From Anaerolineales bacterium (lineage in GTDB: Bacteria; Chloroflexota; Anaerolineae; Anaerolineales; E44-bin32): 64,000 bases of DNA. A model generated the notes under the pieces. The model was not told where the DNA came from and did not search any database. It saw nothing but the letters and a program-made list of their open reading frames with translations. The stretch spans positions 15,766-79,765 of the forward strand of contig DAOULU010000038.1 of NCBI GenBank assembly GCA_034417075.1, read 5' to 3'. Below, one piece after another: positions 1 to 64,000 of the stretch; within the stretch, counting starts at the first letter, position 1, and every line of letters starts with the position of its first letter. A program made the translations under genes and the position numbers.

Positions 1-886
1 TTGCAATTGCGGCGTAATCAGCCATGGCCATGATCACGGTCATATCTTTCTCGGAAAGGACACTGCCCGCCTTGCGATTATCGACACCCAGCACACCAAT
101 TACCCGGCCACGGACTTTGAGCGGCACGTAAATCAATGAGTGAACCAAATAAGATGTCTTGATCTTCTTGGGGGTCGTTTCATCAATGATCACCGGCTCG
201 CCCTTCGAGATGACTTTCCCGGCCAGTGAATCGCGCGTTTCCAGGCGAAAGGCAGTGGCGAAATCTTCATCGAAATTCTTTGAAGCGCGCATGTAGAGTT
301 CGCCTGTTTCTTCCTCCAGAAGCAGTAGACTCCCTTCTTCGGCACCCGTAAGCCGTACCGCAGCTTCCACGACCGTCGTCAGGACTTCGTCCAGATCCAA
401 CATTGCGGTGACCGTGCGGCCGATCATGGATAACGCCTCGAGTTCGTGGATGCGATGCTCGATCGTCTCGGTCTTATCCGCTTTCGCTTTTACCGACCCG
501 TCTTCCATTCGATGTTCCCGTTCAGCGAAAGCGCGGTTAACCGCCTCCAACATCTCCTCGGGCTCGAAGGGTTTCGTGAGCATATCCGTCGCTCCGGCAC
601 GCAAGGCTTGCACCGCCAACGCTTCCGAGCCCTCGCTGGTGACCAATATCGTCGGAATGGTGGGATCCTGACGGTGAAGCCGTTGAATCAATTCGATGCC
701 GGTTAAATTCGGCATTTGCTGATCGGTGATTACCAGAGCGGGTTTGTATTCCTGGACCAACGTCAGCGCGGACAATCCATCCGCCACAGATTTGACCTCA
801 TATCCGGCAGGTGCGAGGATACTCTCCTCCAGACTGAGACGGAAATCCTCGTTATCATCGACGACCAAAATCATCTTTTTACTCAT
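1..886 (-). CDS. Response regulator: CheY-like receiver (REC) followed by GAF domain; C-terminus runs off the window edge
   Basis: Hand translation of the minus strand from ATG at 886: MSKKMILVVDDNEDFRLSLEESILAPAGYEVKSVADGLSALTLVQEYKPALVITDQQMPNLTGIELIQRLHRQDP... This has the DD pair and the phospho-acceptor D in VITD. The frame stays open to position 1. It is absent from the ORF track because no stop lies inside the window. The plus-strand track ORFs at 408-904 are antisense artefacts. Confidence 0.8.
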   Translation of the reverse strand, partial: MSKKMILVVDDNEDFRLSLEESILAPAGYEVKSVADGLSALTLVQEYKPALVITDQQMPNLTGIELIQRLHRQDPTIPTILVTSEGSEALAVQALRAGATDMLTKPFEPEEMLEAVNRAFAEREHRMEDGSVKAKADKTETIEHRIHELEALSMIGRTVTAMLDLDEVLTTVVEAAVRLTGAEEGSLLLLEEETGELYMRASKNFDEDFATAFRLETRDSLAGKVISKGEPVIIDETTPKKIKTSYLVHSLIYVPLKVRGRVIGVLGVDNRKAGSVLSEKDMTVIMAMADYAAIA

Positions 887-904
887 CGTGTTCTGACACT
901 CTAG

Positions 905-913
905 ATCGTAGCA
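905..913 (-). promoter_or_regulatory. Candidate extended -10 element TGCTACGAT (minus strand) upstream of the REC-GAF gene
   Basis: The reverse complement of 905-913 reads TGCTACGAT, 18 nt upstream of ATG 886. It matches the recurrent TGCTAYAAT pattern seen elsewhere in this window. Confidence 0.35.
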
Positions 914-969
914 CAGTCATGTGCGACGGTTGAATAGGAGTTTCGATGCCCATGCAAGTCTCACTGATT

Positions 970-2160
970 TTATGATCCTTCCGTTACCGATCGGGTGTTG
1001 CCGGGGGAAGTCTCAGGTGCTTCATTGACCTGCTTGATCAACGCCATCAAATCCTCGTCTACGGTTTGTAAAGCCTTATTAAGGTTACCTTTCTCAACTC
1101 GCTGCAACAACACGCCAATTTGCGCTCTCGCAGCGCGCAGCCCGCGTTCCAAACCCGCCCGCCATTCTGCCCGGGCTTGAGCGTCCATATTGGCCTCGCC
1201 CATCACGCGCTGTAAATGGTTGGCTCTGGCTTCAAGCGCCTGGAAAAGCCGCGCGTTGACCAGGGAGATCGAAGCGTAATCCGCTACGGCTTCGAGCATT
1301 GCCTGGTCCCGTTCAGAAAACCCGCGACCTTCTTTTCGGGCGACGGCCAGCACACCAATGGGTTTATTGCGCACCTTCACCGGGGCGATCAACGCCGCTT
1401 TCGCGAACTTATCGACTTTGAATTGCGATAATCCCTCCCCTTCGATCGCTAATGACTCTCCGGAAAGCATCACCAAACCACTCACACCGTCATCCCACGT
1501 TTGATGCAGCTTGGTGACGATCCCGGGCGGCATGTCGGCTTGCGCCCGCAGCAACAATTGTCCACTTTTCTCTTCTTCCAACAAGAGCCAGCCCATGTCC
1601 GCCTCGGTGACGAACAGGCTGCCTTCCATGAGCTTGTCGAAGAGCTGACTCTGATGGGTCGTGGAGGTAACCGTCTTGCCGATCCCAAAAAGCGTGGTTA
1701 ATTCGCGCACCCTATGTTCGAGTTGGCGGTTGCTGTCTGCCAATTGCTGGGCGAGACGCTGCCGTTCTCCTCGCAACCGGGTTTCATTGATTGCTCGTTC
1801 CACTGCAGTCAGGACTTCCGCCTCGCGCAGCGGCTTCTTCAAGTAATCGTTTGCGCCCAGACGAAACGCCTGGATGGCGTCCGCCTCCATACCCTCTTGC
1901 GCCATGACGAGCGTGGGAAGTTCTATCCCCTGAGAGCGCAATGCGACGAGAAGATCTTTTCCGCTGAGACCCGGCAAGGTCATGCTAGCGAGAATAAGAT
2001 CCGGCATGAACGAAATCGCCTGCTGAATCGCGGTTGCCGCATTGTTGGCGACCGCGACCTTATAGCCGAGGGGCGAAAGAACCTCTCGCTCTAGAAGGTC
2101 CAGCACGTCGGGGTCTTCGTCGACGACGAGTACCCTTCCCTGATCGGAAGAATCAGTCAT
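970..2160 (-). CDS. Atypical receiver (pseudo-REC) + GAF + C-terminal coiled-coil regulator
   Basis: Track ORF of 396 aa. The N-terminal REC fold is recognisable (VLVVDEDPD ... KKPL). The position aligned to the phospho-acceptor Asp is Ser (PDLILASMTLPG; AGC at 1984-1986). The conserved Thr/Ser is Ala (LVMAQEG). The central region is GAF-like and the tail is heptad-rich. Confidence 0.8.
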   Translation of the reverse strand: MTDSSDQGRVLVVDEDPDVLDLLEREVLSPLGYKVAVANNAATAIQQAISFMPDLILASMTLPGLSGKDLLVALRSQGIELPTLVMAQEGMEADAIQAFRLGANDYLKKPLREAEVLTAVERAINETRLRGERQRLAQQLADSNRQLEHRVRELTTLFGIGKTVTSTTHQSQLFDKLMEGSLFVTEADMGWLLLEEEKSGQLLLRAQADMPPGIVTKLHQTWDDGVSGLVMLSGESLAIEGEGLSQFKVDKFAKAALIAPVKVRNKPIGVLAVARKEGRGFSERDQAMLEAVADYASISLVNARLFQALEARANHLQRVMGEANMDAQARAEWRAGLERGLRAARAQIGVLLQRVEKGNLNKALQTVDEDLMALIKQVNEAPETSPGNTRSVTEGS

Positions 2161-2166
2161 GCCGGT

Positions 2167-2175
2167 ATAATAGCA
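2167..2175 (-). promoter_or_regulatory. Candidate extended -10 TGCTATTAT lying 6 nt upstream of ATG 2160 (leaderless-mRNA candidate); the same bases read TATAAT on the plus strand (2166-2171)
   Basis: The reverse complement of 2167-2175 is TGCTATTAT. Only 6 nt separate it from the start codon and no Shine-Dalgarno is present. Confidence 0.4.
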
Positions 2176-2432
2176 CGGAAGAAATTTCGGGGGGAGTCGA
2201 CCAGCCAGGGTACTTGCCTCGACCGGCCATGCTTTTCATTGAGATTCCGCTCCACTCAACACCTTACGACCACACCCGATGGGCATTTCCTCTGCGACGG
2301 GGCTGCCATAGATTGTCGACCCTGTTTCGTCCAACATGAGGATCGTCTGCGCGAACGACCACGCATTTTCCACATCACGTCGCCAAAAGGCATCGCGACT
2401 GTTAGAATCATGTTAAAGTCGTATGTGGCATC

Positions 2433-2462
2433 TTGACTCTCGTTCTTCTCGCCTCTTAGAAT
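2433..2462 (+). promoter_or_regulatory. Candidate sigma70-type promoter TTGACT-18 nt-TAGAAT for the J-protein/HtrA/eRF1-like gene string
   Basis: TTGACT lies at 2433-2438 and TAGAAT at 2457-2462, 24 nt upstream of ATG 2486. Confidence 0.5.
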
Positions 2463-2485
2463 TCAAAGTAAGGATTCACAACCAC

Positions 2486-3391
2486 ATGGAGTACAAGGAT
2501 TACTATAAAATTCTGGGGGTGGAACGTGACGCTTCGGAAGCGGAAATCAAGCGCGCCTATCGATCGTTGGCGTTGAAATTTCACCCCGATAAAAATCCCT
2601 CCAGTGATGCGACAACCCGTTTTAAAGAGATCAACGAGGCGTATGAAGTCCTCGGCGATCCTCGAAAACGTTCGAAATACGATCAGCTTGGGAGCTCGTA
2701 TAAAGCCTGGGAACGAATGGGCGGACGCGGCGGGAGTTTTGACTGGTCGCAATGGACCAGCGGCTCGCCCAGCGGAGTGCATGTAAATGTCGGTGATCTG
2801 GGCGATCTTTTCGGCGGCTTCTCCGATTTCTTTTCCGCGATCTTCGGAGGTATGCCTCTCCACAGCCAACCATCCGCATCCAGACGTTCCATGCGCGGCC
2901 AAGATATCGAACAATCCATACGAATCAGCCTCGCCGAAGCCTACTCGGGCACGAAGCGAATACTTGAACGAGACGGGCGTAAGCTCGAAGTTGTCATCCC
3001 TGCCGGCGCGAAGAGCGGGATGAAATTGCGCATCAGCGGGCAAGGTCATTCAAGCCAGCGCGGATCGGGTGACCTGTACATCATAGTTAACGTGAACCCC
3101 GATCCGCGTTTTATACGGAAAGGGAACGACCTTTACACAGATGCCCCAGCCGACTTGTATACAGCCTTGTTGGGCGGCGAGACGCGTGTTCCCTATCCAC
3201 AAGGGGAACTCGTTTTGACCGTTCCCCCGGAGAGTCAACCCGGGAAGGTGTTTCGTTTGAAGGGAAAAGGAATGCCGAACGTGCGCGGTGGTTCCAGCGG
3301 CGACCTGTACGCCACGCTCAAAGTCAACCTGCCGGAAAAACTGTCCGCAGAAGAAAAAGAGCTGTTCGAAAGACTATCGAAACTTCGCTAA
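2486..3391 (+). CDS. cbpA: DnaJ-family co-chaperone lacking the zinc-finger domain (class II, CbpA-like)
   Basis: J domain with HPD ([34 protein letters not shown]), followed by a Gly/Phe-rich stretch and DnaJ C-terminal substrate-binding repeats. No CxxCxGxG motif is present. I preferred ATG 2486 to the track start at 2423 because J domains start at the N-terminus. Confidence 0.85.
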
Positions 3392-3441
3392 TGCCGCCCA
3401 TGGGTCGATATCGAAGAAATTCTAGGTAGAGGAATGAAGTT

Positions 3442-4641
3442 ATGAAAATGAGAAACGGTATTGGCACGATCGTGATTCTGATCTCCTTTCTTGCCACAGT
3501 CACATGCAACAGCTTGTCGACGTTGGGGGAAAACATCATACAAAGTCTGGAACCCACAACCGACACACAAGATTCTCCAGCCGAAACGGAAGGTGAACCG
3601 GTCGATGTTCCGGACAACCAGAGCGTAATCGGAGATCTAGATCTGGCAGATATTTATGATCACGTCTATCCCGGCGTGGTCACGATTTGGACGTATGCCG
3701 ACATCGCAGAGAATGGCGATTCCAGACCATTGGGTCAAGGCTCGGGCTTTGTTGTAGATCAAGACGGTCACATCTTGACCAACCAGCACGTTGTCGAATC
3801 CGCATCCGAAATCGAAGTTGACTTTCCATCCGGATTGAAATCCTGGGCGGAATTAATCGGGACGGATCCCGATTCCGATTTGGCCGTGCTTGAAGTCGAC
3901 GTCCCCGCAGAAGACCTCTTCCCGATTCCGTTCGGAGATTCAGACCAGGTCCGTGTGGGTGAATTCGTCATTGCGGTGGGAAATCCGTTCAACTACGAAG
4001 GGACGATGACGCTCGGTATCGTCTCTTCCAAAGGACGCACCCTGGAATCCATCAACCCGGCTCCCGGCGGAGCGTTCTTTTCCGCCGGTGATTTAATCCA
4101 AACCGATGCCGCGATCAACCCCGGCAACTCGGGAGGGCCTCTTATCAACATGCGCGGGGAGGTCATCGGGATCAATCGGGCTATTTCCACGGAGAGCTTT
4201 AGTCCGACCGGCAACCCCGTTAATTCCGGCGTGGGATTCGCCATACCCATTAACATCGTCCGCCGCGTTTTGCCATTCCTGATCTCGGAAGGGAGTTACG
4301 AGTACCCCTATCTCGGCGTACAAAGTCTTGGGGAGTGGAATCTGCGCAGGATCGAATCGCTGGGCTTGCCACCCGAGGCCCTGGGTGCTTATATCACCTG
4401 CGTGAACGAGGGCAGCCCGGCCGAGGAAGCGGGACTTATCGGCTCCGGAAGCTGCGGAGACCCGGAAGTCCATGCGGGCGGCGATCTGATTATCGCCATC
4501 GACAACCAGCCCATCAGCCGCTTCTCTGAACTGCTTTCGTATCTGCTCAAACACACCGAAGTTGGACAAGTTGTAACGCTGACCATACTGCGCGACGGGG
4601 AAACTATCGATCTGCCGTTGACCATCGGGGCTCGCCCATGA
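3442..4641 (+). CDS. htrA: HtrA/DegP-family periplasmic serine protease with PDZ domain
   Basis: N-terminal hydrophobic anchor, trypsin-like triad context (TNQHVV, DLAVLEV, GNSGGPL) and a C-terminal PDZ-like region. Confidence 0.85.
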   Translation: MKMRNGIGTIVILISFLATVTCNSLSTLGENIIQSLEPTTDTQDSPAETEGEPVDVPDNQSVIGDLDLADIYDHVYPGVVTIWTYADIAENGDSRPLGQGSGFVVDQDGHILTNQHVVESASEIEVDFPSGLKSWAELIGTDPDSDLAVLEVDVPAEDLFPIPFGDSDQVRVGEFVIAVGNPFNYEGTMTLGIVSSKGRTLESINPAPGGAFFSAGDLIQTDAAINPGNSGGPLINMRGEVIGINRAISTESFSPTGNPVNSGVGFAIPINIVRRVLPFLISEGSYEYPYLGVQSLGEWNLRRIESLGLPPEALGAYITCVNEGSPAEEAGLIGSGSCGDPEVHAGGDLIIAIDNQPISRFSELLSYLLKHTEVGQVVTLTILRDGETIDLPLTIGARP

Positions 4642-4690
4642 CGATTCGGTCAGACGAGACGAATTCGAATCTTGCGGATCGGAGGGCGTG

Positions 4691-5797
4691 ATGTTGACGG
4701 AACGAGATCTAAAGGAACTCATCGAACATCGACCTAAGAAGCCAGTTTTGAGTGTTTTTCTGAACACCGATCCTGGATCCGGGTCGAACGAAGTCCATCG
4801 CCTGCAACTGCGTCAAATGTTGAAAGCCTTCGATCAAGAGGCTGAAGATGATGTCGATGCAATCATGCGATTCGTGCAACACGAGTACGATTGGAGCGGC
4901 AGAAGTCTGGTTATATTCTCATGTATCGAAGACGACTTTTTTCGCACCTACTCCCTTTCACTTCCATTGCGTAGTCGAGCGCGCCGCTTAAGTCGGCCGT
5001 ACGTAAAACCGCTGGTCGACTTGATCGATAGTTATGGCCATTACGGCGTTGCTTTGGTCGACAAACAAGGCACGCGGCTCTTCAATTTTCACCTCGGCGA
5101 GTTAAACGAAATCGAGGGGACACTCGGGGAACCCGTGCGGCACACGAAACGCGGCGGAGGATCGCAGAGCCCGGGCAGGAGAGGTGGAGTGGCCGGGCAA
5201 ACACGGTATTCCGAAGAAGTCGCCGAACGCAATTTAAAGGACGCCGCAGATTTTTCGGCCACTTTTTTCGATCAGAATCATGTCCGCCGGGTTCTCATCG
5301 GCGGTACCGAAGAAAACGTGGCTCGATTCCTAGAATTTCTTCCCAAACGATGGAAGTGCCTCGTAATGGGCACATTCCCGATCGCAATGACAGCCGGCCA
5401 CATACAGGTGCTGAACAAGGCAATGGATGCCGCCAAGAAATTCGAAGATGCACGCGAGGCGCGCCTTGTGGAAGCAGTCGTAACTGCAGCCGCGAAAGGA
5501 CATGACGGAGTAATTCGGTTGGGAGACACGTTGGGCGCCGTACAAGCCGGCAACGTGCAGACCCTGGTCGTCAGTGAAGGATACCGCGCAGCGGGATATC
5601 GCTGCGTCAGCTGCCGTTTCATCTCGGAACAGAAACTCGAACGTTGCCCCTTCTGTTCGAGCCCCATCGAAAAAATCGAGGACGCCGTCGAACTCGCCAT
5701 TCGACAGGTTTTGGCCGACGGCGGCGAGGTCGAAGTGCTGCACGATAGCGAGACTTTGAAAAAGGCGGGAAACATCGGGGCGGTGCTGCGCTACTAA
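4691..5797 (+). CDS. Bacterial eRF1/Pelota/Vms1-like (baeRF-type) protein with variant GGQ loop and C-terminal zinc ribbon
   Basis: About 368 aa with a three-domain eRF1-like layout. The loop HTKRGGGSQS (5150-5167) parallels the eRF1 HGRGGQSA loop. CVSC...CPFC lies at 5603-5656. ATG 4691 has a GGAGGG Shine-Dalgarno 4 nt upstream, so I preferred it to GTG 4688. Confidence 0.65.
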   Translation: MLTERDLKELIEHRPKKPVLSVFLNTDPGSGSNEVHRLQLRQMLKAFDQEAEDDVDAIMRFVQHEYDWSGRSLVIFSCIEDDFFRTYSLSLPLRSRARRLSRPYVKPLVDLIDSYGHYGVALVDKQGTRLFNFHLGELNEIEGTLGEPVRHTKRGGGSQSPGRRGGVAGQTRYSEEVAERNLKDAADFSATFFDQNHVRRVLIGGTEENVARFLEFLPKRWKCLVMGTFPIAMTAGHIQVLNKAMDAAKKFEDAREARLVEAVVTAAAKGHDGVIRLGDTLGAVQAGNVQTLVVSEGYRAAGYRCVSCRFISEQKLERCPFCSSPIEKIEDAVELAIRQVLADGGEVEVLHDSETLKKAGNIGAVLRY

Positions 5798-5825
5798 ACC
5801 AATACCTAATAGGATGAAAGAGAAC

Positions 5826-5863
5826 AAAAAATCGCGACGCTGTGCACAGCGTCGCGATTTTCA
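5826..5863. terminator. Bidirectional intrinsic terminator (perfect 14-16 bp palindrome flanked by A- and T-runs)
   Basis: AAAAATCGCGACGCTGTGCACAGCGTCGCGATTTT lies between convergent genes that end at 5797 (+) and 5886 (-). Confidence 0.8.
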
Positions 5864-5885
5864 TGGCGCTAATCCTTTTTACCGG

Positions 5886-6548
5886 TCACTCCGAGAACAG
5901 GGAACGTTCCAGAGCGAGAAGGTTAGAGGTGAGGCGCTCGAGATCTTGATCAAGAGAAAGCGCATCTTGTCCCAAATTATCCAGCAATTCTGCCAATTGA
6001 TCTCGAAGTGCTTGTACGGCCGTCGTTCCATCCGCACCGAGCCCGGCTTGCAAACTCGCCAGGCGATCATCGGTGCCCGCTAAAGCGGCACGAATTCCTA
6101 CCAGATCATCTTGCCCTAGGGCAACGCGCGCAGAAGAAACATCGACCAGGGCGTTGACCAACTGTACGTGCAGGTTCGCCTCATCGGCTTGCGCCTGGAT
6201 ATCGGCGATCTTTGCGTCACAATCTGCGCGGACGGATTCTTCAATCGTCGCACGTTCCGCCCCAAGAGTCGAGACTTGGCTCTGGAGGTCGTCTCTCTCC
6301 GCTCGGAGGTCACGCACCAGCGTGAACCAGGCGACCCCTACGCCCAGCCCAAAAACGACGGCCAAACCGATCACCCACAGCAAGAGTTTGCGCACGAATC
6401 CCTTGACCCGGTCCATTCGCCCGGAGGGGGGTTTCTGCTTCTTTACCGTCTTTTTCTTCCCGCGGGGCTTTTCTACTACATCGCTCGATGCAGCTGCTGC
6501 ATCAAAATCCGAGCGTTGTTCTTCGTCACGTTCATCATTAGGAACCAT
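5886..6548 (-). CDS. Single-pass membrane protein: basic N-terminal tail, TM helix, coiled-coil ectodomain (uncharacterised)
   Basis: Lys-rich tail (KPRGKKKTVKKQKPP), TM helix (LLLWVIGLAVVFGLGVGVAWF) and a heptad-rich remainder. ATG 6548 has a GAGGAGG Shine-Dalgarno 6 nt upstream. The gene overlaps the upstream gene's stop by 11 nt. Confidence 0.7.
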   Translation of the reverse strand: MVPNDERDEEQRSDFDAAAASSDVVEKPRGKKKTVKKQKPPSGRMDRVKGFVRKLLLWVIGLAVVFGLGVGVAWFTLVRDLRAERDDLQSQVSTLGAERATIEESVRADCDAKIADIQAQADEANLHVQLVNALVDVSSARVALGQDDLVGIRAALAGTDDRLASLQAGLGADGTTAVQALRDQLAELLDNLGQDALSLDQDLERLTSNLLALERSLFSE

Positions 6549-7428
6549 CAACATCCTCCTCTGGCACAGATTCTGTGGGCTGTGATGTTGGAGTTACAGT
6601 CGCCGTGGGCATCACAGAATAATCCGTCGCCTCGATCAGTAATTTCCAGGCAATTTCCAACTCGTCGGCGGCGATGACCGGTGATTGACGCACGTCATCA
6701 AGTGCCAAATCCAGCCGCTTGACAATCGATTCCAGCGTATCGATCTCCTCCGGCGTCCCTTGCTCGATCATCGCATTCAAAACAGCGGCTGCCGCCGAGA
6801 TATCCTCACTGGCAAGACCCAGGTTATCATGAATCAAAGACACCCGAGCTCTCGTCAGCAGGGACATCGTGCGTACCAATTGCAATTGGTAATGAAGCTG
6901 ATGCGCCGGAATACCCAGCGCCGCAAGCTCCGCCTCGAGCTCATCGACTCGATCCGCGAGTCCCAGGATGGTTAACTCAACCTCACTAACATCACCCGGC
7001 AGGAGCGCCAATTCGGACACCTCATCCGCATGCTCATCCTGTACGCTGCGCAGCCGTTCCACCCGAGCTTCCAGCGCAGCCAGATCCTCCGCTTGAATGG
7101 CCAGCCGCCCCTCGAGATCGACCAGACGCTCCTCGAGTTGGTCCATTTGGGTTTCGACCATTTCGTTCGATGACGTCAGGTTCTGCTCCATCTGGTCCAA
7201 TCGCTGCGAGTTTTCCTGCACCGGCGCGATGAAATCTCGATACAATTTAGGGATCCCATAGTATGCCCCAGCGCCCAAGCCGATTCCAAGAATGAGGACG
7301 ACGATAATTCTCAAGAGGAAACCGAGAAAGCGCTGAAAGACGCTCGGTTCACTTTCCTCATCTACATCCTCATATTCATCTTCATCTTCCACTTCTTCCC
7401 ATTCGGGGCTTTCGAATTCTTCTTCCAT
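6538..7428 (-). CDS. Single-pass membrane protein: acidic N-terminal tail, TM helix, long coiled coil, Thr/Pro tail (uncharacterised)
   Basis: EEEFESPEWEEVEDEDEYEDVDEESE tail, TM helix (FLGFLLRIIVVLILGIGLGAGAYYGI) and a long heptad region. I preferred ATG 7428, preceded by GGAGAA, to the TTG start at 7440 used in the track. Confidence 0.7.
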   Translation of the reverse strand: MEEEFESPEWEEVEDEDEYEDVDEESEPSVFQRFLGFLLRIIVVLILGIGLGAGAYYGIPKLYRDFIAPVQENSQRLDQMEQNLTSSNEMVETQMDQLEERLVDLEGRLAIQAEDLAALEARVERLRSVQDEHADEVSELALLPGDVSEVELTILGLADRVDELEAELAALGIPAHQLHYQLQLVRTMSLLTRARVSLIHDNLGLASEDISAAAAVLNAMIEQGTPEEIDTLESIVKRLDLALDDVRQSPVIAADELEIAWKLLIEATDYSVMPTATVTPTSQPTESVPEEDVDGS

Positions 7429-7448
7429 TTTGTTCTCCAACTAAATCA

Positions 7449-8264
7449 TCAGGGAGTCGTCGTGTCCAAAACCGGCAACGCTTCCATAATCAGCTGCCTT
7501 AGGCCTTGGAGAAATTGGTCGAATCGTTCGATAGAGTGCGTAATCGAATCGATATCCGCATGAATACCTTCGATCTGGGTCTGCATCTCGGCGACATCAT
7601 CGAGCGAACCGGAAACATCCTCACGCAGTGTGGTGAACTGGTCTTCCACAATCTGCACGCGTCCACTCAAGCCTTCGATCGCCTCCAGGCGGAGGTTGAT
7701 GGCATCCAATCTCGAAACAGCGCCATCCACTTCGACCTGAAGCGCTCCGAGTTGGCTTTCCAATTGACGTACTGCGGCATGCTTTCCCAAATCCAAAGTG
7801 CCATTGATGCCGGCGATGACCGATAGGGTCAACAGTATGGAAAGTAGCACGCTGACACCTATCGTTATGATCATGAGACCCCATTGTTCTTGCGCGATGG
7901 AAAGCGAAAATGGCAGCAGCGGTTGTCGCTTGCTTTTCGAGCGTTTGGGTCCAGCAGCGATTTTAGGCCGCCGCCCATCCACCGATGTTCCCTGCTTCGA
8001 GAGCGCCTTGTCCTCTTTCCCTGCTTCAACAGAATGAGCTACGGTTGCGTCGGATTCCGCACCGGATTCGAAGTGTAAAAATGGTTCCAGTCGAGCCAAA
8101 GTCGAAGGACCCAGGCCGTTGACGCGCTGCATGTCCTCGAGGTCTTCGAAGGGACGAGCATCCAGTATACGCTGTCCCATCGCTTCACCAACGCCAGGCA
8201 AAGTCATCAGTGTTTCCAGATCTGCGGCGTTCGGATTGACGACGATCTTATCTTCTGCTGTCAT
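7449..8264 (-). CDS. Membrane protein with N-terminal ComEA-type helix-hairpin-helix DNA-binding module, TM helix and coiled-coil C-terminus
   Basis: HhH pair (LMTLPGVGEAMGQRILDARPF ... VNGLGPSTLARLEPFL), a basic stretch (RRPKIAAGPKRSKSKRQ), a TM helix (WGLMIITIGVSVLLSILLTLSVIAG) and a heptad-rich tail. A GGAAGGA Shine-Dalgarno lies upstream. Confidence 0.75.
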   Translation of the reverse strand: MTAEDKIVVNPNAADLETLMTLPGVGEAMGQRILDARPFEDLEDMQRVNGLGPSTLARLEPFLHFESGAESDATVAHSVEAGKEDKALSKQGTSVDGRRPKIAAGPKRSKSKRQPLLPFSLSIAQEQWGLMIITIGVSVLLSILLTLSVIAGINGTLDLGKHAAVRQLESQLGALQVEVDGAVSRLDAINLRLEAIEGLSGRVQIVEDQFTTLREDVSGSLDDVAEMQTQIEGIHADIDSITHSIERFDQFLQGLRQLIMEALPVLDTTTP

Positions 8265-8290
8265 CTTATCCTTCCCATGATCTGTATCGA

Positions 8291-8351
8291 TCGAACGACT
8301 CGAACGTTACGGCTCGAACACCCCTATAGGTATTTACGTAAGATTCGAACG
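8291..8351. promoter_or_regulatory. Cluster of four direct TCGAAC(G/A) heptamers upstream of the coiled-coil operon
   Basis: TCGAACG at 8291, 8300 and 8345, and TCGAACA at 8314. All lie in the 151-nt gap between the rhomboid stop (8416) and the HhH gene start (8264). Confidence 0.35.
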
Positions 8352-8415
8352 AGAGTTTCCCCTCTTTATACACCGGTTCAACGAATTCTGCTGTCGGACG
8401 ACCGGAACGGTAAAG

Positions 8416-9174
8416 TCATCGATCCTGTTGCTGAATAGTGTACCAAACCCCACCGTCGGGTGAAGGACGTACGTACAACAAAGGGCGTTCCGACCTGGGC
8501 GGCACAAACAAACGCCCAAGCAGGACGCCAACGAGAAATCCCCCAATATGTGCCCACCACGCGATCCCACCAAAGGCAACCTGCGCCCCCAAACTGAGCA
8601 ACCCGGAGGACAGCTGAGACAGGAACCATATTCCGATAAACAGGGTCGCCGGAATGTCGATGAACCAGGGGAAGATGAAGATGGGTATGAGGGTGGTGAT
8701 ACGTGCTCGCGGATACATAACGAAATAGGCGCCCAGGATCCCGGCAATTGCTCCACTTGCACCGATAGTCGGGGTTTGAAGCGCAGCCGAGCCTGCACCG
8801 TAAAAGAGAGTGATGACGCTGGTATATACCACTCCGGCCATGATGCCGCTTAGCATGTAGAAGACCAGGTATCGTTTGCGTCCCATACGATCTTCCACGT
8901 TATCGCCGAAGATAAAGAGGATCCACATGTTGCTGATCAAGTGGAACCAACCCCCATGGAGGAACATTGCGCTCACCAGCGTGAGCAATCCGAATGGCCG
9001 CGCAGGCGTGATCTCGGCAGGTACGAGACCCAAAACGTCAACTATCTGATTGTATACATTCGGGCCAAGAGAAATCGATAGCAGAAACACAAAAGCGTTG
9101 ACCGCAATCAACGTGTAGGTGACGATCGGGAAAGATCGGGAACGAATGGTATCGCGAATCGGAAACATGGACAC
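8416..9174 (-). CDS. Rhomboid-family intramembrane serine protease
   Basis: Polytopic protein with the WFHLISNMWILFIFG (H/N) motif, GASGAIAGILGAY (GxSG catalytic Ser) and a downstream AHIGGFLVG His. Confidence 0.85.
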   Translation of the reverse strand: MSMFPIRDTIRSRSFPIVTYTLIAVNAFVFLLSISLGPNVYNQIVDVLGLVPAEITPARPFGLLTLVSAMFLHGGWFHLISNMWILFIFGDNVEDRMGRKRYLVFYMLSGIMAGVVYTSVITLFYGAGSAALQTPTIGASGAIAGILGAYFVMYPRARITTLIPIFIFPWFIDIPATLFIGIWFLSQLSSGLLSLGAQVAFGGIAWWAHIGGFLVGVLLGRLFVPPRSERPLLYVRPSPDGGVWYTIQQQDR

Positions 9175-9179
9175 TCCAA

Positions 9180-9215
9180 AGCGACAATGGGCGACGAGGT
9201 TCGCCCATTGTCGCT
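9180..9215 (-). terminator. 14-bp stem hairpin between hsp20 and the rhomboid gene (terminator/attenuator candidate)
   Basis: AGCGACAATGGGCG-8 nt-CGCCCATTGTCGCT. On the minus strand it is followed by TTTGGAG, a weak U-tract. Confidence 0.5.
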
Positions 9216-9230
9216 CAGAGATGGAATATC

Positions 9231-9632
9231 TTACTTCGCCTCGACTTTGATTTCCTTCGGTCGAGCATCTTCCGACTTCGGGATACGTACGGTCAATATA
9301 CCGTCTTTAACCCTCGCTTCTGCGGCATTCGAATCGAGACTCGTCGGTAACTGCAAGCTGCGGGTAAATCCGCCATGACGCAGTTCACGAAGCAGGTATT
9401 TCCCATTGCCATTGCCGTTCTCGTGCTCAACCTCGCTGCGCAAAGTCACCACGTCATCCAGAACCTCAATCGAGATGTCTTCGGCCTTCAAGCCCGGAAC
9501 GTTCGCGGTAATGACATACCCTTCCTGATCTGCGTGGACATCCACAGGGATCTGGCGGCCACCATTGAAACCGACGGGTTCATAGCGCCGAATTCGTCGA
9601 GCGCTTCTTGGTGCTAAATAATACGTAACCAT
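9231..9632 (-). CDS. Hsp20/alpha-crystallin small heat-shock protein
   Basis: Alpha-crystallin core (VDVHADQEGYVITANVPGLKAEDISIEV ... GILTVRIPK). I chose ATG 9632 (MVTYY) because GGAGG lies 7 nt upstream; the track start at 9671 lacks a Shine-Dalgarno. Confidence 0.85.
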   Translation of the reverse strand: MVTYYLAPRSARRIRRYEPVGFNGGRQIPVDVHADQEGYVITANVPGLKAEDISIEVLDDVVTLRSEVEHENGNGNGKYLLRELRHGGFTRSLQLPTSLDSNAAEARVKDGILTVRIPKSEDARPKEIKVEAK

Positions 9633-9886
9633 CTGAAAACCTCCATTGTTATTCGATGTCTTCGTTTTCACACACCAGAAGCATACCCTCTGATTATCAG
9701 AACGTTATAAATCGGACATTGGAAATCCATTAACAGCCACGTTGATCTCTTGTTAACACTGCGCCAATACTCATCATATATGAACTGCCTACACTAGTAG
9801 AGAAAGCCCCGCAGGTCGAACGAGGTGTTTTACATAGACACATCCTGCGAACGAGGGCAAGAATAATGGAGTAAAGGAATGACGGT

Positions 9887-12493
9887 ATGAATTTAGACAA
9901 ATATACACAAAAAGCACAGGAAGCGATTCTTTCAGCGCAACAAATCGCACAGGACAATCACAACAGTACAATCGAGCCAGTACATCTGCTATTGGCCCTG
10001 GTCAATCAAAGCGACGGTGTTGTTGCGGCGATTGTTACGCGCATCTCCGGCAGTCCGGCGAGGTTGAGAGAGGAACTGCAAACAGACGTCGCGAACCGTC
10101 CCAAAATACACGGCGCAGGAGCCCAACCGGGACTCTCACCGTCCACCTCAGAGCTGCTTTCGCAGGCCGAAAAACAAGCCAGCAAGATGAAAGACGAATA
10201 TGTCTCCACGGAGCACATATTCCTGGCTCTGGCTTCGGGTCCCGAAGCCAAACGGCTGCGCGATTTCGGCATTACCCCGGAAAGCATTCTCCAATCGCTG
10301 ACCGAGATTCGAGGCTCACAGCGCGTGGTCACGCCCAATCCGGAAGACACCTATCAGGCGTTGGAAAAATACGGACGCGACCTGACGCAACTCGCGAGGC
10401 GCGGCAAGTTGGACCCGGTGATTGGTCGCGACGAGGAAATCCGCAGACTCGTGCAGGTCCTGTCCCGCCGCACGAAAAACAACCCGGCGTTGATTGGGGA
10501 GCCAGGCGTCGGTAAAACCGCCATCGTCGAGGGGTTGGCCCAGCGAATCGCTCACGGTGACGTGCCGGAAGGAATTAAGAATCGCCGCATCATTCAGTTG
10601 GACATGGGTGCACTCGTCGCTGGCGCCAAGTATCGCGGTGAATTCGAAGAACGGTTGAAAGCCGTGCTGAAACAAGTCGCCGAGTCCGAAGGCGAGATCA
10701 TCCTCTTCATCGACGAAATGCATACCGTTGTGGGTGCTGGTGCAGCGGAAGGCAGCATGGACGCGAGCAACATGCTCAAACCGATGCTGGCTCGCGGGGA
10801 GTTGCACGCCATCGGCGCCACGACGCTGGACGAATATCGTAAGTACATCGAAAAGGACGCCGCTCTGGAACGCCGTTTTCAACCCGTGTTCGTTTCCGAA
10901 CCCAGCGTTGAGGACACCATCAGCATATTACGCGGGCTGAAGGAACGCTACGAGGTCCATCACGGCGTGCGCATCCAGGACAATGCAGTGATCGCCGCGG
11001 CGACGCTATCCAATCGCTACATCTCGGACCGACACCTGCCCGACAAGGCCATCGACTTGATCGATGAGGCAGCGGCGCGCCTACGCACGGAGATTGATTC
11101 CAAACCACAAGCGCTGGACGAAGTGGATCGCCAGATCATGCAGCTCGAAATCGAACGCGAAGCCTTGAAAAAGGAAAAGGACAAGGCGTCGAGAAAACGA
11201 GAGGAGCGAATCGAAGCGGAACTGGCCGATCTTCGCGAGCAATCTTCCCAGCTTCATGCTCGCTGGCAAACAGAAAAAGAAGCCATCGCCAAGCTTCGAG
11301 AAATAAAGGAACAAATCGAGCAGGCGCGATTGCAAGTCGAACGGGCAGAACGGCATGCCGACCTCGAGCGGGCCGCCCGCTTGCGTTACGGAACGCTGCG
11401 CGAACTGGAAGAAAAGCTCGAAGCGCAAGAGAAGCGCATCAAAGAGTTGCAAACAGAGGGCGCATTGCTCAAGGAGGAAGTCGACGCCGAAGATATCGCC
11501 GCTGTCGTCTCGCGCTGGACTGGAATTCCCGTTTCCAAGCTGCTCGAAGGTGAGATGGAGAAATTACTGCACATGGAAGAGCGTCTGCATCAAGACGTCG
11601 TCGGGCAAGACGAGGCCATCAGCGCCGTTTCCAACGCCGTGCGGCGTTCGCGATCCGGTTTGCAGGATCCCGAGCGGCCCATTGGTTCTTTCATCTTTCT
11701 CGGCCCGACGGGGGTCGGGAAAACGGAACTGGCTCGCGCTTTAGCCAGATTCCTCTTCGACGATCCCAAGGCCATGACTCGCATCGACATGAGCGAATAC
11801 CAGGAAAGACACAGCGTTGCGCGCTTGATCGGCGCACCGCCAGGATACGTCGGCTATGAGGAAGGCGGCCAGCTCACCGAAGCGGTTCGCCGCAGACCTT
11901 TCAGCGTGGTCCTCTTCGATGAAATCGAAAAAGCGCACACGGATGTGTTCAACGTTCTACTGCAGCTGCTCGATGAAGGTCGCTTGACCGACGGACAAGG
12001 TCGCACGGTCGATTTCCGCAACACCGTCGTGATCATGACCAGCAACCTGGGAACTCAACTCTGGAGCGACGAAAGCAAGGCCGAACAGGCTACGCAAAGC
12101 GAAGTACGTGAGCTGCTCACGCACCACTTCCGCCCGGAGTTTCTCAACCGCATCGACGAGATCGTAATCTTCCACAAGTTGAAGAAGGAAGATCTGCGCC
12201 AAATTGTGGACATCCAACTGCGACGGGTTCGCGCCAGATTGGCGGACCAGGGATTCGGCCTGCGCTTGAGCGAGGAAGCGAAAGCCTATCTTGCCGATAT
12301 CGGATACGATCCGGTCTTCGGCGCCCGACCGCTGAAACGCGCCATTCAACGCGAATTGCAGGATCCTTTGGCGCTTAAATTGCTAGCCGGCGATTTCATT
12401 CCCGGAGAGACACTACTGGTGGAACGGGGCAAGGACGGACTGGAATTCTCGGCCGTGAAAGATGCTGAACCCGTCCTCGCCCAAAACGAGTGA
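9887..12493 (+). CDS. clpB: ClpB disaggregase (AAA+ chaperone)
   Basis: 868 aa with a Clp N-domain, two Walker A motifs ([16 protein letters not shown]) and a long coiled-coil middle domain between the AAA modules. Confidence 0.95.
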
Positions 12494-12517
12494 AACAGAT
12501 CCACTTCCCATGACCGC

Positions 12518-12545
12518 GCGGAGCGTCCCTGTCGGGGCGCTCCGC
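12518..12545 (+). terminator. Hairpin after clpB
   Basis: GCGGAGCG-12 nt-CGCTCCGC followed by TGCGCGTTTG. Confidence 0.45.
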
Positions 12546-12578
12546 TGCGCGTTTGTCGCAAGACTCACTTGATATACA

Positions 12579-14984
12579 ATGCCAGTTAAGATCATGGAAT
12601 CGATATTGAGAGTGCCGCGCCTCGACCGCATCTCAGTGGGCATCGTGCTGATTTCCGCTGGGTCGTTGACCTTCGAAGTCGGTTTGACGCGCCTCTTCGC
12701 CATCCAACAATTCCATCACTTTGCCTTCGTCGTCGTCAGTCTGGCGGTCATGGGTTTTGCCGCCAGCGGATTGGTACTCTCACTCCGTCGACGGCCTGCT
12801 CCCCTTCCGCTGCTGGCGATCGCATTCGCCCTGGCGAGCGCATTCTCGTACCTGACGATCAATTTCCTACCATTCGACTCCTACAGCATCGCCTGGGATT
12901 TTCGTCAAGTGTGGGTTCTGCTGCTGTACTTCTCCGTCGCCGGTGCACCATTCTTCTTTTCCGGTTGGGCCGTGGGCGCCTGTATGGCCTCCGCCGGCGC
13001 CGACGCATACCGGCCGTACGCCGCGAATCTGGCCGGATCAGCACTGGGGATCCCGCTGGCGTTGATCACCATCTCATCTTTCGGCGAGGAGAGCACGATC
13101 ACGCTCTCGATCTTTCTTGGTCTGCTCTCTGGGATCGTATTTTCGGCACTTAAAGAAACGCGGCTGGTTCTTGCGGCAGTCTCGCTGGTAGTTCTCTTCG
13201 GCCTGGATACACCGGATTTTCTTGCGTTAAGGCTTTCACCCTACAAACCACTTTCCATCGCCCGCCTTGCGCCCGAGGCCCGGATCACCCTTTCAAAATC
13301 CAGTGCTTCCGCACGCGTGGATGTCGTCCAGAGCAGCAGTATTCACGTTCTTCCGGGACTCAGCTTGAATGCCCCCATCTTGCCTCCCCGGCAAGCGGGG
13401 TTGTTCATCGATGGGGACGGTCCGATTCCGATTAATGCGCTTTCCCCAGAATCAACGCTAGCCCAAAATATCGCCGCCTACATGCCGCCTTTCCTTGCAT
13501 ACGAACTCCGCCCGGATGCTAACGTGCTTGTACTGACACCCGGGGCCGGCCTCGATATTCTCGTCGCGCTCGCAGCGAACACCCGATCCGTAACGACGGA
13601 GTTCGGCGAACCACTCGTTCGAGAGGTATTGACGGATAAATACGCAGACTTTAGCGAGCGGCTCTTGTTCGATCCAAAACTGAGCGTATTCTCCGGAACG
13701 AGCCGCACCATTCTGCGCCAGACGGACGAGGAATTCGACGTTATTTATTACGCCCTAAGCCAGGGATTCCGCCCAGTGACTTCGGGTGCCTTCAGTCTTT
13801 CCGAAAATTTCGACCTCACCACGGAATCCTTCCGTGATGCATATCGACGACTCGACGAAAATGGACTCCTCATGGTCACGCGCTGGCTAGGCACTCCGGC
13901 AAGCGAATCTGCTCGGGCATGGTCGACTTTGTTGGAAGCGCTTCGGGAGGAAAATGCAGCCGATCTTCCTGCAAGACTGATCGCCTATCGGGGTATGCGC
14001 ACCGCCACGATCATCGGAGCGCGCCGCCCATACTCACGAGCGGAATTGGAAACCACGCGGTCGTTTCTCGAGCGGAACGGTTTCGATCCTATTTATCTGC
14101 CGGATCTTCAAGCCGATGAATTAAACCGCCACAATCGCCTGCCAGAAGACGTCTATAATGAAATCTACCTCGCCATTCTCGAAACACCGGAAGCCGCGAT
14201 CGGCGGATACGACTTCAACCTTCACCCACCGACCGACGATCGTCCGTTTTTCTATCACTTCTTCCGCTGGCGCCAGACTCCGGAAGTGCTGGCATCTCTG
14301 GGGTTGACATGGCAGCCCTTCGGCGGAAGCGGCTATCTCGTGTTGTTGGTTTTATTGGCTTTGATGCTGGTTTTAGCGGCTCCGATGATCGTCTTGCCCG
14401 CGTGGATCGCCAGGAGAAGGAGAGAACGAACCACGCTCCCAGCAAATCGAGCCATGCTCTATTTTGCTTGCCTGGGTGCCGGATACTTGCTGGTTGAAAT
14501 CCCTCTCATCCAACGACTTACGCTTCCGTTGGAACGGCCGGTTTTCGCGTTGGCGATTACGCTCTTCACGTTGCTGCTTTCTTCCGGACTGGGAAGCATT
14601 CTTTCCCCGCGCTTCACACTTCGTCGCAGTCTGCTTGCCCTCATTGGAGTCCTGATCGCCACGAACCTCGTCCTCCCCAACATCATCCCAGTCTCCCTCA
14701 CGTGGCCGCTCGGCGCGCGCATGCTCTTATTCACGGCTGCATTAATCCCCTGCGGACTGCTCATGGGAATCCCGTTCGCCAGTGGATTGAGAATCTTGCA
14801 TGAAAGCTCGCCAGGGTCGACGCCCTGGGCTTGGGCCGTCAACGGCGCGGTTTCGGGGCTGAGCGGTGTCGCGGCAGCTTTGATCGCGCTGGACGCCGGT
14901 TTCAGCGCCACATTCTACATCGGAGCGCTGGCATACTTCGGAGCATGGCTATCCGTGCCAAGTTTGTGGAAGCGCGCAAGTTGA
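12579..14984 (+). CDS. Fused polytopic membrane / spermidine-synthase-like (SAM-dependent aminopropyltransferase fold) protein
   Basis: 801 aa. Blocks of hydrophobic helices at both ends flank a soluble region with a methyltransferase-like GxG segment (VLVLTPGAGLDILV) and DVIYYAL. The architecture matches proteins usually annotated as fused MFS/spermidine synthase. Confidence 0.6.
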   Translation: MPVKIMESILRVPRLDRISVGIVLISAGSLTFEVGLTRLFAIQQFHHFAFVVVSLAVMGFAASGLVLSLRRRPAPLPLLAIAFALASAFSYLTINFLPFDSYSIAWDFRQVWVLLLYFSVAGAPFFFSGWAVGACMASAGADAYRPYAANLAGSALGIPLALITISSFGEESTITLSIFLGLLSGIVFSALKETRLVLAAVSLVVLFGLDTPDFLALRLSPYKPLSIARLAPEARITLSKSSASARVDVVQSSSIHVLPGLSLNAPILPPRQAGLFIDGDGPIPINALSPESTLAQNIAAYMPPFLAYELRPDANVLVLTPGAGLDILVALAANTRSVTTEFGEPLVREVLTDKYADFSERLLFDPKLSVFSGTSRTILRQTDEEFDVIYYALSQGFRPVTSGAFSLSENFDLTTESFRDAYRRLDENGLLMVTRWLGTPASESARAWSTLLEALREENAADLPARLIAYRGMRTATIIGARRPYSRAELETTRSFLERNGFDPIYLPDLQADELNRHNRLPEDVYNEIYLAILETPEAAIGGYDFNLHPPTDDRPFFYHFFRWRQTPEVLASLGLTWQPFGGSGYLVLLVLLALMLVLAAPMIVLPAWIARRRRERTTLPANRAMLYFACLGAGYLLVEIPLIQRLTLPLERPVFALAITLFTLLLSSGLGSILSPRFTLRRSLLALIGVLIATNLVLPNIIPVSLTWPLGARMLLFTAALIPCGLLMGIPFASGLRILHESSPGSTPWAWAVNGAVSGLSGVAAALIALDAGFSATFYIGALAYFGAWLSVPSLWKRAS

Positions 14985-15067
14985 GATGTGCTCATTCGAT
15001 GAACAGAATGGCCTAAAAACGGATCAAGAAATACTTACGCGGCATTCGTTGCGACGCCCGGACAACC

Positions 15068-15874
15068 TCACTCTTCCCGCACTTCGCGCGTTAACGGCAC
15101 GAAGCGCACGCCGCCGAGACTCGTGGATTGATACTCCGTTTCATTAACCCGGGCGATGCGCCACAACTCTTGATACCCACCGACCGGACCGACGGGGATA
15201 ACCAGGACGCCGCCGATCTTGAGCTGCTCGAGCAGCGGCTGTGGTACATGATCCGGAGCTGCGGTGACGATAATTGCATCGAAGGGCGCTTCTTCTTCCC
15301 ATCCAAAATAGCCGTCGTCATGGCGCACGTGTACGTCGGTATATCCGAGTCCGTCTAACCGCTGTGCGGCAGCTTCGGCGAGGGGACCGATAATTTCAAT
15401 CGTGTACACGGTAACCCCCAATTGCGCCAGCACAGCCGCCTGATACCCCGACCCCGTTCCGACCTCCAACACGCGATCTCCCTCGCTCACATCCAATTCC
15501 TGGGTCATCAAGGCGACGATATAGGGCTGCGAAATCGTTTGCCCGTATCCAATGGGCAGCGGATGATTTGCGTATGCCCTTTCGAGGTACTCGGTGGGAA
15601 CGAACTCGTGGCGCGGCACAATCCCCATCGCCACAATTACATCTTCATCTTCGACACCCCACCCTACGATGCCCTCTTGGACCATTCGTTCACGAGCTAC
15701 CGCATAACTGGCCGACTCGTCCGTCGTAAGTGCATCCGCTCCCTCGTCTTCGACGCTCGGCGGCTGCTCGATCTCGGCCTGCATTGTGGATATTTGCGTT
15801 TTCGGGGCGCAGCTTACAAGCAGGAGCAGCAATCCGGCCCATACGTGTATCAAAGTGGACAGTCTTCGCCCCAT
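15068..15874 (-). CDS. pcm: Protein-L-isoaspartate O-methyltransferase with N-terminal lipoprotein-type signal and acidic linker
   Basis: Pcm core (ISQPYIVALMTQEL, VLEVGTGSGYQAAVLA). The N-terminus MGRRLSTLIHVWAGLLLLLVSC has a lipobox-like LVSC. ATG 15874 has GGAGG 5 nt upstream and a TACAAT box at 15892-15897. Confidence 0.85.
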   Translation of the reverse strand: MGRRLSTLIHVWAGLLLLLVSCAPKTQISTMQAEIEQPPSVEDEGADALTTDESASYAVARERMVQEGIVGWGVEDEDVIVAMGIVPRHEFVPTEYLERAYANHPLPIGYGQTISQPYIVALMTQELDVSEGDRVLEVGTGSGYQAAVLAQLGVTVYTIEIIGPLAEAAAQRLDGLGYTDVHVRHDDGYFGWEEEAPFDAIIVTAAPDHVPQPLLEQLKIGGVLVIPVGPVGGYQELWRIARVNETEYQSTSLGGVRFVPLTREVREE

Positions 15875-15910
15875 AGCGACCTCCACTTTAGATTGTAGCC
15901 GCAATTGGCT

Positions 15911-16321
15911 TCAGGAAACAACCAATTGAGCCGTCTTCGTCGTCACTTTAAAACTCGGCGGATGTTCGAAATGTTTTTTAACCGCGCAGAGTTCAGCTGT
16001 ACGAGCCAGCGCTTCGTAATATTTTTGCGGAAAATCAGAAGGCACGATGATATCCAGATCGATTTCCTCCACCGTGCCGGAGTACGGATTCGAACGCATC
16101 CGTTGTATTAGACGAACGCCTTCGCTGGAAATTCCGCGCTGACGTAAAAAGCCCAAAACATAAATCCCCGCACACGTCCCAATCGACGCCAGGAAAGTGG
16201 CAAACGGCGTCGGTGCCGAGCCCTCTCCGCCTGCTTGAATGGGTTGATCGGTCTCGACCTGAAAGGGGCCGAACTGCGCATCCACCCGTGATCCACCCGG
16301 AAAAGTAATTTCCATCTCCAT
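15911..16321 (-). CDS. OsmC/Ohr-family protein
   Basis: 136 aa with the typical segment GGEGSAPTPFATFLASIGTCAGIYV and a second Cys context (AELCAV). Confidence 0.7.
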   Translation of the reverse strand: MEMEITFPGGSRVDAQFGPFQVETDQPIQAGGEGSAPTPFATFLASIGTCAGIYVLGFLRQRGISSEGVRLIQRMRSNPYSGTVEEIDLDIIVPSDFPQKYYEALARTAELCAVKKHFEHPPSFKVTTKTAQLVVS

Positions 16322-16419
16322 GATTAATACTCCTACAATTGGTTTGATCTCATATTTCTATGGATGCAGCAGACAGAGGAACGTTACATTTTGAAGGAGC
16401 TGGAATGGGAGATATTAAC

Positions 16420-16446
16420 AAAAAAGGGTGGTTCTTCGAACCACCC
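16420..16446 (-). terminator. Intrinsic terminator of the NfeD-FHA transcription unit
   Basis: GGGTGGTTC-TTC-GAACCACCC. On the minus strand it is followed by TTTTTTGTT. Confidence 0.8.
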
Positions 16447-16469
16447 TCAGTGTGTGCGGATTAGTAGAT

Positions 16470-17093
16470 TCAACAACCGGGGAAACTGAACCCGAGGAAC
16501 TGAAGCGGTGTGAGTATAACACACCACCAATCCAGCGGCATGAACCATAAGATGCCCCCACAAATCAGCAGTAAGACCACACATCCCCCGATTGCCAAAG
16601 CCAGGGTGGTCCGGCTTCTAGGAGCAGCAGCCGGAGCACCGGCTGCGGGAGCCGCCGCAACTGCATGGGGAACTGCCTGCTGTACAGGAGGCGCCGCCTG
16701 CTGGACAGGGGGTGCAGCTTGCTGCACAGGAGGGGCCGCTTTCGCGGGCTCAGCAGGAGGACGAGCCACCGTCGCTGCCGACTCGGGCGAAACTGCGTCA
16801 AACGTCATCGTGACGGTTTCACCTATACCAACCAAGTCACCAGGATTCAACACCCGCGGCGCCATGAGTCGCTCACCGTTGACGAATGTGCCGTTCGTTG
16901 ATCCCAAGTCCTCAATGACGTAGCCACCGGGAGTGCGCGTTAAACGCGCATGTTGACGTGACATTTCCGCATCACCGATGACGATGTCATTGGTGACATC
17001 CCGACCCATCATGACGACTTCTTCCGAAAGCTCGAAAACCATGCCGGGGTTTGGACCAGTTCGAACGATAAATCGAAACGAGGACGGTGACAT
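16470..17093 (-). CDS. FHA-domain protein with Ala/Pro repeat linker and C-terminal TM anchor
   Basis: FHA core (GRDVTNDIVIGDAEMSRQHARL ... EDLGSTNGTFVNGERL), AAPPVQQ repeated three times, and a hydrophobic C-terminus. Confidence 0.85.
   Translation of the reverse strand: MSPSSFRFIVRTGPNPGMVFELSEEVVMMGRDVTNDIVIGDAEMSRQHARLTRTPGGYVIEDLGSTNGTFVNGERLMAPRVLNPGDLVGIGETVTMTFDAVSPESAATVARPPAEPAKAAPPVQQAAPPVQQAAPPVQQAVPHAVAAAPAAGAPAAAPRSRTTLALAIGGCVVLLLICGGILWFMPLDWWCVILTPLQFLGFSFPGC
16677..16739. repeat. 3 x 21-bp imperfect tandem repeat inside the FHA gene (encodes AAPPVQQ x3)
   Basis: The three units are ctgctgtacaggaggcgccgc, ctgctggacagggggtgcagc and ttgctgcacaggaggggccgc. Confidence 0.9.
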
Positions 17094-17151
17094 GTCAACC
17101 TCCTATGTAAGCTTCGGCGCTAGTGTACAATCTGTTGTTCGACAAGTCAAC

Positions 17152-18471
17152 TCACTTCTTCTGAAGCGGACGTACCTTCAATCGCAGTCCGTCGACTTGG
17201 ACGACCTCCACGCGGTCCCCAGGTGTTACATCCGATGCATCCCCTTCAACTTCCGCCGACCACAACTCCCCGGCGACCTGTACCATACCTGAAGGCCTGA
17301 ATTCGGATCGCACTTCAGCTGTCTTCCCGACCAGCGTTACCGCACCCACCTCTACGGGTCTTTGCTGCGCCTTCAAGGCAAAGGCCAATATAGTCATGAA
17401 GAACGCAGCCGAAACCAACGAGACCCCCACGACGAAAGGCACCGACACTCGCTGGAAAGAGGGCGTGTTGGAAGAGTTAAATAGGACCAGTCCCCCTACG
17501 ATCATGGACACGATATCGGCAATCGTGAGGGCGCCGTGTGTCGGTGCTTTTACATCCAGGATAAACAGCACGAACGCGGTGACGAGGAAAATCAAACCAA
17601 ACCAATTGACGGGAAGAACGCCCAACCCGAGCGTTCCCAGGGCGAGGGATATGACTCCGATAAATCCCGCCACCCAACCACCGGGGCTTGAAATTTCGAT
17701 CAAGATGGCTTGAATGCCGACGGTGATCAACAAGAATGTGACATTGGGGTCGGTCAACACGTGCAACAATTGTTCAATCAAGCTCTGGCCGAATGGAACG
17801 ATTTCATAGCCCGCGGTCTCAAGAACGACCGTCTCGTCGTTGATCGATATCTCGAAACTGTTCAACTGCGTCAACAAGTCATCCACGTCCGAGGCGATGA
17901 AATCGATCAATCCAACCTTGTACGCTTCTTCTGCGGAAGCGGCTTCCGCCGATTCGATCGTCGCTTCTGCCAGGGCGACTGCCTGATCCCCACGACGAGA
18001 AGCCAAGCTGCGCACTTGAGCCTTGAGTATGTTTTTCGCCTTGGCTTCGATCGTCTCGCCCAGATCTTCCCCCTGTCCGCCAACCGGACTGGCTGCGCCG
18101 ATCGCCGTCTCAGGCGCCATCGCAGCGGCATGACCGGCGAGCGTAATCACGGTTCCTGCGCTTCCGGCTATCGCCCCGCGAGGTGCAACGTAAACGACCA
18201 CCGGGACCCGGCTTGCCCGAATGGATTGCACCATGCGATCCATCAAATCGATCGAGCCGCCAGGGGTATTCAATTGAAACACCAGCGCGGTGGCCGATTC
18301 CTGTTCTGCCCGCGAGATGCCGCGATCCAGATATTCAGCCATCGCAGGCGTCAACGGTCCTTCTGCCTCAAGGACAAGTATCCGCCTCCCCGTTTGCGCT
18401 TCCCCGGCAAACGTGAAACATGTAGACAAAAACAGGAGCAAACTTATCGTACGCAGCAATTGACGTCGCAT
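17152..18471 (-). CDS. NfeD-family membrane-bound ClpP-class serine protease
   Basis: Signal sequence, ClpP/crotonase-like domain (NTPGGSIDLMDRM ... AGSAGTVITLAGH), a block of 4-5 TM helices and a C-terminal OB-fold (VGKTAEV ... GDRVEVVQVDGLRLKVRP). Confidence 0.8.
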   Translation of the reverse strand: MRRQLLRTISLLLFLSTCFTFAGEAQTGRRILVLEAEGPLTPAMAEYLDRGISRAEQESATALVFQLNTPGGSIDLMDRMVQSIRASRVPVVVYVAPRGAIAGSAGTVITLAGHAAAMAPETAIGAASPVGGQGEDLGETIEAKAKNILKAQVRSLASRRGDQAVALAEATIESAEAASAEEAYKVGLIDFIASDVDDLLTQLNSFEISINDETVVLETAGYEIVPFGQSLIEQLLHVLTDPNVTFLLITVGIQAILIEISSPGGWVAGFIGVISLALGTLGLGVLPVNWFGLIFLVTAFVLFILDVKAPTHGALTIADIVSMIVGGLVLFNSSNTPSFQRVSVPFVVGVSLVSAAFFMTILAFALKAQQRPVEVGAVTLVGKTAEVRSEFRPSGMVQVAGELWSAEVEGDASDVTPGDRVEVVQVDGLRLKVRPLQKK

Positions 18472-18683
18472 AAAAACTACTCCGTTCCCCGATTATAAAC
18501 GTAAACGGGCAAGGCATAGATATATAATCCGCATTGAACGTTTTACGACAAATCCAGACCCCATTTCGTCACGGTTTCTATGCCGCTGACTTGTGCCAGG
18601 ATGTGAGTACCTTATAATCAGATCGAACGACGAATGTACGTGTATCTCGACGATCACGAGACGGATGCGACAGAGGTGTTCAC

Positions 18684-19598
18684 ATGAAGGTCATCGAGTG
18701 TTCTGACCTCCGTGAAGAAGACGGAACAATCAGTCTGGCAAACCGGATCAAAGGCACACTTAATTTCGGGCTGAATTGGTACGACGAAATGCTAGCCCAG
18801 GAGGAAATGTGCGCGCGCCTGTCGAAGACGCTCAAGCGCGATCACACCATGATTCGCAATGCGATCATCCCCGGCACGAAACTGCCGGTGCCTATGATTC
18901 TGCTCAGCCCTCAAGGGGTACGCGTCATCGCGACGAGTCGAATACGTGGAAGTTATCGAGCCAAGGGAGATGAATGGCAGAAATTCGATTCGCGCGGTCG
19001 CAAATTCAAGCGTACCCGTCCAAACCCGATGGATGACGTACGTCTCATGGCAGACGTCCTGCTGCGCTCCATTCAAGACCGGGGATACGCGCTTCCCAGC
19101 ATCGAGCCCGTTCTACTCTTTACGGATGTAAATGCTCACATCGATCAGGTTAGTCCCGCTGTGCGCGTCGTTCAAGTCGACGCGATCGATCACTTTGCAG
19201 TGAATTTACTCAAGATCGAACCGATCATGGATCAGGACGACATCCGCGCCGTATCGGACGTCATTCTCCATCCCAAAGGACCTGAAACCGACGAAGTGAC
19301 GGAGCCGGAAAATGGATTGGCGCCTGGGTTGATCAACGAACTCCCTCCATTCACCACCGAGGAAGAGCCACCGCTTGCCTCAGAGGAACTTCCGCCTTTC
19401 AAATTTCCCGACACGGACCCCATGGACTACCCGATGTTCGACCCCAATGCACCGGACGCACCACCTTTAGGCGCACCATTCTACGCCCGTTGGGGTTTCT
19501 CAAGAAACCAATTTGTATTGCTCGCAGTTATGGCGTTTATCGAGCTGCTGATCATAACCGTTCTAGCCGTGATGGTACTTGCCGATATTTCCTTCTGA
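18684..19598 (+). CDS. NERD-like (nuclease-related) domain protein with Pro-rich linker and C-terminal TM anchor
   Basis: The central segment PMILLSPQGVRVIATSRIRGSYRAKGDEW ... NPMDDVRLMADVL ... PVLLFTD resembles the NERD pattern. The C-terminus FVLLAVMAFIELLIITVLAVMVLA is hydrophobic. A TATAAT box lies at 18613-18618 upstream. Confidence 0.5.
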   Translation: MKVIECSDLREEDGTISLANRIKGTLNFGLNWYDEMLAQEEMCARLSKTLKRDHTMIRNAIIPGTKLPVPMILLSPQGVRVIATSRIRGSYRAKGDEWQKFDSRGRKFKRTRPNPMDDVRLMADVLLRSIQDRGYALPSIEPVLLFTDVNAHIDQVSPAVRVVQVDAIDHFAVNLLKIEPIMDQDDIRAVSDVILHPKGPETDEVTEPENGLAPGLINELPPFTTEEEPPLASEELPPFKFPDTDPMDYPMFDPNAPDAPPLGAPFYARWGFSRNQFVLLAVMAFIELLIITVLAVMVLADISF

Positions 19599-19629
19599 AG
19601 TTCACATATCCCATTTCTGAGGTAGGAAC

Positions 19630-20355
19630 ATGCAACCATTTCTTTCCATCATCATCCCTGCCTACAACGAAGAACGGCGTATTTCTTCAACGCTGGGTAA
19701 GGTTCTATCCTTTCTCGAAAAGCAAGATTTCGCCTCTGAAATCATCGTCGTCGAAAATGGAAGCCAGGATCGCACCGCGGAAATTGTCAGGGAGTATCAG
19801 TACGGACATCCCAGCCTGCACTTGTTTCGTGAAACTCGAGCCGGGAAAGGACTCGCAGTGCGCCGTGGGATGTTTGCGGCTAAAGGTAGCTATCGCTTCA
19901 TCTGCGACGCAGACCTCTCCATGCCCATCGAGGAGGTCGGGCGTTTTACTCCTCCTCAACTCGAAGCGTTCGATATTGCCATCGCATCTCGTGAAGTCCC
20001 AGGAGCCGTTCGTTATGACGAACCCGTTTACCGCCATTTCATCGGCCGCGGTTTCAATCTGCTCGTTCGTATGTTCACCGGTTTGAAGATCCAAGATACA
20101 CAATGCGGCTTCAAATGCTTTCGAGCAGAAATCGTCGATGAGCTTTTCCGCCAACAAATTATCGACGGTTGGACGTTCGACGTCGAAGTCCTCTTCCTGG
20201 CACAAAGAAGAGGGTATAGAATCATCGAAGTGCCCATTCCCTGGTACTTCCACCCAGGCAGTCGTGTGAACATCCTGCAGGATACCTTTACCATGTTCTG
20301 CGATCTGATCCGCATCCGACTGAACGCTCTACGAGGGATTTATGCATCAGATTGA
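19630..20355 (+). CDS. Family-2 glycosyltransferase (polyprenyl-phosphate glycosyltransferase-like)
   Basis: N-terminal SIIIPAYNEE, DxD context (CDADLS), about 240 aa and soluble. Confidence 0.75.
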   Translation: MQPFLSIIIPAYNEERRISSTLGKVLSFLEKQDFASEIIVVENGSQDRTAEIVREYQYGHPSLHLFRETRAGKGLAVRRGMFAAKGSYRFICDADLSMPIEEVGRFTPPQLEAFDIAIASREVPGAVRYDEPVYRHFIGRGFNLLVRMFTGLKIQDTQCGFKCFRAEIVDELFRQQIIDGWTFDVEVLFLAQRRGYRIIEVPIPWYFHPGSRVNILQDTFTMFCDLIRIRLNALRGIYASD

Positions 20356-20995
20356 AGTGGCTGCTTCTCAGCCCGATCTGTTTTATGAATTCGAACTATT
20401 GCAATCCGGTCGTACGATGATCGCCGGCGTGGACGAAGCCGGACGAGGTGCATGGGCGGGTCCCGTTGTCGCAGCAGCCGTCGTGCTTCCTATTCAACGC
20501 TTCGATCTTGCCTACCGGCTCAACGGTGTTCAAGATTCGAAGCAAATGACACCCGAACAACGCGCGATTTGGTTTTCAGGCATCCAGGAGCTTGCAATCG
20601 CTACCGCAGTCGGTTTTGCTACGGCGAAAGAAATCGACGAATTGGGTTTAAGTGTCGCCACCCGGAAAGCGATGCAACGGGCCATCGCACAACTCGGATG
20701 CGAGCCCCAACATTTACTGGTCGATCACATTCGATTACCCGAAGTCCATCTCCCCCAGACTGCCGTCACCCATGGGGATGCCCGCATCCTTTCAATCGCC
20801 GCGGCTTCGGTTATCGCTAAAGTGGCGCGCGATCGAGCGATGATTGCGCTCAATCGCCGTTATCCAGGATATGGATTCCATCAGCACAAGGGATACGGTA
20901 CGGCTGCACACCGCGCAGCCTTACAACAGATGGGGCCCTGTGAGATTCATCGTAAATCGTATGCCCCTGTCACCTCGCTGAATCATAGAAAATAA
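20342..20995 (+). CDS. rnhB: Ribonuclease HII
   Basis: GVDEAGRGAWAGPVVAAAVVL catalytic motif and KDSKQ-like DSKQMT. The gene overlaps the GT2 gene by 14 nt. Confidence 0.9.
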   Translation: MHQIEVAASQPDLFYEFELLQSGRTMIAGVDEAGRGAWAGPVVAAAVVLPIQRFDLAYRLNGVQDSKQMTPEQRAIWFSGIQELAIATAVGFATAKEIDELGLSVATRKAMQRAIAQLGCEPQHLLVDHIRLPEVHLPQTAVTHGDARILSIAAASVIAKVARDRAMIALNRRYPGYGFHQHKGYGTAAHRAALQQMGPCEIHRKSYAPVTSLNHRK

Positions 20996-21050
20996 TAAAG
21001 AAGCGCTACCCCTCGATACCGATGGGTAACGCTTGTCCGAAGAATTACAT

Positions 21051-21103
21051 GGGTGCGGACCAATGGTTATTGAGGCCGACAGCGGATGAATTGGTCCGCA
21101 CCC
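21051..21103. terminator. Bidirectional hairpin between rnhB and the small membrane-protein gene
   Basis: GGGTGCGGACCAAT-25 nt-ATTGGTCCGCACCC (14-bp arms). Confidence 0.6.
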
Positions 21104-21113
21104 GATCAGTAAC

Positions 21114-21284
21114 TTATAGACCCTGCAGATACGTTGCGAGCGCCAGAAGAACGGCGCCGGCCGTCACGATCCAAAAATTGTAGTCCGTGACGATGGAGAG
21201 ATCGACGAATTCCGCAACGACCCCCACGATTACGAGCACGACTGAAATGAGCCAGGTAATTTGCTTCGGAGCACTTAGCTTCAT
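21114..21284 (-). CDS. 56-aa two-helix membrane protein (paralogue S1); not in the ORF track frame list
   Basis: My translation: MKLSAPKQITWLISVVLVIVGVVAEFVDLSIVTDYNFWIVTAGAVLLALATYLQGL. A GGGAGG Shine-Dalgarno lies 6 nt upstream. It shares about half its residues, and the same length, with the ORF at 23164-23334. Confidence 0.7.
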   Translation of the reverse strand: MKLSAPKQITWLISVVLVIVGVVAEFVDLSIVTDYNFWIVTAGAVLLALATYLQGL

Positions 21285-21756
21285 TTTCTGCCTCCCTTTC
21301 TCGGGTCATTGAAATGTATACTAGACGATTGAAAATGTCGGCCTCAAACCGGATAGCCATATTACTGCGGTGCGAAATCGCACAACCTTGCCAGATTATT
21401 CGATCGCTGCCGTTTCATATAAATGTAACACCGAACGTTACTACGAGTTCCTTTGCCGATGTTCAGAATCCGGGGATCTCGTATCTCATGTATCCTGGAT
21501 AGCGACGGAGGAAACTCATGGGACACAATGAAGAACCGAGAATTGCAGATTATGGGACGTGAGCGTCTCTAATGACGAATGCTGACTTTCAAGTTCAAGA
21601 AATGATACAGTTCAATTCCGTCGTACAACGGAGAGGCGACCTACTATATAATAGGAATGAGGACCATTAGCCTAGTTCACCCTTCCGCCAGCATGTTAGA
21701 ATTCTCGTAGCGTGAAAACTCGGATGCGACGGGGAAAATACCATAAGGAGGCTGTC

Positions 21757-22353
21757 GTGGATTCGATTATTAATTTGCTCTTATCGCAGTTAGGCTCTGG
21801 CACAACGAGTCAAATAAGCGAAAAACTCGGGATGGATGATTCCAAAGTTCAGCAAGTGATCGGTATGGCGTTGCCAACACTGATCGGTGCGCTTAACCGC
21901 AACGCATCTTCTTCAAAGAGCGGCGCCGAAGCCTTGACCAATGCCATCCAGAGCGATCATGATGGAAGTATTCTCGATAACATCGCACAGGCTGTTACAA
22001 AGCGCGAGACTGTCGATGACGGTAACGCAATACTAGGCCATGTCTTCGGAGACAAAGGCAGCGGCATCATGGACAGCGTCAGTCGAGCTACGAACATCGA
22101 CAGTGCGCAAGTCGCTCAGATTTTCGCCATGTTGGCTCCCCTCGTACTGGGCGCGTTGGGAAAAATCCAGCGTAATAAAAACCTCGATGCTGATGGGGTG
22201 TCATCTCTTCTCCAGGAAGAACGTCAAACGGTGGAGAAATCATCTTCCGGATTAACCCAGCTTCTGGATATGGACGGCGATGGCGATGTCTCGGACGAGA
22301 TCATTTCGCTCGGAGCGAATCTCTTGGGTGGGCTTTTCGGGGGCAAGAAATAG
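21757..22353 (+). CDS. DUF937-like protein
   Basis: The N-terminal pattern (SQISEKLGMDDSKVQQVIGMALPTLIGALNRNASS), a repeated second half and the tail LLGGLFGGKK are typical of DUF937. I chose GTG 21757 because AAGGAGG lies 6 nt upstream; the track start is 21712. Confidence 0.6.
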   Translation: MDSIINLLLSQLGSGTTSQISEKLGMDDSKVQQVIGMALPTLIGALNRNASSSKSGAEALTNAIQSDHDGSILDNIAQAVTKRETVDDGNAILGHVFGDKGSGIMDSVSRATNIDSAQVAQIFAMLAPLVLGALGKIQRNKNLDADGVSSLLQEERQTVEKSSSGLTQLLDMDGDGDVSDEIISLGANLLGGLFGGKK

Positions 22354-22575
22354 TCTCTGAACCGCTCGGTCGCTCGAGAATCGTACGGCTTGCCTGAGAA
22401 GGGTAAAAAAGTCGTTCCAGGTCAATTTTCGGTAAGAATGACGGTCTCGTAAACTTAATGTATCCCGATGTTCTCCAGTACGGAAAGATCGGGGAACAGA
22501 TCAAGTCGGAATTAAGAAGACGTCGAAAACGTATCTATCTAGTGAACCGAAGAAATAGGAAAAGGAGAATGTGGA

Positions 22576-23010
22576 ATGAGTATTTTCAGCAAGATTTTAG
22601 ACAAGTTGGGATTTGATAAAGAGAAAACCGAATCCGCTGCTAAGGTAGGACCTGCGCCAAAGAAGACGTCAGCTGAAGCGGCTGCCGAGCGACGCGCGCG
22701 AATTGAGCGCATAAAAGCCATGCGCGCCGCAAGGTCAAAAGAAATACCCATGGTCGACGTGATGGCTAAACTCAAGACGATGGCCGACGAGAATCCGCAG
22801 GAGCTCAATTGGAAAACCTCGATAGTCGATCTCTTGAAACTGCTCAATATCGACAGCAGCTACGAGGCTCGTAAAGACCTCGCTGTCGAATTGGGTTGTC
22901 CTGCCGACAAGATGGACGAGTCAGCGGAAATGAATACTTGGCTCCACAAGACCGTACTCGAGAAGATTGCAGAGAACGGCGGCAATATTCCCCTGGATCT
23001 TTTAGATTAG
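22576..23010 (+). CDS. DUF3597-like protein
   Basis: MSIFSKILDKLGF N-terminus, a basic linker and a conserved C-terminal module (WKTSIVDLLKLLNIDSSYEARKDLAVELGC ... NTWLHKTVLEKIAENGG). Confidence 0.6.
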   Translation: MSIFSKILDKLGFDKEKTESAAKVGPAPKKTSAEAAAERRARIERIKAMRAARSKEIPMVDVMAKLKTMADENPQELNWKTSIVDLLKLLNIDSSYEARKDLAVELGCPADKMDESAEMNTWLHKTVLEKIAENGGNIPLDLLD

Positions 23011-23086
23011 GGAAGCCTAGAGGCTAATCCACTACGGGATACGTGCGATACCCTGTATCGTACGAACGCGACTCGAGACCACAATC

Positions 23087-23114
23087 CAACAAGCGCCCTT
23101 TCGGGCGCTTGTTG
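23087..23114. terminator. Bidirectional intrinsic terminator
   Basis: CAACAAGCGCCC-TTTC-GGGCGCTTGTTG lies between convergent genes. Confidence 0.8.
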
Positions 23115-23163
23115 TCTCACAATTGAAATTTCACAGTTTGATTTATCAGGATCTCCGGTGGAA

Positions 23164-23334
23164 TTATAGACCCGGCAGAAACGTACCCAGCACCAGGAGA
23201 ACGAAACCGGCGACGACGAACCAAAACTTGTTCGTCGTAATTACACCGAGAGATACGTAGTTGGCGACGATGCCTAAAACGCCAACCATAAGCGCAATCC
23301 ACCACGTCGGTTGCTTTGGAGCACTTAGCTTCAT
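23164..23334 (-). CDS. 56-aa two-helix membrane protein (paralogue S2)
   Basis: My translation: MKLSAPKQPTWWIALMVGVLGIVANYVSLGVITTNKFWFVVAGFVLLVLGTFLPGL. An AAGGAG Shine-Dalgarno lies upstream. The track ORF at 23117-23305 is in a different, Arg-rich frame. Confidence 0.7.
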   Translation of the reverse strand: MKLSAPKQPTWWIALMVGVLGIVANYVSLGVITTNKFWFVVAGFVLLVLGTFLPGL

Positions 23335-23391
23335 TTTGAGTCTCCTTCTCCTCGAGTTAATGAACGACGGTACTTCAAACGAGGCAGAGCT

Positions 23392-25581
23392 TTAAACCCG
23401 CAGCCAAACCCGAAAGGTCGCTCCCTCGCCGGGAACACCGCTGCTCTCGACCTCGATCATACCCCCATGCTCATCAACGATCTCCTTCGCGATCGCTAAA
23501 CCCAAGCCCGTCCCCGAGACATCAGATTCAAGTCCCACCTTCCCCCTGAAAAAGCGTGTAAATAATTGCCCCTGCTCTTCCTGGCTCAACCCGAATCCAT
23601 TATCTGAAACACAGAAACCTGCATAGCGTTCCGCGGCGTGGATACGCTCTTGCGTGCATACAATCACTTTACCTCCGGAAGGTGTGTAATTTATTGCGTT
23701 CGTGAGGAATATGCCCAATGCTTGCCCAACAAGCTGCGGATCTGCCTCAACCTTTGGCAATCCATTCTGCTTCTCCAAAACCAGCTTTAAGCCGGCCTTT
23801 TCGGCCAGCGGTTGGCGATCGCTGACGTATTGCTCCACAATCTTATTGAGATCCACATGCTTGAAGTGTATGGGCGTGCGTTTTTGATCCAAGCGTGAAA
23901 GCTGCAGCAAACTCTCGATCATGCTCTCCAGACGATCCGTCTCGCGTTCAAGCGTATCTAAATACTCGTCCCATCTCTCGGGTTGTGAGGACAACAGGGT
24001 TAAATAAAGGCGTAGACTGGTGATTGGTGTGCGCAGTTCGTGGGAAACGTTTGCAACGAACTCGTCTTTTACCCGATCAAGGATCTTCAAGCGCGCATTC
24101 GCTTCTTCAAGTTTGCGATTTGCAACTTCCAAACGCGAAGCGTGTCGCTGCATCTCCTCCTCCGCCAACTTTCGTTCGGTAACGTCGCGATCGATACCGT
24201 TGAAACCGATCAAGTTCCCATTTCCATCCAAAATCGGCTCTGCCGTGCTTTCCATGAAACGGATCGACCCATCCTTGTGCAGCCATCGAACGAACACGTC
24301 CGACCACCCTCGTTTCTCCTTCATCGACGTCTGTACCATCTTACGAACGCGTTCGCGATCCTCAGGGTGCATCATCGAGAAGGCAGAAACACCTACGATT
24401 TCAGCGACTTCATATCCCAGCAAATCGTGTATCGCCTTGTTCGAAAATGTGTGACGGCCGTCCGAGTCAATCACCCAAACCCAATCCTTTGTCGATTCGA
24501 CCAGATTGCGATATTTCGCCTCACTTTCGAAGAGCGCATGCTGTGCCTGCACCTCTTCACTGATATCGCGAACGACGATCAGTCGGCCTGTTAATTTTGC
24601 CTGGCGATTTCGGATGGGAGTGATACGAATATCGTGATAGCCAGGTACACCATCTTCTTCAATGCTGACAACTTCATGAAATTCAGTCATGCCCTTATAA
24701 CGCTCGAGTAAATTGGGGAATAACGCAAACACTTCCGTAACCGGCTTTCCAATGACGTCCGAATAGACTATGCCCAGGGTGTCCAAAGCGGCTGGATTAA
24801 CATCAACGACTCTGTTTTGTGCGTCTAAAACAACCACAGAATCGCTCATACTGGTAAAAACCAGATCGCGTGCGATAGGCACAATCTCAAATAGGCCGTA
24901 GCGAAATAGCCCCAATGCAACGATCATGTTGCCAATGCCAAAAGTTATCGGCGTGGTATCCCTATGGATCGAGAATTCAACACCTGCTAAAGTTAATGCC
25001 GTACCGACCAAAGGAATTATGACACCAATCAGAACCGTTAGAATTTGGGTTCGATAGAGTCTCCCTGGGCGCAGAAAACGCTGAAAGAGTTTATAAATTC
25101 CAAAGAGGATTAAGGCATAGGCATAAACTGACATCACCAAAAAGGCTGGAGAAAAAGGATATTTGAGTGCCGAGAAAGGTTCTCCGGACACGATCCAGGT
25201 TCGTGTGTGAATCGACCCATGTAGGTCATCCGTAAAAACCAAGAACAGCCCAACGGTGGATATTACCGCAAGCCATTTCAATACATCTCGAATTTTCGTC
25301 GTATCAGCATCGGAATACTCAAAGGCAAACAGCAAGAACGCCAGGGGCGAGAAAAGCATACCGAAGAATTGTGTGTTATCCCAAAAGATTTTGGCGGGGG
25401 TGCTTGAAGACAGCAGTTCGAATACGTATCCAAGAGTCCATGATGCTTGCAGTAGCGCCGTTATTGAATATGCACGGGCTCCTGCGACCGATCTTCTCTT
25501 CCACGCCAGAATACCAACGCCCGTAGAAATCGCGATCGACAGAAAATAGGGAAGCAGATAGACCGCTGTGCTCCAATCCAT
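23392..25581 (-). CDS. Sensor histidine kinase: N-terminal 7-TM sensor region, two PAS domains, HisKA, HATPase_c
   Basis: About 7 hydrophobic helices in the first 240 aa, PAS-like segments, the H-box SHELRTPITSL, and N/G boxes (NAINYTP, DNGFG, GTGLGLAIAK). Confidence 0.9.
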   Translation of the reverse strand: MDWSTAVYLLPYFLSIAISTGVGILAWKRRSVAGARAYSITALLQASWTLGYVFELLSSSTPAKIFWDNTQFFGMLFSPLAFLLFAFEYSDADTTKIRDVLKWLAVISTVGLFLVFTDDLHGSIHTRTWIVSGEPFSALKYPFSPAFLVMSVYAYALILFGIYKLFQRFLRPGRLYRTQILTVLIGVIIPLVGTALTLAGVEFSIHRDTTPITFGIGNMIVALGLFRYGLFEIVPIARDLVFTSMSDSVVVLDAQNRVVDVNPAALDTLGIVYSDVIGKPVTEVFALFPNLLERYKGMTEFHEVVSIEEDGVPGYHDIRITPIRNRQAKLTGRLIVVRDISEEVQAQHALFESEAKYRNLVESTKDWVWVIDSDGRHTFSNKAIHDLLGYEVAEIVGVSAFSMMHPEDRERVRKMVQTSMKEKRGWSDVFVRWLHKDGSIRFMESTAEPILDGNGNLIGFNGIDRDVTERKLAEEEMQRHASRLEVANRKLEEANARLKILDRVKDEFVANVSHELRTPITSLRLYLTLLSSQPERWDEYLDTLERETDRLESMIESLLQLSRLDQKRTPIHFKHVDLNKIVEQYVSDRQPLAEKAGLKLVLEKQNGLPKVEADPQLVGQALGIFLTNAINYTPSGGKVIVCTQERIHAAERYAGFCVSDNGFGLSQEEQGQLFTRFFRGKVGLESDVSGTGLGLAIAKEIVDEHGGMIEVESSGVPGEGATFRVWLRV

Positions 25582-25906
25582 TCGCGTTGAGGTCCCCTCG
25601 CATTCTCATCTACCCGGTTTATTCATCCCCGGTAGCAGATGTGAAGCCTTGTCGGATGATCCGTCGGGACGCGATGAAGCTACATCGTCTGTCATGTAGG
25701 TCTTGCTATAGAAGGCAAAATCGCGGTTTGTTGGCAAAGAGTCGATGAAAATTTGCATTTGCCCCTATAATCAGATGATACACCACATTTTCAGCAAAAA
25801 ATATCAACTTCGAACGCACTGCGGTAGGGCTACATCATCGCGCTAGTATGAACAGCAAACGTAGGACATTCTCACCCAGAATCAAACGAACGAAATACGA
25901 TGAGAT

Positions 25907-27067
25907 TCACTTCGATTTTCCCCATCCATCACGTAACACACGCCATGCGTTCAATCCTAAGAACTTCTCGATCTCACTCTGAGAATATCCATCAACGACC
26001 AAACGCTGAATTAAGAACTTCATTTCGCTCGCATCCTTCAGATCGTCTGGAGGATCGGTGAAACCGTCAAAATCACTACCGAAGCCAACATGATCCTCCC
26101 CCGCGATCTGATGGAAATGCTGCAGCGTTTGGGATACGAAATCGATTCCACGCAGACGATGATAGGGCGCAAGCCAATAGTTCATGAAGATTACACCGAT
26201 AATGCCTCCCGTTTCAGCGATGGTTCTAACTTCCCAATCCTGTAGATTGTAGGGGCTTGGATTGATTTCGCTGGTACCTATATGCGTAGCCAGGAGCGGC
26301 GCTCGAGCCCCAACGATGTCGTAAATTTGTCTTCGCGCAGTGGGCGTACAATGCGTGACGTCGATCAACATGCCCAACTCAATCATCCGCTCCACGACTC
26401 TCACACCCAATTCACTCAAACCCTTGGTTAGATCGCGTCTTCCCCCGAAACAACCTAACTTCTGCATTGTTTCGGGAAACGGAAAGACTGGCGGCGCGAC
26501 GCCGTTGTCGTAGAAATGAGCCAACGTGAGATACGCCACACCGCGTTCGAAAAGGGTTTCCAGCTTCTGCAGGTCAAGTTCGATGCTGTGCGCGCCTTCC
26601 ACGCAATGAACGTAGGCGATGGGGCCCTTTCCTCCGAGCGAGAGTATCTCATTCAGTTCCTGCACGGAGTGCGCCATCTTTGCATAAGGTTCTCCCGTCT
26701 CCGGATCGACCGCCTCGTTTACCACTTTCTCGATCTCATCCAACAAATTCAACGTGAGTCGAAAATACTGCTGCGATGCAATTTCCTTATAAACAGGTAG
26801 GAAAAAACGCAGCAAGCGCAGCAATCCACAATCATCCAGCAGACCCTTCTCAGGCGCGTAGATCACCGAATTCAACGCCGAAATTCCACCCTCACGCAGT
26901 TTTGAAAAATCCGTACGCATGCTGAAGGGGTCGAATCGAGGCGCAGCCTTCTGATTCAATGTAAAAATCCGCCGCATGATCGACAATTTCAGCGAGGGAT
27001 GCGCGTGCAAATCGAAGATGATCGCAGAATCCTGAATGTGTTTACACATCGTTTGTGCATGGTTCAT
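25907..27067 (-). CDS. Membrane dipeptidase family (peptidase M19)
   Basis: The FDLHAHPS metal-binding start and the HVGFGSDFDGF motif are typical of M19. I chose ATG 27067 (MNHAQ), which has GGAGG upstream. Confidence 0.7.
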   Translation of the reverse strand: MNHAQTMCKHIQDSAIIFDLHAHPSLKLSIMRRIFTLNQKAAPRFDPFSMRTDFSKLREGGISALNSVIYAPEKGLLDDCGLLRLLRFFLPVYKEIASQQYFRLTLNLLDEIEKVVNEAVDPETGEPYAKMAHSVQELNEILSLGGKGPIAYVHCVEGAHSIELDLQKLETLFERGVAYLTLAHFYDNGVAPPVFPFPETMQKLGCFGGRRDLTKGLSELGVRVVERMIELGMLIDVTHCTPTARRQIYDIVGARAPLLATHIGTSEINPSPYNLQDWEVRTIAETGGIIGVIFMNYWLAPYHRLRGIDFVSQTLQHFHQIAGEDHVGFGSDFDGFTDPPDDLKDASEMKFLIQRLVVDGYSQSEIEKFLGLNAWRVLRDGWGKSK

Positions 27068-27289
27068 GATCACACCGCCTCCGAGTCTGTGGCTGAAGAA
27101 GATGTACCGCAATACTCTCCCAGCAAGTACCAGAATATCAAAGAATCTTCAATGAAAACTGAACTCGGTGTATCGTCACTTTAACATCAAAACTTGTTCA
27201 GCACTGACGCAATACTAATCACACCGAACATGTTAAGGACAACCTGTTACAATAAAGACCGATTCCTGAAACAAAATGGAGTGTGTAGA

Positions 27290-27577
27290 ATGGGAGCCGT
27301 ACGCCGTCTGGTACTCGATACGCTAAAACCACTCGAGCCCACCATTATTGAACTCGCCCAACAGATCAGCGAGTTGCCGGGTGTGGATTCAGTAAACATC
27401 AGCATTTACGAAATCGATAGAAAAGTGGAAAACGCCAAATTGACCATCGAAGGATCCGATATCCATTTCGAAACCGTAAGAGACCTCGTCCGCGAACTTG
27501 GTGGTTCGATACACTCGATCGACGAAGCGGTCGCTGGAAAAGCCATCATTGATGATGCCTCAACTCTGCAGGATTAA
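27290..27577 (+). CDS. DUF211-family small protein (archaeal-type)
   Basis: VRRLVLDTLKPLEPTIIELAQQISELPGVDSVNISIYEIDRKVENAKLTIEGSDIHFETVRDLVRELGGSIHSIDE matches my memory of DUF211. I chose ATG 27290, with GGAG 10 nt upstream and TGTTACAAT at 27245-27253. Confidence 0.7.
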   Translation: MGAVRRLVLDTLKPLEPTIIELAQQISELPGVDSVNISIYEIDRKVENAKLTIEGSDIHFETVRDLVRELGGSIHSIDEAVAGKAIIDDASTLQD

Positions 27578-27613
27578 TACCCATCGTGCAGACGAATCGA
27601 TCTGGATGAATCC

Positions 27614-28210
27614 GTGAACCCTCTGGAACGCTTTGCGCAAAAATTTCAACGATACAATCAACTTTCCAACATCGGAGAGATTGCTCGTCGCTACTTCGCC
27701 ATGAATGCCTTCGATGGTGTGTTAACCATCATCGGCGTGCTGATGGGGAATTTTACCGCAGGCGTCGAAGACGCCCGAATCGTCGTGACGACCGGAATGA
27801 CGACCTGCATCGCCATGGGCATCTCGGGACTGTGGGGTGCCTACCTCACCGAAGCTGCCGAACGTCAGCGAGAGCTCAATGAACTCGAGGGATTTACACT
27901 CACTAGCTTGCGTGAAACTCGTCTGGGGGAAGCTTCGCGCGCCGCTGTTGTGATTGTTGCCGCGGTGGACGGGCTCTCACCTTTCTTGGCCGCGTTAATT
28001 GTGTTACTACCTTTCTTCTTCACCCAACTTTTCCCCACGATTCGCTGGGTTTACCTCAGCGCGCTGGGGCTGTCGCTGCTGGCATTGTTCGGTTTGGGTG
28101 TTTTCCTGGGGCGCGTATCCCGCCAGAACGTCTTCGTCTACGGACTGCGAACAGTTATCGCCGGCGGCATCTCCATCATCATCAGCTTGCTTCTCGGCGG
28201 CACAGCCTGA
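27614..28210 (+). CDS. VIT1/CCC1-like (TIGR00267-type) membrane protein
   Basis: Pattern FAMNAFDGVLTIIGVLMG ... GISGLWGAYLTE ... with 4-5 TM helices. The start codon is GTG. Confidence 0.55.
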   Translation: MNPLERFAQKFQRYNQLSNIGEIARRYFAMNAFDGVLTIIGVLMGNFTAGVEDARIVVTTGMTTCIAMGISGLWGAYLTEAAERQRELNELEGFTLTSLRETRLGEASRAAVVIVAAVDGLSPFLAALIVLLPFFFTQLFPTIRWVYLSALGLSLLALFGLGVFLGRVSRQNVFVYGLRTVIAGGISIIISLLLGGTA

Positions 28211-28309
28211 GGACAAACCAAGGATCATCCAATCCTCGCTCGTTCCCTTTTTTGAATTCCTGCGTTGTGGATACGGACCATCGTACGCTTGCACGAAATC
28301 CGTTCTGCG

Positions 28310-29194
28310 ATGAAAATCATGCCTATGAAACGCTGGTATCTATTTCTCCTCATCGGTATCGTGTTGTTTGCCGCAGGATTTGGTTCGGGAGCAGCACTGG
28401 ATGACCACATTTTCTCCACAGCGACGCCCACACGAACCCCGACATTGACTCCCACCGAAACGATCACGCCCTCCGAAACCAACTCACCCACACCGTCATT
28501 CACACCGAGCTTGACGCCGACGAAGACGCTCACGCCAAGCATCACCCCCTCACCGACCATCACCCTGACGCCCAGTCTGACACCGACCCCCAGCAACACA
28601 CCTACCATCACACCCACGCAGGTGGTACAGGCACGCGTCCTGGTGCAGTCCAACTGCCGCTACGGTCCCGGCTCGGCCTACCTTTACGAATGGGGACTCT
28701 TCCCCAAAAATCGGGTGACGGTTCTCGGGCGCAACCAAGACAGCACTTGGGTTTACGTCGATCCCTGGACCTACATCGATTACTGCTGGGTAAAAACTGA
28801 ATTCCTGGAGATCCTCCGCGGCGATGTGGAAAGCCTGGTGCAAATCCGCACGCTGCTCCCTTATACCGAATTTTACTGGGCACCGCGGAACGTGAGCTCG
28901 AGCCGGGTGGAAAGCGGTGACATCATGGTCAACTGGGATCTGGTGCCGATGAGCCTAGACGACGACCGCGGCTACCTGATCGAAGCCTGGCTGTGCCAAG
29001 ACGGGCAGTTGCGTTTTACCCCGCTGCACTTCTGGAATCCACCGGCATTTCTGCACGACGAACCAGGCTGCCTCGAACCATCCAGTGCCCGCATCTACAC
29101 CGCCGAGAAGCACGGCTACACCACGTGGGTGTTGATCAACATCCCGCCCTATCTCACGCCCACGCTGACGCCGGAACCGTCTGAAGAGCCGTAA
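28310..29194 (+). CDS. Secreted/anchored protein: TM, about 65-aa Thr/Pro linker, SH3b-like and Ig/FN3-like C-terminal region (uncharacterised)
   Basis: [24 protein letters not shown] anchor and a [33 protein letters not shown]... linker. The domain assignment for the C-terminus is by eye only. Confidence 0.7.
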
Positions 29195-29203
29195 CCCCTC
29201 CCC

Positions 29204-30493
29204 TTACCCTTTAGCCGCCGATGTGCCAGCGAGCCAGCCCGTTGAAAAAGCGGCTTGCAGATTATAGCCCCCTGTATCAGCATCCAGATCGAGTACTTCG
29301 CCCGCAAAATACAATCCGTCTACGAGTTTTGAGCCCATCGTGCGCGGGTCCACTTCACGCAGATCTACGCCGCCTGCGGTGATGATGGCCTCCTTGAAGG
29401 AACGATGCCCTGAAACAGAAAGCCGGAAATCTTTCAACCATGTACGCAGTCGCTGGCGTTCACCTGTGGTAATTTGATGCGCCGGTTTTCTGGCAGGAAT
29501 GCCGACCAAATCGACGCACACCGGGATCAGCTTGCGCGGAAGCAAGTCCTTAAGAATCGTCTGGAACTGACGTTTACCGTGCGCATCCAAATCCCGCAGC
29601 AGTCGAGCGTCTAGTTTCTCATCGTCCAATGCAGGTTTCAGGTCGATGGAAAGTTCCACACGTCGACCCTTCCGCAGCGCATCCACCACCTTCCGGCTTT
29701 GGCTCAAGACGATGGGCCCAGAAACGCCGAAGTGGGTGAACAACATCTCGCCGAACCCTTCTGCGAACACTTCATCTTTGTGAAAGAACCGCGCGTTGAT
29801 ATTACGCAGGCTCAAGCCCTGAAGTCTCGAGGGTACATCTCCTTCGATTTCGAGTGGAACGAGTGCCGGACGAATCGGCACGATCGTGTGTCCCACGGAT
29901 GCCGCCAGCCGGTAACCGTCCCCCGTCGATCCCGTGCCGGGGTAGGACGCACCGCCGGTCGCCAGGATGACCGCACGAGCTCGAATGATCCGCTCTACTT
30001 TATCGCCCCCTGATTTGAATCGCGGTGACGGGAATTGCGTCTCGACGAACACTGCGCCCTGGATGCTGCCGTTGTCCACGATCAATTTGTCGACCTTCGC
30101 CCGCGTTTGCAGAACCACGCCGTTCTTCGCCATCCAAGCCTGCAGAGCCAGAACGATTTCCTGCGCATCATCGTGGACTGGAAATATTCTCCCACCTCGT
30201 TCCTCCACGGTTTGAATCCCCATATGCTGCATGAATTCAAGCAGATCGGCGCAGAAGTAACGCGAAAATGCAGAATACAGGAAGCGGCCATTTTCACCGA
30301 AGTGACCGATAAAAACGTCCAACGGAGCCGAGTTGGTCAAATTGCAGCGGCCCTTACCCGTGATGCGCAGCTTTCGACCGGGCTGCTCCATCTTCTCTAG
30401 AAGGTTCGTTTTTACACCGGATGCAGCCGCCATGCCGGCAGCCATCATCCCGGCGGGTCCACCGCCTACTACAATGACATCTAAATCGGCCAT
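29204..30493 (-). CDS. BaiN/RdsA (HI0933-like) family NAD(P)/FAD-dependent oxidoreductase
   Basis: DVIVVGGGPAGMMAAG dinucleotide fold, GKGRCNLTN motif and a C-terminal GGYNLQAAFSTG. Confidence 0.75.
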   Translation of the reverse strand: MADLDVIVVGGGPAGMMAAGMAAASGVKTNLLEKMEQPGRKLRITGKGRCNLTNSAPLDVFIGHFGENGRFLYSAFSRYFCADLLEFMQHMGIQTVEERGGRIFPVHDDAQEIVLALQAWMAKNGVVLQTRAKVDKLIVDNGSIQGAVFVETQFPSPRFKSGGDKVERIIRARAVILATGGASYPGTGSTGDGYRLAASVGHTIVPIRPALVPLEIEGDVPSRLQGLSLRNINARFFHKDEVFAEGFGEMLFTHFGVSGPIVLSQSRKVVDALRKGRRVELSIDLKPALDDEKLDARLLRDLDAHGKRQFQTILKDLLPRKLIPVCVDLVGIPARKPAHQITTGERQRLRTWLKDFRLSVSGHRSFKEAIITAGGVDLREVDPRTMGSKLVDGLYFAGEVLDLDADTGGYNLQAAFSTGWLAGTSAAKG

Positions 30494-30724
30494 TTAATCG
30501 GATCCTGCATCGTTATCGGCCCTTCGTAGCCTGAGATCCGCATCCCGTGCGAAAATCGAGTTGCCCCGCCACCCAATCTGGAGCACAATATCTCTTCCTG
30601 AAACATTGTAGAACACTTTATCATAGAGGGGATAAATGTCATCACAGCTTACGCCGCAAAGTGATCATCCTCCATTTGAGCTTCTGGTCATCCGAGGTTA
30701 AACTATACGCGGGAGGATTCGCAC

Positions 30725-32884
30725 TTGAGCCTGGATGCTTTCTTCACACCACAATCGGTAGCCGTAATCGGCGCCTCCACCAATCCCGAAAAGCTCGGTT
30801 ATGCCGTGCTGGACAATCTGGTCAACGGCGGATTCCTGAACGACAGTCGTAAGGTATATCCGATCAATCCCAAGGCGGACAGTATCCTCGACCTGCCCGC
30901 ATATCCCTCTGTGACGGACGTTCCCGGCCCGATCGATCTGGCCGTCATCGTCATACCTTACCCCATCGTTCCCGAAGTCATACACGACTGTGGCGAAAAG
31001 GAAATCCCCGCAGTCATCGTCATCAGTGCCGGTTTTCGTGAAGCGGGGATGGAAGGCCTGGAACGAGAAAACGAATTGCTCGAACTGGCAAAGAAATACG
31101 ACATCCGCCTCATCGGACCCAACTGCCTCGGGGTCATCGATACCGTAACGCCGCTCAACGCCTCATTCTCGGCCGGATTACCTCCCGGCGGACCGATGGA
31201 TTTCATGTCGCAATCCGGCGCTCTGGGTACCGCAATTCTGGATTGGGCGCAAGCCGGAAAGTTAGGTTTGAATAAATTCGTCTCCCTGGGGAATAAAGCA
31301 GACGTAAGCGAAACCGATCTACTCCGCGCCTGGGCTAAAGACCCGAATTCAAACGTGATCTTGGCCTATATCGAAGGGCTTCCGGACGGGCAAGAGTTTA
31401 TCGACGTGGCTCGCCGTGTCTCCAAACACAAACCCATCATCGTACTCAAATCCGGTACGACTCAAGCCGGATCGCGTGCGGTAAGTTCACACACCGGCTC
31501 GTTGGCCGGTTCGGAACAAGCCTATACTGCCGCTTTCCGGCAGGCCGGCGTCCTGCGCGCTACTTCGCTCCAAGACCTCTTCGATAACGCCCTGGCGTTC
31601 GGGTATCTACCGCCCTTGAAAGGAGACCGCATCGCCATCGTTACCAACGCCGGCGGACCGGGCATACTTGCCACCGACGCGCTCGAACGCGCGGGCTTGA
31701 AACTCGCTCGTTTCGAACCCGAATGCCTGCGGCAGTTGGAAAAATTCCTTCCGGATGCTGCCAGCGCGGCAAATCCGGTCGACGTACTTGGTGATGCTCG
31801 CGCCGATCGATATCGTTTTGCTTTAGAACAAGTGACCAAGGATCCCAACGTCGATGGCGTATTGGTCATTCTCACTCCACAAGCGATGACCGAAATCGCT
31901 AAAACAGCACAGGTCGTCGTCGAGATCGCCGGCGAGGTAGATGCACCCATCATGGGCTGCTTCATGGGTGAGGCGCGTATCGAAGCGGGTGCAGAGATTC
32001 TCGAGGATCACAAATTACCCAATTTCACTTTTCCTGAGCGAGCAGCGCAAGTTTTTAAATCGATGAGCACCTACCGCAGTTATAAAGCCGAGCCATTACC
32101 AACTTTCGAGACCTTTGATGTCGATCGACACAGCGTACGGGCTACGATCGACAATGCCTTCGAGGAAGGCAGGGTCACCATCGGGGACGCGGAGGCTCGT
32201 TCCATCCTCGAAGCCTACGACTTACGCATCCCCCCATCCCAAGTCGCGCGCACGGACGATGAAGCCGTCGAAATTGCCTCCAGTATGGGTTATCCGGTTG
32301 TATTGAAAGTTGCCTCCCCGGATATCCTACACAAGACCGATGTCGGCGGAGTGAAAGTCGGGCTACGGGAGGCAACTGATGTGCGGGATGCATTCGACTT
32401 GATCACCTATCGGGCTCAGCGCTACCTGCCCGAAGCACGTCTCTGGGGATGCCTGGTACAGAAGATGGTGCCGCAAGGCCTGGAGGTTCTCATCGGTATG
32501 AACCGTGATCCTCAATTTGGTCCTTTGGTAACCTTCGGCCTGGGAGGCATCTATGTAGAAATCATCAAGGACGTTGCCTTCCGTGTTGCGCCATTCTCGC
32601 GCGCAGAGGCAGAAGCGATGCTGAATGAAATTCGCACCCACGCCCTCTTAGACGGCGTTCGCGGCCAACCCCCTGTCGATAAGCAGGCCATCATCGACGC
32701 CCTACTTCGAATCGCACAGCTGGTACAAGATTTTCCTGAGATCGCGGAATTAGACATTAACCCCTTCATCACGTACGAACAGGGGCATGGAGGCATCGCA
32801 ATCGATATGCGCCTCATCTTGAATCCGGAAATGAAAGCGGAACCGTCAAAAGTTCTGGCTACGCAATTAGGGAGTTCGTCATGA
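30725..32884 (+). CDS. ADP-forming acetyl-CoA synthetase / acyl-CoA synthetase (NDP-forming), fused alpha-beta
   Basis: 719 aa with a CoA-binding N-terminus (SVAVIGASTNPEKLGY), a succinyl-CoA-synthetase-like ligase domain and a C-terminal ATP-grasp. The start is TTG with a GGGAGGA Shine-Dalgarno. Confidence 0.8.
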   Translation: MSLDAFFTPQSVAVIGASTNPEKLGYAVLDNLVNGGFLNDSRKVYPINPKADSILDLPAYPSVTDVPGPIDLAVIVIPYPIVPEVIHDCGEKEIPAVIVISAGFREAGMEGLERENELLELAKKYDIRLIGPNCLGVIDTVTPLNASFSAGLPPGGPMDFMSQSGALGTAILDWAQAGKLGLNKFVSLGNKADVSETDLLRAWAKDPNSNVILAYIEGLPDGQEFIDVARRVSKHKPIIVLKSGTTQAGSRAVSSHTGSLAGSEQAYTAAFRQAGVLRATSLQDLFDNALAFGYLPPLKGDRIAIVTNAGGPGILATDALERAGLKLARFEPECLRQLEKFLPDAASAANPVDVLGDARADRYRFALEQVTKDPNVDGVLVILTPQAMTEIAKTAQVVVEIAGEVDAPIMGCFMGEARIEAGAEILEDHKLPNFTFPERAAQVFKSMSTYRSYKAEPLPTFETFDVDRHSVRATIDNAFEEGRVTIGDAEARSILEAYDLRIPPSQVARTDDEAVEIASSMGYPVVLKVASPDILHKTDVGGVKVGLREATDVRDAFDLITYRAQRYLPEARLWGCLVQKMVPQGLEVLIGMNRDPQFGPLVTFGLGGIYVEIIKDVAFRVAPFSRAEAEAMLNEIRTHALLDGVRGQPPVDKQAIIDALLRIAQLVQDFPEIAELDINPFITYEQGHGGIAIDMRLILNPEMKAEPSKVLATQLGSSS

Positions 32885-33954
32885 ACGCACTTTATGTCAC
32901 CTCACTGGAACCGTATTCCGGCAAAACAGCGGTTTGCCTCGCACTCGGCAAACAACTGCAATCCGATGGTCACAAAATCGCCTACATCAAGCCCGTCAGT
33001 ACACAACCCTGGCGAACGCCGGATGGGACACTTGCCGATGAGGATGCCGTCTTCGTCCACAAGGCATTAGATCTGGAGGGTGACCCGACGAAAGCCGCAC
33101 CCGTCATCGTCACCGCTTCGACTCTTCGGAAACGTCTCACAGGCGTGGACGATGAAGACTTGATGGCCAAAATCAAGAACGCTGCTGATGCTGCCGTTGA
33201 AGGTAAAGACATGCTTCTCCTGGAAGGGCTCGCCAGCTTGAGGGAAGGGTATGCCATGGGGCTATCGAACCTGCGTGTCGCCGAAATGCTCGGAGCGCCA
33301 GCCTTGGTCTTGGTCGCCTATTCCGGCGAGATGCGCCTCGTCGACGATGTGCTCACGGCACAATTCCGACTCGGCGAGCAACTGTGTGGCGTGATCATCA
33401 ACCGCGTACCTGAAGAAGGAAACGAATTCATCCAGAACTACGCCCGCCCATACCTCGAAGAACATGGCATTCGCGTGCTCGGCTCCCTGCCCAGCGTCCC
33501 AAATCTCTCTGCACTCAGCATTGGAGAACTGGTTGATTTATTGGACGCCGAGATTCTCACCAAACACGTCGATCCCAACACATTGGTGGAGCGATTCACC
33601 GTCGGCGCCATGACGGCAGAAGCCGCTCTTTCTCGCTTCCGCCGCTACCAACACAAAGCCGTCATTACGGGCGGAGACCGAACCGATATCCAACTTGCGG
33701 CGCTGGAAACATCGACGTCCGTCCTAATTCTGACCGGAAATCTACAACCCAGTCCATTGATCATCCAGCAGGCGGAATCGCTGAAAGTGCCGATTCTTCT
33801 GGTCAAAGACAATACAATGGAGACCGTCGATTTGATTGAACGAATGCATGGAAAAACGCGGCTCGGTCAACCCGAAAAAATCAATACTTTTCTACAGCTC
33901 ATGACGGAAAACGTAGATATTCAAGCGATCTTCAACGTATGTTTTAGCGCTTGA
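32881..33954 (+). CDS. Phosphotransacetylase N-terminal-domain-like protein (BioD-like P-loop + DRTGG domain), no acetyltransferase domain
   Basis: MNALYVTSLEPYSGKTAVCLALG P-loop-like start and ITGGDRTDIQLAAL (DRTGG). It overlaps the upstream stop in an ATGA arrangement. Confidence 0.7.
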   Translation: MNALYVTSLEPYSGKTAVCLALGKQLQSDGHKIAYIKPVSTQPWRTPDGTLADEDAVFVHKALDLEGDPTKAAPVIVTASTLRKRLTGVDDEDLMAKIKNAADAAVEGKDMLLLEGLASLREGYAMGLSNLRVAEMLGAPALVLVAYSGEMRLVDDVLTAQFRLGEQLCGVIINRVPEEGNEFIQNYARPYLEEHGIRVLGSLPSVPNLSALSIGELVDLLDAEILTKHVDPNTLVERFTVGAMTAEAALSRFRRYQHKAVITGGDRTDIQLAALETSTSVLILTGNLQPSPLIIQQAESLKVPILLVKDNTMETVDLIERMHGKTRLGQPEKINTFLQLMTENVDIQAIFNVCFSA

Positions 33955-33965
33955 TCCAGGGTCAC

Positions 33966-36900
33966 TTATGAGGCGCGTTCTTCGACGGTAGAATCCGGCT
34001 CGACAGGCAGCCAGATCGTGAAAGCACTGCCGGCTCCCTCTTCACTTTTCAGTGAAATCCACCCTTCATGTCGTTGGATGATCTCGTCGCAGATTGCCAA
34101 ACCAAGACCCGTCCCCGGCGTGCCGACTTTCCGGCTGGCCTTGCCGCGAAAGAATCGCTGGAACACGCGCGCTTGTTCCTCTTCCGTGATTCCGAGTCCC
34201 GTGTCTCTGACGGTCAGCGTCACCCAACGCTTCCCGTTTTCCTTCTGAATTGCCGTGGATATCGTCACACAACCTCCCGGGGACGTATAGTTCATCGCAT
34301 TCGTCATCAAGTTGGAAATGACCTGAGAAAGAAGACGATCGTCTGCAACAACATCGGGTAAATCCGTGGAAAATTCGAATCCCACCTGCAAATTTTTGTC
34401 CGCAAACAATCTCTTCCGATCTTCCACCAAGCCACGTGCGATGGTATTCAAATCGACGAGAGTTGGCTTCAATTCCAGCGTATCGGCATCCAGCCTGGAA
34501 ACGGTCAGCAAATCATCGATCAAGACAACCAAACGCTCGGTCTCGCGATTCAAAGTTGCTAGATAAGATTCATAGCGATCAGGTTTTCCCATACCCAGCA
34601 ATTCCAAGTAGAGCAAAATGTTGCTTAGAGGAGTGCGTAGTTCATGGGAGACATCCGAAACGAATTGCGTTTTTAATCGATCCGCTTCCTGGGATTTCTT
34701 CAACGCTTCAGCTAACTCTTCCGTTCGGTCAGCGATGGTTGCTTCAAGTTCCTCTGCATGCCGGCTCAACCTCTCGTAAAGAGCAGCATTTTCAATGGCG
34801 ATAGAAATGTTATCGGCGAGCAGCATAAGCAGACGCATGTCGTCTTCGCTAAGATCGTTACGAAGCGGAGATTCCACGTTTAACACTCCGATGACGACAT
34901 CGTCCGTCTGCAATGGGACCACAATTTCACATTGAGAGTCGGTACAACCCGATACGTACTCGGGGTCTAAACTTACATCGGGAACGAATATCGCTTCAGC
35001 CATGCGAGCTGCCCGACCCGTCACCCCCTGCGAAATGGGTAATCGGAAGGGAATCGCATCCTCGCTGCCACGAGCTGCTCGCAGTACGAGTTCATCGTCT
35101 TCGACAAGATAGATTTCAACGACGGGATATCCCAACTCCTCACCCACCTGTCTGACGACCTCGAATAAGAGCGACTGCATATTCAATCTGCGATTAACGA
35201 CTTGCGCCACGTGCCTCAAAGTGGTCACTTCCGAAAGCCGTCGATTGATTTGCTGATATTGTTCAGCGTTCGCCAGTGCCAAGCCGACTTGATGTGCAAT
35301 CGATTCGAGCAAATCGAGATGTTCGTTTCGAAATGCACCCACCTTCTTGTGAAATATCGCTATCACGGCTCGAAGATTCTCGTTGGCATAAACGGGAACG
35401 CACAACGCCGAACGTACATTTTCACCCACGCCGGGAATCCGCAGCCAAAGCTCATCTCCACGAACATCGGATCGCAGGATGGGCTCGCCATGCTCTGCAA
35501 CCCATCCGATTAACCCTTTTCCGACGCGCATCTCAAGGCGACTGTCCAAGTCGGTAATTGAGATTCGATCGCGACGGACAGAAGCGAGGAGCTGCATTCG
35601 GTCCCCATACGGGTCGAGCATGAACGCCTCGGTCGATTCACCCTCTAAATTATCATTGATCAGGGTCACTGCGCGTTGAAGAAGCTCCACGGGATCCAAC
35701 GTCTGTGAAACCACCTGGGCGATGTCGTGCAGTAGATATACTCGCTGGCGCTCGGATTCACTGGCCTCATACAGTCTGACATTCTCGATTGCAATTGCAG
35801 CTTGATTGGCCAAAATCCTCAACATGCGCAGTTCAACATCTTCGAACTCGTGAGCTTGTAAGTAGGCGACATTCATCACCCCAATGGTGCGCTCCCCGGT
35901 CTTCAATGGCATACCGACGATGGCACCTTCCCAGGGATCATCCTGATAAAGCTCGTGCTCAGCGGTACTGTTGATCACGATCGGTTTCCCTGTACGTGCC
36001 ACCTTGTATGTCAAACCATGCGGACGCGGTTCCGAGTATGGTTTATCGTGATCTTCACTAGCCCAACGTGCGGCGCCAAAAAAGACCTCATCCCCGTCGA
36101 ATAAAAAGATGTGCGCATCATCCGCATCTATGAATTCCAGGGTGTGCTTGAGAACATTTTCTAACACCGCCTTCGATTCCAGACTTGATATCATGCTCAA
36201 GCTGGCCTTACGCAGCGCCTCGAATTCCTCGCCGCGGCGTTTTTCCATTTGCAAACGTGCGATTCCGTGAGACAGATCATCCGCGACAATTTGCAACACT
36301 TCAATCATTTCGCCATTGAACGCTTCGGCTTCAGCTGAGACAACGTTGACCGAACCCAAGAGGCGGCCTTCCATCTGCAGGGGTAGAATTGCCAGCGAAT
36401 GAAAACCTCGCCGTTCGATCTCCCCACGCCACTCTGCCAGGCGATGGTCCCGTTGGATGTTGCGGAGTACAAAGGGATTGACATCCTGGGTATCTGCATC
36501 ATTAAATTCTTCTGTTGAATAAATACGGTCGATCAATGCTTCGAAAGTACTCAACCCACCAGTTTCTTCTCCGCACGAAGCCGCGATATTGAGGTCCCTA
36601 ATTCTTTCGTCGGCAAGTCTTACCCATACCAAACGATACCCCCCATACTCCAGCAACAAATGACAGACTTCTTCAATAAGTATTTCAGGCGCCCGGGCGC
36701 GGAGTACGCGTTCACGAACTTCATATAGCAGGCGAAAGGCTCCACTTTCTTGCAGTAATTGCCGCTCTAGATCTTCGAACGCCATGCGCAAATTCAGAGA
36801 ACCCCGTACGATTCCTAACGACGATCTGATCCCTTGCGTTTGGCCCCATCGGCCTTGCTCCAATTGCCGTTGTAGGTAGCGAAGATAGACGCTCACAAAT

Positions 36901-37568
36901 GGAAATAAAAAAAGACTCGATAGTGTCCACCCGGTCAGTTCGGTTTTTAGCACCCACGAAATATCGATCGTGTTCCAATAGCCTACAAAGGTAAATAAAA
37001 AAGCCGACATACAACCAGCCAGCATAGATCCAACCCATGCGAACCACACACCCTTGCGAGGCCAATACTTAATAATGAACTGATAAATCAAGGTGTTCGT
37101 ATAGATTCCGAAAATGAAGGCAAGAATATTGGCGATGTATTGTCGATATCCGAGAAGAGCGAGGATGGCGTCAAGGCTCGAAGATAGATCGCCGAACATC
37201 GCAGCAAACCAGCGCGTAGCGAGCGCTGTTAAAATTCCTGAAAGCAAGACGACTGCGCCAAGGTTAAAGGTAAGTAGATTTGCGCGCAGCGGCCCTGAAT
37301 ATGTGACGACCATCAAAAAGGTGGCGAATATCACCGGACCCAAAATTGGCGAAGAGAAAGAAAAAGACAGAGTTGAATTTTGTTGAATTACTAAAGGATT
37401 AGCCTGAATAAAGGCAATCAAGATCGGACGCCAGGTATGAATAACGGCCAAACCGACCAGCGCCACTCGCAGCAGCATTGGTTTGTACCGAATTCCAATG
37501 CGGTGAAGGGTGATGAACAATAACCCGAGTAACCACAGGCAAATGAGTAGAGATATACTTACATTCAT
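33966..37568 (-). CDS. Large sensor histidine kinase: polytopic N-terminus, multiple tandem GAF domains, HisKA, HATPase_c
   Basis: 1200 aa. About 8 helices in the first 230 aa are followed by at least four GAF-like repeats, the H-box SHELRTPLSNI, and NAMNYTSPGG / GTGLGLAI boxes. Confidence 0.9.
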   Translation of the reverse strand: MNVSISLLICLWLLGLLFITLHRIGIRYKPMLLRVALVGLAVIHTWRPILIAFIQANPLVIQQNSTLSFSFSSPILGPVIFATFLMVVTYSGPLRANLLTFNLGAVVLLSGILTALATRWFAAMFGDLSSSLDAILALLGYRQYIANILAFIFGIYTNTLIYQFIIKYWPRKGVWFAWVGSMLAGCMSAFLFTFVGYWNTIDISWVLKTELTGWTLSSLFLFPFVSVYLRYLQRQLEQGRWGQTQGIRSSLGIVRGSLNLRMAFEDLERQLLQESGAFRLLYEVRERVLRARAPEILIEEVCHLLLEYGGYRLVWVRLADERIRDLNIAASCGEETGGLSTFEALIDRIYSTEEFNDADTQDVNPFVLRNIQRDHRLAEWRGEIERRGFHSLAILPLQMEGRLLGSVNVVSAEAEAFNGEMIEVLQIVADDLSHGIARLQMEKRRGEEFEALRKASLSMISSLESKAVLENVLKHTLEFIDADDAHIFLFDGDEVFFGAARWASEDHDKPYSEPRPHGLTYKVARTGKPIVINSTAEHELYQDDPWEGAIVGMPLKTGERTIGVMNVAYLQAHEFEDVELRMLRILANQAAIAIENVRLYEASESERQRVYLLHDIAQVVSQTLDPVELLQRAVTLINDNLEGESTEAFMLDPYGDRMQLLASVRRDRISITDLDSRLEMRVGKGLIGWVAEHGEPILRSDVRGDELWLRIPGVGENVRSALCVPVYANENLRAVIAIFHKKVGAFRNEHLDLLESIAHQVGLALANAEQYQQINRRLSEVTTLRHVAQVVNRRLNMQSLLFEVVRQVGEELGYPVVEIYLVEDDELVLRAARGSEDAIPFRLPISQGVTGRAARMAEAIFVPDVSLDPEYVSGCTDSQCEIVVPLQTDDVVIGVLNVESPLRNDLSEDDMRLLMLLADNISIAIENAALYERLSRHAEELEATIADRTEELAEALKKSQEADRLKTQFVSDVSHELRTPLSNILLYLELLGMGKPDRYESYLATLNRETERLVVLIDDLLTVSRLDADTLELKPTLVDLNTIARGLVEDRKRLFADKNLQVGFEFSTDLPDVVADDRLLSQVISNLMTNAMNYTSPGGCVTISTAIQKENGKRWVTLTVRDTGLGITEEEQARVFQRFFRGKASRKVGTPGTGLGLAICDEIIQRHEGWISLKSEEGAGSAFTIWLPVEPDSTVEERAS

Positions 37569-37607
37569 ACCATGAAGTATTGATGATTATCGAACGAACA
37601 GCGTCGA

Positions 37608-37615
37608 ATGCCTTT
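37608..37615. promoter_or_regulatory. Overlapping divergent -10 boxes (plus TATACT 37610-37615 toward acnA; minus TATAAT 37613-37608 toward the GAF kinase)
   Basis: The sequence cgATTATACTc lies in the 126-nt divergent intergenic region. Confidence 0.35.
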
Positions 37616-37694
37616 CGATTATACTCTTTAAGTACAGTTCCACGAATTGAGAAAATAGTAGTGATTAAGTGAAAAGGATGAAACGGAGAAACAA

Positions 37695-40409
37695 ATGAAA
37701 GTGGACAGTTTCGGTGCAGTAGCCCAACTGAAGACAGAGATGGGGAAGGTTCGTATCTATCGACTGGCAGCACTCGAGGACGCTGGGGTCGCAAATATCG
37801 ATCGTCTCCCTTATTCCATTCGCGTTTTGCTGGAATCGGTGCTGCGGCAAGTGGATGGATATGTGATCAAATCCGAAGACATCATCAATCTCGCCGGGTG
37901 GCACCCAGACAAATCAAACCAAACCAACGTGCCTTTTAAACCCATGAGGGTGGTCATGCAGGATTTTACAGGCGTGCCGGCCATCGTCGATTTGGCAGCC
38001 ATGCGCTCCGCACTCGCGAGAGCAGGAGGGAATCCCGAGCGTATAAACCCGCATATCCCTGTAGATTTGGTGATCGACCATTCCGTCCAGGTGGATTACT
38101 TTGCCTCTGCAGATGCATTAGAACGCAATGCGGAGATTGAGTTCCAGCGGAATCGAGAGCGCTACGAATTCTTACGTTGGAGCCAAGAAGCGTTCGACGA
38201 CCTGCGCGTCGTCCCACCTGCGACGGGCATCGTTCACCAAGTCAATTTGGAATACCTCGCAAAGGTGGTTATGACCGCAAAGCAAGACGGAAAAACTCTC
38301 GCCTTTCCAGACACTCTGGTGGGCACCGATTCGCACACCACGATGATCAACGCTCTGGGTGTACTCGGTTGGGGCGTCGGCGGGATCGAAGCGGAGGCCG
38401 CCATCCTCGGGCAGCCACTCGTGATTCCCACGCCCGACGTCGTAGGATTTCGACTCACCGGCCAAATCCGGGAAGGAACAACGGCCACGGATGTCGTCCT
38501 CACGATCACGCAAATGCTTCGTCAGTACGGCGTTGTGGGAAAATTCGTGGAATTTTTTGGACCGGGATTGTCCAATCTTTCCATTCCGGATCGCGCTACG
38601 ATCTCCAACATGTCGCCCGAATATGGCGCTACGGTTGGGTTCTTCCCCGTCGATGACGAAACCCTACAATATCTCCGCTTGACGGGACGAAGTGAAAAGC
38701 GCATCGATCTCGTCGAACGCTATTGCAAAGAGCAAGCGCTGTTCCATACCCAAGATTCCCCCGCGCCTTCATTCAGTGCCGAACTCGAATTAGACCTCGG
38801 CACTGTCGAGACCAGCCTTGCTGGTCCCAAGCGACCGCAGGACCGAATCCCACTTTCCGAGATGAAATCGCGTTTCCACGAGATCCTGAGCGCGCCAATA
38901 CAGGAAGGTGGGTACGGATTGCAGGAAACCGATCTCGAACGGAACGCCACATTGCGATCGAACGGTAGCAGCGAAACCATTGCTCACGGTGCCTTAGTGA
39001 TTGCAGCGATCACGTCTTGCACAAATACCTCCAACCCCAGCGTGATGATCGGTGCTGGATTGTTGGCCAAGAACGCCGTGGAACGAGGTTTGAAGGTCAA
39101 ATCCTACGTGAAGACCAGCTTGGCTCCGGGGTCGAGAGTCGTCACAGAATACTTAGGCAAGGCCAATCTGCTCGATCCGCTTGCAAAACTGGGGTTCAAC
39201 GTTGTTGGTTACGGCTGTACGACGTGTATCGGGAACAGCGGTCCGCTGCCAGCGGAAGTCGCCAATGTCGTCACAGAAAATGACTTAATCTCTGCGGCGA
39301 TCCTTTCGGGCAATCGTAATTTCGAAGGACGAATCAATCCGTTTGTGCAGGCAAATTACCTGGCTTCTCCCCTGTTGGTCGTCGCATACGCGCTGGCCGG
39401 AAAGATAGACATCGACTTCAAATCGGAACCGATCGGGCACGATGGCGCGGGAGAACCGGTGTTCTTGAGTGACATCTGGCCATCGCAATCCCAAATCGCG
39501 GAGACGATCGAACAAACCGTCAATTCGAAAATTTTTCGAGAACGATATGCGGATGTATTTTCTGGCAACGAAACATGGAACGCGATCCCCGAAACGGGCG
39601 GAAGTCTATACGAGTGGGATCCTGATTCAACCTACATTCAAGAACCGCCTTTCTTTATCGATCTAGGATCGGATATCCTCGCAGTAAAGGAAATCCATGC
39701 TGCGCGCGTGCTCGCTTTTCTCGGCGACAGCATCACAACCGATCACATATCACCAGCCGGCGCAATACCCGCATCCGAACCGGCAGGCCAATATCTCCAA
39801 GAACACGATGTAAAGCCAAAGGATTTCAATTCCTTCGGTTCGCGGCGCGGAAATGACCGCGTAATGACACGCGGGACATTTGGCAACATCCGCCTCAAAA
39901 ACCTGCTTGTCCCCGGCGTGGAAGGCGGCTTCACGCTGCATTTCCCTGACGGCGAACAAATGAGTATTTACGAAGCTGCCATGAAGTACAAGGCTGAAGG
40001 TGTTCCGTTGATCGTCATTGCCGGAAAAGAGTACGGAACCGGGTCGTCCCGGGATTGGGCTGCAAAAGGCACGCTGCTTCTGGGTGTAAAAGCCGTAATC
40101 GCCGAATCCTACGAGCGCATTCACCGCTCGAATCTTGTTGGCATGGGTGTGCTGCCGCTGCAGTTCAAGCCGGGCGAAAACGCAGAAAAATTGGGGCTTA
40201 CGGGCTACGAAGTGTTCAACATCGAAGGCCTCAACGATGATATACAACCCGAGTCTGTTCTGCAGGTCCACGCTACTGGAGAGGACGACACGACAACCAG
40301 CTTCGACGTCCAAGTTCGAATCGATACACCTATCGAAATCGACTATTACCGCAACGGAGGAATCTTACACAGCGTCCTACGAAAAATGATCGTCGATTCA
40401 AACGCATAG
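37695..40409 (+). CDS. acnA: Aconitate hydratase A
   Basis: 904 aa with Fe-S cluster Cys contexts ([18 protein letters not shown]) and an overall AcnA/IRP-type sequence. Confidence 0.95.
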
Positions 40410-40532
40410 CTGTTCGTGTGACTTAACCCATAATCTTGCCGGAATTGGTACCATGGTTTGTTCGGCGATTCGCCCCGTAATTCCTGCCCCAACGACGATC
40501 GACTTGCACCATAATATTGTCGATCGTGGAAT

Positions 40533-40561
40533 CTTGTAGCATATCGTTGCCTTCTGTGAAA
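40533..40561 (+). repeat. Repeat copy 1: CTTGTAGCATATCGTTGCCTTCTGTGAAA
   Basis: See the finding on this repeat family. This copy is near-identical to 43127-43151 and partially matches 42915-42933 and 43153-43169. Confidence 0.8.
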
Positions 40562-40646
40562 GCATTATATAGATTAACTTCGGTAACTTTCTGGTAACTA
40601 ACCAACACTATAATCATCGTAAGAATGGATATGGGGAGATATTCCC

Positions 40647-42878
40647 ATGAAAGAAAAGATACTCAAACACCGATTCGTCGTGGTATTGTTTATCGGCGTC
40701 GTTCTTGCTGGCAGTGCTGGATACTTGACCTTAAAAGGTAGGTCAACGACTGACGGGAATGCCGCACAATTGCCACCTCGTCGGACTGACACGCCAAGTC
40801 CAACGATTACGCCTTCCAAAATAATTCCCGTAACGCCGTCACCCACCTTGACACCCACCATAATCCCTACTGAGCCACTTGCGACTGGATTGTCTCCGAT
40901 CGACGGAATGGAGATGGTGTTTGTGCCGGAAGGTCCCTTCTTAATGGGGCTTTCAGACGAAAATGTGGAATACATTATGGAAATGTGTGGCTCTGATTGC
41001 AGGCGGAACTCATTCCAATCGCAGCAACCTCAACATGAAGTTTACCTAGACTCCTATTGGATCGACCGCACTGAGGTGACCAATGAGATGTACGCGGCAT
41101 TCCTGAACCAAGAGGGAAATCAGACGTTCGGTGACGGGTATTACATCTGGCTTGAAGAGGAGTGGTCAAGTCTTGAGAACGTCGAGGGTGAATGGATACC
41201 GAAAAGTGGCTATGCTGACCATCCAGTGGAAGCCGTGTCATGGTATGGTGCTCGGGCGTACTGCGCCTGGGCTGGGCGTCGCTTGCCCACAGAGGCAGAG
41301 TGGGAGAAAGCCGCGCGCGGGGAAGATGGCAGGCTTTTTCCCTGGGGGAATGATTTCAATCGGAGTTTGTTTAATACAAAAGGGGACGGTGTCTCCGGAA
41401 CCATGGCGGTGGGGAGCTTTCCTGGTAACGCAAGCCCATATGGAGCACTGGATATGCTCGGGAACGTAGAAGAGTGGGTGGTTGACTTACACGACAAGGA
41501 ATACTATGCTGTGTCGCCCGCAGTTAATCCCACCGGGCCATATTCGGAAAACGCAGAGCTTTACTATTGGCGAGTGCTAAGAGGCGGAAGTTATTATTTT
41601 ATCAACCAGGGATTATCGGCTGCGTATCGCCAAGGTGCTCCAGGATATGATAATCTTCACGGTGTTGGATTTCGCTGCGTAAGCATAGCGGGCGAAATTC
41701 CTGTTTACGCCACGTCTACTCCTGTGCAAACTCCCATGATCGATATTGGAGAAACCATCGCGCTTGATTGGATCAACATGATGAATGAAACGGATGGGTG
41801 GGGGAGAAGCGCTGAAACCATCTTGAACACCCGTGACGGCGGACAGACATGGCGTGAGGCGTCGCCACCAGACAATACAGCGGGATATGTCGAAGAATTC
41901 GACAAAAGATTGTATTTTGAAGCAGTCGATGCGGATCACGCTTGGGTGGTCTACGCGCCAAAACCCTCTGCAGCGAGCTATGGTAGCTATGGTTGTGTAC
42001 CTTCGGATGCACAAGTATGGTATACCTCCGATGGCGGGCAATCCTGGGATCCCAGCCAACCGCTCATGCACGATGTGGTGAATATGTCATGTAGGGCTTC
42101 GATCTATATGTCGGATACACAAATGGGTTGGTTGAGCATTAATGGCTGGTATACAGCCGCAGGCCTGCATACGGAGATGCAATTATTCAAAACCACGGAC
42201 GGCGGTAATACCTGGGAGACTGTAGAAGCAACCTGGTGCTACTCGGAGGTTACATGTTCTTCCTACGCGCCCTGGCTGTCTGAAAAAGCGTTCTACGGTC
42301 AGTCCGGTTGGTCGTTGGAAAACATGCATGGTTGTTATCCCTGCTACGGCAACACTCCGGCGCCTGCCTACTTTGTCTCGACCGATGGCGGCGCCACCTG
42401 GCATTATCGCTATTTGCCTTCACCGACAGGCGATCCTGATTTCTACGAAGGGTACTTTTTTTGCGAACCCTATCAGCTCACACTCAGTACCGACAAGATC
42501 GTTCATTTGCAGCTTTCTTGTTACCAATACGAAGGAGATGCATCGCCTGGCCCGAAGCCTGGACCGAAGGACTACGTTTACGCCAGCGAGGACGGCGGTC
42601 TCACCTGGACGATACACGAACTGCCGAGCTCTTCGGGTCGAATGCTGTTTTTCGATAAGTACCATGGCCTGCTCTTGGACCGGGAGATGTGGCGCACAGA
42701 GGATGGTGGATCAACCTGGGAACACATCAACACCGTTACATGGGATGGTCAATTCAGTTTCATTGACCCCTGGTACGGTTGGGCGGTTACCGAGAGCGAA
42801 GAAGGAGAAACAGCCCTTGTCGCTACAACGAATGGGGGCGAAACCTGGAAAATTCTGACTCCGGTAGAAGCTGAATAA
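40647..42878 (+). CDS. Membrane-anchored fusion: formylglycine-generating-enzyme (SUMF1/FGE) family domain + seven Asp-box (BNR/Ycf48-like) beta-propeller
   Basis: TM anchor and a TPSPTITPS linker. FGE hallmarks are present (HPVEAVSWYGARAYCAWAGRRLPTEAEWEKAARG, RVLRGGSYY, GFRCV). Seven xDGGxxW motifs follow: RDGGQTW, SDGGQSW, TDGGNTW, TDGGATW, EDGGLTW, EDGGSTW and TNGGETW. Confidence 0.8.
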   Translation: MKEKILKHRFVVVLFIGVVLAGSAGYLTLKGRSTTDGNAAQLPPRRTDTPSPTITPSKIIPVTPSPTLTPTIIPTEPLATGLSPIDGMEMVFVPEGPFLMGLSDENVEYIMEMCGSDCRRNSFQSQQPQHEVYLDSYWIDRTEVTNEMYAAFLNQEGNQTFGDGYYIWLEEEWSSLENVEGEWIPKSGYADHPVEAVSWYGARAYCAWAGRRLPTEAEWEKAARGEDGRLFPWGNDFNRSLFNTKGDGVSGTMAVGSFPGNASPYGALDMLGNVEEWVVDLHDKEYYAVSPAVNPTGPYSENAELYYWRVLRGGSYYFINQGLSAAYRQGAPGYDNLHGVGFRCVSIAGEIPVYATSTPVQTPMIDIGETIALDWINMMNETDGWGRSAETILNTRDGGQTWREASPPDNTAGYVEEFDKRLYFEAVDADHAWVVYAPKPSAASYGSYGCVPSDAQVWYTSDGGQSWDPSQPLMHDVVNMSCRASIYMSDTQMGWLSINGWYTAAGLHTEMQLFKTTDGGNTWETVEATWCYSEVTCSSYAPWLSEKAFYGQSGWSLENMHGCYPCYGNTPAPAYFVSTDGGATWHYRYLPSPTGDPDFYEGYFFCEPYQLTLSTDKIVHLQLSCYQYEGDASPGPKPGPKDYVYASEDGGLTWTIHELPSSSGRMLFFDKYHGLLLDREMWRTEDGGSTWEHINTVTWDGQFSFIDPWYGWAVTESEEGETALVATTNGGETWKILTPVEAE

Positions 42879-42914
42879 GGATCCATGAAATTAATGGGCC
42901 GTCCCATAGAATCC

Positions 42915-42933
42915 CTTGCAGCATATCGTGGCC
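42915..42933 (+). repeat. Repeat copy 2 (degenerate): CTTGCAGCATATCGTGGCC
   Basis: Aligned by eye to copy 1 over the first 24 positions, 19 of 24 match. Confidence 0.55.
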
Positions 42934-43126
42934 CTTGGTAAAAAAGCAGGGATTCCTAGATGGAATAGTCTAGGTGCACTGAACCAATCCGCCAATCCAA
43001 TCCCTTGTGCTGGCCGAAAATGCACATCCGTCCGATTGAATATCTTTGAATATTTGATTTTCTCCACGATCAACATATTCTTTGTAAAAATGGGGATTTA
43101 TCGACAAATTTTCACATAAATTTTAA

Positions 43127-43193
43127 TAGCATATCATTGCCGTGTGTGAAACTGTAGCATATCGTTTCCGCAGCCGTAGTATTATGCTACAAG
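43127..43193 (+). repeat. Repeat copies 3 and 4 plus one inverted core: TAGCATATCATTGCCGTGTGTGAAA, TGTAGCATATCGTTTCC, and inverted TATGCTACAAG
   Basis: Copy 3 (43127-43151) matches copy 1 at 22 of 25 positions. Copy 4 lies at 43153-43169. The sequence at 43183-43193 is the exact reverse complement of CTTGTAGCATA in copy 1. TTTCACA (43110-43116) and TGTGAAA (43145-43151) also form an inverted pair. Confidence 0.8.
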
Positions 43194-43320
43194 AAGCAAT
43201 TCGGATACCGAACGGCTGATCGATATCCGAAATCGTGTTTAAAAAAAAAGCCCCCGATCTAGATTCGAAAACTGGAGCTTTGGTTTTAAGATCGATGCCA
43301 ATATACACCGGAAGGCCCGA

Positions 43321-44124
43321 TCAACTTAGCGCGTGATATTCCGCCTCAACTTGCTCGATATCATCCATCAATTGCTCTGCCATCTCACCCAATAAATCCC
43401 GCCCCTCGCGCTGTGCGATGGTGACATCCAACATCAGACGGACCGTTTCTGAATTGACGAGACGATTGAGCTCGCTCTCCAGGTTACGTACCACACGGTC
43501 GAGGCGCTGCAATTCTTCTCGTAATTCAATGATCGTTTCGGCTCGGCTCTTCCTACGGGGAGGTTCGGGTGAACTCGGTGGTTCCAGGAATGACTGCAGC
43601 GTCGCTGCGTCGCCCGCAGCGTAGGCTTGATTAATTTTCGTCATTATTTCCGCACGTCGTTTTTTATCATAAATCTCGGTAACTAAGTCCGGGTGATAGA
43701 GCTTGGCCAGCGTTCGAAACAAAGTTTTAAGCTCTTCCTTGGAGATTTCGTTCACCGGCTCTTCAGGAGCCGGCGGTGGTGGTGGTGCCTCGCGTCGAGA
43801 CCACGTTCGATTGAATTGTTCCATCACGTCCGGGATTTCATCTTCATCTGAACGGTCATCCCACTGCGATTGATGCGTTGTCCGTCTACGCGCGTCATTT
43901 AAGTGATTCTGGGCATCTTCCAAACTTCGTTCAAGATGTCCAACACGAGTTTCGTATTCGATCTCGAAACGCGATAACTCATTACGCGTGTCCGAGAGTT
44001 CCAACTCGAGATCCGCGATCGTGTCCTGCCGGTCCGCAATTTTCGTCTTTAAGTCGTAAATTTCGGGATCGGTTGCCCGGTCGACCGCACGCTTTAAAGA
44101 ACCTTGGCTACGTCGCTTAAACAT
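43321..44124 (-). CDS. Coiled-coil protein with an internal J domain (HPD motif)
   Basis: LKTLFRTLAKLYHPDLVTEIYDKKRRAEIMTKINQAYAAGD is a J-domain helix II-HPD-helix III. It is flanked by heptad-rich regions, with a PPPPPAP linker. A candidate own promoter, TTGCGA-16-TATATT, lies in the upstream gap. Confidence 0.75.
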   Translation of the reverse strand: MFKRRSQGSLKRAVDRATDPEIYDLKTKIADRQDTIADLELELSDTRNELSRFEIEYETRVGHLERSLEDAQNHLNDARRRTTHQSQWDDRSDEDEIPDVMEQFNRTWSRREAPPPPPAPEEPVNEISKEELKTLFRTLAKLYHPDLVTEIYDKKRRAEIMTKINQAYAAGDAATLQSFLEPPSSPEPPRRKSRAETIIELREELQRLDRVVRNLESELNRLVNSETVRLMLDVTIAQREGRDLLGEMAEQLMDDIEQVEAEYHALS

Positions 44125-44286
44125 CACTCTGTCCCCAAAATAAAAACTGCGCTATTTATTTCACGTACGCAGAAATTTTCCCCCATCAAATTCAATATAT
44201 CCAAAATCCCTTATTTCGCAACACGTTACGTTGGTACTGAACGGATCATATCGTACCTTTTCACCAGCCGTAGGTCACAATCGCGC

Positions 44287-44667
44287 TCAACCTTGCTGTA
44301 ACACAGTCGGCTCATCGTTGGGTAATCCAGGCACAATTAACATCATCATCTGGCGGCACTTGAATACCCGCCATTGAAGAAACTGCGCTGGGTATGTTTC
44401 ACCTATATTCTCCTGCCATTCTTCAAGACTCCCCAGTTGCTCCAACGCACATATCGGGACCAATTCACCATCGTGCCCCAATCGAGAGATCTGCTCAGTT
44501 TGATTGGCTTCCAATTTTTTTAACCCGGGCATGCGTCCATCTTGAGAATATTTGCACGAACCCTCAAATTGTGTTGTTATCTTTCCCGAGCAAATCAGCT
44601 CATGCGATATCAATCGCCCCCTTGAGAAAAGGAAAAGCGCCTGAGATTTGCCGTGATTTTCGTGCAT
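44287..44667 (-). CDS. Hypothetical 126-aa protein (no recognisable family)
   Basis: The ORF has a GGGGGTG Shine-Dalgarno 4-5 nt upstream of ATG 44667. Its composition is more protein-like than the antisense ORF at 44394-44744. Confidence 0.5.
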   Translation of the reverse strand: MHENHGKSQALFLFSRGRLISHELICSGKITTQFEGSCKYSQDGRMPGLKKLEANQTEQISRLGHDGELVPICALEQLGSLEEWQENIGETYPAQFLQWRVFKCRQMMMLIVPGLPNDEPTVLQQG

Positions 44668-44748
44668 TTACACCCCCTGTCGCATGTTTCTTCTCGCGCA
44701 AACCAGGCACCCACCCGGACCATTACCTACGATCGACGTTGTGACATT

Positions 44749-45294
44749 TTACACGGTATCGTCATCCTTGTCAATACGCAAATTTGACTGCGGGAACATC
44801 TCCTTCTCCCCCATACCCAGATAAAAACCCCGCTGCTCTGCGACCATCGTCAGGTGTTTTGACCGCGATCGCGTGGGAGTATATGCCGAGGTCTCCCACT
44901 CACTTACCGTCTGCTGACGGACACCGAGCATATCGGCCATCCTTGCTTGACTGACGCCGAGGTACGCACGAAATGCGCGAATCATGTCCGCGTCCCAGCG
45001 AATCTCGTCCCCATCTCTGTGCACTTTGTAGCGCAAGGTAGGACGGTGAAACACAATAACCTTCTTAACCAAGTCCACATTCGCAACGCGAAAACCTGTT
45101 TCGAGCCATGCTGCAGCCTGAACTCCACCACGAGCACGGTTGCTCCAAAAAGAGCGCCCCTTTTTCGCCGATTCCGGCAACGGCGCATCCAGAACATTCT
45201 CGATTTCGATAAACGACAGTTGGATCCGCTTCTTTGAACTGCGACCCAGGTATTGATACAACGGAAAATATTTTGAATCGGTTTTAACGACCAT
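44749..45294 (-). CDS. Two-domain protein: uncharacterised N-terminal domain + C-terminal XRE-family helix-turn-helix
   Basis: HTH segment (FRAYLGVSQARMADMLGVRQQTVSEWETS). The N-terminal motif is KYFPLYQYL ... LSFIEIENVLDAPLPESAKKGRSFWSN. Confidence 0.75.
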   Translation of the reverse strand: MVVKTDSKYFPLYQYLGRSSKKRIQLSFIEIENVLDAPLPESAKKGRSFWSNRARGGVQAAAWLETGFRVANVDLVKKVIVFHRPTLRYKVHRDGDEIRWDADMIRAFRAYLGVSQARMADMLGVRQQTVSEWETSAYTPTRSRSKHLTMVAEQRGFYLGMGEKEMFPQSNLRIDKDDDTV

Positions 45295-45419
45295 AATGAC
45301 TCGCTCTGTAATTAGCCTTCCATCACTCTATTTTAATGAGTTCTGATTTTGAAACCAGTTGGAATATCGATCTTCGAGGATGCAAGCCCGAATGATGACA
45401 CTTGGTGGGTTAAATGATG

Positions 45420-45476
45420 AAAAGCGAGGCGGCGGCAGGAAGCCTCGCTTTTCTACGGCTTCTCTTCCGAGAAGCC
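45420..45476. terminator. Two adjacent GC-rich hairpins (11-bp and 8-bp stems); probable terminator of the LysM transcript and insulator ahead of the XRE gene
   Basis: The first hairpin is AAAAGCGAGGC-11 nt-GCCTCGCTTTT (45420-45452), with U-tracts on both strands. The second is GGCTTCTC-TTCC-GAGAAGCC (45457-45476). Confidence 0.6.
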
Positions 45477-45731
45477 TTGGAGGGGTTGACGTTCCCGGTA
45501 GCCACCTCCTGTTGACGAAAAACCCAGATTGATTCTGAGCCTCGTCGGCGGGGTATCCAGCCCCGCGTGTCTTACGCACACATTATATGAACATTTTTAC
45601 CTTGCAGGGTCTCATTGTAAGTAAGCTGTAAGCAACCCCTACATGCAACACGGGAGGGTTTTTTGTGATCCGGCTTGTGGCGTGATCAGAAAATGTCGTA
45701 GCGCGCTGATAAGGTTTCGAGGTTCTGGTCT

Positions 45732-46565
45732 TTACCGCAGAGAGCGAGGCGTACCGCGCCGCAGCTGGGCCGCATAGTAGCCCAAACCACCTCCAGCTAC
45801 GAGCAGGAGAAGTCCCAGGAAACCGAGCACCGTCGAACGTCCTCCGCCCGAGTCGCCAAGAATATCTCGGATCGCGGAACTCGGCTGTGCACCGAATTGG
45901 ACGTATTTGATTTCACCCGGATTCAACCGAACCGGCAAGCTCATCACCGTTGTCGGATTGTGGTCCGGAGGGACCGCGGCGCTGACGTTGTAATCCCCAT
46001 TATCTAAGTTCGTAAAACAATACCCATCAGCGTTTTCCGGGTCGAGATCCGTCGTATATTCACCGGCGACGACACCATTCACATCCGCGACGCTCACACG
46101 GCCGTCCGCCAACATCCCTTCGAGTTCATCCCGGCTGCCGTTCCCGTTTTGATCCAGGAACATGGCCACGCATATCTCTCCCGAACCCACGATGGGAGTG
46201 GCCGTCGGAGCTTCTACCGTTGGCGTTACATCCGTGAGAGGTTCACTGGTAGAGATGGATGGGCCCGCCAGACCCAATTCCAGCTCCATCCCTGGAGTTA
46301 TGAAGTCACCCGGTTGAAGGCCGTTACGAGAATACAGTTCTTCGACAGTGATTCCCGCAAGCGCTGCGATGGTCCAGGGCGAATCCCCTTCCTGGACGAT
46401 GTAGATAATTCGGCCGTCCCCTCTTGGTGTGGGCGTCATGAAAGATGATTGTGGCAATCCTTGTTCCCCGTATCCGACTTCCAAGGGAATGAAAGCAAAG
46501 ACCAGAACACTGGCGACCAACAATAGTGCGACGAATGAAACGGAACGCTTCAGATGAATGGACAT
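45732..46565 (-). CDS. LysM-domain protein with SdrD-B/Cna-B-like domain and C-terminal TM anchor
   Basis: N-terminal anchor, LysM (YIVQEGDSPWTIAALAGITVEELYSRNGL), the segment DQNGNGSRDELE ... GDYNVSA, and a hydrophobic C-terminus. Confidence 0.8.
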   Translation of the reverse strand: MSIHLKRSVSFVALLLVASVLVFAFIPLEVGYGEQGLPQSSFMTPTPRGDGRIIYIVQEGDSPWTIAALAGITVEELYSRNGLQPGDFITPGMELELGLAGPSISTSEPLTDVTPTVEAPTATPIVGSGEICVAMFLDQNGNGSRDELEGMLADGRVSVADVNGVVAGEYTTDLDPENADGYCFTNLDNGDYNVSAAVPPDHNPTTVMSLPVRLNPGEIKYVQFGAQPSSAIRDILGDSGGGRSTVLGFLGLLLLVAGGGLGYYAAQLRRGTPRSLR

Positions 46566-46722
46566 TGTATTACACTCACGGTTGGATTATAGCGCCTTCG
46601 AGCGCAATGGTGTAGGGGGCAGTCCAGATTCGAACATCGCTGCGTCCGCAGCCCCTAATGCACGGATCGACAAGGAACATGGAGCGGATTCCCATCGTTC
46701 CCTCCCAACTCCACATCCATCG

Positions 46723-46731
46723 TGCTATACT
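46723..46731 (+). promoter_or_regulatory. Candidate extended -10 TGCTATACT for purA
   Basis: It lies 17 nt upstream of ATG 46749, with an AGGTG Shine-Dalgarno in between. Confidence 0.45.
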
Positions 46732-46748
46732 CCCGCAAGAGGTGATGC

Positions 46749-48050
46749 ATGCCACTTGATGTCGTCGTGGGTTCACAATGGGGTGATGAGGGCAAAGGCC
46801 GCATTACCGATCTACTCGCCGCCGAGGCGGACATCGTCGCGCGGTTCAGCGGTGGAGACAATGCCGGCCATAGCGTCACCGTCGGAGATCGACTATACAA
46901 ACTTCATCTCGTGCCCTCCGGCATTGTCCACTCCCATACGACGTGCATGCTCGGATCCGGCATGGTCGTCAATCCAGTCCGGCTGCTCGAGGAAATGGAT
47001 TATCTGGACGCAAACGGCGTTGACATCTCACCCGAGCGCCTGAAAATTTCGAGTGCCGCACACATTATTACGCCATCACACATCGCACTCGACAAGGCCA
47101 GAGAAGCACAGCGTGGAGAGGCCGGTATCGGCACGACCCAACGCGGCATCGGCCCCGCCTACACCGATAAAGCGACTCGCAGTGGCATCCGTGCCGGCAG
47201 CATGGAGAACCCCGAAGAATTCGCCGATCTGATCGAGAAACACACCCAGATCGCAGTGGATATGTTGGAAAAAGTTTTTCACTACCAGGCGCCTGATCCT
47301 GAAGAAGTTGCGCGCGCCTACTGCGATTTCGCCAAACGCCTTCAACCTTACCTGACCGACGTCGGCGCACGGATTGCGGACGCCCTCGATCAGGGAAAAA
47401 ACGTGCTGGCCGAAGGTGCGCAAGGCACGTTGTTGGATCTCGATCACGGCACTTACCCCTTCGTCACCAGTTCCTACCCCACAACAGCCGGCGCACTCAT
47501 GGGACTTGGTGTCGGACCGAAGCACTTGCGCCGTATCATCGGCGTAGCGAAAAGTTTTCAGACCAGAGTGGGTAGTGGGGCGTTCCCCACGGAATGTGAA
47601 GGTGACATCGCCCAGCATTTACGTGGCTCGGGCGATCAGCCCTGGGACGAGTTCGGCACCACGACCGGGCGCCCACGGCGCTGTGGATGGTTCGATGGTG
47701 TTCTGCTGCGGTATGCAGTTCGCATCAACAGCCTCACAGAATTGGCGCTCACCAAACTCGACATTCTCACGGGCCTCGATCCCGTTCAGATTTGCACGTC
47801 ATATCAATACGCCGGCACGAGCCACAACGACTTGCCGGCCGACCCGACCCATCTGGCCGAGTTTTCACCACAATACGAAGCAGCGCCGGGATGGGACGCC
47901 GACATCACCCAAGCCCGACATTGGAACGACTTACCCCAGGAAGCGCAAGCCTACGTCCGTCGAGTGCAAGAAGTAGCCAACACGCCGATCCGCTTGATCT
48001 CGGTTGGTCCGGAACGCGGGCAGGTAATCCAGAACAGCGATGCGTCCTGA
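46749..48050 (+). CDS. purA: Adenylosuccinate synthase
   Basis: GSQWGDEGKGRITD P-loop and GTTQRGIGPAY; 433 aa. Confidence 0.95.
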   Translation: MPLDVVVGSQWGDEGKGRITDLLAAEADIVARFSGGDNAGHSVTVGDRLYKLHLVPSGIVHSHTTCMLGSGMVVNPVRLLEEMDYLDANGVDISPERLKISSAAHIITPSHIALDKAREAQRGEAGIGTTQRGIGPAYTDKATRSGIRAGSMENPEEFADLIEKHTQIAVDMLEKVFHYQAPDPEEVARAYCDFAKRLQPYLTDVGARIADALDQGKNVLAEGAQGTLLDLDHGTYPFVTSSYPTTAGALMGLGVGPKHLRRIIGVAKSFQTRVGSGAFPTECEGDIAQHLRGSGDQPWDEFGTTTGRPRRCGWFDGVLLRYAVRINSLTELALTKLDILTGLDPVQICTSYQYAGTSHNDLPADPTHLAEFSPQYEAAPGWDADITQARHWNDLPQEAQAYVRRVQEVANTPIRLISVGPERGQVIQNSDAS

Positions 48051-48061
48051 CTCGATTCGGG

Positions 48062-48067
48062 TATAAT
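48062..48067 (+). promoter_or_regulatory. TATAAT box 6 nt upstream of ATG 48074 (leaderless candidate)
   Basis: The sequence is gggTATAATcccgacATG, with no Shine-Dalgarno. Confidence 0.4.
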
Positions 48068-48073
48068 CCCGAC

Positions 48074-49375
48074 ATGTTCCGGAATCGACGCACGGCCCTG
48101 GCCGTCGCTCTTGTCACGCCGATATGCTGCATCATTCTCGGGGTATGGGCCTACAATCTCCCCTTCGTACAGGACCGCATCGGCTGGCGCGTTTCCGAGT
48201 TGCGCGCAAAGATCAAATACGCTTTTTCACCGCCCGAGGAAGCCGTGTTCACGCCCAACCCCACGGTCGCCGCTATGGTGCAGGCCACGCTGGATGCCTA
48301 TACGCCGACGGCCCTTCCATCCACCCCCACGGCGACGATCGAGAATAATCCGACCGCCACCATCACGCCCACAGCGACTCCTTCACCCACTCCGATCCCA
48401 GAAAGCGTGCAACTCGGAGGGATCACACACGAATACCAAAAATGGAACAATTGTGGCCCCGCCAACCTATCCATGGCGCTTTCATATTGGGGTTGGGACG
48501 GAGACCAACGCGATACCGCTGCGATCCTAAAACCCAACCAGCGGGATAAAAACGTGATGCCCAGTGAGATGGCGGCGTTCGTGAACGAACATACAGGTTT
48601 AAATGCCCTCGTCCGTGTCGGCGGGAATCTCGAATTGCTCAAACGTTTCATCGCCGCCGGATTTCCCGTCATCATTGAAAAGGGATTCGAGGGCTCCGGT
48701 TTCGATGGATGGATGGGACATTACGAAGTCATCAACGGCTACGACGACTCCCGTGAGCGCTTCACCGTGCAAGACTCCTACATCATGGCCGACCTGCCCG
48801 TCCGCTACGACGCCATGGAAACCTATTGGCAGCACTTCAATTACACCTACATCGTCATTTATCCCCCGTCGGGTGAAAAAACCGTTATGGAGATTCTCGG
48901 TCCGGATGCAGATGAAAATTACAACGTCGAGCACGCAGCCCAAATCGCCTCCGGAGAAATCTACGCAAACGACAAACGCGAACAGTTTTTCGCCTGGTTC
49001 AACCGCGGCGCAAATCTGGTTCATCTACAAGATTACGCCGGTGCCGCTGCCGCCTACGACAATGCCTTTCAGGTCTACGCAGAGATCGACCCCGAGGAAA
49101 CCAATCTTCCCTGGCGCGCCATGTGGTACATGACGGGGGCATACTGGGCATACTACTACACGGGCCGCTATTTCGATGTGTTAAATTTGGCTGACGTTAC
49201 GCTGAACGCGATCTCCGAACAGGTGCTGGAGGAAAGTTTCTATTGGCGTGCCCTCGCCAAGGAAGCGCTTGGTGACACTTCTGGAGCTATCAACGACTTA
49301 CGCACGGCGCTCTCAGCTCATCCGGATTGGGAGCCGGCGCTCTACCAACTCGATCGGCTGGGTGCTGCGCCGTAG
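48074..49375 (+). CDS. Membrane-anchored C39-like (papain-fold) peptidase domain + TPR-like C-terminal region
   Basis: TM anchor and a TPT linker. QKWNNCGPANLSMAL gives a candidate catalytic Cys and WMGHYEVINGYDD a candidate His. The tail is helical-repeat. I rejected the track start at 47687 because it overlaps purA. Confidence 0.65.
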   Translation: MFRNRRTALAVALVTPICCIILGVWAYNLPFVQDRIGWRVSELRAKIKYAFSPPEEAVFTPNPTVAAMVQATLDAYTPTALPSTPTATIENNPTATITPTATPSPTPIPESVQLGGITHEYQKWNNCGPANLSMALSYWGWDGDQRDTAAILKPNQRDKNVMPSEMAAFVNEHTGLNALVRVGGNLELLKRFIAAGFPVIIEKGFEGSGFDGWMGHYEVINGYDDSRERFTVQDSYIMADLPVRYDAMETYWQHFNYTYIVIYPPSGEKTVMEILGPDADENYNVEHAAQIASGEIYANDKREQFFAWFNRGANLVHLQDYAGAAAAYDNAFQVYAEIDPEETNLPWRAMWYMTGAYWAYYYTGRYFDVLNLADVTLNAISEQVLEESFYWRALAKEALGDTSGAINDLRTALSAHPDWEPALYQLDRLGAAP

Positions 49376-49396
49376 CCCTATCGAAGGGAAACCCAA

Positions 49397-50995
49397 ATGA
49401 CGCAGAAAGAATCGCAAGCACTGGAATCTACCGCGCCACGCGGAGACATCGTGCGTTCGACGTTGATCGTCATGGGTGGACTTGCCTCGTCGATCGTAAT
49501 CGGTTTGATCCGCCAACGGATCATCGCCATCACCTTCGGAACCAGTGCGGCGTTGGATGCCTACACGGCGGCCAACAAATTGCCGGAGTTGCTCTTTACC
49601 TTATTGTCGGGAGGCGCACTGGCCTTTGCCTACATTCCGGTCTATCGCGAGATACTCAATCGGGGTAAACCTTCAGAGAGCAACTCACTCTTCAGCCAGG
49701 TAATCAACAACATCCTTCTGCTGACAGGCTGTCTGGCGATCTTCACTGCGCTTTTCGCACACACACTCGTGACCGAATCGTGGGGCATCGCCCCCCATTT
49801 CCCACCCGAAGTGCAGACTTCCACGATAGAATTGATGCGCATCCTACTTCTTTCCACAGTGATTTTCTCAGTCAGCAGCATCCTCACCGGAACGCTCCAC
49901 GCACATCAACATTTCCTCTTACCGGCTATCGCGCCATCGATGTACAGTGGAGGGATTATCGTCGGCGCGCTGGCCCTCGCGCCGTCGATGGGAATATATG
50001 GACTGGCCTGGGGGGCAGTTCTCGGATCGCTGCTGCACTTCATGATCCAACTTCCCGCTCTCTTCACCCGCCGAGTTCGTTGGCGCCTGGCACTCGGCTG
50101 GCACAACCCGACCTTGCACCGGGTTGCCATCTTGATGGCCCCTCGCGTGGTGGATCTCTTCATGGCGCGAGCCAGCATCGATTGGATCAACGCCAACCTG
50201 GGTTCCGGCTTGGGGGAAGGGCGCGTGTCCGCTCTACAGTACGCTTTTCAACTGATGAACACACCATGGACGTTAATCGGCACGGCCATCGGAATCGCAG
50301 TGTTCCCCACGATGGCCGCCCTAGCAGCCGAGAAGGACATTGAGGCACAGCGCCGCGCATTGAGCGGCGCCCTGCGTGCCATCCTCACGCTTGCACTACC
50401 GGCCGCCGTCACCCTCCTCGTACTGGGAAAACCCGTGATCGGAATACTCTTCGAAAGCGGCGAGTTTACCGCTCAAAGCACGGACCTGGTCTACTATGCC
50501 CTACAGTTCTACGCCTTGGCACTAATCAGTCAGTCGACGCTCGAAGTCGTTGTACGTGCCTTCGCCGCACAGCAAGATACACTCACACCACTTATTGTTT
50601 CTTTTTTCACAACCGCGATCAATCTCGGTTTGGCCGTCTGGTTGGCTCGCCCGCGCATCGAAGGCGGTCTGGAACATGGTGGTCTCGCATTGGCCAACGG
50701 CATCGCGGTGGGAATCGAATCCTTGATCGGGCTTACGATCCTGCACGTCCGTTGGCGGGGCATCGATGCACGTCGTATTCTGCTGCATACCGGAAAAGCC
50801 GCACTGGCGTCGATCGTCATGGGAGGCGCCATTTTGCTCTTCAACCACTTGCTCGAACCGGGACGAATGATGCTGCTCCTCGGCGGAGCACTCATCGGCG
50901 CCACTACCTTCGTGGGGGTCGCACTGCTGCTTGGTATCAAAGAAGTTCGCTCGATCCCCGCCGGGATCATCCGCCGTGCACAACGCGTGCAGTAG
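49397..50995 (+). CDS. murJ: Lipid II flippase MurJ (MviN)
   Basis: 532 aa with about 14 TM helices and a typical N-terminus (IVMGGLASSIVIGLIRQRIIAITFGTSAALDAYTAANKLPELLF). Confidence 0.85.
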   Translation: MTQKESQALESTAPRGDIVRSTLIVMGGLASSIVIGLIRQRIIAITFGTSAALDAYTAANKLPELLFTLLSGGALAFAYIPVYREILNRGKPSESNSLFSQVINNILLLTGCLAIFTALFAHTLVTESWGIAPHFPPEVQTSTIELMRILLLSTVIFSVSSILTGTLHAHQHFLLPAIAPSMYSGGIIVGALALAPSMGIYGLAWGAVLGSLLHFMIQLPALFTRRVRWRLALGWHNPTLHRVAILMAPRVVDLFMARASIDWINANLGSGLGEGRVSALQYAFQLMNTPWTLIGTAIGIAVFPTMAALAAEKDIEAQRRALSGALRAILTLALPAAVTLLVLGKPVIGILFESGEFTAQSTDLVYYALQFYALALISQSTLEVVVRAFAAQQDTLTPLIVSFFTTAINLGLAVWLARPRIEGGLEHGGLALANGIAVGIESLIGLTILHVRWRGIDARRILLHTGKAALASIVMGGAILLFNHLLEPGRMMLLLGGALIGATTFVGVALLLGIKEVRSIPAGIIRRAQRVQ

Positions 50996-51063
50996 AAAGC
51001 CACAGAAGAATTGCTCGACCCGCGTCTTCGAAAACAAAACCTGAGCAACGAATGATAAAAAAG

Positions 51064-51096
51064 AGCCACGTTTGGAGACTCGCTCCAAACGTGGCT
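51064..51096 (-). terminator. Intrinsic terminator of the lipoprotein gene (14-bp stem)
   Basis: AGCCACGTTTGGAG-ACTCG-CTCCAAACGTGGCT. On the minus strand it is followed by CTTTTTTAT. Confidence 0.8.
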
Positions 51097-51116
51097 GAGT
51101 TATCGTCCGGGATGGA

Positions 51117-51968
51117 TCAGTCTATGATCCAAAGTTCGATATTATCCATGTTGCAGCGCGTACCGTAACCTGCATTCGTGCCGGACAACAAGGTCAATGC
51201 CAGGTCTCCTTCCTTCATTGCACTATCGATCTGCGTCCGCACCCGCTCGCCATTTACGAAGAAAGTAAAGGAATCCCCTTCCACGACCAACATGATGCTG
51301 GCGCTGCCTTTAGGGATATCCAGATTTCCGTACCACGAATGGCCGAGCCGTTTCCAATTACCCTTGTAGCTTCTTTCGAAGTAGACATTCCCATCCAAAC
51401 CTAAATAAGCCAGGTAATGATTGTCAACGTCCTTCTCGCGGAAGACGAAACCGCACCCGGAGTTGAACCAATTGGCGCTCTCGCTGGCCGAATCCCAACT
51501 GGCGTCGGCGCGAATGACGAAATCGGTAGGAAGTAGAAATGTCGACCAGTACGAGTACCAGTTGATTTGAGCCCACGCCTCAGAAAAGTCGCCCAGTGAA
51601 AAATACGTGCCTCTATCGGTGCTGATGTAATCGTAAGCAGCGAGGTCTACAATCTCGGCATACATCGATGATGCGGCTTGAGTCTTGGCCGCAATTTCCG
51701 CCTGCGCGGTTTCCATTTGGTTGGTTGCCTCCATGATGACGGCCGCTGTTTTCGTTGCGTTTTGATTGAATTCGGCGGTTGTCGTCTTCTCGGCGGCATC
51801 TCCCGTAGCCTTGACACTCTGCTCCGTGCCTGCGACGTCGGTCGCCAATGCGTCGATTACGGCTTGCGTTTCCGCCTCGCTGGTCGCGATTTCCGATTTA
51901 GACGGCCCGCAACCGGCGATTGCAATTGCCATGAGGCCAACGATAACCATCCACTTAAGCGCTTTCAT
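51117..51968 (-). CDS. Lipoprotein with C-terminal concanavalin-A-like/DUF1080-like domain
   Basis: Lipobox IAGC, an AGGAGG Shine-Dalgarno, and a C-terminal pattern (GCGFVFREKD ... YLAYLGLDGNVYFER ... FTFFVNGERV). Confidence 0.7.
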   Translation of the reverse strand: MKALKWMVIVGLMAIAIAGCGPSKSEIATSEAETQAVIDALATDVAGTEQSVKATGDAAEKTTTAEFNQNATKTAAVIMEATNQMETAQAEIAAKTQAASSMYAEIVDLAAYDYISTDRGTYFSLGDFSEAWAQINWYSYWSTFLLPTDFVIRADASWDSASESANWFNSGCGFVFREKDVDNHYLAYLGLDGNVYFERSYKGNWKRLGHSWYGNLDIPKGSASIMLVVEGDSFTFFVNGERVRTQIDSAMKEGDLALTLLSGTNAGYGTRCNMDNIELWIID

Positions 51969-52035
51969 ATTGATATCCTCCTAGTCTCTGCATGAATCCG
52001 CGAAAATCAAGTGCCCAGCAAATTGAACTCTGCGG

Positions 52036-52704
52036 TTATGGACAGAAGCAGACCTTGATCCCTTCATTCGTTCCACAATAGCCATCACAAAATGAACAAT
52101 CCTGCATTATCAAGTTCGTGTTTTCGCACCAAAATACAAAATTGCCATAACACACCCCCGCTTCAGGTATGCCGTGGCAAGAATCGCTGTAGAAATAACC
52201 AGCGCGTGGTTGTGGTCTCGGTGGAGATTCTGCACTAAAGCTTATCACTAGTTTTACCTGCATCTCCTCCAGATCCAAAAGTGCGCCAGCACGAGGGGAT
52301 TGATCCATGACTTCCCACGTCGGTGTGTCGTTGCTTACAACGGCGACGTAGTACCAGGGCAAGCCCAGTCCTTTTAATATTACGGTCGCCTCATTGTAAG
52401 TCAATCCAACCAAATCCGGAACGTAGGCACTGCCTTCCGGCGGTGTTGGCGTCGATGATGGGAGGGGAGTATCGGACGGGGTCGGCGTCTGCGATGCGGT
52501 TGGTGTAATTGTAGGCGTGAAGGTATTTGTGGGTGTGTCCGACGGTCCGGCAAGCTTCGTCGCCGTCATGGCAAGCGCTTCGAACTCCTCCGCCTTTTGC
52601 GTTTCTGCGATCGACGTGGCGATTGCTTCTTCAGACTTTCCGCATGCGCTTAAGAAGCAGAGCATCCCCCCTACGAGAAGTAATTGCTTATACATTTTAT
52701 TCAT
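52036..52704 (-). CDS. Lipoprotein with Thr/Pro linker, PASTA-like domain and Cys-rich C-terminal module
   Basis: Lipobox LSAC, a TPTNTFTPTITPTASQTPTPS linker, a PASTA-like segment (VPDLVGLTYNEATVILKGLGL) and nine Cys residues in the last 55 aa. Confidence 0.7.
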   Translation of the reverse strand: MNKMYKQLLLVGGMLCFLSACGKSEEAIATSIAETQKAEEFEALAMTATKLAGPSDTPTNTFTPTITPTASQTPTPSDTPLPSSTPTPPEGSAYVPDLVGLTYNEATVILKGLGLPWYYVAVVSNDTPTWEVMDQSPRAGALLDLEEMQVKLVISFSAESPPRPQPRAGYFYSDSCHGIPEAGVCYGNFVFWCENTNLIMQDCSFCDGYCGTNEGIKVCFCP

Positions 52705-53001
52705 CTCCTCGCCAAAACAGTGGAACGCAAATGATCAACGCGAAAAACACTTCCCCAAGGTGTTCCACTCAAGTCCGGAATGCTTCACTTTAATGTAATT
52801 GAGGGATTGGTATATTCTTCACCCGAGCGGTATATGAGAATATTACACTACAAAAAATCGATTCGCAAGAATGCATCGACGGTCAACGGCATAATCGCCC
52901 GTCGATGTATGTTTTGCAAGCGGGCACAGCTATTTGGCGAAGTGTATGCGAAGCTGCGCAGAAAAAATTAAAGGGGGTGAGATGTCCGGCGCTATTGTTC
53001 G

Positions 53002-54264
53002 CTATTCCTTTTTATATGGTTGCCCATCTGCAGCGGGCATCCGGGAACGCCCAATTAACCCCGCCAGCACAATCATCGTTGCGATATACGGCGCCATACC
53101 TAACAAATCAACTGGAATGCCTACTTGAAGGATGGATAATTTTTCCTGCCAGGAGTCGAAGAAGCCAAAGATTAATGCCCCCAGGAAAGCACCCCCGGGA
53201 TTCCAATTGCCAAATATCATCGCTGCCAGGCCCAGGAAGCCTTTGCCCGCCGACATTCCTTCATTGAAGCGCCCGGCTGCGCCGATGCTCATGTAAGCAC
53301 CGGCCAAACCGGCGATAGCACCACTTATGAGCACGCTTACGTAGCGTGTGCGAAAAACGTTGATTCCCAACGTGTCGGCCGCTTTGGGGTGCTCACCGAC
53401 GGAACGTGTCCGTAAACCCCAGCGCGTTTGATACATGAGAATCCTTGTGACGATCAGGAGGATAAACAGCGCATAGATAACCGGGCTCTGATTGAAAAGC
53501 AGAGGACCGATCACAGGGATCTTATACAACCCAGGGATGGGAACTGCGGCGATTGCCGATCCGGGTTGGTTTAATTCCGGATAGAGATTGAGTACGGACC
53601 GCTGCAAGTAACTGGTCATTCCCAATGCAAGGATGATAATTCCCGTCCCACTCACAATCTGGTCCACACGGTACTTGATGGACAGCACTCCATGAAGCCA
53701 CCCAAACAGCATCCCCGCCAAAATTCCCGCCAGTACACCGAAGAACAAATTGTTGCTTATGCTTGCAATGACGACTGAAGTAAAAGACCCGATGAGCATC
53801 ATGCCTTCGATGCCGATATTGACAACACCCGAACGCTCACTGTAGAGGCCACTAAGCGCGGCCAATGCAATGGGCGTTGCTCGCACCAGACTGCTTACCA
53901 ACATTCCGGTCAGATTAAGTGATTTTCCTTTTGTAGCCCAAATCAGGAATGCCACAATGATCAGCGCACTTACCAATGCAATTGCGAACGTATCACGCTC
54001 ATCTCTTCGCAGAAGATTCCATATCGCTACAGCAACCACAACGATACCCAAAACCAACAGCGTCGCGCCAGTCGGCAAAACAAGGTCGGGAGCGCTGATC
54101 TCCACACCTGCACGTTGACTCGTAAGCACGAATGTGGATTGCATCTTAAAAGTGCCGCGCATGAAAAAAAGGAAATCCACAATACCCACAAGCAGGATCA
54201 ACGCGCTGACGATGACCTTTCTACGATTGAGGTGATATCTATCGATATTTACTGCAGCCTGCAT
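53002..54264 (-). CDS. ABC transporter permease (BMP/nucleoside-type, second permease)
   Basis: Polytopic, Gly-rich helices. It is the last gene of the SBP-ATPase-permease-permease operon. Confidence 0.8.
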   Translation of the reverse strand: MQAAVNIDRYHLNRRKVIVSALILLVGIVDFLFFMRGTFKMQSTFVLTSQRAGVEISAPDLVLPTGATLLVLGIVVVAVAIWNLLRRDERDTFAIALVSALIIVAFLIWATKGKSLNLTGMLVSSLVRATPIALAALSGLYSERSGVVNIGIEGMMLIGSFTSVVIASISNNLFFGVLAGILAGMLFGWLHGVLSIKYRVDQIVSGTGIIILALGMTSYLQRSVLNLYPELNQPGSAIAAVPIPGLYKIPVIGPLLFNQSPVIYALFILLIVTRILMYQTRWGLRTRSVGEHPKAADTLGINVFRTRYVSVLISGAIAGLAGAYMSIGAAGRFNEGMSAGKGFLGLAAMIFGNWNPGGAFLGALIFGFFDSWQEKLSILQVGIPVDLLGMAPYIATMIVLAGLIGRSRMPAADGQPYKKE

Positions 54265-54272
54265 CGCGCCTC

Positions 54273-55553
54273 CTATGAACCCCAGCCTCTAGATAAAACA
54301 GCTCCCTCATCCCGGATTTCTTTAAGACGATATAAACCGCGTATGATCGCTGGAGCAGCAACGAAGATAATCACCATTCCTTGAATGATACGAATGATTT
54401 CAACCGGAACACCCGCCATGGACTGCATCCGCGCTGCGCCACCGCGAAGAAATCCGAAAAGCAGCGAGGCGAGAACAACTCCTACGGGATGGCTGTTTCC
54501 CAACAGGGCTAACGCGATGGCATCGAAGCCGTATCCCGTCGAGAAAGCACGTACCATGCGGTGATCAACCCCTAAAACCTGATTGGCACCAGCCAAACCT
54601 GCCAGCGCCCCACTTAAGCCCATTGCCAAGACAGTGCTTTTTGAAATTTGCACTCCGGCATATTTTGCGGCGCGCGGGTTAGCACCCACCATGCGAATCT
54701 CCAACCCACGTGTTGTCTTCCATAGGAACCAATAAACCAAGAAGGCTGCGCCAATAGCGATGAAGAAACCCCAGTGGAAGCGAACCGGCGCGGGTAATAA
54801 CGTAGGGATGTAAGCGCTTGGTGCAATTTCGGTGGTGATCGGCAGACCGTCCGGCCTTGCCATTGGCCCGGACAAAAGGTGGTCTGTAAGCCGGAAAGCG
54901 ATATAGTTCATCATAATGGTGTTGATGACTTCATGCGCTCCCGTGCGCGCCTTGAGATAGCCCGGTATCGCCCCCCAAAATGCGCCCGCCGCAATTCCAG
55001 CCAGCAAGGCAAGAGGTAGATGGATGTACGCCGGTAAGCCTTTAATGGCGTAACCCACGTATACCGAAGCCAAACCACCGACAAAGAGTTGACCCTCCGC
55101 GCCGATATTGAACAACCCCCCACGAAATCCGAGTGCCACCGCCAGCCCGGCGAATATGTAGGGTGTTGAAATTACCAGGCTTTCACTGATCGGCCGAAGC
55201 GCATCGAGGACGGCTCGGGTTTCGCCAGTGTTCCTCCACACACCGATTGCCTCGACGATCGTCTTGGGATTTCCGAACGAACCTTCGAACAGGGCAACAT
55301 ATGCATCCCGGACGGTTATCCATGTCAACGACAAAGCACCAATTGGATCTTGAAACAGATTTTTCCAGGCGGCAACGACTTCTGTGTTCGAGACAGCGAT
55401 AATGATTGCGCCGATCAGTAACCCGGTAAAGACAGAAAGAAAAGGGACACGTAAAGAAGCAAGTATACCTTTCCTGGATACATCTTCCAGTTGTTCGTCG
55501 GCCTTCACTTCTTCCGTTTGGGAGCTTTTCTGTTCTTCATGCAAGGAACACAC
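54273..55553 (-). CDS. ABC transporter permease (BMP/nucleoside-type, first permease)
   Basis: Polytopic protein adjacent to the double-ATPase gene. Confidence 0.8.
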   Translation of the reverse strand: MCSLHEEQKSSQTEEVKADEQLEDVSRKGILASLRVPFLSVFTGLLIGAIIIAVSNTEVVAAWKNLFQDPIGALSLTWITVRDAYVALFEGSFGNPKTIVEAIGVWRNTGETRAVLDALRPISESLVISTPYIFAGLAVALGFRGGLFNIGAEGQLFVGGLASVYVGYAIKGLPAYIHLPLALLAGIAAGAFWGAIPGYLKARTGAHEVINTIMMNYIAFRLTDHLLSGPMARPDGLPITTEIAPSAYIPTLLPAPVRFHWGFFIAIGAAFLVYWFLWKTTRGLEIRMVGANPRAAKYAGVQISKSTVLAMGLSGALAGLAGANQVLGVDHRMVRAFSTGYGFDAIALALLGNSHPVGVVLASLLFGFLRGGAARMQSMAGVPVEIIRIIQGMVIIFVAAPAIIRGLYRLKEIRDEGAVLSRGWGS

Positions 55554-55586
55554 TCCTTATTTCCTTTTTCGAGACCCCATTCCAGC

Positions 55587-57125
55587 CTATGAATTTCCAG
55601 CTTCCACCGCAGCTTCTTCGTGCAAGCCAGCCATCAGCAGGCCTAATTTCTCCTTGGTTGCTTCCGCTGCATCGAGGATGGCTACGATTTTTCCTTCAAA
55701 CATCACCGCAATACGATCCGACAGATTCATGATCTCATCCAATTCGGGGGACACCAGCAAGACGCCACAACCTTCGTCCCTCTTCTCAAGAATCCGACTA
55801 TGAATGTATTCAATCGAACCCACGTCTAAGCCACGCGTGGGCTGCGAGGCAATGAGCACGGATACTGGCCGCGAAAATTCACGCGCGACGATAACCTTCT
55901 GTTGGTTACCTCCGGAAAGATTAGCGACCGGCACAAAAATACTGGGTGTGCGAATGTCGAACAGCTCCACCCTGGATTCCGCTGCCTGCTCAATCGCATC
56001 TTGCTGTAGATTTATGCCCTTTGCGAAAGGCGGTTCGTAGTACGTATTTAATACAAGGTTATCCTCGACCGGGAAGGAGAGCACCAGGCCATCTTGTTGG
56101 CGGTCTTCCGGGACATGCGCCGTTCCGACCTCCCGTATCTTGCGAGGGTTGCTGTTCGTGGTATCCTGCCCCAGGATCGTTATCTTTCCACCTTCGACGC
56201 TTCGCAATCCGGTCAGGGCTTCGACTAACTCGGTTTGACCGTTCCCCTGCACCCCGGCAACGCCGAGGATCTCCCCCTGGCGCAATTGAAACGATACACC
56301 ATCGACAGCCTCCAAATTGCGGTCGTCCCTTACGCAAAGGTTTTCGACATCGAGCACCACATCCCCTGCCTCTTGCGGCTTGCGATCTGCGGCCATGATG
56401 ACTTCTCGTCCGACCATCATTTTCGCCAACGATGCTTCCGAAGCAGTATCGGGAGTCGCCTCACCGACTACGTGTCCATTCCGTAGTACAGTGATCCGGT
56501 CGGCGATCGCCATGACCTCTTTCAACTTATGTGTGATAAAGATGACCGACTTGCCCCGATCAACGAGCGAGCGAATCACCTTAAAGAGTTCATCAACCTC
56601 CTGTGGTGTAAGTACCGCAGTCGGTTCGTCGAGGATGAGAATATCTGCTTCGCGATACAGGACTTTGATGATTTCGACACGCTGTTGCACACCCACCGAC
56701 AGATCTTCGACCAAGGAATCGGGATCGATCTGCAAGCCGTAATGTGACGAGATTTCGCGAATCCGCTCGGCGGCTCGATCACGATCAAGAAAGATCCCAT
56801 ATCGAGTCGACTCGATGCCCAACATGACATTTTCCGTCACCGTAAAAACAGGCACCAACATGAAGTGTTGATGCACCATTCCAATCCTGTATGCAATTGC
56901 ATCCTCTGGACCCGTGATCTCCACTCTCTTACCACGTATATAGATATCCCCTTCATCGGGAGTGTATAGACCGTAGAGGATATTCATCAACGTAGTTTTC
57001 CCGGCGCCATTCTCCCCCAAAAGCGCCATGATTTCTCCTTCTTGGAGAGTCAAATCGATCTTGTCGTTTGCGATTACACCGGGAAACGTCTTTGTGATGT
57101 TTCGTAATTCCAACACCGGGGTCAT
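55587..57125 (-). CDS. ABC transporter ATP-binding protein with duplicated ATPase domains (sugar/nucleoside type)
   Basis: GENGAGKTT Walker A, an LSVGVQQRVEI signature and ILILDEPT, followed by a degenerate second domain with LSGGNQQKV. Confidence 0.9.
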   Translation of the reverse strand: MTPVLELRNITKTFPGVIANDKIDLTLQEGEIMALLGENGAGKTTLMNILYGLYTPDEGDIYIRGKRVEITGPEDAIAYRIGMVHQHFMLVPVFTVTENVMLGIESTRYGIFLDRDRAAERIREISSHYGLQIDPDSLVEDLSVGVQQRVEIIKVLYREADILILDEPTAVLTPQEVDELFKVIRSLVDRGKSVIFITHKLKEVMAIADRITVLRNGHVVGEATPDTASEASLAKMMVGREVIMAADRKPQEAGDVVLDVENLCVRDDRNLEAVDGVSFQLRQGEILGVAGVQGNGQTELVEALTGLRSVEGGKITILGQDTTNSNPRKIREVGTAHVPEDRQQDGLVLSFPVEDNLVLNTYYEPPFAKGINLQQDAIEQAAESRVELFDIRTPSIFVPVANLSGGNQQKVIVAREFSRPVSVLIASQPTRGLDVGSIEYIHSRILEKRDEGCGVLLVSPELDEIMNLSDRIAVMFEGKIVAILDAAEATKEKLGLLMAGLHEEAAVEAGNS

Positions 57126-57273
57126 AGGTATGTTCCTTTACGATTGATTTCTGAACATAACCGGCAAATTGAAATGAGAAGAATACAGATAAAGTTTACA
57201 ACAGGCGGTGCCGTTGTACAATCGGCACCGCCTGTTTAAATTCTCTGCTACTGCTTACCTCACAGAGAGATTA

Positions 57274-58473
57274 CTAGTACAAGCCACCGGGGCAGTAGTC
57301 CGGGAAGGAAATACAACCCGTGTCGCTGATCTCACCCGAGACGATCTTCGCCGCGAGGTCTTCAACTTCCGCCTTGAGATCATCTGGCACTGCACTGTCG
57401 AGATCGTGGTATGGGCTAAGACCCACACCTCCGTTTGCCAGATCACCAACGTAGACACCGCAGCCGTTGAAGTTGCCGTCCATCGTGTCCTTGATAACGG
57501 TGAAGACGGAGGTGTCCATGTTCTTCATCACGCTGGTCAGGAGTACATCACGCGCCTCGGGAAACAGATTGTATCCATCCACGTCGACCCAAATTCCGTA
57601 GCCGCCTCGTTCGCGTGCCACGTCGAAACCGGGTGATCCGATTAAGCCACCGACCCCCATGAAAATGTCAGCGCCTTCATCGAAGAGGGATTCAGTGGAT
57701 TCCTTCCCCTTGGTGAGGTCAACGAAATCACCGGTGAATAAACCCTCACCCGTTGCGTTATCCCAACCAATGAGTTCAACACTCGTACCGTGAACTTCAT
57801 TGTAATATTCCATGCCAGCCTGGAAGCCGACACCAAATATTGTGACCGTGGGAATCTTTGATCCGCCAAAGTAGCCCAGTTTGCCGGTTTCGGTCATACC
57901 GGCTGCGAGGTAACCTGCCAAGAACGCCGCCTGGTCTGTCTTGAAGACCTGACCCTCAACGTTAGGAATGCACTCGCTGTGCCCAACCACGCCCTCGGGG
58001 ACACCGAATGGATCAGGGTAGGCATAGTCAACGATGGTGTAGCTCACATCGGGATAGAGTGCAGCGACCTTGGCAAGATCGCCACCCAAGAAGAACCCTG
58101 AAGCAATAACAAGATCATAACCCTGGCTGGCGAATTCCGTCAGGTTGGGCTCATATTGCGTTGCTTCGTCGGATTGAATGAACTGGGCCTCGACACCCAA
58201 CTCATCTACCGCGCGTTGAACGCCATTCCACTGTGTTGTGTTGAAGCTCTTGTCATCGATGCCGCCCGTGTCGGTGACAAACCCAACGCGGAAGGGTTCC
58301 ATTGGCGCTTCGGGTTCCGTGGGTTCCTCCGGCTCTTCAACCATTTCCGGTTCTTCGGTTGGAGTTGGTGGAACCATTTCCTCAGTAGGAGTAGCTGTTT
58401 TCGTGGCGCATGCACTCAGAATCATCGACGTAAAAATCAGAAAGGTCAATACTGCGTATAGCTTCTTTCGCAT
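57274..58473 (-). CDS. BMP-family (PnrA/Med-like) ABC substrate-binding lipoprotein, probable nucleoside binding
   Basis: Lipobox LSAC, an acidic Pro/Glu linker and a BMP pattern (FRVGFVTDTGGIDDKSFN ... GFFLG ... GVGGL). A GGAGGAG Shine-Dalgarno lies upstream. Confidence 0.8.
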   Translation of the reverse strand: MRKKLYAVLTFLIFTSMILSACATKTATPTEEMVPPTPTEEPEMVEEPEEPTEPEAPMEPFRVGFVTDTGGIDDKSFNTTQWNGVQRAVDELGVEAQFIQSDEATQYEPNLTEFASQGYDLVIASGFFLGGDLAKVAALYPDVSYTIVDYAYPDPFGVPEGVVGHSECIPNVEGQVFKTDQAAFLAGYLAAGMTETGKLGYFGGSKIPTVTIFGVGFQAGMEYYNEVHGTSVELIGWDNATGEGLFTGDFVDLTKGKESTESLFDEGADIFMGVGGLIGSPGFDVARERGGYGIWVDVDGYNLFPEARDVLLTSVMKNMDTSVFTVIKDTMDGNFNGCGVYVGDLANGGVGLSPYHDLDSAVPDDLKAEVEDLAAKIVSGEISDTGCISFPDYCPGGLY

Positions 58474-58607
58474 CTCTCTCCTCCAAATTATTTTGGATTG
58501 ACTGTTATTGGGGCGAATACGGGGTCTGATTCGTGTTCCAGGTTCACTCCTTTCTCCGTGGTTTGGAAATCCAATTCACTCGTCGGGAGTCTCCTAATTT
58601 CAATCAC
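58474..58607 (-). promoter_or_regulatory. About 134-nt 5' leader of the ABC operon with an SD-overlapping hairpin and an alternative upstream pairing partner
   Basis: On the minus strand, UCCAAA-AUAA-UUUGGA (58497-58482) overlaps the GGA of the GGAGGAG Shine-Dalgarno. An upstream UUGGAUU (within 58563-58574) is complementary to AAUCCAA. Confidence 0.35.
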
Positions 58608-58613
58608 AATACC

Positions 58614-58642
58614 ATAATATCACGGGACGAATTGTATGACAA
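58614..58642 (-). promoter_or_regulatory. Strong sigma70-type promoter TTGTCA-17 nt-(TG)ATATTAT for the BMP ABC operon
   Basis: Read on the minus strand: TTGTCA (58642-58637), a 17-nt spacer ending in TGA, then TATTAT (58619-58614). Confidence 0.6.
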
Positions 58643-58712
58643 TTGTTCCGAGAAATTTTAAGTTAAACTCAATGACTCAAATTAAATACTTTGTGAGGGA
58701 CGTTACTGACGT

Positions 58713-60989
58713 TTACTCTTCAGCAGCCGCCATGCCGCCGTAGTTTAGCACTTCGCGCGCCTTCGATCCGCTTTTAGCCGGTCCGATAATGCCCCGTTCT
58801 TCGAGGTGATCGACGATCCGGGCCGCTCGAGTGTAGCCGATGCGTAGGCGCCGCTGCAGCAAAGAAATCGAAGCGCGACGCATTTCACGCACGATTGCTA
58901 CAGCTTCATCATACAAGGGATCGAATTCCTCGTCCGGCGCTTCTTCCTCGTCCCACATAGGCACTTGTCTTAGCGGTACGCCGGAAGGGATGGCCTCGAT
59001 CGGACCGATGTGCGAAGGTTGTGTCACATCCCCGCCAAGCGCGGCGTTTTTCCAGAAGCGGATTAGCCGCGACAGCTCGGTCTCGGAGACAAAGGCACCC
59101 TGCATCCGAATTGGCGCGGCGGCATCCGGTGCCTGGAACAGCATGTCCCCTCGACCGAGTAATCTCTCGGCTCCAGGTTGATCGAGAATCACGCGGCTGT
59201 CGACCGAAGATGCCACGGCGAACGCGATTCGAGAAGGAAAATTCGCTTTGATCAATCCGGTCACCACATCGACCGAAGGACGCTGTGTTGCAATCACCAG
59301 ATGAATCCCTGTGGCACGTGCCAATTGCGCCAGGCGTGTGATGACGCGCTCGGTTTCATCAGGAGCCATGATCATCAAATCCGCCAATTCGTCAATCACG
59401 ACAACCAGGTAGGGCAGTTCCTTCCCTTGAACGTCTCGCATTCGTCGATTGTAATCATCGATATTTCGCATGCCTTCTTTGGAAAACCGTTGATAGCGCG
59501 AATCCATTTCACGCGAAATCCACTGCAACGCTGGGACCACACGCTCCAGGTCGACGATCACGGGGGCGAGGAGGTGAGGAATCCCGTTGTAGTAGGTCAA
59601 TTCGACGCGTTTCGGATCGACCATCAAGAATCGCAGTTGATCCGGCGTGTTCTGTAATAGAAGCGAAGTGATGATGGCATTGACACACACCGACTTGCCG
59701 GACCCCGTCGTTCCGGCGATGAGCAGATGCGGCATTCTGGTTAAATCGGCCACAACGGGATGCCCGGAAACATCCTTGCCCAGCCCCAGCCGCAAGCGTG
59801 AGTTGATCTTTCGATATTGATTCGATTCCATTAGATCTCGCAGCGCCACGAGCGTGACTTCCGTGTTGGGCACTTCGATCCCGATGTAGCCTTTGCCCGG
59901 AACGGGCGCCTCGACACGGATGGAAGGCGCTGCCAGCGCCAGCGCGAGATCGTCTGCCAGCGCTGAAATTTTGCTCACCTTCACCTTGGTCCGCCGCCCG
60001 CCTCGCCCTTCGATGAAGTCCGGCTCCACTCCGAACTGCGTAATCGTGGGTCCCCGATTGATCTCCACCACACGAGCAGGCGCACCGAATGCCTGAAGTG
60101 TCTCTTCGATCAATTTACCTCGTTCGCGATCGAAAGCCTCATCGGCTTTCCCCACCGTACCGAGGTCGAGAATCTCGGTCAATGCGGGCAAGGACCACGC
60201 TTTGTCGGACGACGTTTCATCCTGTTGGAATTCTTCCTGCGCAGAGGGCTGCGGCCTAGGCGCTTCGCGCTGCACACTGACTCTCTCGGTGGTGGCCGCG
60301 GGCGCTTTGTCAACAACAGGCGGCGTGTAAACCGGCTGCGATGGCCTGGAAACCTTTTCCCGGACGAAGTCCGTCACCCATCGCACGCCTTTCACGAGCA
60401 ACGACCACAACTCCGGAATCGAAAGCCCCGCAGCAAGGATCATCCCGATCAGAAACCACGCCAGTAGGACCACGGCGGTACCGGCGCTACCCAGCGCACC
60501 GATCAAAATTGCCAGGAAAACGGCGCCAATTGCTCCCCCGCCCCGACCCAAACGTGCTTCTGCCATACCCGTGTCAAAATCGGTAACACCCAACACGGCG
60601 TGTAAAAAAGTCAGGACCCCCATGAAGAGCAGTACGACTCCAATCACGCGCTCCAATTCCAAGACCGGAAGCTGTCTCCCGAACGTGCGCGCCATGAGCC
60701 ATAAACCGCAACTAAAACCGGCAAACAGAGCCAGATACATCCCCCAGCCGAACGTCCAACGCAACACGTCGAGCCAGGCCGTAATAACGACACCCTGGCT
60801 ACTGGAAAAGAGGGCGATGCCCGTAATCACGCTCAGAACGAGCAGCAGCAATCCGAGCAAATCGAGCTTGCGGTCCCTGGAAAGGCTCCAACCGCTCAAC
60901 AGTGAGCCGCGCGGAGAACTGCGCTTGGAAGCGCTTTTGCTCCTGGATTTTCGTTTTCGCCGGGAGGATGTTTGTCTCTTTTTGGCCAC
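58713..60989 (-). CDS. ftsK: DNA translocase FtsK/SpoIIIE
   Basis: N-terminal TM helices, Walker A (GTTGSGKSV), Walker B (VVVIDELADL) and a gamma winged helix (SISLLQRRLRIGYTRAARIVDHLEERGIIGP). The start is uncertain. I prefer GTG 60989, 19 nt downstream of TGCTATAAT; the track start at 61148 would lie upstream of that promoter and overlap the divergent gene. Confidence 0.85.
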   Translation of the reverse strand: MAKKRQTSSRRKRKSRSKSASKRSSPRGSLLSGWSLSRDRKLDLLGLLLLVLSVITGIALFSSSQGVVITAWLDVLRWTFGWGMYLALFAGFSCGLWLMARTFGRQLPVLELERVIGVVLLFMGVLTFLHAVLGVTDFDTGMAEARLGRGGGAIGAVFLAILIGALGSAGTAVVLLAWFLIGMILAAGLSIPELWSLLVKGVRWVTDFVREKVSRPSQPVYTPPVVDKAPAATTERVSVQREAPRPQPSAQEEFQQDETSSDKAWSLPALTEILDLGTVGKADEAFDRERGKLIEETLQAFGAPARVVEINRGPTITQFGVEPDFIEGRGGRRTKVKVSKISALADDLALALAAPSIRVEAPVPGKGYIGIEVPNTEVTLVALRDLMESNQYRKINSRLRLGLGKDVSGHPVVADLTRMPHLLIAGTTGSGKSVCVNAIITSLLLQNTPDQLRFLMVDPKRVELTYYNGIPHLLAPVIVDLERVVPALQWISREMDSRYQRFSKEGMRNIDDYNRRMRDVQGKELPYLVVVIDELADLMIMAPDETERVITRLAQLARATGIHLVIATQRPSVDVVTGLIKANFPSRIAFAVASSVDSRVILDQPGAERLLGRGDMLFQAPDAAAPIRMQGAFVSETELSRLIRFWKNAALGGDVTQPSHIGPIEAIPSGVPLRQVPMWDEEEAPDEEFDPLYDEAVAIVREMRRASISLLQRRLRIGYTRAARIVDHLEERGIIGPAKSGSKAREVLNYGGMAAAEE

Positions 60990-61008
60990 TCGGGACTCCG
61001 CAGGTCGG

Positions 61009-61052
61009 ATTATAGCACGGCAGCGGCAACCTTCGCTCGCCCATGCTACAAT
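61009..61052. promoter_or_regulatory. Back-to-back divergent extended -10 boxes: minus TGCTATAAT (61017-61009) and plus TGCTACAAT (61044-61052)
   Basis: The plus-strand box ends 7 nt before ATG 61060, making that gene a leaderless candidate. The minus-strand box lies 19 nt upstream of GTG 60989. Confidence 0.45.
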
Positions 61053-61059
61053 TGCAGCC

Positions 61060-62727
61060 ATGAGGTTTTCATCCGCGTTCGACCTACTGACAAGCACACA
61101 CTTTTTACGTAAGGAGCCGGAAGACGACTTGCGCGTCCTTGCCGCCACGCTGAAAGGCGAAACCTACGAAGCGGGGGCGGTTATCATCCATCAAGGCTCC
61201 CGGCCGAAGGCGATGTATTTCATTGCGCAGGGCGAGGTCGAGGTCGTCCGCAAGCATCCTGAATCAGGTGAAGACAAACTCGCCACGCTGAAAGCTGGTG
61301 ACACTTTCGGTGAAATCGAGATGATCTACACCCAGACTCGATTCGCGACGATACGAACCACGCAACCCACAACCGTCTACCGCTGGGAGCGGTTGGCGAT
61401 GACGGATTTTATGAAGCAGCATCCCGAAGCACTGGCGAGTCTGCGATTCGCCGTACAAAGCCGCCGGCTGGCCCGGAAGATACGCTTCGACTGGCTGGTC
61501 GATGATGAAGTGATTTACGGTCTGGCTCGCAAACACAACGTGTTGCTGTTTCAATCCCTTACGCTTCCCATGATCCTGCTGGTTGCGGCCGCAATGCTCA
61601 TTGTCTATGGCCTCGTCCAGGAACAAACGGTGATTTCATGGGCCGGTGCAGTCATGCTTATATCTGGATTCGCCCTCGCCGCCTGGCGATGGATCGACTG
61701 GAGCAACGATTACTACATCGTCACCAACCGCAGGGCGGTCTGGTTGGAAAAAATCGTCGGTATCTACGACAGCCGCGTCGAAGCGCCTCTGCACATGCTG
61801 CTTTCCGTCAGTGTGAGCACAGAAATGGTCGGCCGTATGATGGATTATGGCGACGTGGTGATCCGCACGTATACGGGCAAAGTCGTTTTCCGCAACGTGG
61901 AGAATCCCACTGCCATGGCTGCGATCATCGAAGAGCATTGGCAACGTTTGCGCGCCCAGCAGGAACAGACCGATCGCGAGAGTCTGCGGGAAGCCGTTCG
62001 CCAGCGGCTCACTCCGGAATCCGAGGCGGAAGAACAATCGACAGACGAAGTCGAAACAGCGCCCACACGGGAACAATCCGATAGCAGACCCGGTCTCTTC
62101 CATTCCTTCTTCAAGGTCCGCTACGAGGAACAAGACGTGATTACGTATCGCAAACACTGGGCCGTTCTACTGCGAGAGATCGCTGCGCCTTCCCTTTCCA
62201 TCCTGCTCGCGGTCGTTCTGCTCGTCGCCGGATTGTCCGGTTGGATCACTTTTTTGTCGACTGCAACACTCATTCCACTTTCAATCTTTCTGCTCATCAC
62301 ACTGGTCGTATGGTGGTTGTATCGATACGTGGATTGGTCCAACGACATCTACCAGATTACCCCGGAGCAGATCGTCGACATCTATAAGAAGCCATTGTCC
62401 CGAGAAGTACGAAAAGTGGCGCCGTTGGAAAACGTGCTCAGTACAGAGGTCGATCGTAAGGGCGTCCTCGGTTATTTCCTGAACTACGGTGACGTGGTAA
62501 CCAACATCGGTACCGCTATGTTCGTCTTCGAAGGCGTGTTCGATCCCGTGGGTGTGCAGCAGGACATCGTTCACGCTCAGGAGGCTTTGATCCAGAGACA
62601 ACACGAGACGGAGCGCAAGCAGCGCCAAGACGAGATGGTAGAATTACTAGATATCTATCACGACGAGTATTCCAACGTAAATAATCTACCGGAATCCGAA
62701 GAAGATCAAAACCATGGCTATCCGTGA
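61060..62727 (+). CDS. Cyclic-nucleotide-binding domain fused to a YdbT-like membrane protein with bPH (PH-like, DUF304) domains
   Basis: cNMP fold (GAVIIHQGSRPKAMYFIAQGEVEV ... GDTFGEIEMI ... RFATIRT), TM hairpins and NDYYIVTNRRAVWLEK ... DYGDVVI type bPH repeats. I rejected the track start at 60571 because it is antisense to ftsK. Confidence 0.75.
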   Translation: MRFSSAFDLLTSTHFLRKEPEDDLRVLAATLKGETYEAGAVIIHQGSRPKAMYFIAQGEVEVVRKHPESGEDKLATLKAGDTFGEIEMIYTQTRFATIRTTQPTTVYRWERLAMTDFMKQHPEALASLRFAVQSRRLARKIRFDWLVDDEVIYGLARKHNVLLFQSLTLPMILLVAAAMLIVYGLVQEQTVISWAGAVMLISGFALAAWRWIDWSNDYYIVTNRRAVWLEKIVGIYDSRVEAPLHMLLSVSVSTEMVGRMMDYGDVVIRTYTGKVVFRNVENPTAMAAIIEEHWQRLRAQQEQTDRESLREAVRQRLTPESEAEEQSTDEVETAPTREQSDSRPGLFHSFFKVRYEEQDVITYRKHWAVLLREIAAPSLSILLAVVLLVAGLSGWITFLSTATLIPLSIFLLITLVVWWLYRYVDWSNDIYQITPEQIVDIYKKPLSREVRKVAPLENVLSTEVDRKGVLGYFLNYGDVVTNIGTAMFVFEGVFDPVGVQQDIVHAQEALIQRQHETERKQRQDEMVELLDIYHDEYSNVNNLPESEEDQNHGYP

Positions 62728-63238
62728 AATCGTTACCCCACCAAATCCAACGTTGCGCCAGCGCGCCAAGAACATACGTAACATTACACCGGCTATCGAA
62801 AGTCTGATTGGGGACATGATCGAAACCATGCGTGCCGCCAAAGGCGTAGGGTTGGCCGCACCGCAGGTGGACATCGGCCAACGCGTGATCGTCGTCGAGT
62901 ATGGTGAGGGCTCCGAAGATCCCGAAAAGGAAAACAAACCCGCCAAGCTGTACGTCGTCGTAAACCCCGAAATCGTGCGCCATTCGAAGGAAACGATCTT
63001 GGGGAACGAAGCCTGCCTGTCCATCCCCGGATACTACGGTGAAGTCGTGCGCTACGAGAAAGTCACGGTCAAAGGCCTCGACCGGAACGGAAAAACTTTT
63101 CGCTTGAAGCCCAAAGGCTGGCTCGCGCGAATTTTCCAACATGAAATCGATCACATCAACGGCGTTCTCTTCATCGATCGTGCCAACGAAGTCTGGAAAA
63201 TCGAAGAAACCCAGGTTGAAGCTCCCCCGGGCGCGTAG
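62714..63238 (+). CDS. def: Peptide deformylase
   Basis: GVGLAAPQV, EACLSIPG and QHEIDHING motifs. Confidence 0.95.
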   Translation: MAIREIVTPPNPTLRQRAKNIRNITPAIESLIGDMIETMRAAKGVGLAAPQVDIGQRVIVVEYGEGSEDPEKENKPAKLYVVVNPEIVRHSKETILGNEACLSIPGYYGEVVRYEKVTVKGLDRNGKTFRLKPKGWLARIFQHEIDHINGVLFIDRANEVWKIEETQVEAPPGA

Positions 63239-63304
63239 GACATCATTGCCGTAAGTTGATATTCAGATTACGCTTCACGCCAGCTGATCCGCGGCGTTAT
63301 CCTA

Positions 63305-63313
63305 TGCTACAAT
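63305..63313 (+). promoter_or_regulatory. Candidate extended -10 TGCTACAAT 10 nt upstream of the recF ATG
   Basis: The sequence is ccTATGCTACAATccatgcgccgATG, with no Shine-Dalgarno. Confidence 0.45.
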
Positions 63314-63323
63314 CCATGCGCCG

Positions 63324-64000
63324 ATGCAATTAAACCACCTGTCGCTTACCCATTTTCGCAACTTCATTCGTCTCGATCTGGCCTTCACCAAAGGTGTGAC
63401 CATTCTGGTAGGTGCCAACGCACAGGGAAAGACGAGTCTGCTCGACGCCATCCACTATCTGACCTCCGCGCAATCCCCACACACGAGCAACGACCGCCAT
63501 TTCATCCATTTTGATGCGCTGCAGGATTCACCGCCTTTCGCCCGCATCGTGGCCGAGATCCAGCGCAACACATACGGAACGTACGAGGCAGAAAGCGCCG
63601 CTCACAAACCCAAACCATTGCGGATCGAAATCCGCCTGATTCTCAACAGCGTCGGTCCGACGAACAGTCAACGCCTGCGCAGGGAGGTATTGGTCAACGG
63701 CGTAAAACGCAAAGTAAGTCAACTGGCTGGCGTCTTCAATGCGGTGATGTTCCTGCCCAAAGACATGCGCGTCGTGGAAGGCTCTCCTTCCGAACGACGC
63801 GACTTCCTCGATAATGCACTTTGCCAAGCAGATCCCAGTTATGCCCAAGTCTTATCAGAATTCACCGCCGTGCTTTCCCAGCGTAACGCGCTGCTCAAAC
63901 AGCTTCAGGAACGTAAACCCGGCAAGGACGAGATCACATATTGGGACGAAAAACTCTGCGAGTACGCTGCCGCATTGATTACGACACGTCTGGCTGCGCT
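63324..64000 (+). CDS. recF: DNA replication/repair protein RecF (3' end beyond window)
   Basis: My translation: MQLNHLSLTHFRNFIRLDLAFTKGVTILVGANAQGKTSLLDAIHYL..., which includes the Walker A motif. The frame stays open to 64000. Confidence 0.9.
   Translation, partial: MQLNHLSLTHFRNFIRLDLAFTKGVTILVGANAQGKTSLLDAIHYLTSAQSPHTSNDRHFIHFDALQDSPPFARIVAEIQRNTYGTYEAESAAHKPKPLRIEIRLILNSVGPTNSQRLRREVLVNGVKRKVSQLAGVFNAVMFLPKDMRVVEGSPSERRDFLDNALCQADPSYAQVLSEFTAVLSQRNALLKQLQERKPGKDEITYWDEKLCEYAAALITTRLAA

Follow-up and report, generated by a model that had tools for sequence, protein, structure and literature searches.

Genes and signals at the locus

Two short open reading frames, each of 171 nt, are found on the minus strand of the window (the whole 64,000-nt stretch of DNA that was analyzed), at positions 21114–21284 (pep1) and 23164–23334 (pep2). 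Each encodes a two-helix membrane protein of 56 residues that begins with MKLSAPKQ and ends with GL. The two proteins are paralogs, with 30 of 56 residues identical (54%) in a BLASTP comparison (E = 8e-21). An earlier note on this DNA had described both reading frames and had put their identity at about half; the coordinates, lengths and termini were checked and were correct. The good Shine-Dalgarno sites that it had credited to both genes were read from the sequence on the minus strand as GGGAGG for pep1 (21291–21296, 6 nt from the ATG) and AAGGAG for pep2 (23342–23347, 7 nt from the ATG). In an intergenic alignment, the GGGAGG of pep1 was invariant in four relatives. It had further been suggested that automated annotation could miss these genes. 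In fact, both are already included as 56-residue genes in public gene calls, for contig GCA_964497935.1 and also for relatives.

Pep1 and pep2 bracket two plus-strand genes, as had been claimed, and Pfam matches were obtained for both. The first gene (21757–22353) encodes a DUF937 protein of 198 residues, the length that is also given in the gene calls, and has a GTG start after an AAGGAGG. Its match to PF06078 scored 130.1 bits against a cut-off of 25.4 bits (window positions 21712–22353). An EF-hand-like loop, DMDGDGDVSDE, is located near the C-terminus of this protein and is conserved in five of the six peptide-linked DUF937 proteins. The second gene (22576–23010) encodes a DUF3597 protein of 144 residues that has no signal peptide; it matched PF12200 with 140.6 bits (cut-off 29.8 bits) and the PDB entry 2gqb with E = 1e-20. 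Next to pep2, and likewise on the minus strand, is a histidine kinase of 729 residues (23392–25581). In Pfam, this protein comprises a 7TM region, two PAS domains, HisKA and HATPase (HisKA_7TM, PF16927, 170 bits; PAS_4, 97; HisKA, 74; HATPase_c, 73). It is followed along the window by an M19 dipeptidase on the same strand (25907–27112; Peptidase_M19 annotation).

Pep1 and DUF937 diverge from an intergenic region of 472 nt (21285–21756), which presumably holds promoters. Only short islands of it are conserved between sub-clades, and no conservation as structure was detected there. The spacer between DUF937 and DUF3597 folded no better than shuffled sequences. A search of the whole window with Rfam gave no match at the gathering score, and a search of 20900–23500 at E ≤ 1 gave one match at chance level.

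Stable hairpins separate both peptide genes from their convergent neighbors. The first has a 14-bp stem and lies between RNase HII and pep1 (21051–21103; −28.1 kcal/mol, z = −4.9); the second has a perfect 12-bp stem with a tetraloop and lies between DUF3597 and pep2 (23087–23114; z = −4.3). Both had been taken for strong terminators of the peptide genes. Their stability was upheld, but neither has a canonical U-tract, both were absent from a terminator scan that required a T-run, and the second is not specific to the peptide. The hairpin at 21051–21103 is probably a bidirectional terminator. That at 23087–23114 is kept 3′ of DUF3597 in the relatives L002 and L006, both of which lack pep2, and because of this conservation it is assigned as a putative shared terminator rather than one dedicated to pep2.

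A family of 56-residue hairpin proteins

Differences between the peptide genes and their orthologs were dominated by changes at third codon positions. The dN/dS values were 0.05–0.25 for pep1 and 0.03 for pep2 and thus not near 1; the pep2 ortholog comparison featured 10 synonymous changes and 1 non-synonymous change. Given these values, the predominance of third-position changes and the existence of more than 1,000 clusters of equal length (see below), the reading frames are not products of chance. As judged from sequence comparison, pep1 and pep2 are protein-coding genes under purifying selection.

Homology searches with the peptides established that a family exists. Matches were found in 1,118 cluster representatives at E ≤ 1e-3 and in 244 at E ≤ 1e-10, and a second family search returned 1,055 clusters at E ≤ 1e-5. 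Nearly all members are about 56 residues long, and most are from Chloroflexota; their genes are chromosomal, keep their synteny and show strong conservation across phyla. Pfam and NCBIfam were searched with pep1, pep2 and 97 family members, and only scattered sub-threshold matches were obtained. A literature search with the N-terminal motif of the family found no description of it. On the evidence of these searches, the family is widespread, undescribed and represented by no model in Pfam or NCBIfam. With more than 1,000 clusters, a fixed length, an invariant proline and conserved termini, it clearly qualifies as a candidate new family for curation. Pep1 is its resident copy at this locus.

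The invariant proline is Pro6. The N-terminal M-K-L-S-A-P-K and the C-terminal K-G-L are conserved, and the hydrophobic fraction in the family exceeds 0.9 over positions 11–24 and 37–50. AlphaFold2 predicted a helical hairpin for the peptide, with helices at about 5–26 and 36–52 and a pLDDT of 82; when this model was compared to the PDB using Foldseek, the best match was no better than E = 3.4. Selection, family membership and the predicted hairpin bear out the earlier description of the peptides as real, paralogous two-helix membrane proteins. Basic residues are conserved at each end of the hairpin; the loop between the helices carries almost no charge. Judged only from this charge distribution, and by the positive-inside rule, both ends probably face the cytoplasm.

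By residue identity, pep1 and pep2 are not each other's closest relatives and did not arise by a recent local duplication, since each has more residues in common with family members of other genomes (33–36 of 56 identical) than with its sibling (30 of 56). Synonymous sites between the two are near saturation (dS 0.88).

Linkage of the two copies to their neighbors

The start of pep2 lies 57 nt downstream of the kinase stop, confirming the distance given in the earlier note, and this gap contains no hairpin (z = +0.9). The order is kept, on the same strand and with spacings of 57–71 nt, in the relatives L010–L012 and in the P0004 contig. Pep2 is probably co-transcribed with the kinase, as far as this arrangement can indicate. 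Both genes belong to a variable block of approximately 4.1 kb that also includes the M19 dipeptidase at its far end (23115–27240; the boundaries, taken from synteny and boundary alignment, are approximate). The block is present in the window and in L010–L012; L002 and L006 have about 125 nt in its place. Alignment of the indel boundaries revealed no flanking or direct repeats and no remnant of pep2. L002, L003, L006 and L007 lack the dipeptidase as well as the kinase and pep2 but retain DUF937 and DUF3597; from synteny, it is therefore the M19–kinase–pep2 block that varies and not the bracketed pair.

The coupling of pep2 to the kinase could reflect a dedicated regulatory role, in which the small protein would bind the transmembrane domain of the 7TM-PAS kinase and tune its activity in the manner of MgrB or SafA. 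The close, co-directional spacing without an intervening terminator, the joint gain or loss of the two genes and the very strong constraint on pep2 are all consistent with such a role, which we nevertheless regard as doubtful. In the survey of family loci, the window's clade was the only one with a HisKA_7TM kinase next to the peptide, so that the family-wide association with 7TM kinases contemplated in the earlier note was not found. Kinases or other signaling proteins stood beside family members at about 8 of 73 loci, which is roughly background, and no response regulator is located near pep2.

In every relative, pep1 has RNase HII on one side and DUF937 on the other and, by this synteny, is the resident copy at the locus. 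Other loci of the family were collected by a genome scan with a 23-sequence alignment. The trio of peptide, DUF937 and DUF3597 is found again, with its genes rearranged, in the distant Anaerolineales genome L032, and in L054 and L032 DUF937 shares the strand of the peptide and lies within 80 nt of it. The comparison of these loci supports a link between pep1 and DUF937/DUF3597 that exceeds simple inheritance. Linked genes occur in differing orders across L032, L054, L076 and L066. The distance to the peptide was at most 1.5 kb for all five DUF937 matches and for six of the seven strong DUF4332 matches; the remaining one was 3.4 kb away, and one weak DUF4332 match (E = 5e-4) was left out of the count. 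This zone makes up 19.5% of the surveyed bases, for a P of about 3e-4 for DUF937 and likewise for DUF4332, or about 1e-3 if the window's clade is counted once. Among 156 families, the most recurrent immediate neighbors were DUF937 and DUF4332, which were tied.

The link appears to be a facultative one. Any of the partner families was found near the peptide at about 10 of 73 species loci, and about 86% of the species-level family loci had none of these partners. In a reciprocal scan seeded with DUF937 (the best 80 relatives, in metagenomes), the peptide was nearby in only 3 of 80 cases, all from the window's clade, which makes a general, direct physical partnership of the peptide with DUF937 unlikely. 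A BON-LysM neighbor was located beside 17 of the 80 DUF937 relatives; no similarity was detected between DUF3597 and the BON-LysM proteins. Other small proteins with two transmembrane helices were encountered beside DUF937 in isolated cases only and are no general feature. The co-occurrence with DUF937 and DUF3597 raised in the earlier note thus stood in part: it recurs in a few distant lineages, but it is found at a minority of the loci, whether these are counted from the peptide or from DUF937.

These counts also bear on the proposal that pep1, DUF937, DUF3597 and pep2 are a single membrane-associated module of four genes, with the peptides as membrane subunits. The bracket of pep2 and pep1 around DUF3597 and DUF937 is kept in several related genomes, down to 73–80% identity of pep2, and the reordered trio in L032 likewise speaks for the proposal, which is distinctly improbable all the same. 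Sister genomes hold pep1, DUF937 and DUF3597 without pep2 and without the kinase, and pep2 tracks the kinase and the dipeptidase instead. Most family members stand alone, the peptide is missing from the vicinity of most DUF937 relatives (which have a BON-LysM neighbor instead in the 17 cases above), and neither DUF937 nor DUF3597 is present at L086, the one further locus where two copies of the family are found within 10 kb.

A role of the peptides as membrane-damaging toxins or holins, of the type I toxin or phage-lysis kind, is very unlikely. They are small and hydrophobic, and pep1 gave a weak sub-threshold match to Phage_holin_5_2 (E = 0.048; 14 bits against a cut-off of 29 bits), but there was no PHROG or PADLOC match, no member was found in phage or plasmid collections, no phage or lysis genes are nearby, and the chromosomal location, synteny and strong conservation across phyla of the genes also count against such a role. 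Hardly any credence is given to the suggestion that a duplication-mediated insertion of the 1.9-kb DUF937/DUF3597 interval left the two copies as its footprint. In its favor is only the symmetry of the arrangement (same length, same strand, flanking the pair); against it are the presence of DUF937 and DUF3597 in relatives without pep2, the divergence of the paralogs (54% identity, dS 0.88, each nearer to family members of other genomes) and an indel that coincides with the M19–kinase–pep2 block, with neither repeats nor a remnant at its boundaries.

Interpretation and comparison with known systems

The explanation that we favor, with moderate confidence, is that pep1 and pep2 are two genuine members of a widespread family of 56-residue hairpin proteins, that pep1 is loosely linked to DUF937/DUF3597 and pep2 to the kinase, and that both are accessory membrane proteins; that pep2 serves the kinase is our best guess. 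Pep2 would be a small membrane accessory or modulator of the kinase, or else a membrane effector that is co-regulated with it. Pep1 would be a small membrane protein that stands alone; its gene would lie facultatively near, and probably be co-regulated with, genes for cytoplasmic proteins of stress- or ion-related appearance. The partners of pep1-type peptides would include DUF937, with its EF-hand-like loop, and DUF3597; DUF4332 and LysM or BON-LysM (Kbp-like) proteins would join them in other lineages. The symmetric bracketing would then be a by-product of two separate linkages and not a functional unit. In other respects the locus is ordinary and shows no novel mechanism, RNA or mobile element.

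Under-annotation is common among small membrane proteins, and several of these have proved to regulate kinases, transporters or stress responses. Two testable leads are offered by the present family, namely the kinase-linked pep2 and the recurrent DUF937/DUF4332/DUF3597/LysM neighborhood, whose proteins are themselves of unknown function. A broader reading, which we consider unlikely, is that the MKLSAPK...KGL family is the membrane part of an unrecognized, facultative ion- or envelope-stress set (DUF937 with its EF-hand-like loop, a Kbp-like BON-LysM or DUF3597 protein, and DUF4332). The family would then be the counterpart in Chloroflexota of Pmp3/YqaE next to Kbp, and in the window's clade pep2, a diverged paralog, would have been recruited as a dedicated transmembrane accessory of the 7TM-PAS kinase. 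If this were true, pep2 would link that set to two-component signaling.

Pmp3/YqaE (UPF0057), whose members are small hydrophobic stress proteins with two transmembrane helices, resembles the family in size (52 versus 56 residues) and in its hairpin of two helices. The gene yqaE of E. coli is located 83 nt upstream of kbp on the same strand; in parallel with this, the peptide is beside LysM or BON-LysM genes in L076, L054 and L066. Kbp is a K+-binding BON-LysM protein (PMC5681659). The LysM link is found at only 3 of 73 peptide loci, and the motifs of Pmp3/YqaE differ from those of the family described here. Homology to Pmp3/YqaE was considered and rejected: the hhalign probability against E. 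coli YqaE was 0.7%, and PF01679 was matched by 0 of 97 members at E ≤ 0.01. No Pmp3 homolog was present in any family locus that was fetched.

DUF1328/YtjA, GlsB/YeaQ/YmgE, CrgA, DUF3040 and DUF7470 are similar in being short, mostly hydrophobic proteins whose genes usually stand alone. Weak, composition-driven Pfam matches were obtained to CrgA (E = 0.03), DUF3040 (E = 0.02) and DUF7470 (E = 0.015). Identity with these three was rejected; the matches scored about 15 bits against cut-offs of 25–27 bits, and none recurred across the 97 members. By these comparisons, the family is distinct from the small hairpin membrane families considered.

MgrB and SafA are small proteins that bind the transmembrane domain of PhoQ and tune its activity. 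Pep2 differs from them in that it has no homology to them and has two transmembrane helices rather than one. In its own clade, but not across the family, it is like them a small membrane protein that shows genetic coupling to a sensor histidine kinase.

The peptide genes and their family

The arrangement described in the earlier note was confirmed, and its interpretation proved partly right. Two minus-strand ORFs of 171 nt, pep1 (21114-21284) and pep2 (23164-23334), flank genes whose products match DUF937 (130 bits) and DUF3597 (141 bits), and a 729-aa kinase (7TM, two PAS, HisKA and HATPase domains) is located 57 nt upstream of pep2 on the same strand. Each ORF encodes a 56-aa peptide with the N-terminus MKLSAPKQ and the C-terminus GL; the two align without gaps at 54% identity (BLASTP E = 8e-21). 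Shine-Dalgarno sequences precede both starts (GGGAGG at 6 nt for pep1, AAGGAG at 7 nt for pep2). The worry that annotation could miss these genes was not borne out, because the public annotation of the window's contig, CAZCFK010000013.1 (GCA_964497935.1), calls both as 56-aa genes. Differences between orthologues concentrate at third codon positions (e.g. 6/2/28 by codon position), and dN/dS (Nei-Gojobori) was 0.05-0.25 for pep1 and 0.03 for pep2 (10 synonymous changes and 1 non-synonymous). Because of the public gene calls, the third-position changes and the low dN/dS, both ORFs are judged to be real genes.

Homologues, which the earlier note had proposed to seek, are numerous. Word-indexed searches with the single peptides recovered no more than 6 and 17 relatives. 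When a profile was run exhaustively against 1.84 billion cluster representatives, 1,118 matched at E <= 1e-3, and 244 did so at E <= 1e-10. Almost every one is 56-58 aa long; those above this length appear to result from mis-called starts. In a 90%-identity collection, the profile matched 1,055 clusters (E <= 1e-5). A Pfam domain was absent from all of them, and nearly all were unnamed or "hypothetical" (a few carried inconsistent automatic JGI labels); the organism, where named in a few cases, was Chloroflexota, Anaerolineaceae or Anaerolineales. No consistent Pfam-A or NCBIfam match was found across 97 diverse members, no match to the family in PHROGs, PADLOC or the plasmid and phage collections, and no paper in a literature search for the N-terminal motif. 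A one-genome-per-species scan with the pattern M[KR]L[SN]APKQxT yielded 73 loci, 47 of them labelled as Chloroflexota lineages (by record titles); the remainder include Acidobacteriota, Gemmatimonadota, Erysipelotrichaceae, Clostridiales, KSB1, Calditrichia, Cytophagia, deltaproteobacterial lineages and Actinomycetales.

The family consensus is MKLSAPKxxTWxIAVxLxxLGxLGxxxxIPxxxxxxFWLVxxGFVLLALxTxxKGL, in which Pro6 is invariant. In agreement with the two-helix membrane peptide first proposed, AlphaFold2 (113 sequences) modeled a hairpin of two helices (5-26 and 36-52) with a short one between them at 31-34; mean pLDDT was 82. Basic residues cluster at positions 2, 7 and 54, and the loop (25-36) is almost devoid of charge; by the positive-inside rule, we infer from the basic residues that both ends are cytoplasmic. 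The best Foldseek match of the hairpin in the PDB had E = 3.4, which is unsurprising for so generic a fold. The family comprises undescribed, widespread 56-aa membrane hairpins; it deserves curation and yields two testable leads, with no mechanistic surprise.

Gene neighbours across the family

The earlier note had suggested a four-gene membrane module. At the 73 species loci, every ORF lying up to 6 kb from the peptide was clustered with no prior assumptions, and HMMs were then applied to the full loci. DUF937 was found at five loci, all within 1.4 kb of the peptide: two of the window's clade, L032 (63 nt downstream, same strand), L054 (76 nt upstream, same strand) and L076. DUF3597 was found at three (the same two of the window's clade and L032, in the order DUF3597(-) ... 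pep(+) DUF937(+)), and DUF4332 at seven, six within 600 nt. LysM or BON-LysM genes lie within 1.3 kb of the peptide at L054, L066 and L076. The order at L054, on one strand, is DUF937 > pep > cupin > DUF4332 > LysM; at L076 it is pep <> DUF4332, BON-LysM, DUF937, M48.

The zone within 1.5 kb of the peptide makes up 19.5% of the surveyed bases and holds 5/5 DUF937 matches and 6/7 strong DUF4332 matches (one further weak match was left out). The chance of such clustering is ~3e-4 for each family, or ~1e-3 with the window's clade entered as a single case. Among 136 immediate neighbours, a Pfam census distinguished 156 families, with Amidohydro_1, DUF4332 and DUF937 tied for first at four occurrences each. 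Any partner family was present at ~10 of the 73 loci; the remaining loci carry stand-alone genes in unrelated contexts. In a reciprocal scan of the 80 best metagenomic DUF937 relatives (L097-L176), the peptide was nearby in three, all of the window's own clade; BON-LysM was a neighbour in 17 and DUF3597 in six. The pairing of DUF937 with a Kbp-like protein appears far closer than its pairing with the peptide. The proposed link to DUF937 and DUF3597 therefore stands in part: linkage of pep1 to DUF937, DUF3597, DUF4332 and LysM genes is real and recurrent, and it is facultative, given the ~10/73 loci and the 3/80 reciprocal cases. This pattern is more easily explained by co-located, co-regulated genes than by an obligate complex.

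Synteny of the block containing pep2

Close relatives sort into two synteny types. Type A (the window, L010-L012, and contigs of P0003 and P0004) has the order DUF211, M19 peptidase, kinase, pep2 / DUF3597, DUF937 / pep1 / RNase HII. Type B (L002, L003, L006, L007) has DUF211 / DUF3597, DUF937 / pep1 / RNase HII, without M19, kinase and pep2. The reading of the 1.9 kb between the peptide genes as an insertion fails here, since type B retains DUF937 and DUF3597. In the boundary alignment, ~4.1 kb of type A stand against ~125 nt of type B, so what varies is the M19-kinase-pep2 unit, not the DUF937/DUF3597 interval; no flanking repeats or pep2 remnant were found at the block boundaries in this alignment. 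With pep1 flanked by DUF937 and RNase HII in both types, it is the resident copy, and pep2 belongs to the kinase-containing block.

Both peptide genes had been said to end at strong hairpin terminators. The hairpins are real (21051-21103, 14-bp stem, -28 kcal/mol, z -4.9; 23087-23114, 12-bp stem and tetraloop, z -4.3) and each sits between convergent genes; neither has a canonical U-tract or was listed by the terminator scan. The hairpin downstream of DUF3597 (23087-23114) is really the terminator of that gene, since it is kept in types A and B, and is shared by pep2 through convergent transcription.

The kinase-pep2 gap is unstructured (z +0.9) and its length is conserved at 57-71 nt, so co-transcription of the two is likely. 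A wider association of the family with 7TM kinases did not emerge: HisKA_7TM was near the peptide in the window's clade alone, and signalling proteins, kinases included, adjoin family members at ~8/73 loci, about background. The favoured guess at mechanism, though rather doubtful, is that both peptides would be membrane accessories facing the cytoplasm and that pep2 would serve the kinase.

Two family copies within 10 kb occurred only in the window's clade and at L086, a Chloroflexota MAG, where divergent copies (9613-9783, minus; 10001-10165, plus) lie beside rpoC; no DUF937, DUF3597 or kinase was found near that pair. A recent local duplication of pep1 and pep2 is unsupported, as dS between them is 0.88 (synonymous sites near saturation; dN 0.36) and each shares more identical residues with consensus-like members of other genomes (33-36/56) than with its partner copy (30/56); from these comparisons, they are old paralogues. 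No evidence was found at the locus for a mobile element, RNA element, toxin or defence system.

Partner proteins and the yqaE-kbp comparison

No partner protein carries a signal peptide. The DUF937 protein carries an EF-hand-like loop, DMDGDGDVSDE, near its C-terminus (window 22269-22301), followed by a Gly-rich tail. The loop is kept in 5/6 peptide-linked DUF937 proteins (as LLDxDGDGSxLD in L054, L076 and L014) and is missing in L032. In Bacillus phage endolysins, DUF3597 is catalogued as an uncharacterised domain that putatively binds the cell wall (PMC11674121), and it also appears in a list of EcfG general-stress genes from Sphingomonas melonis (PMC6599016).

Several other genes were observed. 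The LysM proteins of the peptide/DUF4332 clusters at L054 (11364-11822) and L066 (8154-8765) combine a long, highly charged Ala/Glu/Lys-rich region, probably a coiled-coil, with a C-terminal LysM. In L032, a Gp49 (HigB-like) gene and an HTH gene (10984-11650) probably form a toxin-antitoxin module; they lie directly 3' of the peptide-DUF937 pair. At two loci of unrelated source (an Acidobacteriota MAG; contigs of freshwater metagenomes), the peptide gene has a divergent neighbour at ~200 nt that encodes a Ser/Thr protein kinase of ~1,000 aa (L031, 2490-5468; L018, 2812-5808, with an RskA_C anti-sigma-like domain). In the window, a NERD (nuclease-related) domain protein (18684-19598) has a Pro-rich acidic linker and, at the C-terminus, a hydrophobic helix, which suggests membrane anchoring. 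A GlsB/YeaQ/YmgE-like protein 580 nt from a DUF937 gene (L166, 446-709) is a single case of a further small stress-type membrane protein in such a neighbourhood.

E. coli Kbp, which has the BON-LysM architecture, binds K+ (PMC5681659). The LysM proteins of L054 and L066, being without signal peptides, appear cytoplasmic, as is Kbp. In E. coli K-12 (NC_000913.3, 2796337-2797028), yqaE and kbp share a strand, with yqaE 83 nt upstream. Although Pmp3/YqaE and the 56-aa family are unrelated (hhalign probability 0.7%), yqaE encodes a 52-aa two-TM peptide of the Pmp3 family beside a BON-LysM gene, and its resemblance to the peptide/LysM neighbourhoods is, as an analogy, suggestive.

Follow-up and report, generated by a model that had tools for sequence, protein, structure and literature searches.

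A repeat-bounded gene segment with its own predicted promoter, probably inserted beside acnA in an Anaerolineales genome

BIME/REP elements of E. coli, BOX elements of S. pneumoniae, Correia and ERIC elements are multi-copy, extragenic repeats that consist of few modules in varied order, contain short tandem sub-units and hairpins, carry promoters in some cases and lead to assembly breaks. Putative mobile promoters have been defined by similarity in the -150 to -50 region only (Nijveen, Matus-Garcia, van Passel 2012; PMC3575422) and are highly similar upstream regions, far longer than binding sites, that stand before unrelated genes across taxa (PMC3575422). In integron cassettes the gene is followed by attC, an imperfectly paired hairpin, and in an array each unit begins directly where the 3' site of the preceding one stops. 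The attP sites of phages and ICEs have arm-type sites, several copies of a short motif that flank the joint, and the arms end at opposite ends of the insert (attL/attR). The mobility systems known from bacteria mostly carry either genes (cassettes, islands) or promoters (MITEs, outward promoters of IS elements), and not the two together as one bounded unit.

Here we describe a locus in a 64-kb stretch of DNA from an Anaerolineales bacterium (the window, meaning the whole stretch analysed; L numbers denote the loci and assemblies compared). We consider it fairly probable that a portable, promoter-bearing gene segment, bounded by repeats of one family, was inserted here between the convergent acnA and 267-aa genes (Table 1). 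If correct, a gene would here have travelled with its own regulatory region, and the locus would be a concrete example of this from a phylum that is uncultured and little studied.

Table 1. Features of the locus, with positions in the window.
Feature	Position	Strand	Basis or remark
acnA, left flank	37695-40409	+	Pfam; synteny
Insert: R3', FGE-propeller gene and 3' flank with R5' (2.79 kb)	40412-43204		missing from syntenic relatives
R3' module	40417-40646	+	units u1, uA, uB, then GGTAAC-N5-GGTAAC, then TATAAT 10 nt on
R3' unit array (u1, u2 remnant, uA, uB)	40417-40574	+	full-length profile match, model positions 1-166, E=4e-44; alignments
Unit core u1, CATAATCTTGCCG	40429-40441	+	exact match to CATAWYNTTGCCG; kept in all R3' copies
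Unit uA, CTTGCACCATAATATTGTCGATCGTGGAAT	40503-40532	+	module map; almost invariant in 15 copies
Unit uB (copy 1)	40533-40561	+	motif searches, module map, alignment
Direct repeat GGTAAC-N5-GGTAAC (GGTAACTTTCTGGTAAC), 11-nt period	40582-40598	+	
Predicted -10 box TATAAT of FGE-propeller gene	40609-40614	+	read from sequence
SD GGGGAG	40633-40638	+	read from sequence
FGE-sulfatase + BNR/Sortilin-type propeller gene, 743 aa (cargo)	40647-42878	+	Pfam; homologues
Unit copy 2, degenerate	42915-42943 (first-noted stretch 42915-42933)	+	37 nt past stop codon of FGE-propeller gene
R5' module, TGTGCTGGCCGAAAATGCACATC to ...TTATGCTACAAGAAGCAA	43006-43199	+	80.6% identity over 191 nt to L019 5963-6153
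Unit copy 3	43123-43151 (first-noted stretch 43127-43151)	+	motif searches
Unit copy 4, 5' arm of terminal hairpin	43152-43170 (first-noted stretch 43153-43169)	+	motif searches, fold
Terminal hairpin of R5'	43153-43191	+	outer 9-bp stem kept, inner stem lost in window
Inverted unit, 3' arm of hairpin	43174-43193 (inverted core 43183-43193)	-	inner part decayed in this genome
Terminator-like hairpins of 267-aa gene	43200-43231, 43249-43273		
267-aa DnaJ-like gene, right flank	43321-44124	-	Pfam; synteny

The initial annotation had offered three explanations for the short repeats around the FGE-propeller gene, namely a regulator-binding array, footprints of a mobile element or recombination sites that delivered the 2.2-kb gene, and decayed promoters, and had proposed a comparison with related genomes. 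We found that the gene is missing from syntenic relatives and that the ends of the insert coincide with the module boundaries, so that delivery is the best supported of the three; a regulator array is plausible in part, and decayed promoters found no support. By blastn, window positions 36001-40399 and 43317-47000 match L108 colinearly, with a gap of 138 nt in L108 versus 2917 nt in the window, and the junctions were also compared base by base with L115 and L110. In L107-109 and L116-117 acnA is directly convergent with the 267-aa gene and the FGE gene is absent, as it is from L110-113 and L115. For a second empty site, that of the L093 cassette, a search for homologues of the neighbouring gene gave no match. 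The missing segment begins at most 5 nt from the R3' terminus and finishes at most 5 nt from the R5' terminus, and no remnants of R3' or R5' were seen at the empty sites compared at base level. Since three independent assemblies (L002, L003, L114) span both junctions, the insert is not a chimera.

Parsimony and the coincident boundaries argue for insertion rather than loss in the relatives, short of proof. The FGE gene could also be ancestral and deleted in the relatives, in which case the repeats would be ordinary diverged intergenic DNA, similar to each other through gene conversion between paralogues. Such a history would suit the GC content of the insert, which equals that of its flanks, and the variable spacer between acnA and the 267-aa gene (a 107-aa ORF in L110; 153-aa and 78-aa ORFs in L115), and the case for insertion is argued by parsimony only. 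We nevertheless regard it as improbable, because at least four lineages, with 267-aa proteins 74-89% identical, lack the gene, because the missing segment ends so close to both module termini, and because homologues of the gene elsewhere stand in unrelated contexts and yet keep the modules. Relatives of the gene without the repeats had been named as an observation that would speak against delivery; the relatives in unrelated contexts (L019, L012, L006, L004/L022) retain them. The closest relative of the FGE-propeller gene in the genome-collection scan shows 52% identity, and there was no close match.

Regarding the means of the probable insertion, no transposase or recombinase lies in the insert or adjoins it, the genes called in the 10 kb to each side encode no integrase domain, and the insert has no terminal inverted repeats. 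Unlike in a MITE or another non-autonomous DDE transposon, the two termini do not form inverted repeats (left, TGTGACTTAACCC; right, read as reverse complement, TTGCTTCTTGTAGC); in relatives only the subterminal 13-mer unit is inverted. As to size, the element in the window is 2.8 kb long with its gene, while gene-less copies in relatives have about 220-250 nt and the exact pattern described below has seven matches in one metagenome. There is no clear target duplication at the junctions, only the 4-nt TTCG (40413-40416, 43200-43203), which is missing from the empty sites of L115 and L110 and could be chance. An origin from a phage or plasmid was not indicated, as the exact pattern was not found in viral contigs and plasmid and phage collections gave no blastn match.

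The repeat unit is 28-30 nt long and consists of the core CATAWYNTTGCCG, 3-4 nt and then TGTGAAA. All five copies reported initially were recovered and exceed chance in match searches against shuffles, and the agreement of copy 3 with copy 1 at 22 of 25 positions was reproduced. A 25-mer search of the window allowing up to three mismatches returned only the sites of copies 1 and 3 (none in 100 shuffles). The 15-mer TAGCATATCGTTGCC gave six matches with at most three mismatches versus 1.0 expected, a number that no shuffle reached; the four with at most two mismatches are all copies that had been noted first. CTTGTAGCATA occurs exactly twice, once per strand, versus 0.03 expected. That the motif is absent elsewhere in the 64 kb was borne out by a weight-matrix scan and the profile search; a weak match at 63234 coincides with a gene's stop codon and was set aside as chance. 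Beyond the first-noted copies we found three further units, which are u1, uA and the full inverted unit. A dif/Xer-like 28-nt site was considered and rejected, as on inspection its two arms do not form a palindrome with each other.

Copy 2, a degenerate unit, diverges rapidly between strains: four of the 11 substitutions relative to the 97% strain in the aligned stretch of 3' flank fall inside it. A comparable unit after the stop codon is also present in L004, L006 and L019. A terminator hairpin with copy 2 in its loop was rejected, the surrounding fold being insignificant (z=-1.4 and -1.15). The second inverted pair that had been read from TTTCACA and TGTGAAA is not conserved in the homologous module of L019 and is probably due to chance.

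The short repeats are real, and these motifs of 10-25 nt are sub-repeats of modules of 160-230 nt that belong to a multi-copy family. The repeats of the initial annotation stand; they do not form a free-standing motif. The family was searched with a 24-nt pattern and a 166-column profile. Other Anaerolineales genomes and metagenomes contain both modules with 74-82% identity, and R3' aligns in this range with copies in L019, L089-L102 and L012. The profile gave 38 matches in 826 kb (redundant loci of the same contig included), about 20 of them full-length from model position 1. The exact pattern was found at 19 sites in 18 JGI contigs, seven of them in one metagenome, and at two of the 19 without a surrounding module. 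The window itself holds a single locus of the family. Elsewhere the copies either lie upstream of unrelated exported beta-propeller genes or are gene-less; L090, L095, L100, L102, L105 and L106 hold gene-less, truncated or nested ones. Taken together, the family appears to be a lineage-specific set of multi-copy, mosaic repeats in one Anaerolineales clade. It resembles REP/BIME/REPIN elements, which are short palindromic units of extragenic DNA that go with a RAYT gene, in its hairpins and its extragenic multi-copy distribution. It differs from BIME/REP, BOX, Correia and ERIC elements in that its modules are longer (160-230 nt), that one version is fused to a complete predicted promoter and 5' UTR, that two modules bracket a 2.2-kb gene, and that no terminal inverted repeats, clear target duplication or transposase, RAYT-type or other, were found at the locus.

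The left module, R3', can be described as a unit array fused to a predicted promoter with two GGTAAC repeats in front of the -10 box. Its 5' boundary is sharp, at TGTGACTTAACCC, and the step from T to GTGAC adjoins unrelated sequence in at least 12 contexts. The genes behind R3' encode FGE+BNR, WD40 or PD40+BNR proteins or a 460-aa protein without Pfam match. Conservation in the module is highest in units uA and uB, which stand at a fixed distance from the conserved promoter and are almost invariant before WD40 (L091, L101), PD40+BNR (L019), unknown (L093) and FGE+BNR genes (window, L012). In this, the uA-uB stretch agrees with the measure used for putative mobile promoters, identity of 80% or more across 50 nt or more in front of non-homologous genes, the genes here being compared across loci and not within a single genome. 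Unlike those promoters, the family also has gene-less copies, a partner module on the 3' side and a joint in head-to-tail order, and at the present locus an insertion is probable.

The pho box of E. coli has two hexamers in direct repeat at an 11-nt period; they lie 10 nt upstream of the -10 box and replace the -35 element. The predicted promoter described here is of the same PhoB/OmpR type in its layout, with two hexamer direct repeats, an 11-nt period and 10 nt before the -10 box in at least nine loci (L006, L007, L011, L012, L013, L019, L022, L091, L093). GGTAAC-N5-GGTAAC occurs eight times in 514 kb of loci, six times in the conserved promoter module before a family gene, and the -10 position is kept in the promoters of paralogues as TGCTATACT, TGCTATATT or TATATT. 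The repeat is absent upstream of pstS in the related genome L104, for which reason we rejected it as a Pho box. One paralogue directly follows pstB.

The conservation of uA and uB at a fixed distance from the promoter would also suit a purely regulatory array, i.e. operator or enhancer sites of a transcription factor for an exported-propeller regulon, in which the likeness of the copies reflects selection or duplication and the 3' copies would begin the upstream region of a neighbouring, since lost paralogue. Tandem paralogues with shared promoters (L007, L013) fit this explanation, and so does R5' directly upstream of R3' in L019, L093 and L095, as one long upstream region predicts. We consider it rather unlikely. 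About 160 nt are conserved at 75-80% though the cargo proteins are unrelated or only 36-50% identical, which exceeds the needs of binding sites; in L102 a gene-less copy lies between convergent genes, and truncated or nested copies occur in L100 and L106. Moreover, both ends of the insert are module ends, for which two independent deletions ending at one joint would be needed. The regulator-binding array proposed initially is plausible for the upstream units, which belong to a module close to the promoter. It fails as the whole story, since the 3' side of the gene and the gene-less copies have units, too. Genomes lacking the insert have the local HTH regulator in synteny, so that this regulator is not specifically linked to the insert.

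The units could also be decayed or cryptic sigma-70 promoters, either on the minus strand (TTCACA-N16-TGCTACAAG) or on the plus strand, with TTGCCG paired with CATAWT of the next unit. The reverse complement of the core indeed resembles an extended -10 box, TGCTACAAT, which is enriched in the window (17 versus 9 expected), and TTGCCG-N15/17-CATAWT spacings occur between adjoining units. However, the final T is missing from each minus-strand '-10' (TACAAG, TATTAA, TACTAA), the plus-strand spacings differ (10, 15 and 17 nt), the conserved positions extend well outside the hexamers, and transcription from the minus strand would proceed antisense into acnA or the FGE gene. We consider this explanation very unlikely.

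The right module, R5', holds copies 3 and 4 and the terminal hairpin, and its terminal part is also present in L093 and L095. For the pairing of copy 4 with the inverted core, an 8-bp stem and a 21-nt loop had been given; the loop is correct and the stem has 9 bp. In relatives the 3' arm of the hairpin is a complete minus-strand unit (CATAATTTTGCCG). The fold has z=-4.7 to -7.7 in L019, L093, L095 and L102 versus z=-0.9 in the window; five pairs show compensatory changes, and the covariation score was reached by none of 500 shuffles. A structured RNA, be it a 5' leader, an sRNA or a 3' stabiliser, would account for this covariation, and the hairpin could stabilise mRNA 3' ends as REP elements do. 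Against such an RNA, rather than DNA sites, stand the lack of a conserved fold in R3' (-7 kcal/mol over 178 columns, one compensatory pair), the lack of an Rfam match at gathering scores in the whole window or at E<=1 in 40380-43340, the absence of a U-run after the hairpin on either strand, and units that are direct repeats and not complementary; we regard it as most unlikely. A minus-strand ORF in R5' (43076-42891) with IKYSKxFxRTDVHFRPAQ seemed to be conserved with L019 and was rejected, as L097 and L102 keep only a 23-nt palindromic core and differ in the flanking 'protein'.

The end of R5' abuts unique sequence in this species only (window and strain L114), and as a discrete terminus it may therefore be regarded on the strength of this one case. 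In L019, L093 and L095 we found a head-to-tail joint, TTATGCTACAAGAA-N8-10-TGTGACTTAACCC, in which the end of R5' is followed after 8-10 nt by the start of R3'; the boundary sequences are ...CAAGAARYAA, N4-6 and TGTGAC. As R5' precedes R3' at these three loci, the window holds the halves in permuted order around the gene. Under the insertion that we favour, the segment may have moved as a unit out of a tandem array or a circular form, with recombination at or near the R5'/R3' joint. The circular or tandem junction would read ...CTACAAGAAGCAA-TTCG-TGTGACTTAACCC, and the empty site would read CATAGCT(GTTCGG)ATACCGAAC. The units would be putative binding sites for one sequence-specific DNA-binding protein, and the left array may be the upstream region of a response-regulator-type promoter.

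Such a circularly permuted unit has the topology of an integron cassette, and the imperfect hairpin 3' of the gene (two-tier, with the five compensatory pairs, decayed in the window) is reminiscent of attC. Unlike in integrons, there is no RYYYAAC/GTTRRRY core and GTTRRRY is found at neither junction, the boundary lies 8-13 nt past the stem, the segment has its own predicted promoter and arms of about 200 nt with iterated units, and neither intI nor attI was seen, the genes called up to 10 kb away on both sides lacking an integrase domain. With attP the locus shares several copies of a short motif flanking a joint and arms at opposite insert ends; it differs in an insert without integrase, in only 4 nt (TTCG) shared at the junctions and in a joint spacer that varies between loci. 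A more far-reaching reading, which we hold to be doubtful, is an undescribed Anaerolineales gene-cassette system of promoter-bearing cassettes for exported propellers, whose ends would be the halves of a recombination site of about 400 nt (iterated 13-mer 'arm' units plus covarying hairpin), with a recombinase encoded elsewhere and a circular intermediate. Such a system would give rise to head-to-tail arrays, as in L019, L093 and L095, and to solitary insertions, as in the window.

The 24-nt pattern and the 166-column profile provide a sequence handle for an inventory of the family, for the unit-binding protein and for excision or junction products in reads. The repeat family, if correct, flags as spurious an annotated 64-aa ORF inside the module and explains recurrent contig breaks in these MAGs; the contigs of L002, L003 and L114 all end inside copies 3-4.

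We located the contigs of close homologues of the 267-aa DnaJ-like protein, encoded downstream of the FGE-propeller gene, and compared them for empty sites. The comparison with relatives (annotated as Anaerolineales or Anaerolineaceae), which had been proposed in the initial annotation, found the FGE gene missing there. In the syntenic loci L107-L109 and L116-L117 (267-aa protein 83% and 74% identical), acnA and the 267-aa gene are directly convergent. By blastn, window positions 36001-40399 and 43317-47000 are colinear with L108, where the spacer measures 138 nt versus 2917 nt in the window. L110-L113 (85%) and L115 (89%) are also without the FGE gene and carry small unrelated ORFs beyond a shared terminator hairpin. 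The spacer varies among relatives: it is empty in some, contains a 107-aa ORF in L110 (6556-7240) and 153-aa and 78-aa ORFs without Pfam match in L115 (1711-2568), these ORFs lying on the 267-aa side of the hairpin.

Features of the locus, in window coordinates
Feature	Coordinates	Strand	Remark
acnA	37695-40409	plus	
Unit u1	40429-40441		R3'; followed by u2 remnant
Unit uA	40503-40532		R3'; 3' end GTGRAA
Unit uB	40533-40561		R3'; 3' end GTGRAA; copy 1 of the initial annotation
CGGTAACTTTCTGGTAAC	40582-40598		R3'; GGTAAC repeat, ten bases before TATAAT
TATAAT	40609-40614		R3'; predicted -10 box, then conserved 5' UTR and start codon
FGE-sulfatase + BNR/Sortilin-type propeller gene	40647-42878	plus	
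R5' module	43006-43199		Downstream of FGE-propeller gene; holds copies 3 and 4 and the inverted core
DnaJ-like gene, 267 aa	43321-44124	minus	
126-aa gene, then XRE-type HTH/DUF7662 gene			Beyond the 267-aa DnaJ-like gene

Aligned base by base with L115 (TAGCT / ATACGGGAAC...), the window has its extra DNA at 40412-43204. The insert thus starts at most 5 nt from the terminus of R3', the upstream repeat module, and ends at most 5 nt from that of R5', the downstream module. Its ends read GTTCG-TGTGACTTAACCC ... CTACAAGAAGCAA-TTCGG, and TTCG is found at both junctions. Judged from these sequence comparisons, the FGE-propeller gene together with both modules is most probably an insertion. If the gene had instead been lost in the relatives, several independent deletions with ends matching the module termini would be required. 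Among the explanations initially offered for the repeats, that they delivered the gene is the best, the insert being bounded by the modules; the interpretation as a whole is supported in part.

In L019, L093 and L095, the R5' end (TTATGCTACAAGAA) is followed by 8-10 variable bases and then by the R3' start (TGTGACTTAACCC), so that the window has the two sides of this joint at opposite ends of the insert. L102 has a variant hairpin at the position of the R5' end before R3', and L093 provides a second case of the order R3'-gene-R5', with another R3' after it. The topology of the window would arise if a unit were excised from a head-to-tail array at such joints, or if a circular form were opened at the joint. 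This is somewhat similar to an integron cassette or to attP/attL/attR; the module boundaries fail the defining sequence tests of attC. No integrase is in view around the insert, and the modules gave no match in viral, phage and plasmid collections.

All five short repeats reported between 40533 and 43193 (copies 1-4 and an inverted core) were confirmed in place. The TAGCATATCGTTGCCC-type 15-mer core (at most 3 mismatches) matched the window 6 times versus 1.0 expected, with 0 shuffles reaching 6. The 25-mer of copy 1 (at most 3 mismatches) found only copies 1 and 3 (shuffles 0), and the 11-mer CTTGTAGCATA has exactly two matches, one on each strand, versus 0.03 expected. A chance origin of the repeats was excluded. 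A weight-matrix scan and a profile search agreed that the 64 kb hold no comparable sites elsewhere. By their sequence, the reported motifs are sub-repeats of the larger modules R3' and R5'.

R3' has a sharp 5' edge at TGTGACTTAACCCATAATCTTGCC (40417). Almost every copy has a T just before GTGAC, and the sequence further upstream is unrelated in at least 12 contexts. The unit core is CATAWYNTTGCCG; alignments of 12-15 copies show almost no variation in uA-uB and in the first 27 nt, and a variable middle. Two types of 3' end were found: a promoter type, with GGTAAC repeat, -10 box, 5' UTR and gene, and a gene-less type, in which a hairpin module of ~50 nt (...GGACGAGGTTTTTCCCCCCTACA) is the last similar sequence. 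A separate hairpin-forming module of ~50 nt with a sharp 3' end, AGAGGGGGACTTGATGCTTAATCCATCCGGACGAGGTTTTTCCCCCCTACA, occurs in L090, L091, L093 (e.g. 3683-3713), L096, L100, L102 and L105 and is absent from the window; in L101 it is an insertion separating the unit array from the GTAAC promoter. In the MAG to which the window belongs (GCA_964497935.1, contig CAZCFK010000013.1), a 64-aa ORF is annotated wholly within conserved non-coding R3' (40423-40617, minus strand); this ORF is probably spurious. Compared with the strains L002 and L003, 40332-40885 shows 0 substitutions over 554 nt, spanning the acnA 3' end, the entire R3' and the first 240 nt of the FGE-propeller gene, and the remainder of the 3.4-kb alignment differs by ~1.8% (62 substitutions in total). 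Such invariance points to a recent recombination tract or to strong constraint. The 97% strain differs from the window by 6 clustered substitutions (41858-41884) and a 3-nt indel (41983-41985), both within the linker from the FGE domain to the propeller.

The modules recur across genomes. FGE-propeller homologues with 36-60% protein identity lie in unrelated genomic contexts and, as the initial annotation had led us to check, keep window-like flanks. In JGI metagenome contigs, AGCATATCRTTKCCNNNTGTGAAA has 19 exact matches spread over 18 contigs (7 of the matches in one metagenome). Of these, 17 lie within R3'-type or R5'-type modules; the other two are chance matches with flanks lacking similarity. 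Searching 826 kb of collected sequence with a profile of 12 R3' arrays gave 38 matches, counting redundant loci of the same contig, and about twenty were full-length, beginning at model position 1. L100, L105 and L106 contain truncated and nested copies. Behind promoter-type R3' stand non-homologous genes, encoding FGE+BNR, WD40 propellers, PD40+BNR and a 460-aa protein without Pfam match. Three independent short-read contigs from the window's own species (L002, L003, L114) all terminate inside copies 3-4, the expected effect of a repeat on de Bruijn assembly. Close to the contig end of L019, a second copy of R3' is interrupted by an IS30-like element (6244-6378), with a terminus, CGTAGATTCAAC..., similar to the inverted repeat of IS30 and an ORF beginning with MRTYAQLTQEQRY. 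An in-frame stop in the conserved YWIDRTEVT motif (TGG to TAG) splits a 59% FGE-propeller homologue (L004 5667-7928, GCA_964587065.1), which is probably a pseudogene.

R5' shares 80.6% identity over 191 nt with L019 5963-6153, from another genome (MAG N14_70). Its terminus in relatives is a two-tier hairpin with the outer stem GTAGCATA/TATGCTAC and the inner stem TTGCCG/CGGCAA or TGGCCG/CGGCCA (fold z -4.7 to -7.7). Compensatory changes affect 5 of the 16 pairs among seven sequences; the covariation score was reached by 0 of 500 shuffles, and slid controls collapse. In the window the outer stem alone survives (z=-0.9). The stem described between copy 4 and the inverted core exists with its 21-nt loop and is 9 bp long rather than 8; we read it as a decayed form of the two-tier hairpin. 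With a U-run absent after it on both strands, the hairpin does not qualify as a canonical intrinsic terminator. The first 23 nt of R5', TGTGSTGGCCGAAAATGYACATC, form a small palindrome, inverted copies of which (L097 24-411, L102 3669-4263) bracket 390-600-nt composites holding an R3' array. The two-tier hairpin is the sole support for regarding the modules as an RNA element. No conserved RNA fold was found in R3', and no Rfam family matched the modules; the constraint on R3' most likely acts on the DNA.

The units recur with a period of 28-30 nt, at both ends of the insert and once inverted at the terminus, and also directly after family-gene stop codons (copy 2 in the window; L004, L006, L019). 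The simplest reading is that they are iterated binding sites of one putative sequence-specific protein, which would be a regulator, an architectural protein or a recombination protein. The upstream units precede the predicted start site (near 40621) by ~60-120 nt, and the adjoining promoter has response-regulator-type geometry, with two hexamers 11 nt apart and 10 nt from the -10 box, resembling the E. coli pho box. The regulator array proposed initially is plausible for the units beside the promoter; a purely regulatory array leaves the 3', gene-less and nested copies unexplained, as well as ~160 nt conserved across unrelated cargo. Decayed or cryptic promoters do not fit the units, since every minus-strand '-10' is without the final T and the spacing is variable.

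The module family behaves like the mosaic interspersed repeats BIME/REP, BOX and Correia and like the 'putative mobile promoters' of Nijveen et al. (PMC3575422). In contrast to these, a 3' partner module is present here and a gene is bracketed.

A 1140-aa FGE+BNR paralogue with a full R3' lies directly downstream of pstSCAB (L104 4494-9574; L012 1-700), adjoined by a divergent pstB-phoU pair; the GGTAAC repeat is absent from the pstS promoter of that genome. In the window, the extended -10-like TGCTACAAT/TGCTATAAT is enriched (17 matches versus 9 expected, at most 1 mismatch), with sites at 61009-61052, including a divergent pair at 61009 (minus) and 61044 (plus), and at 63305-63313.
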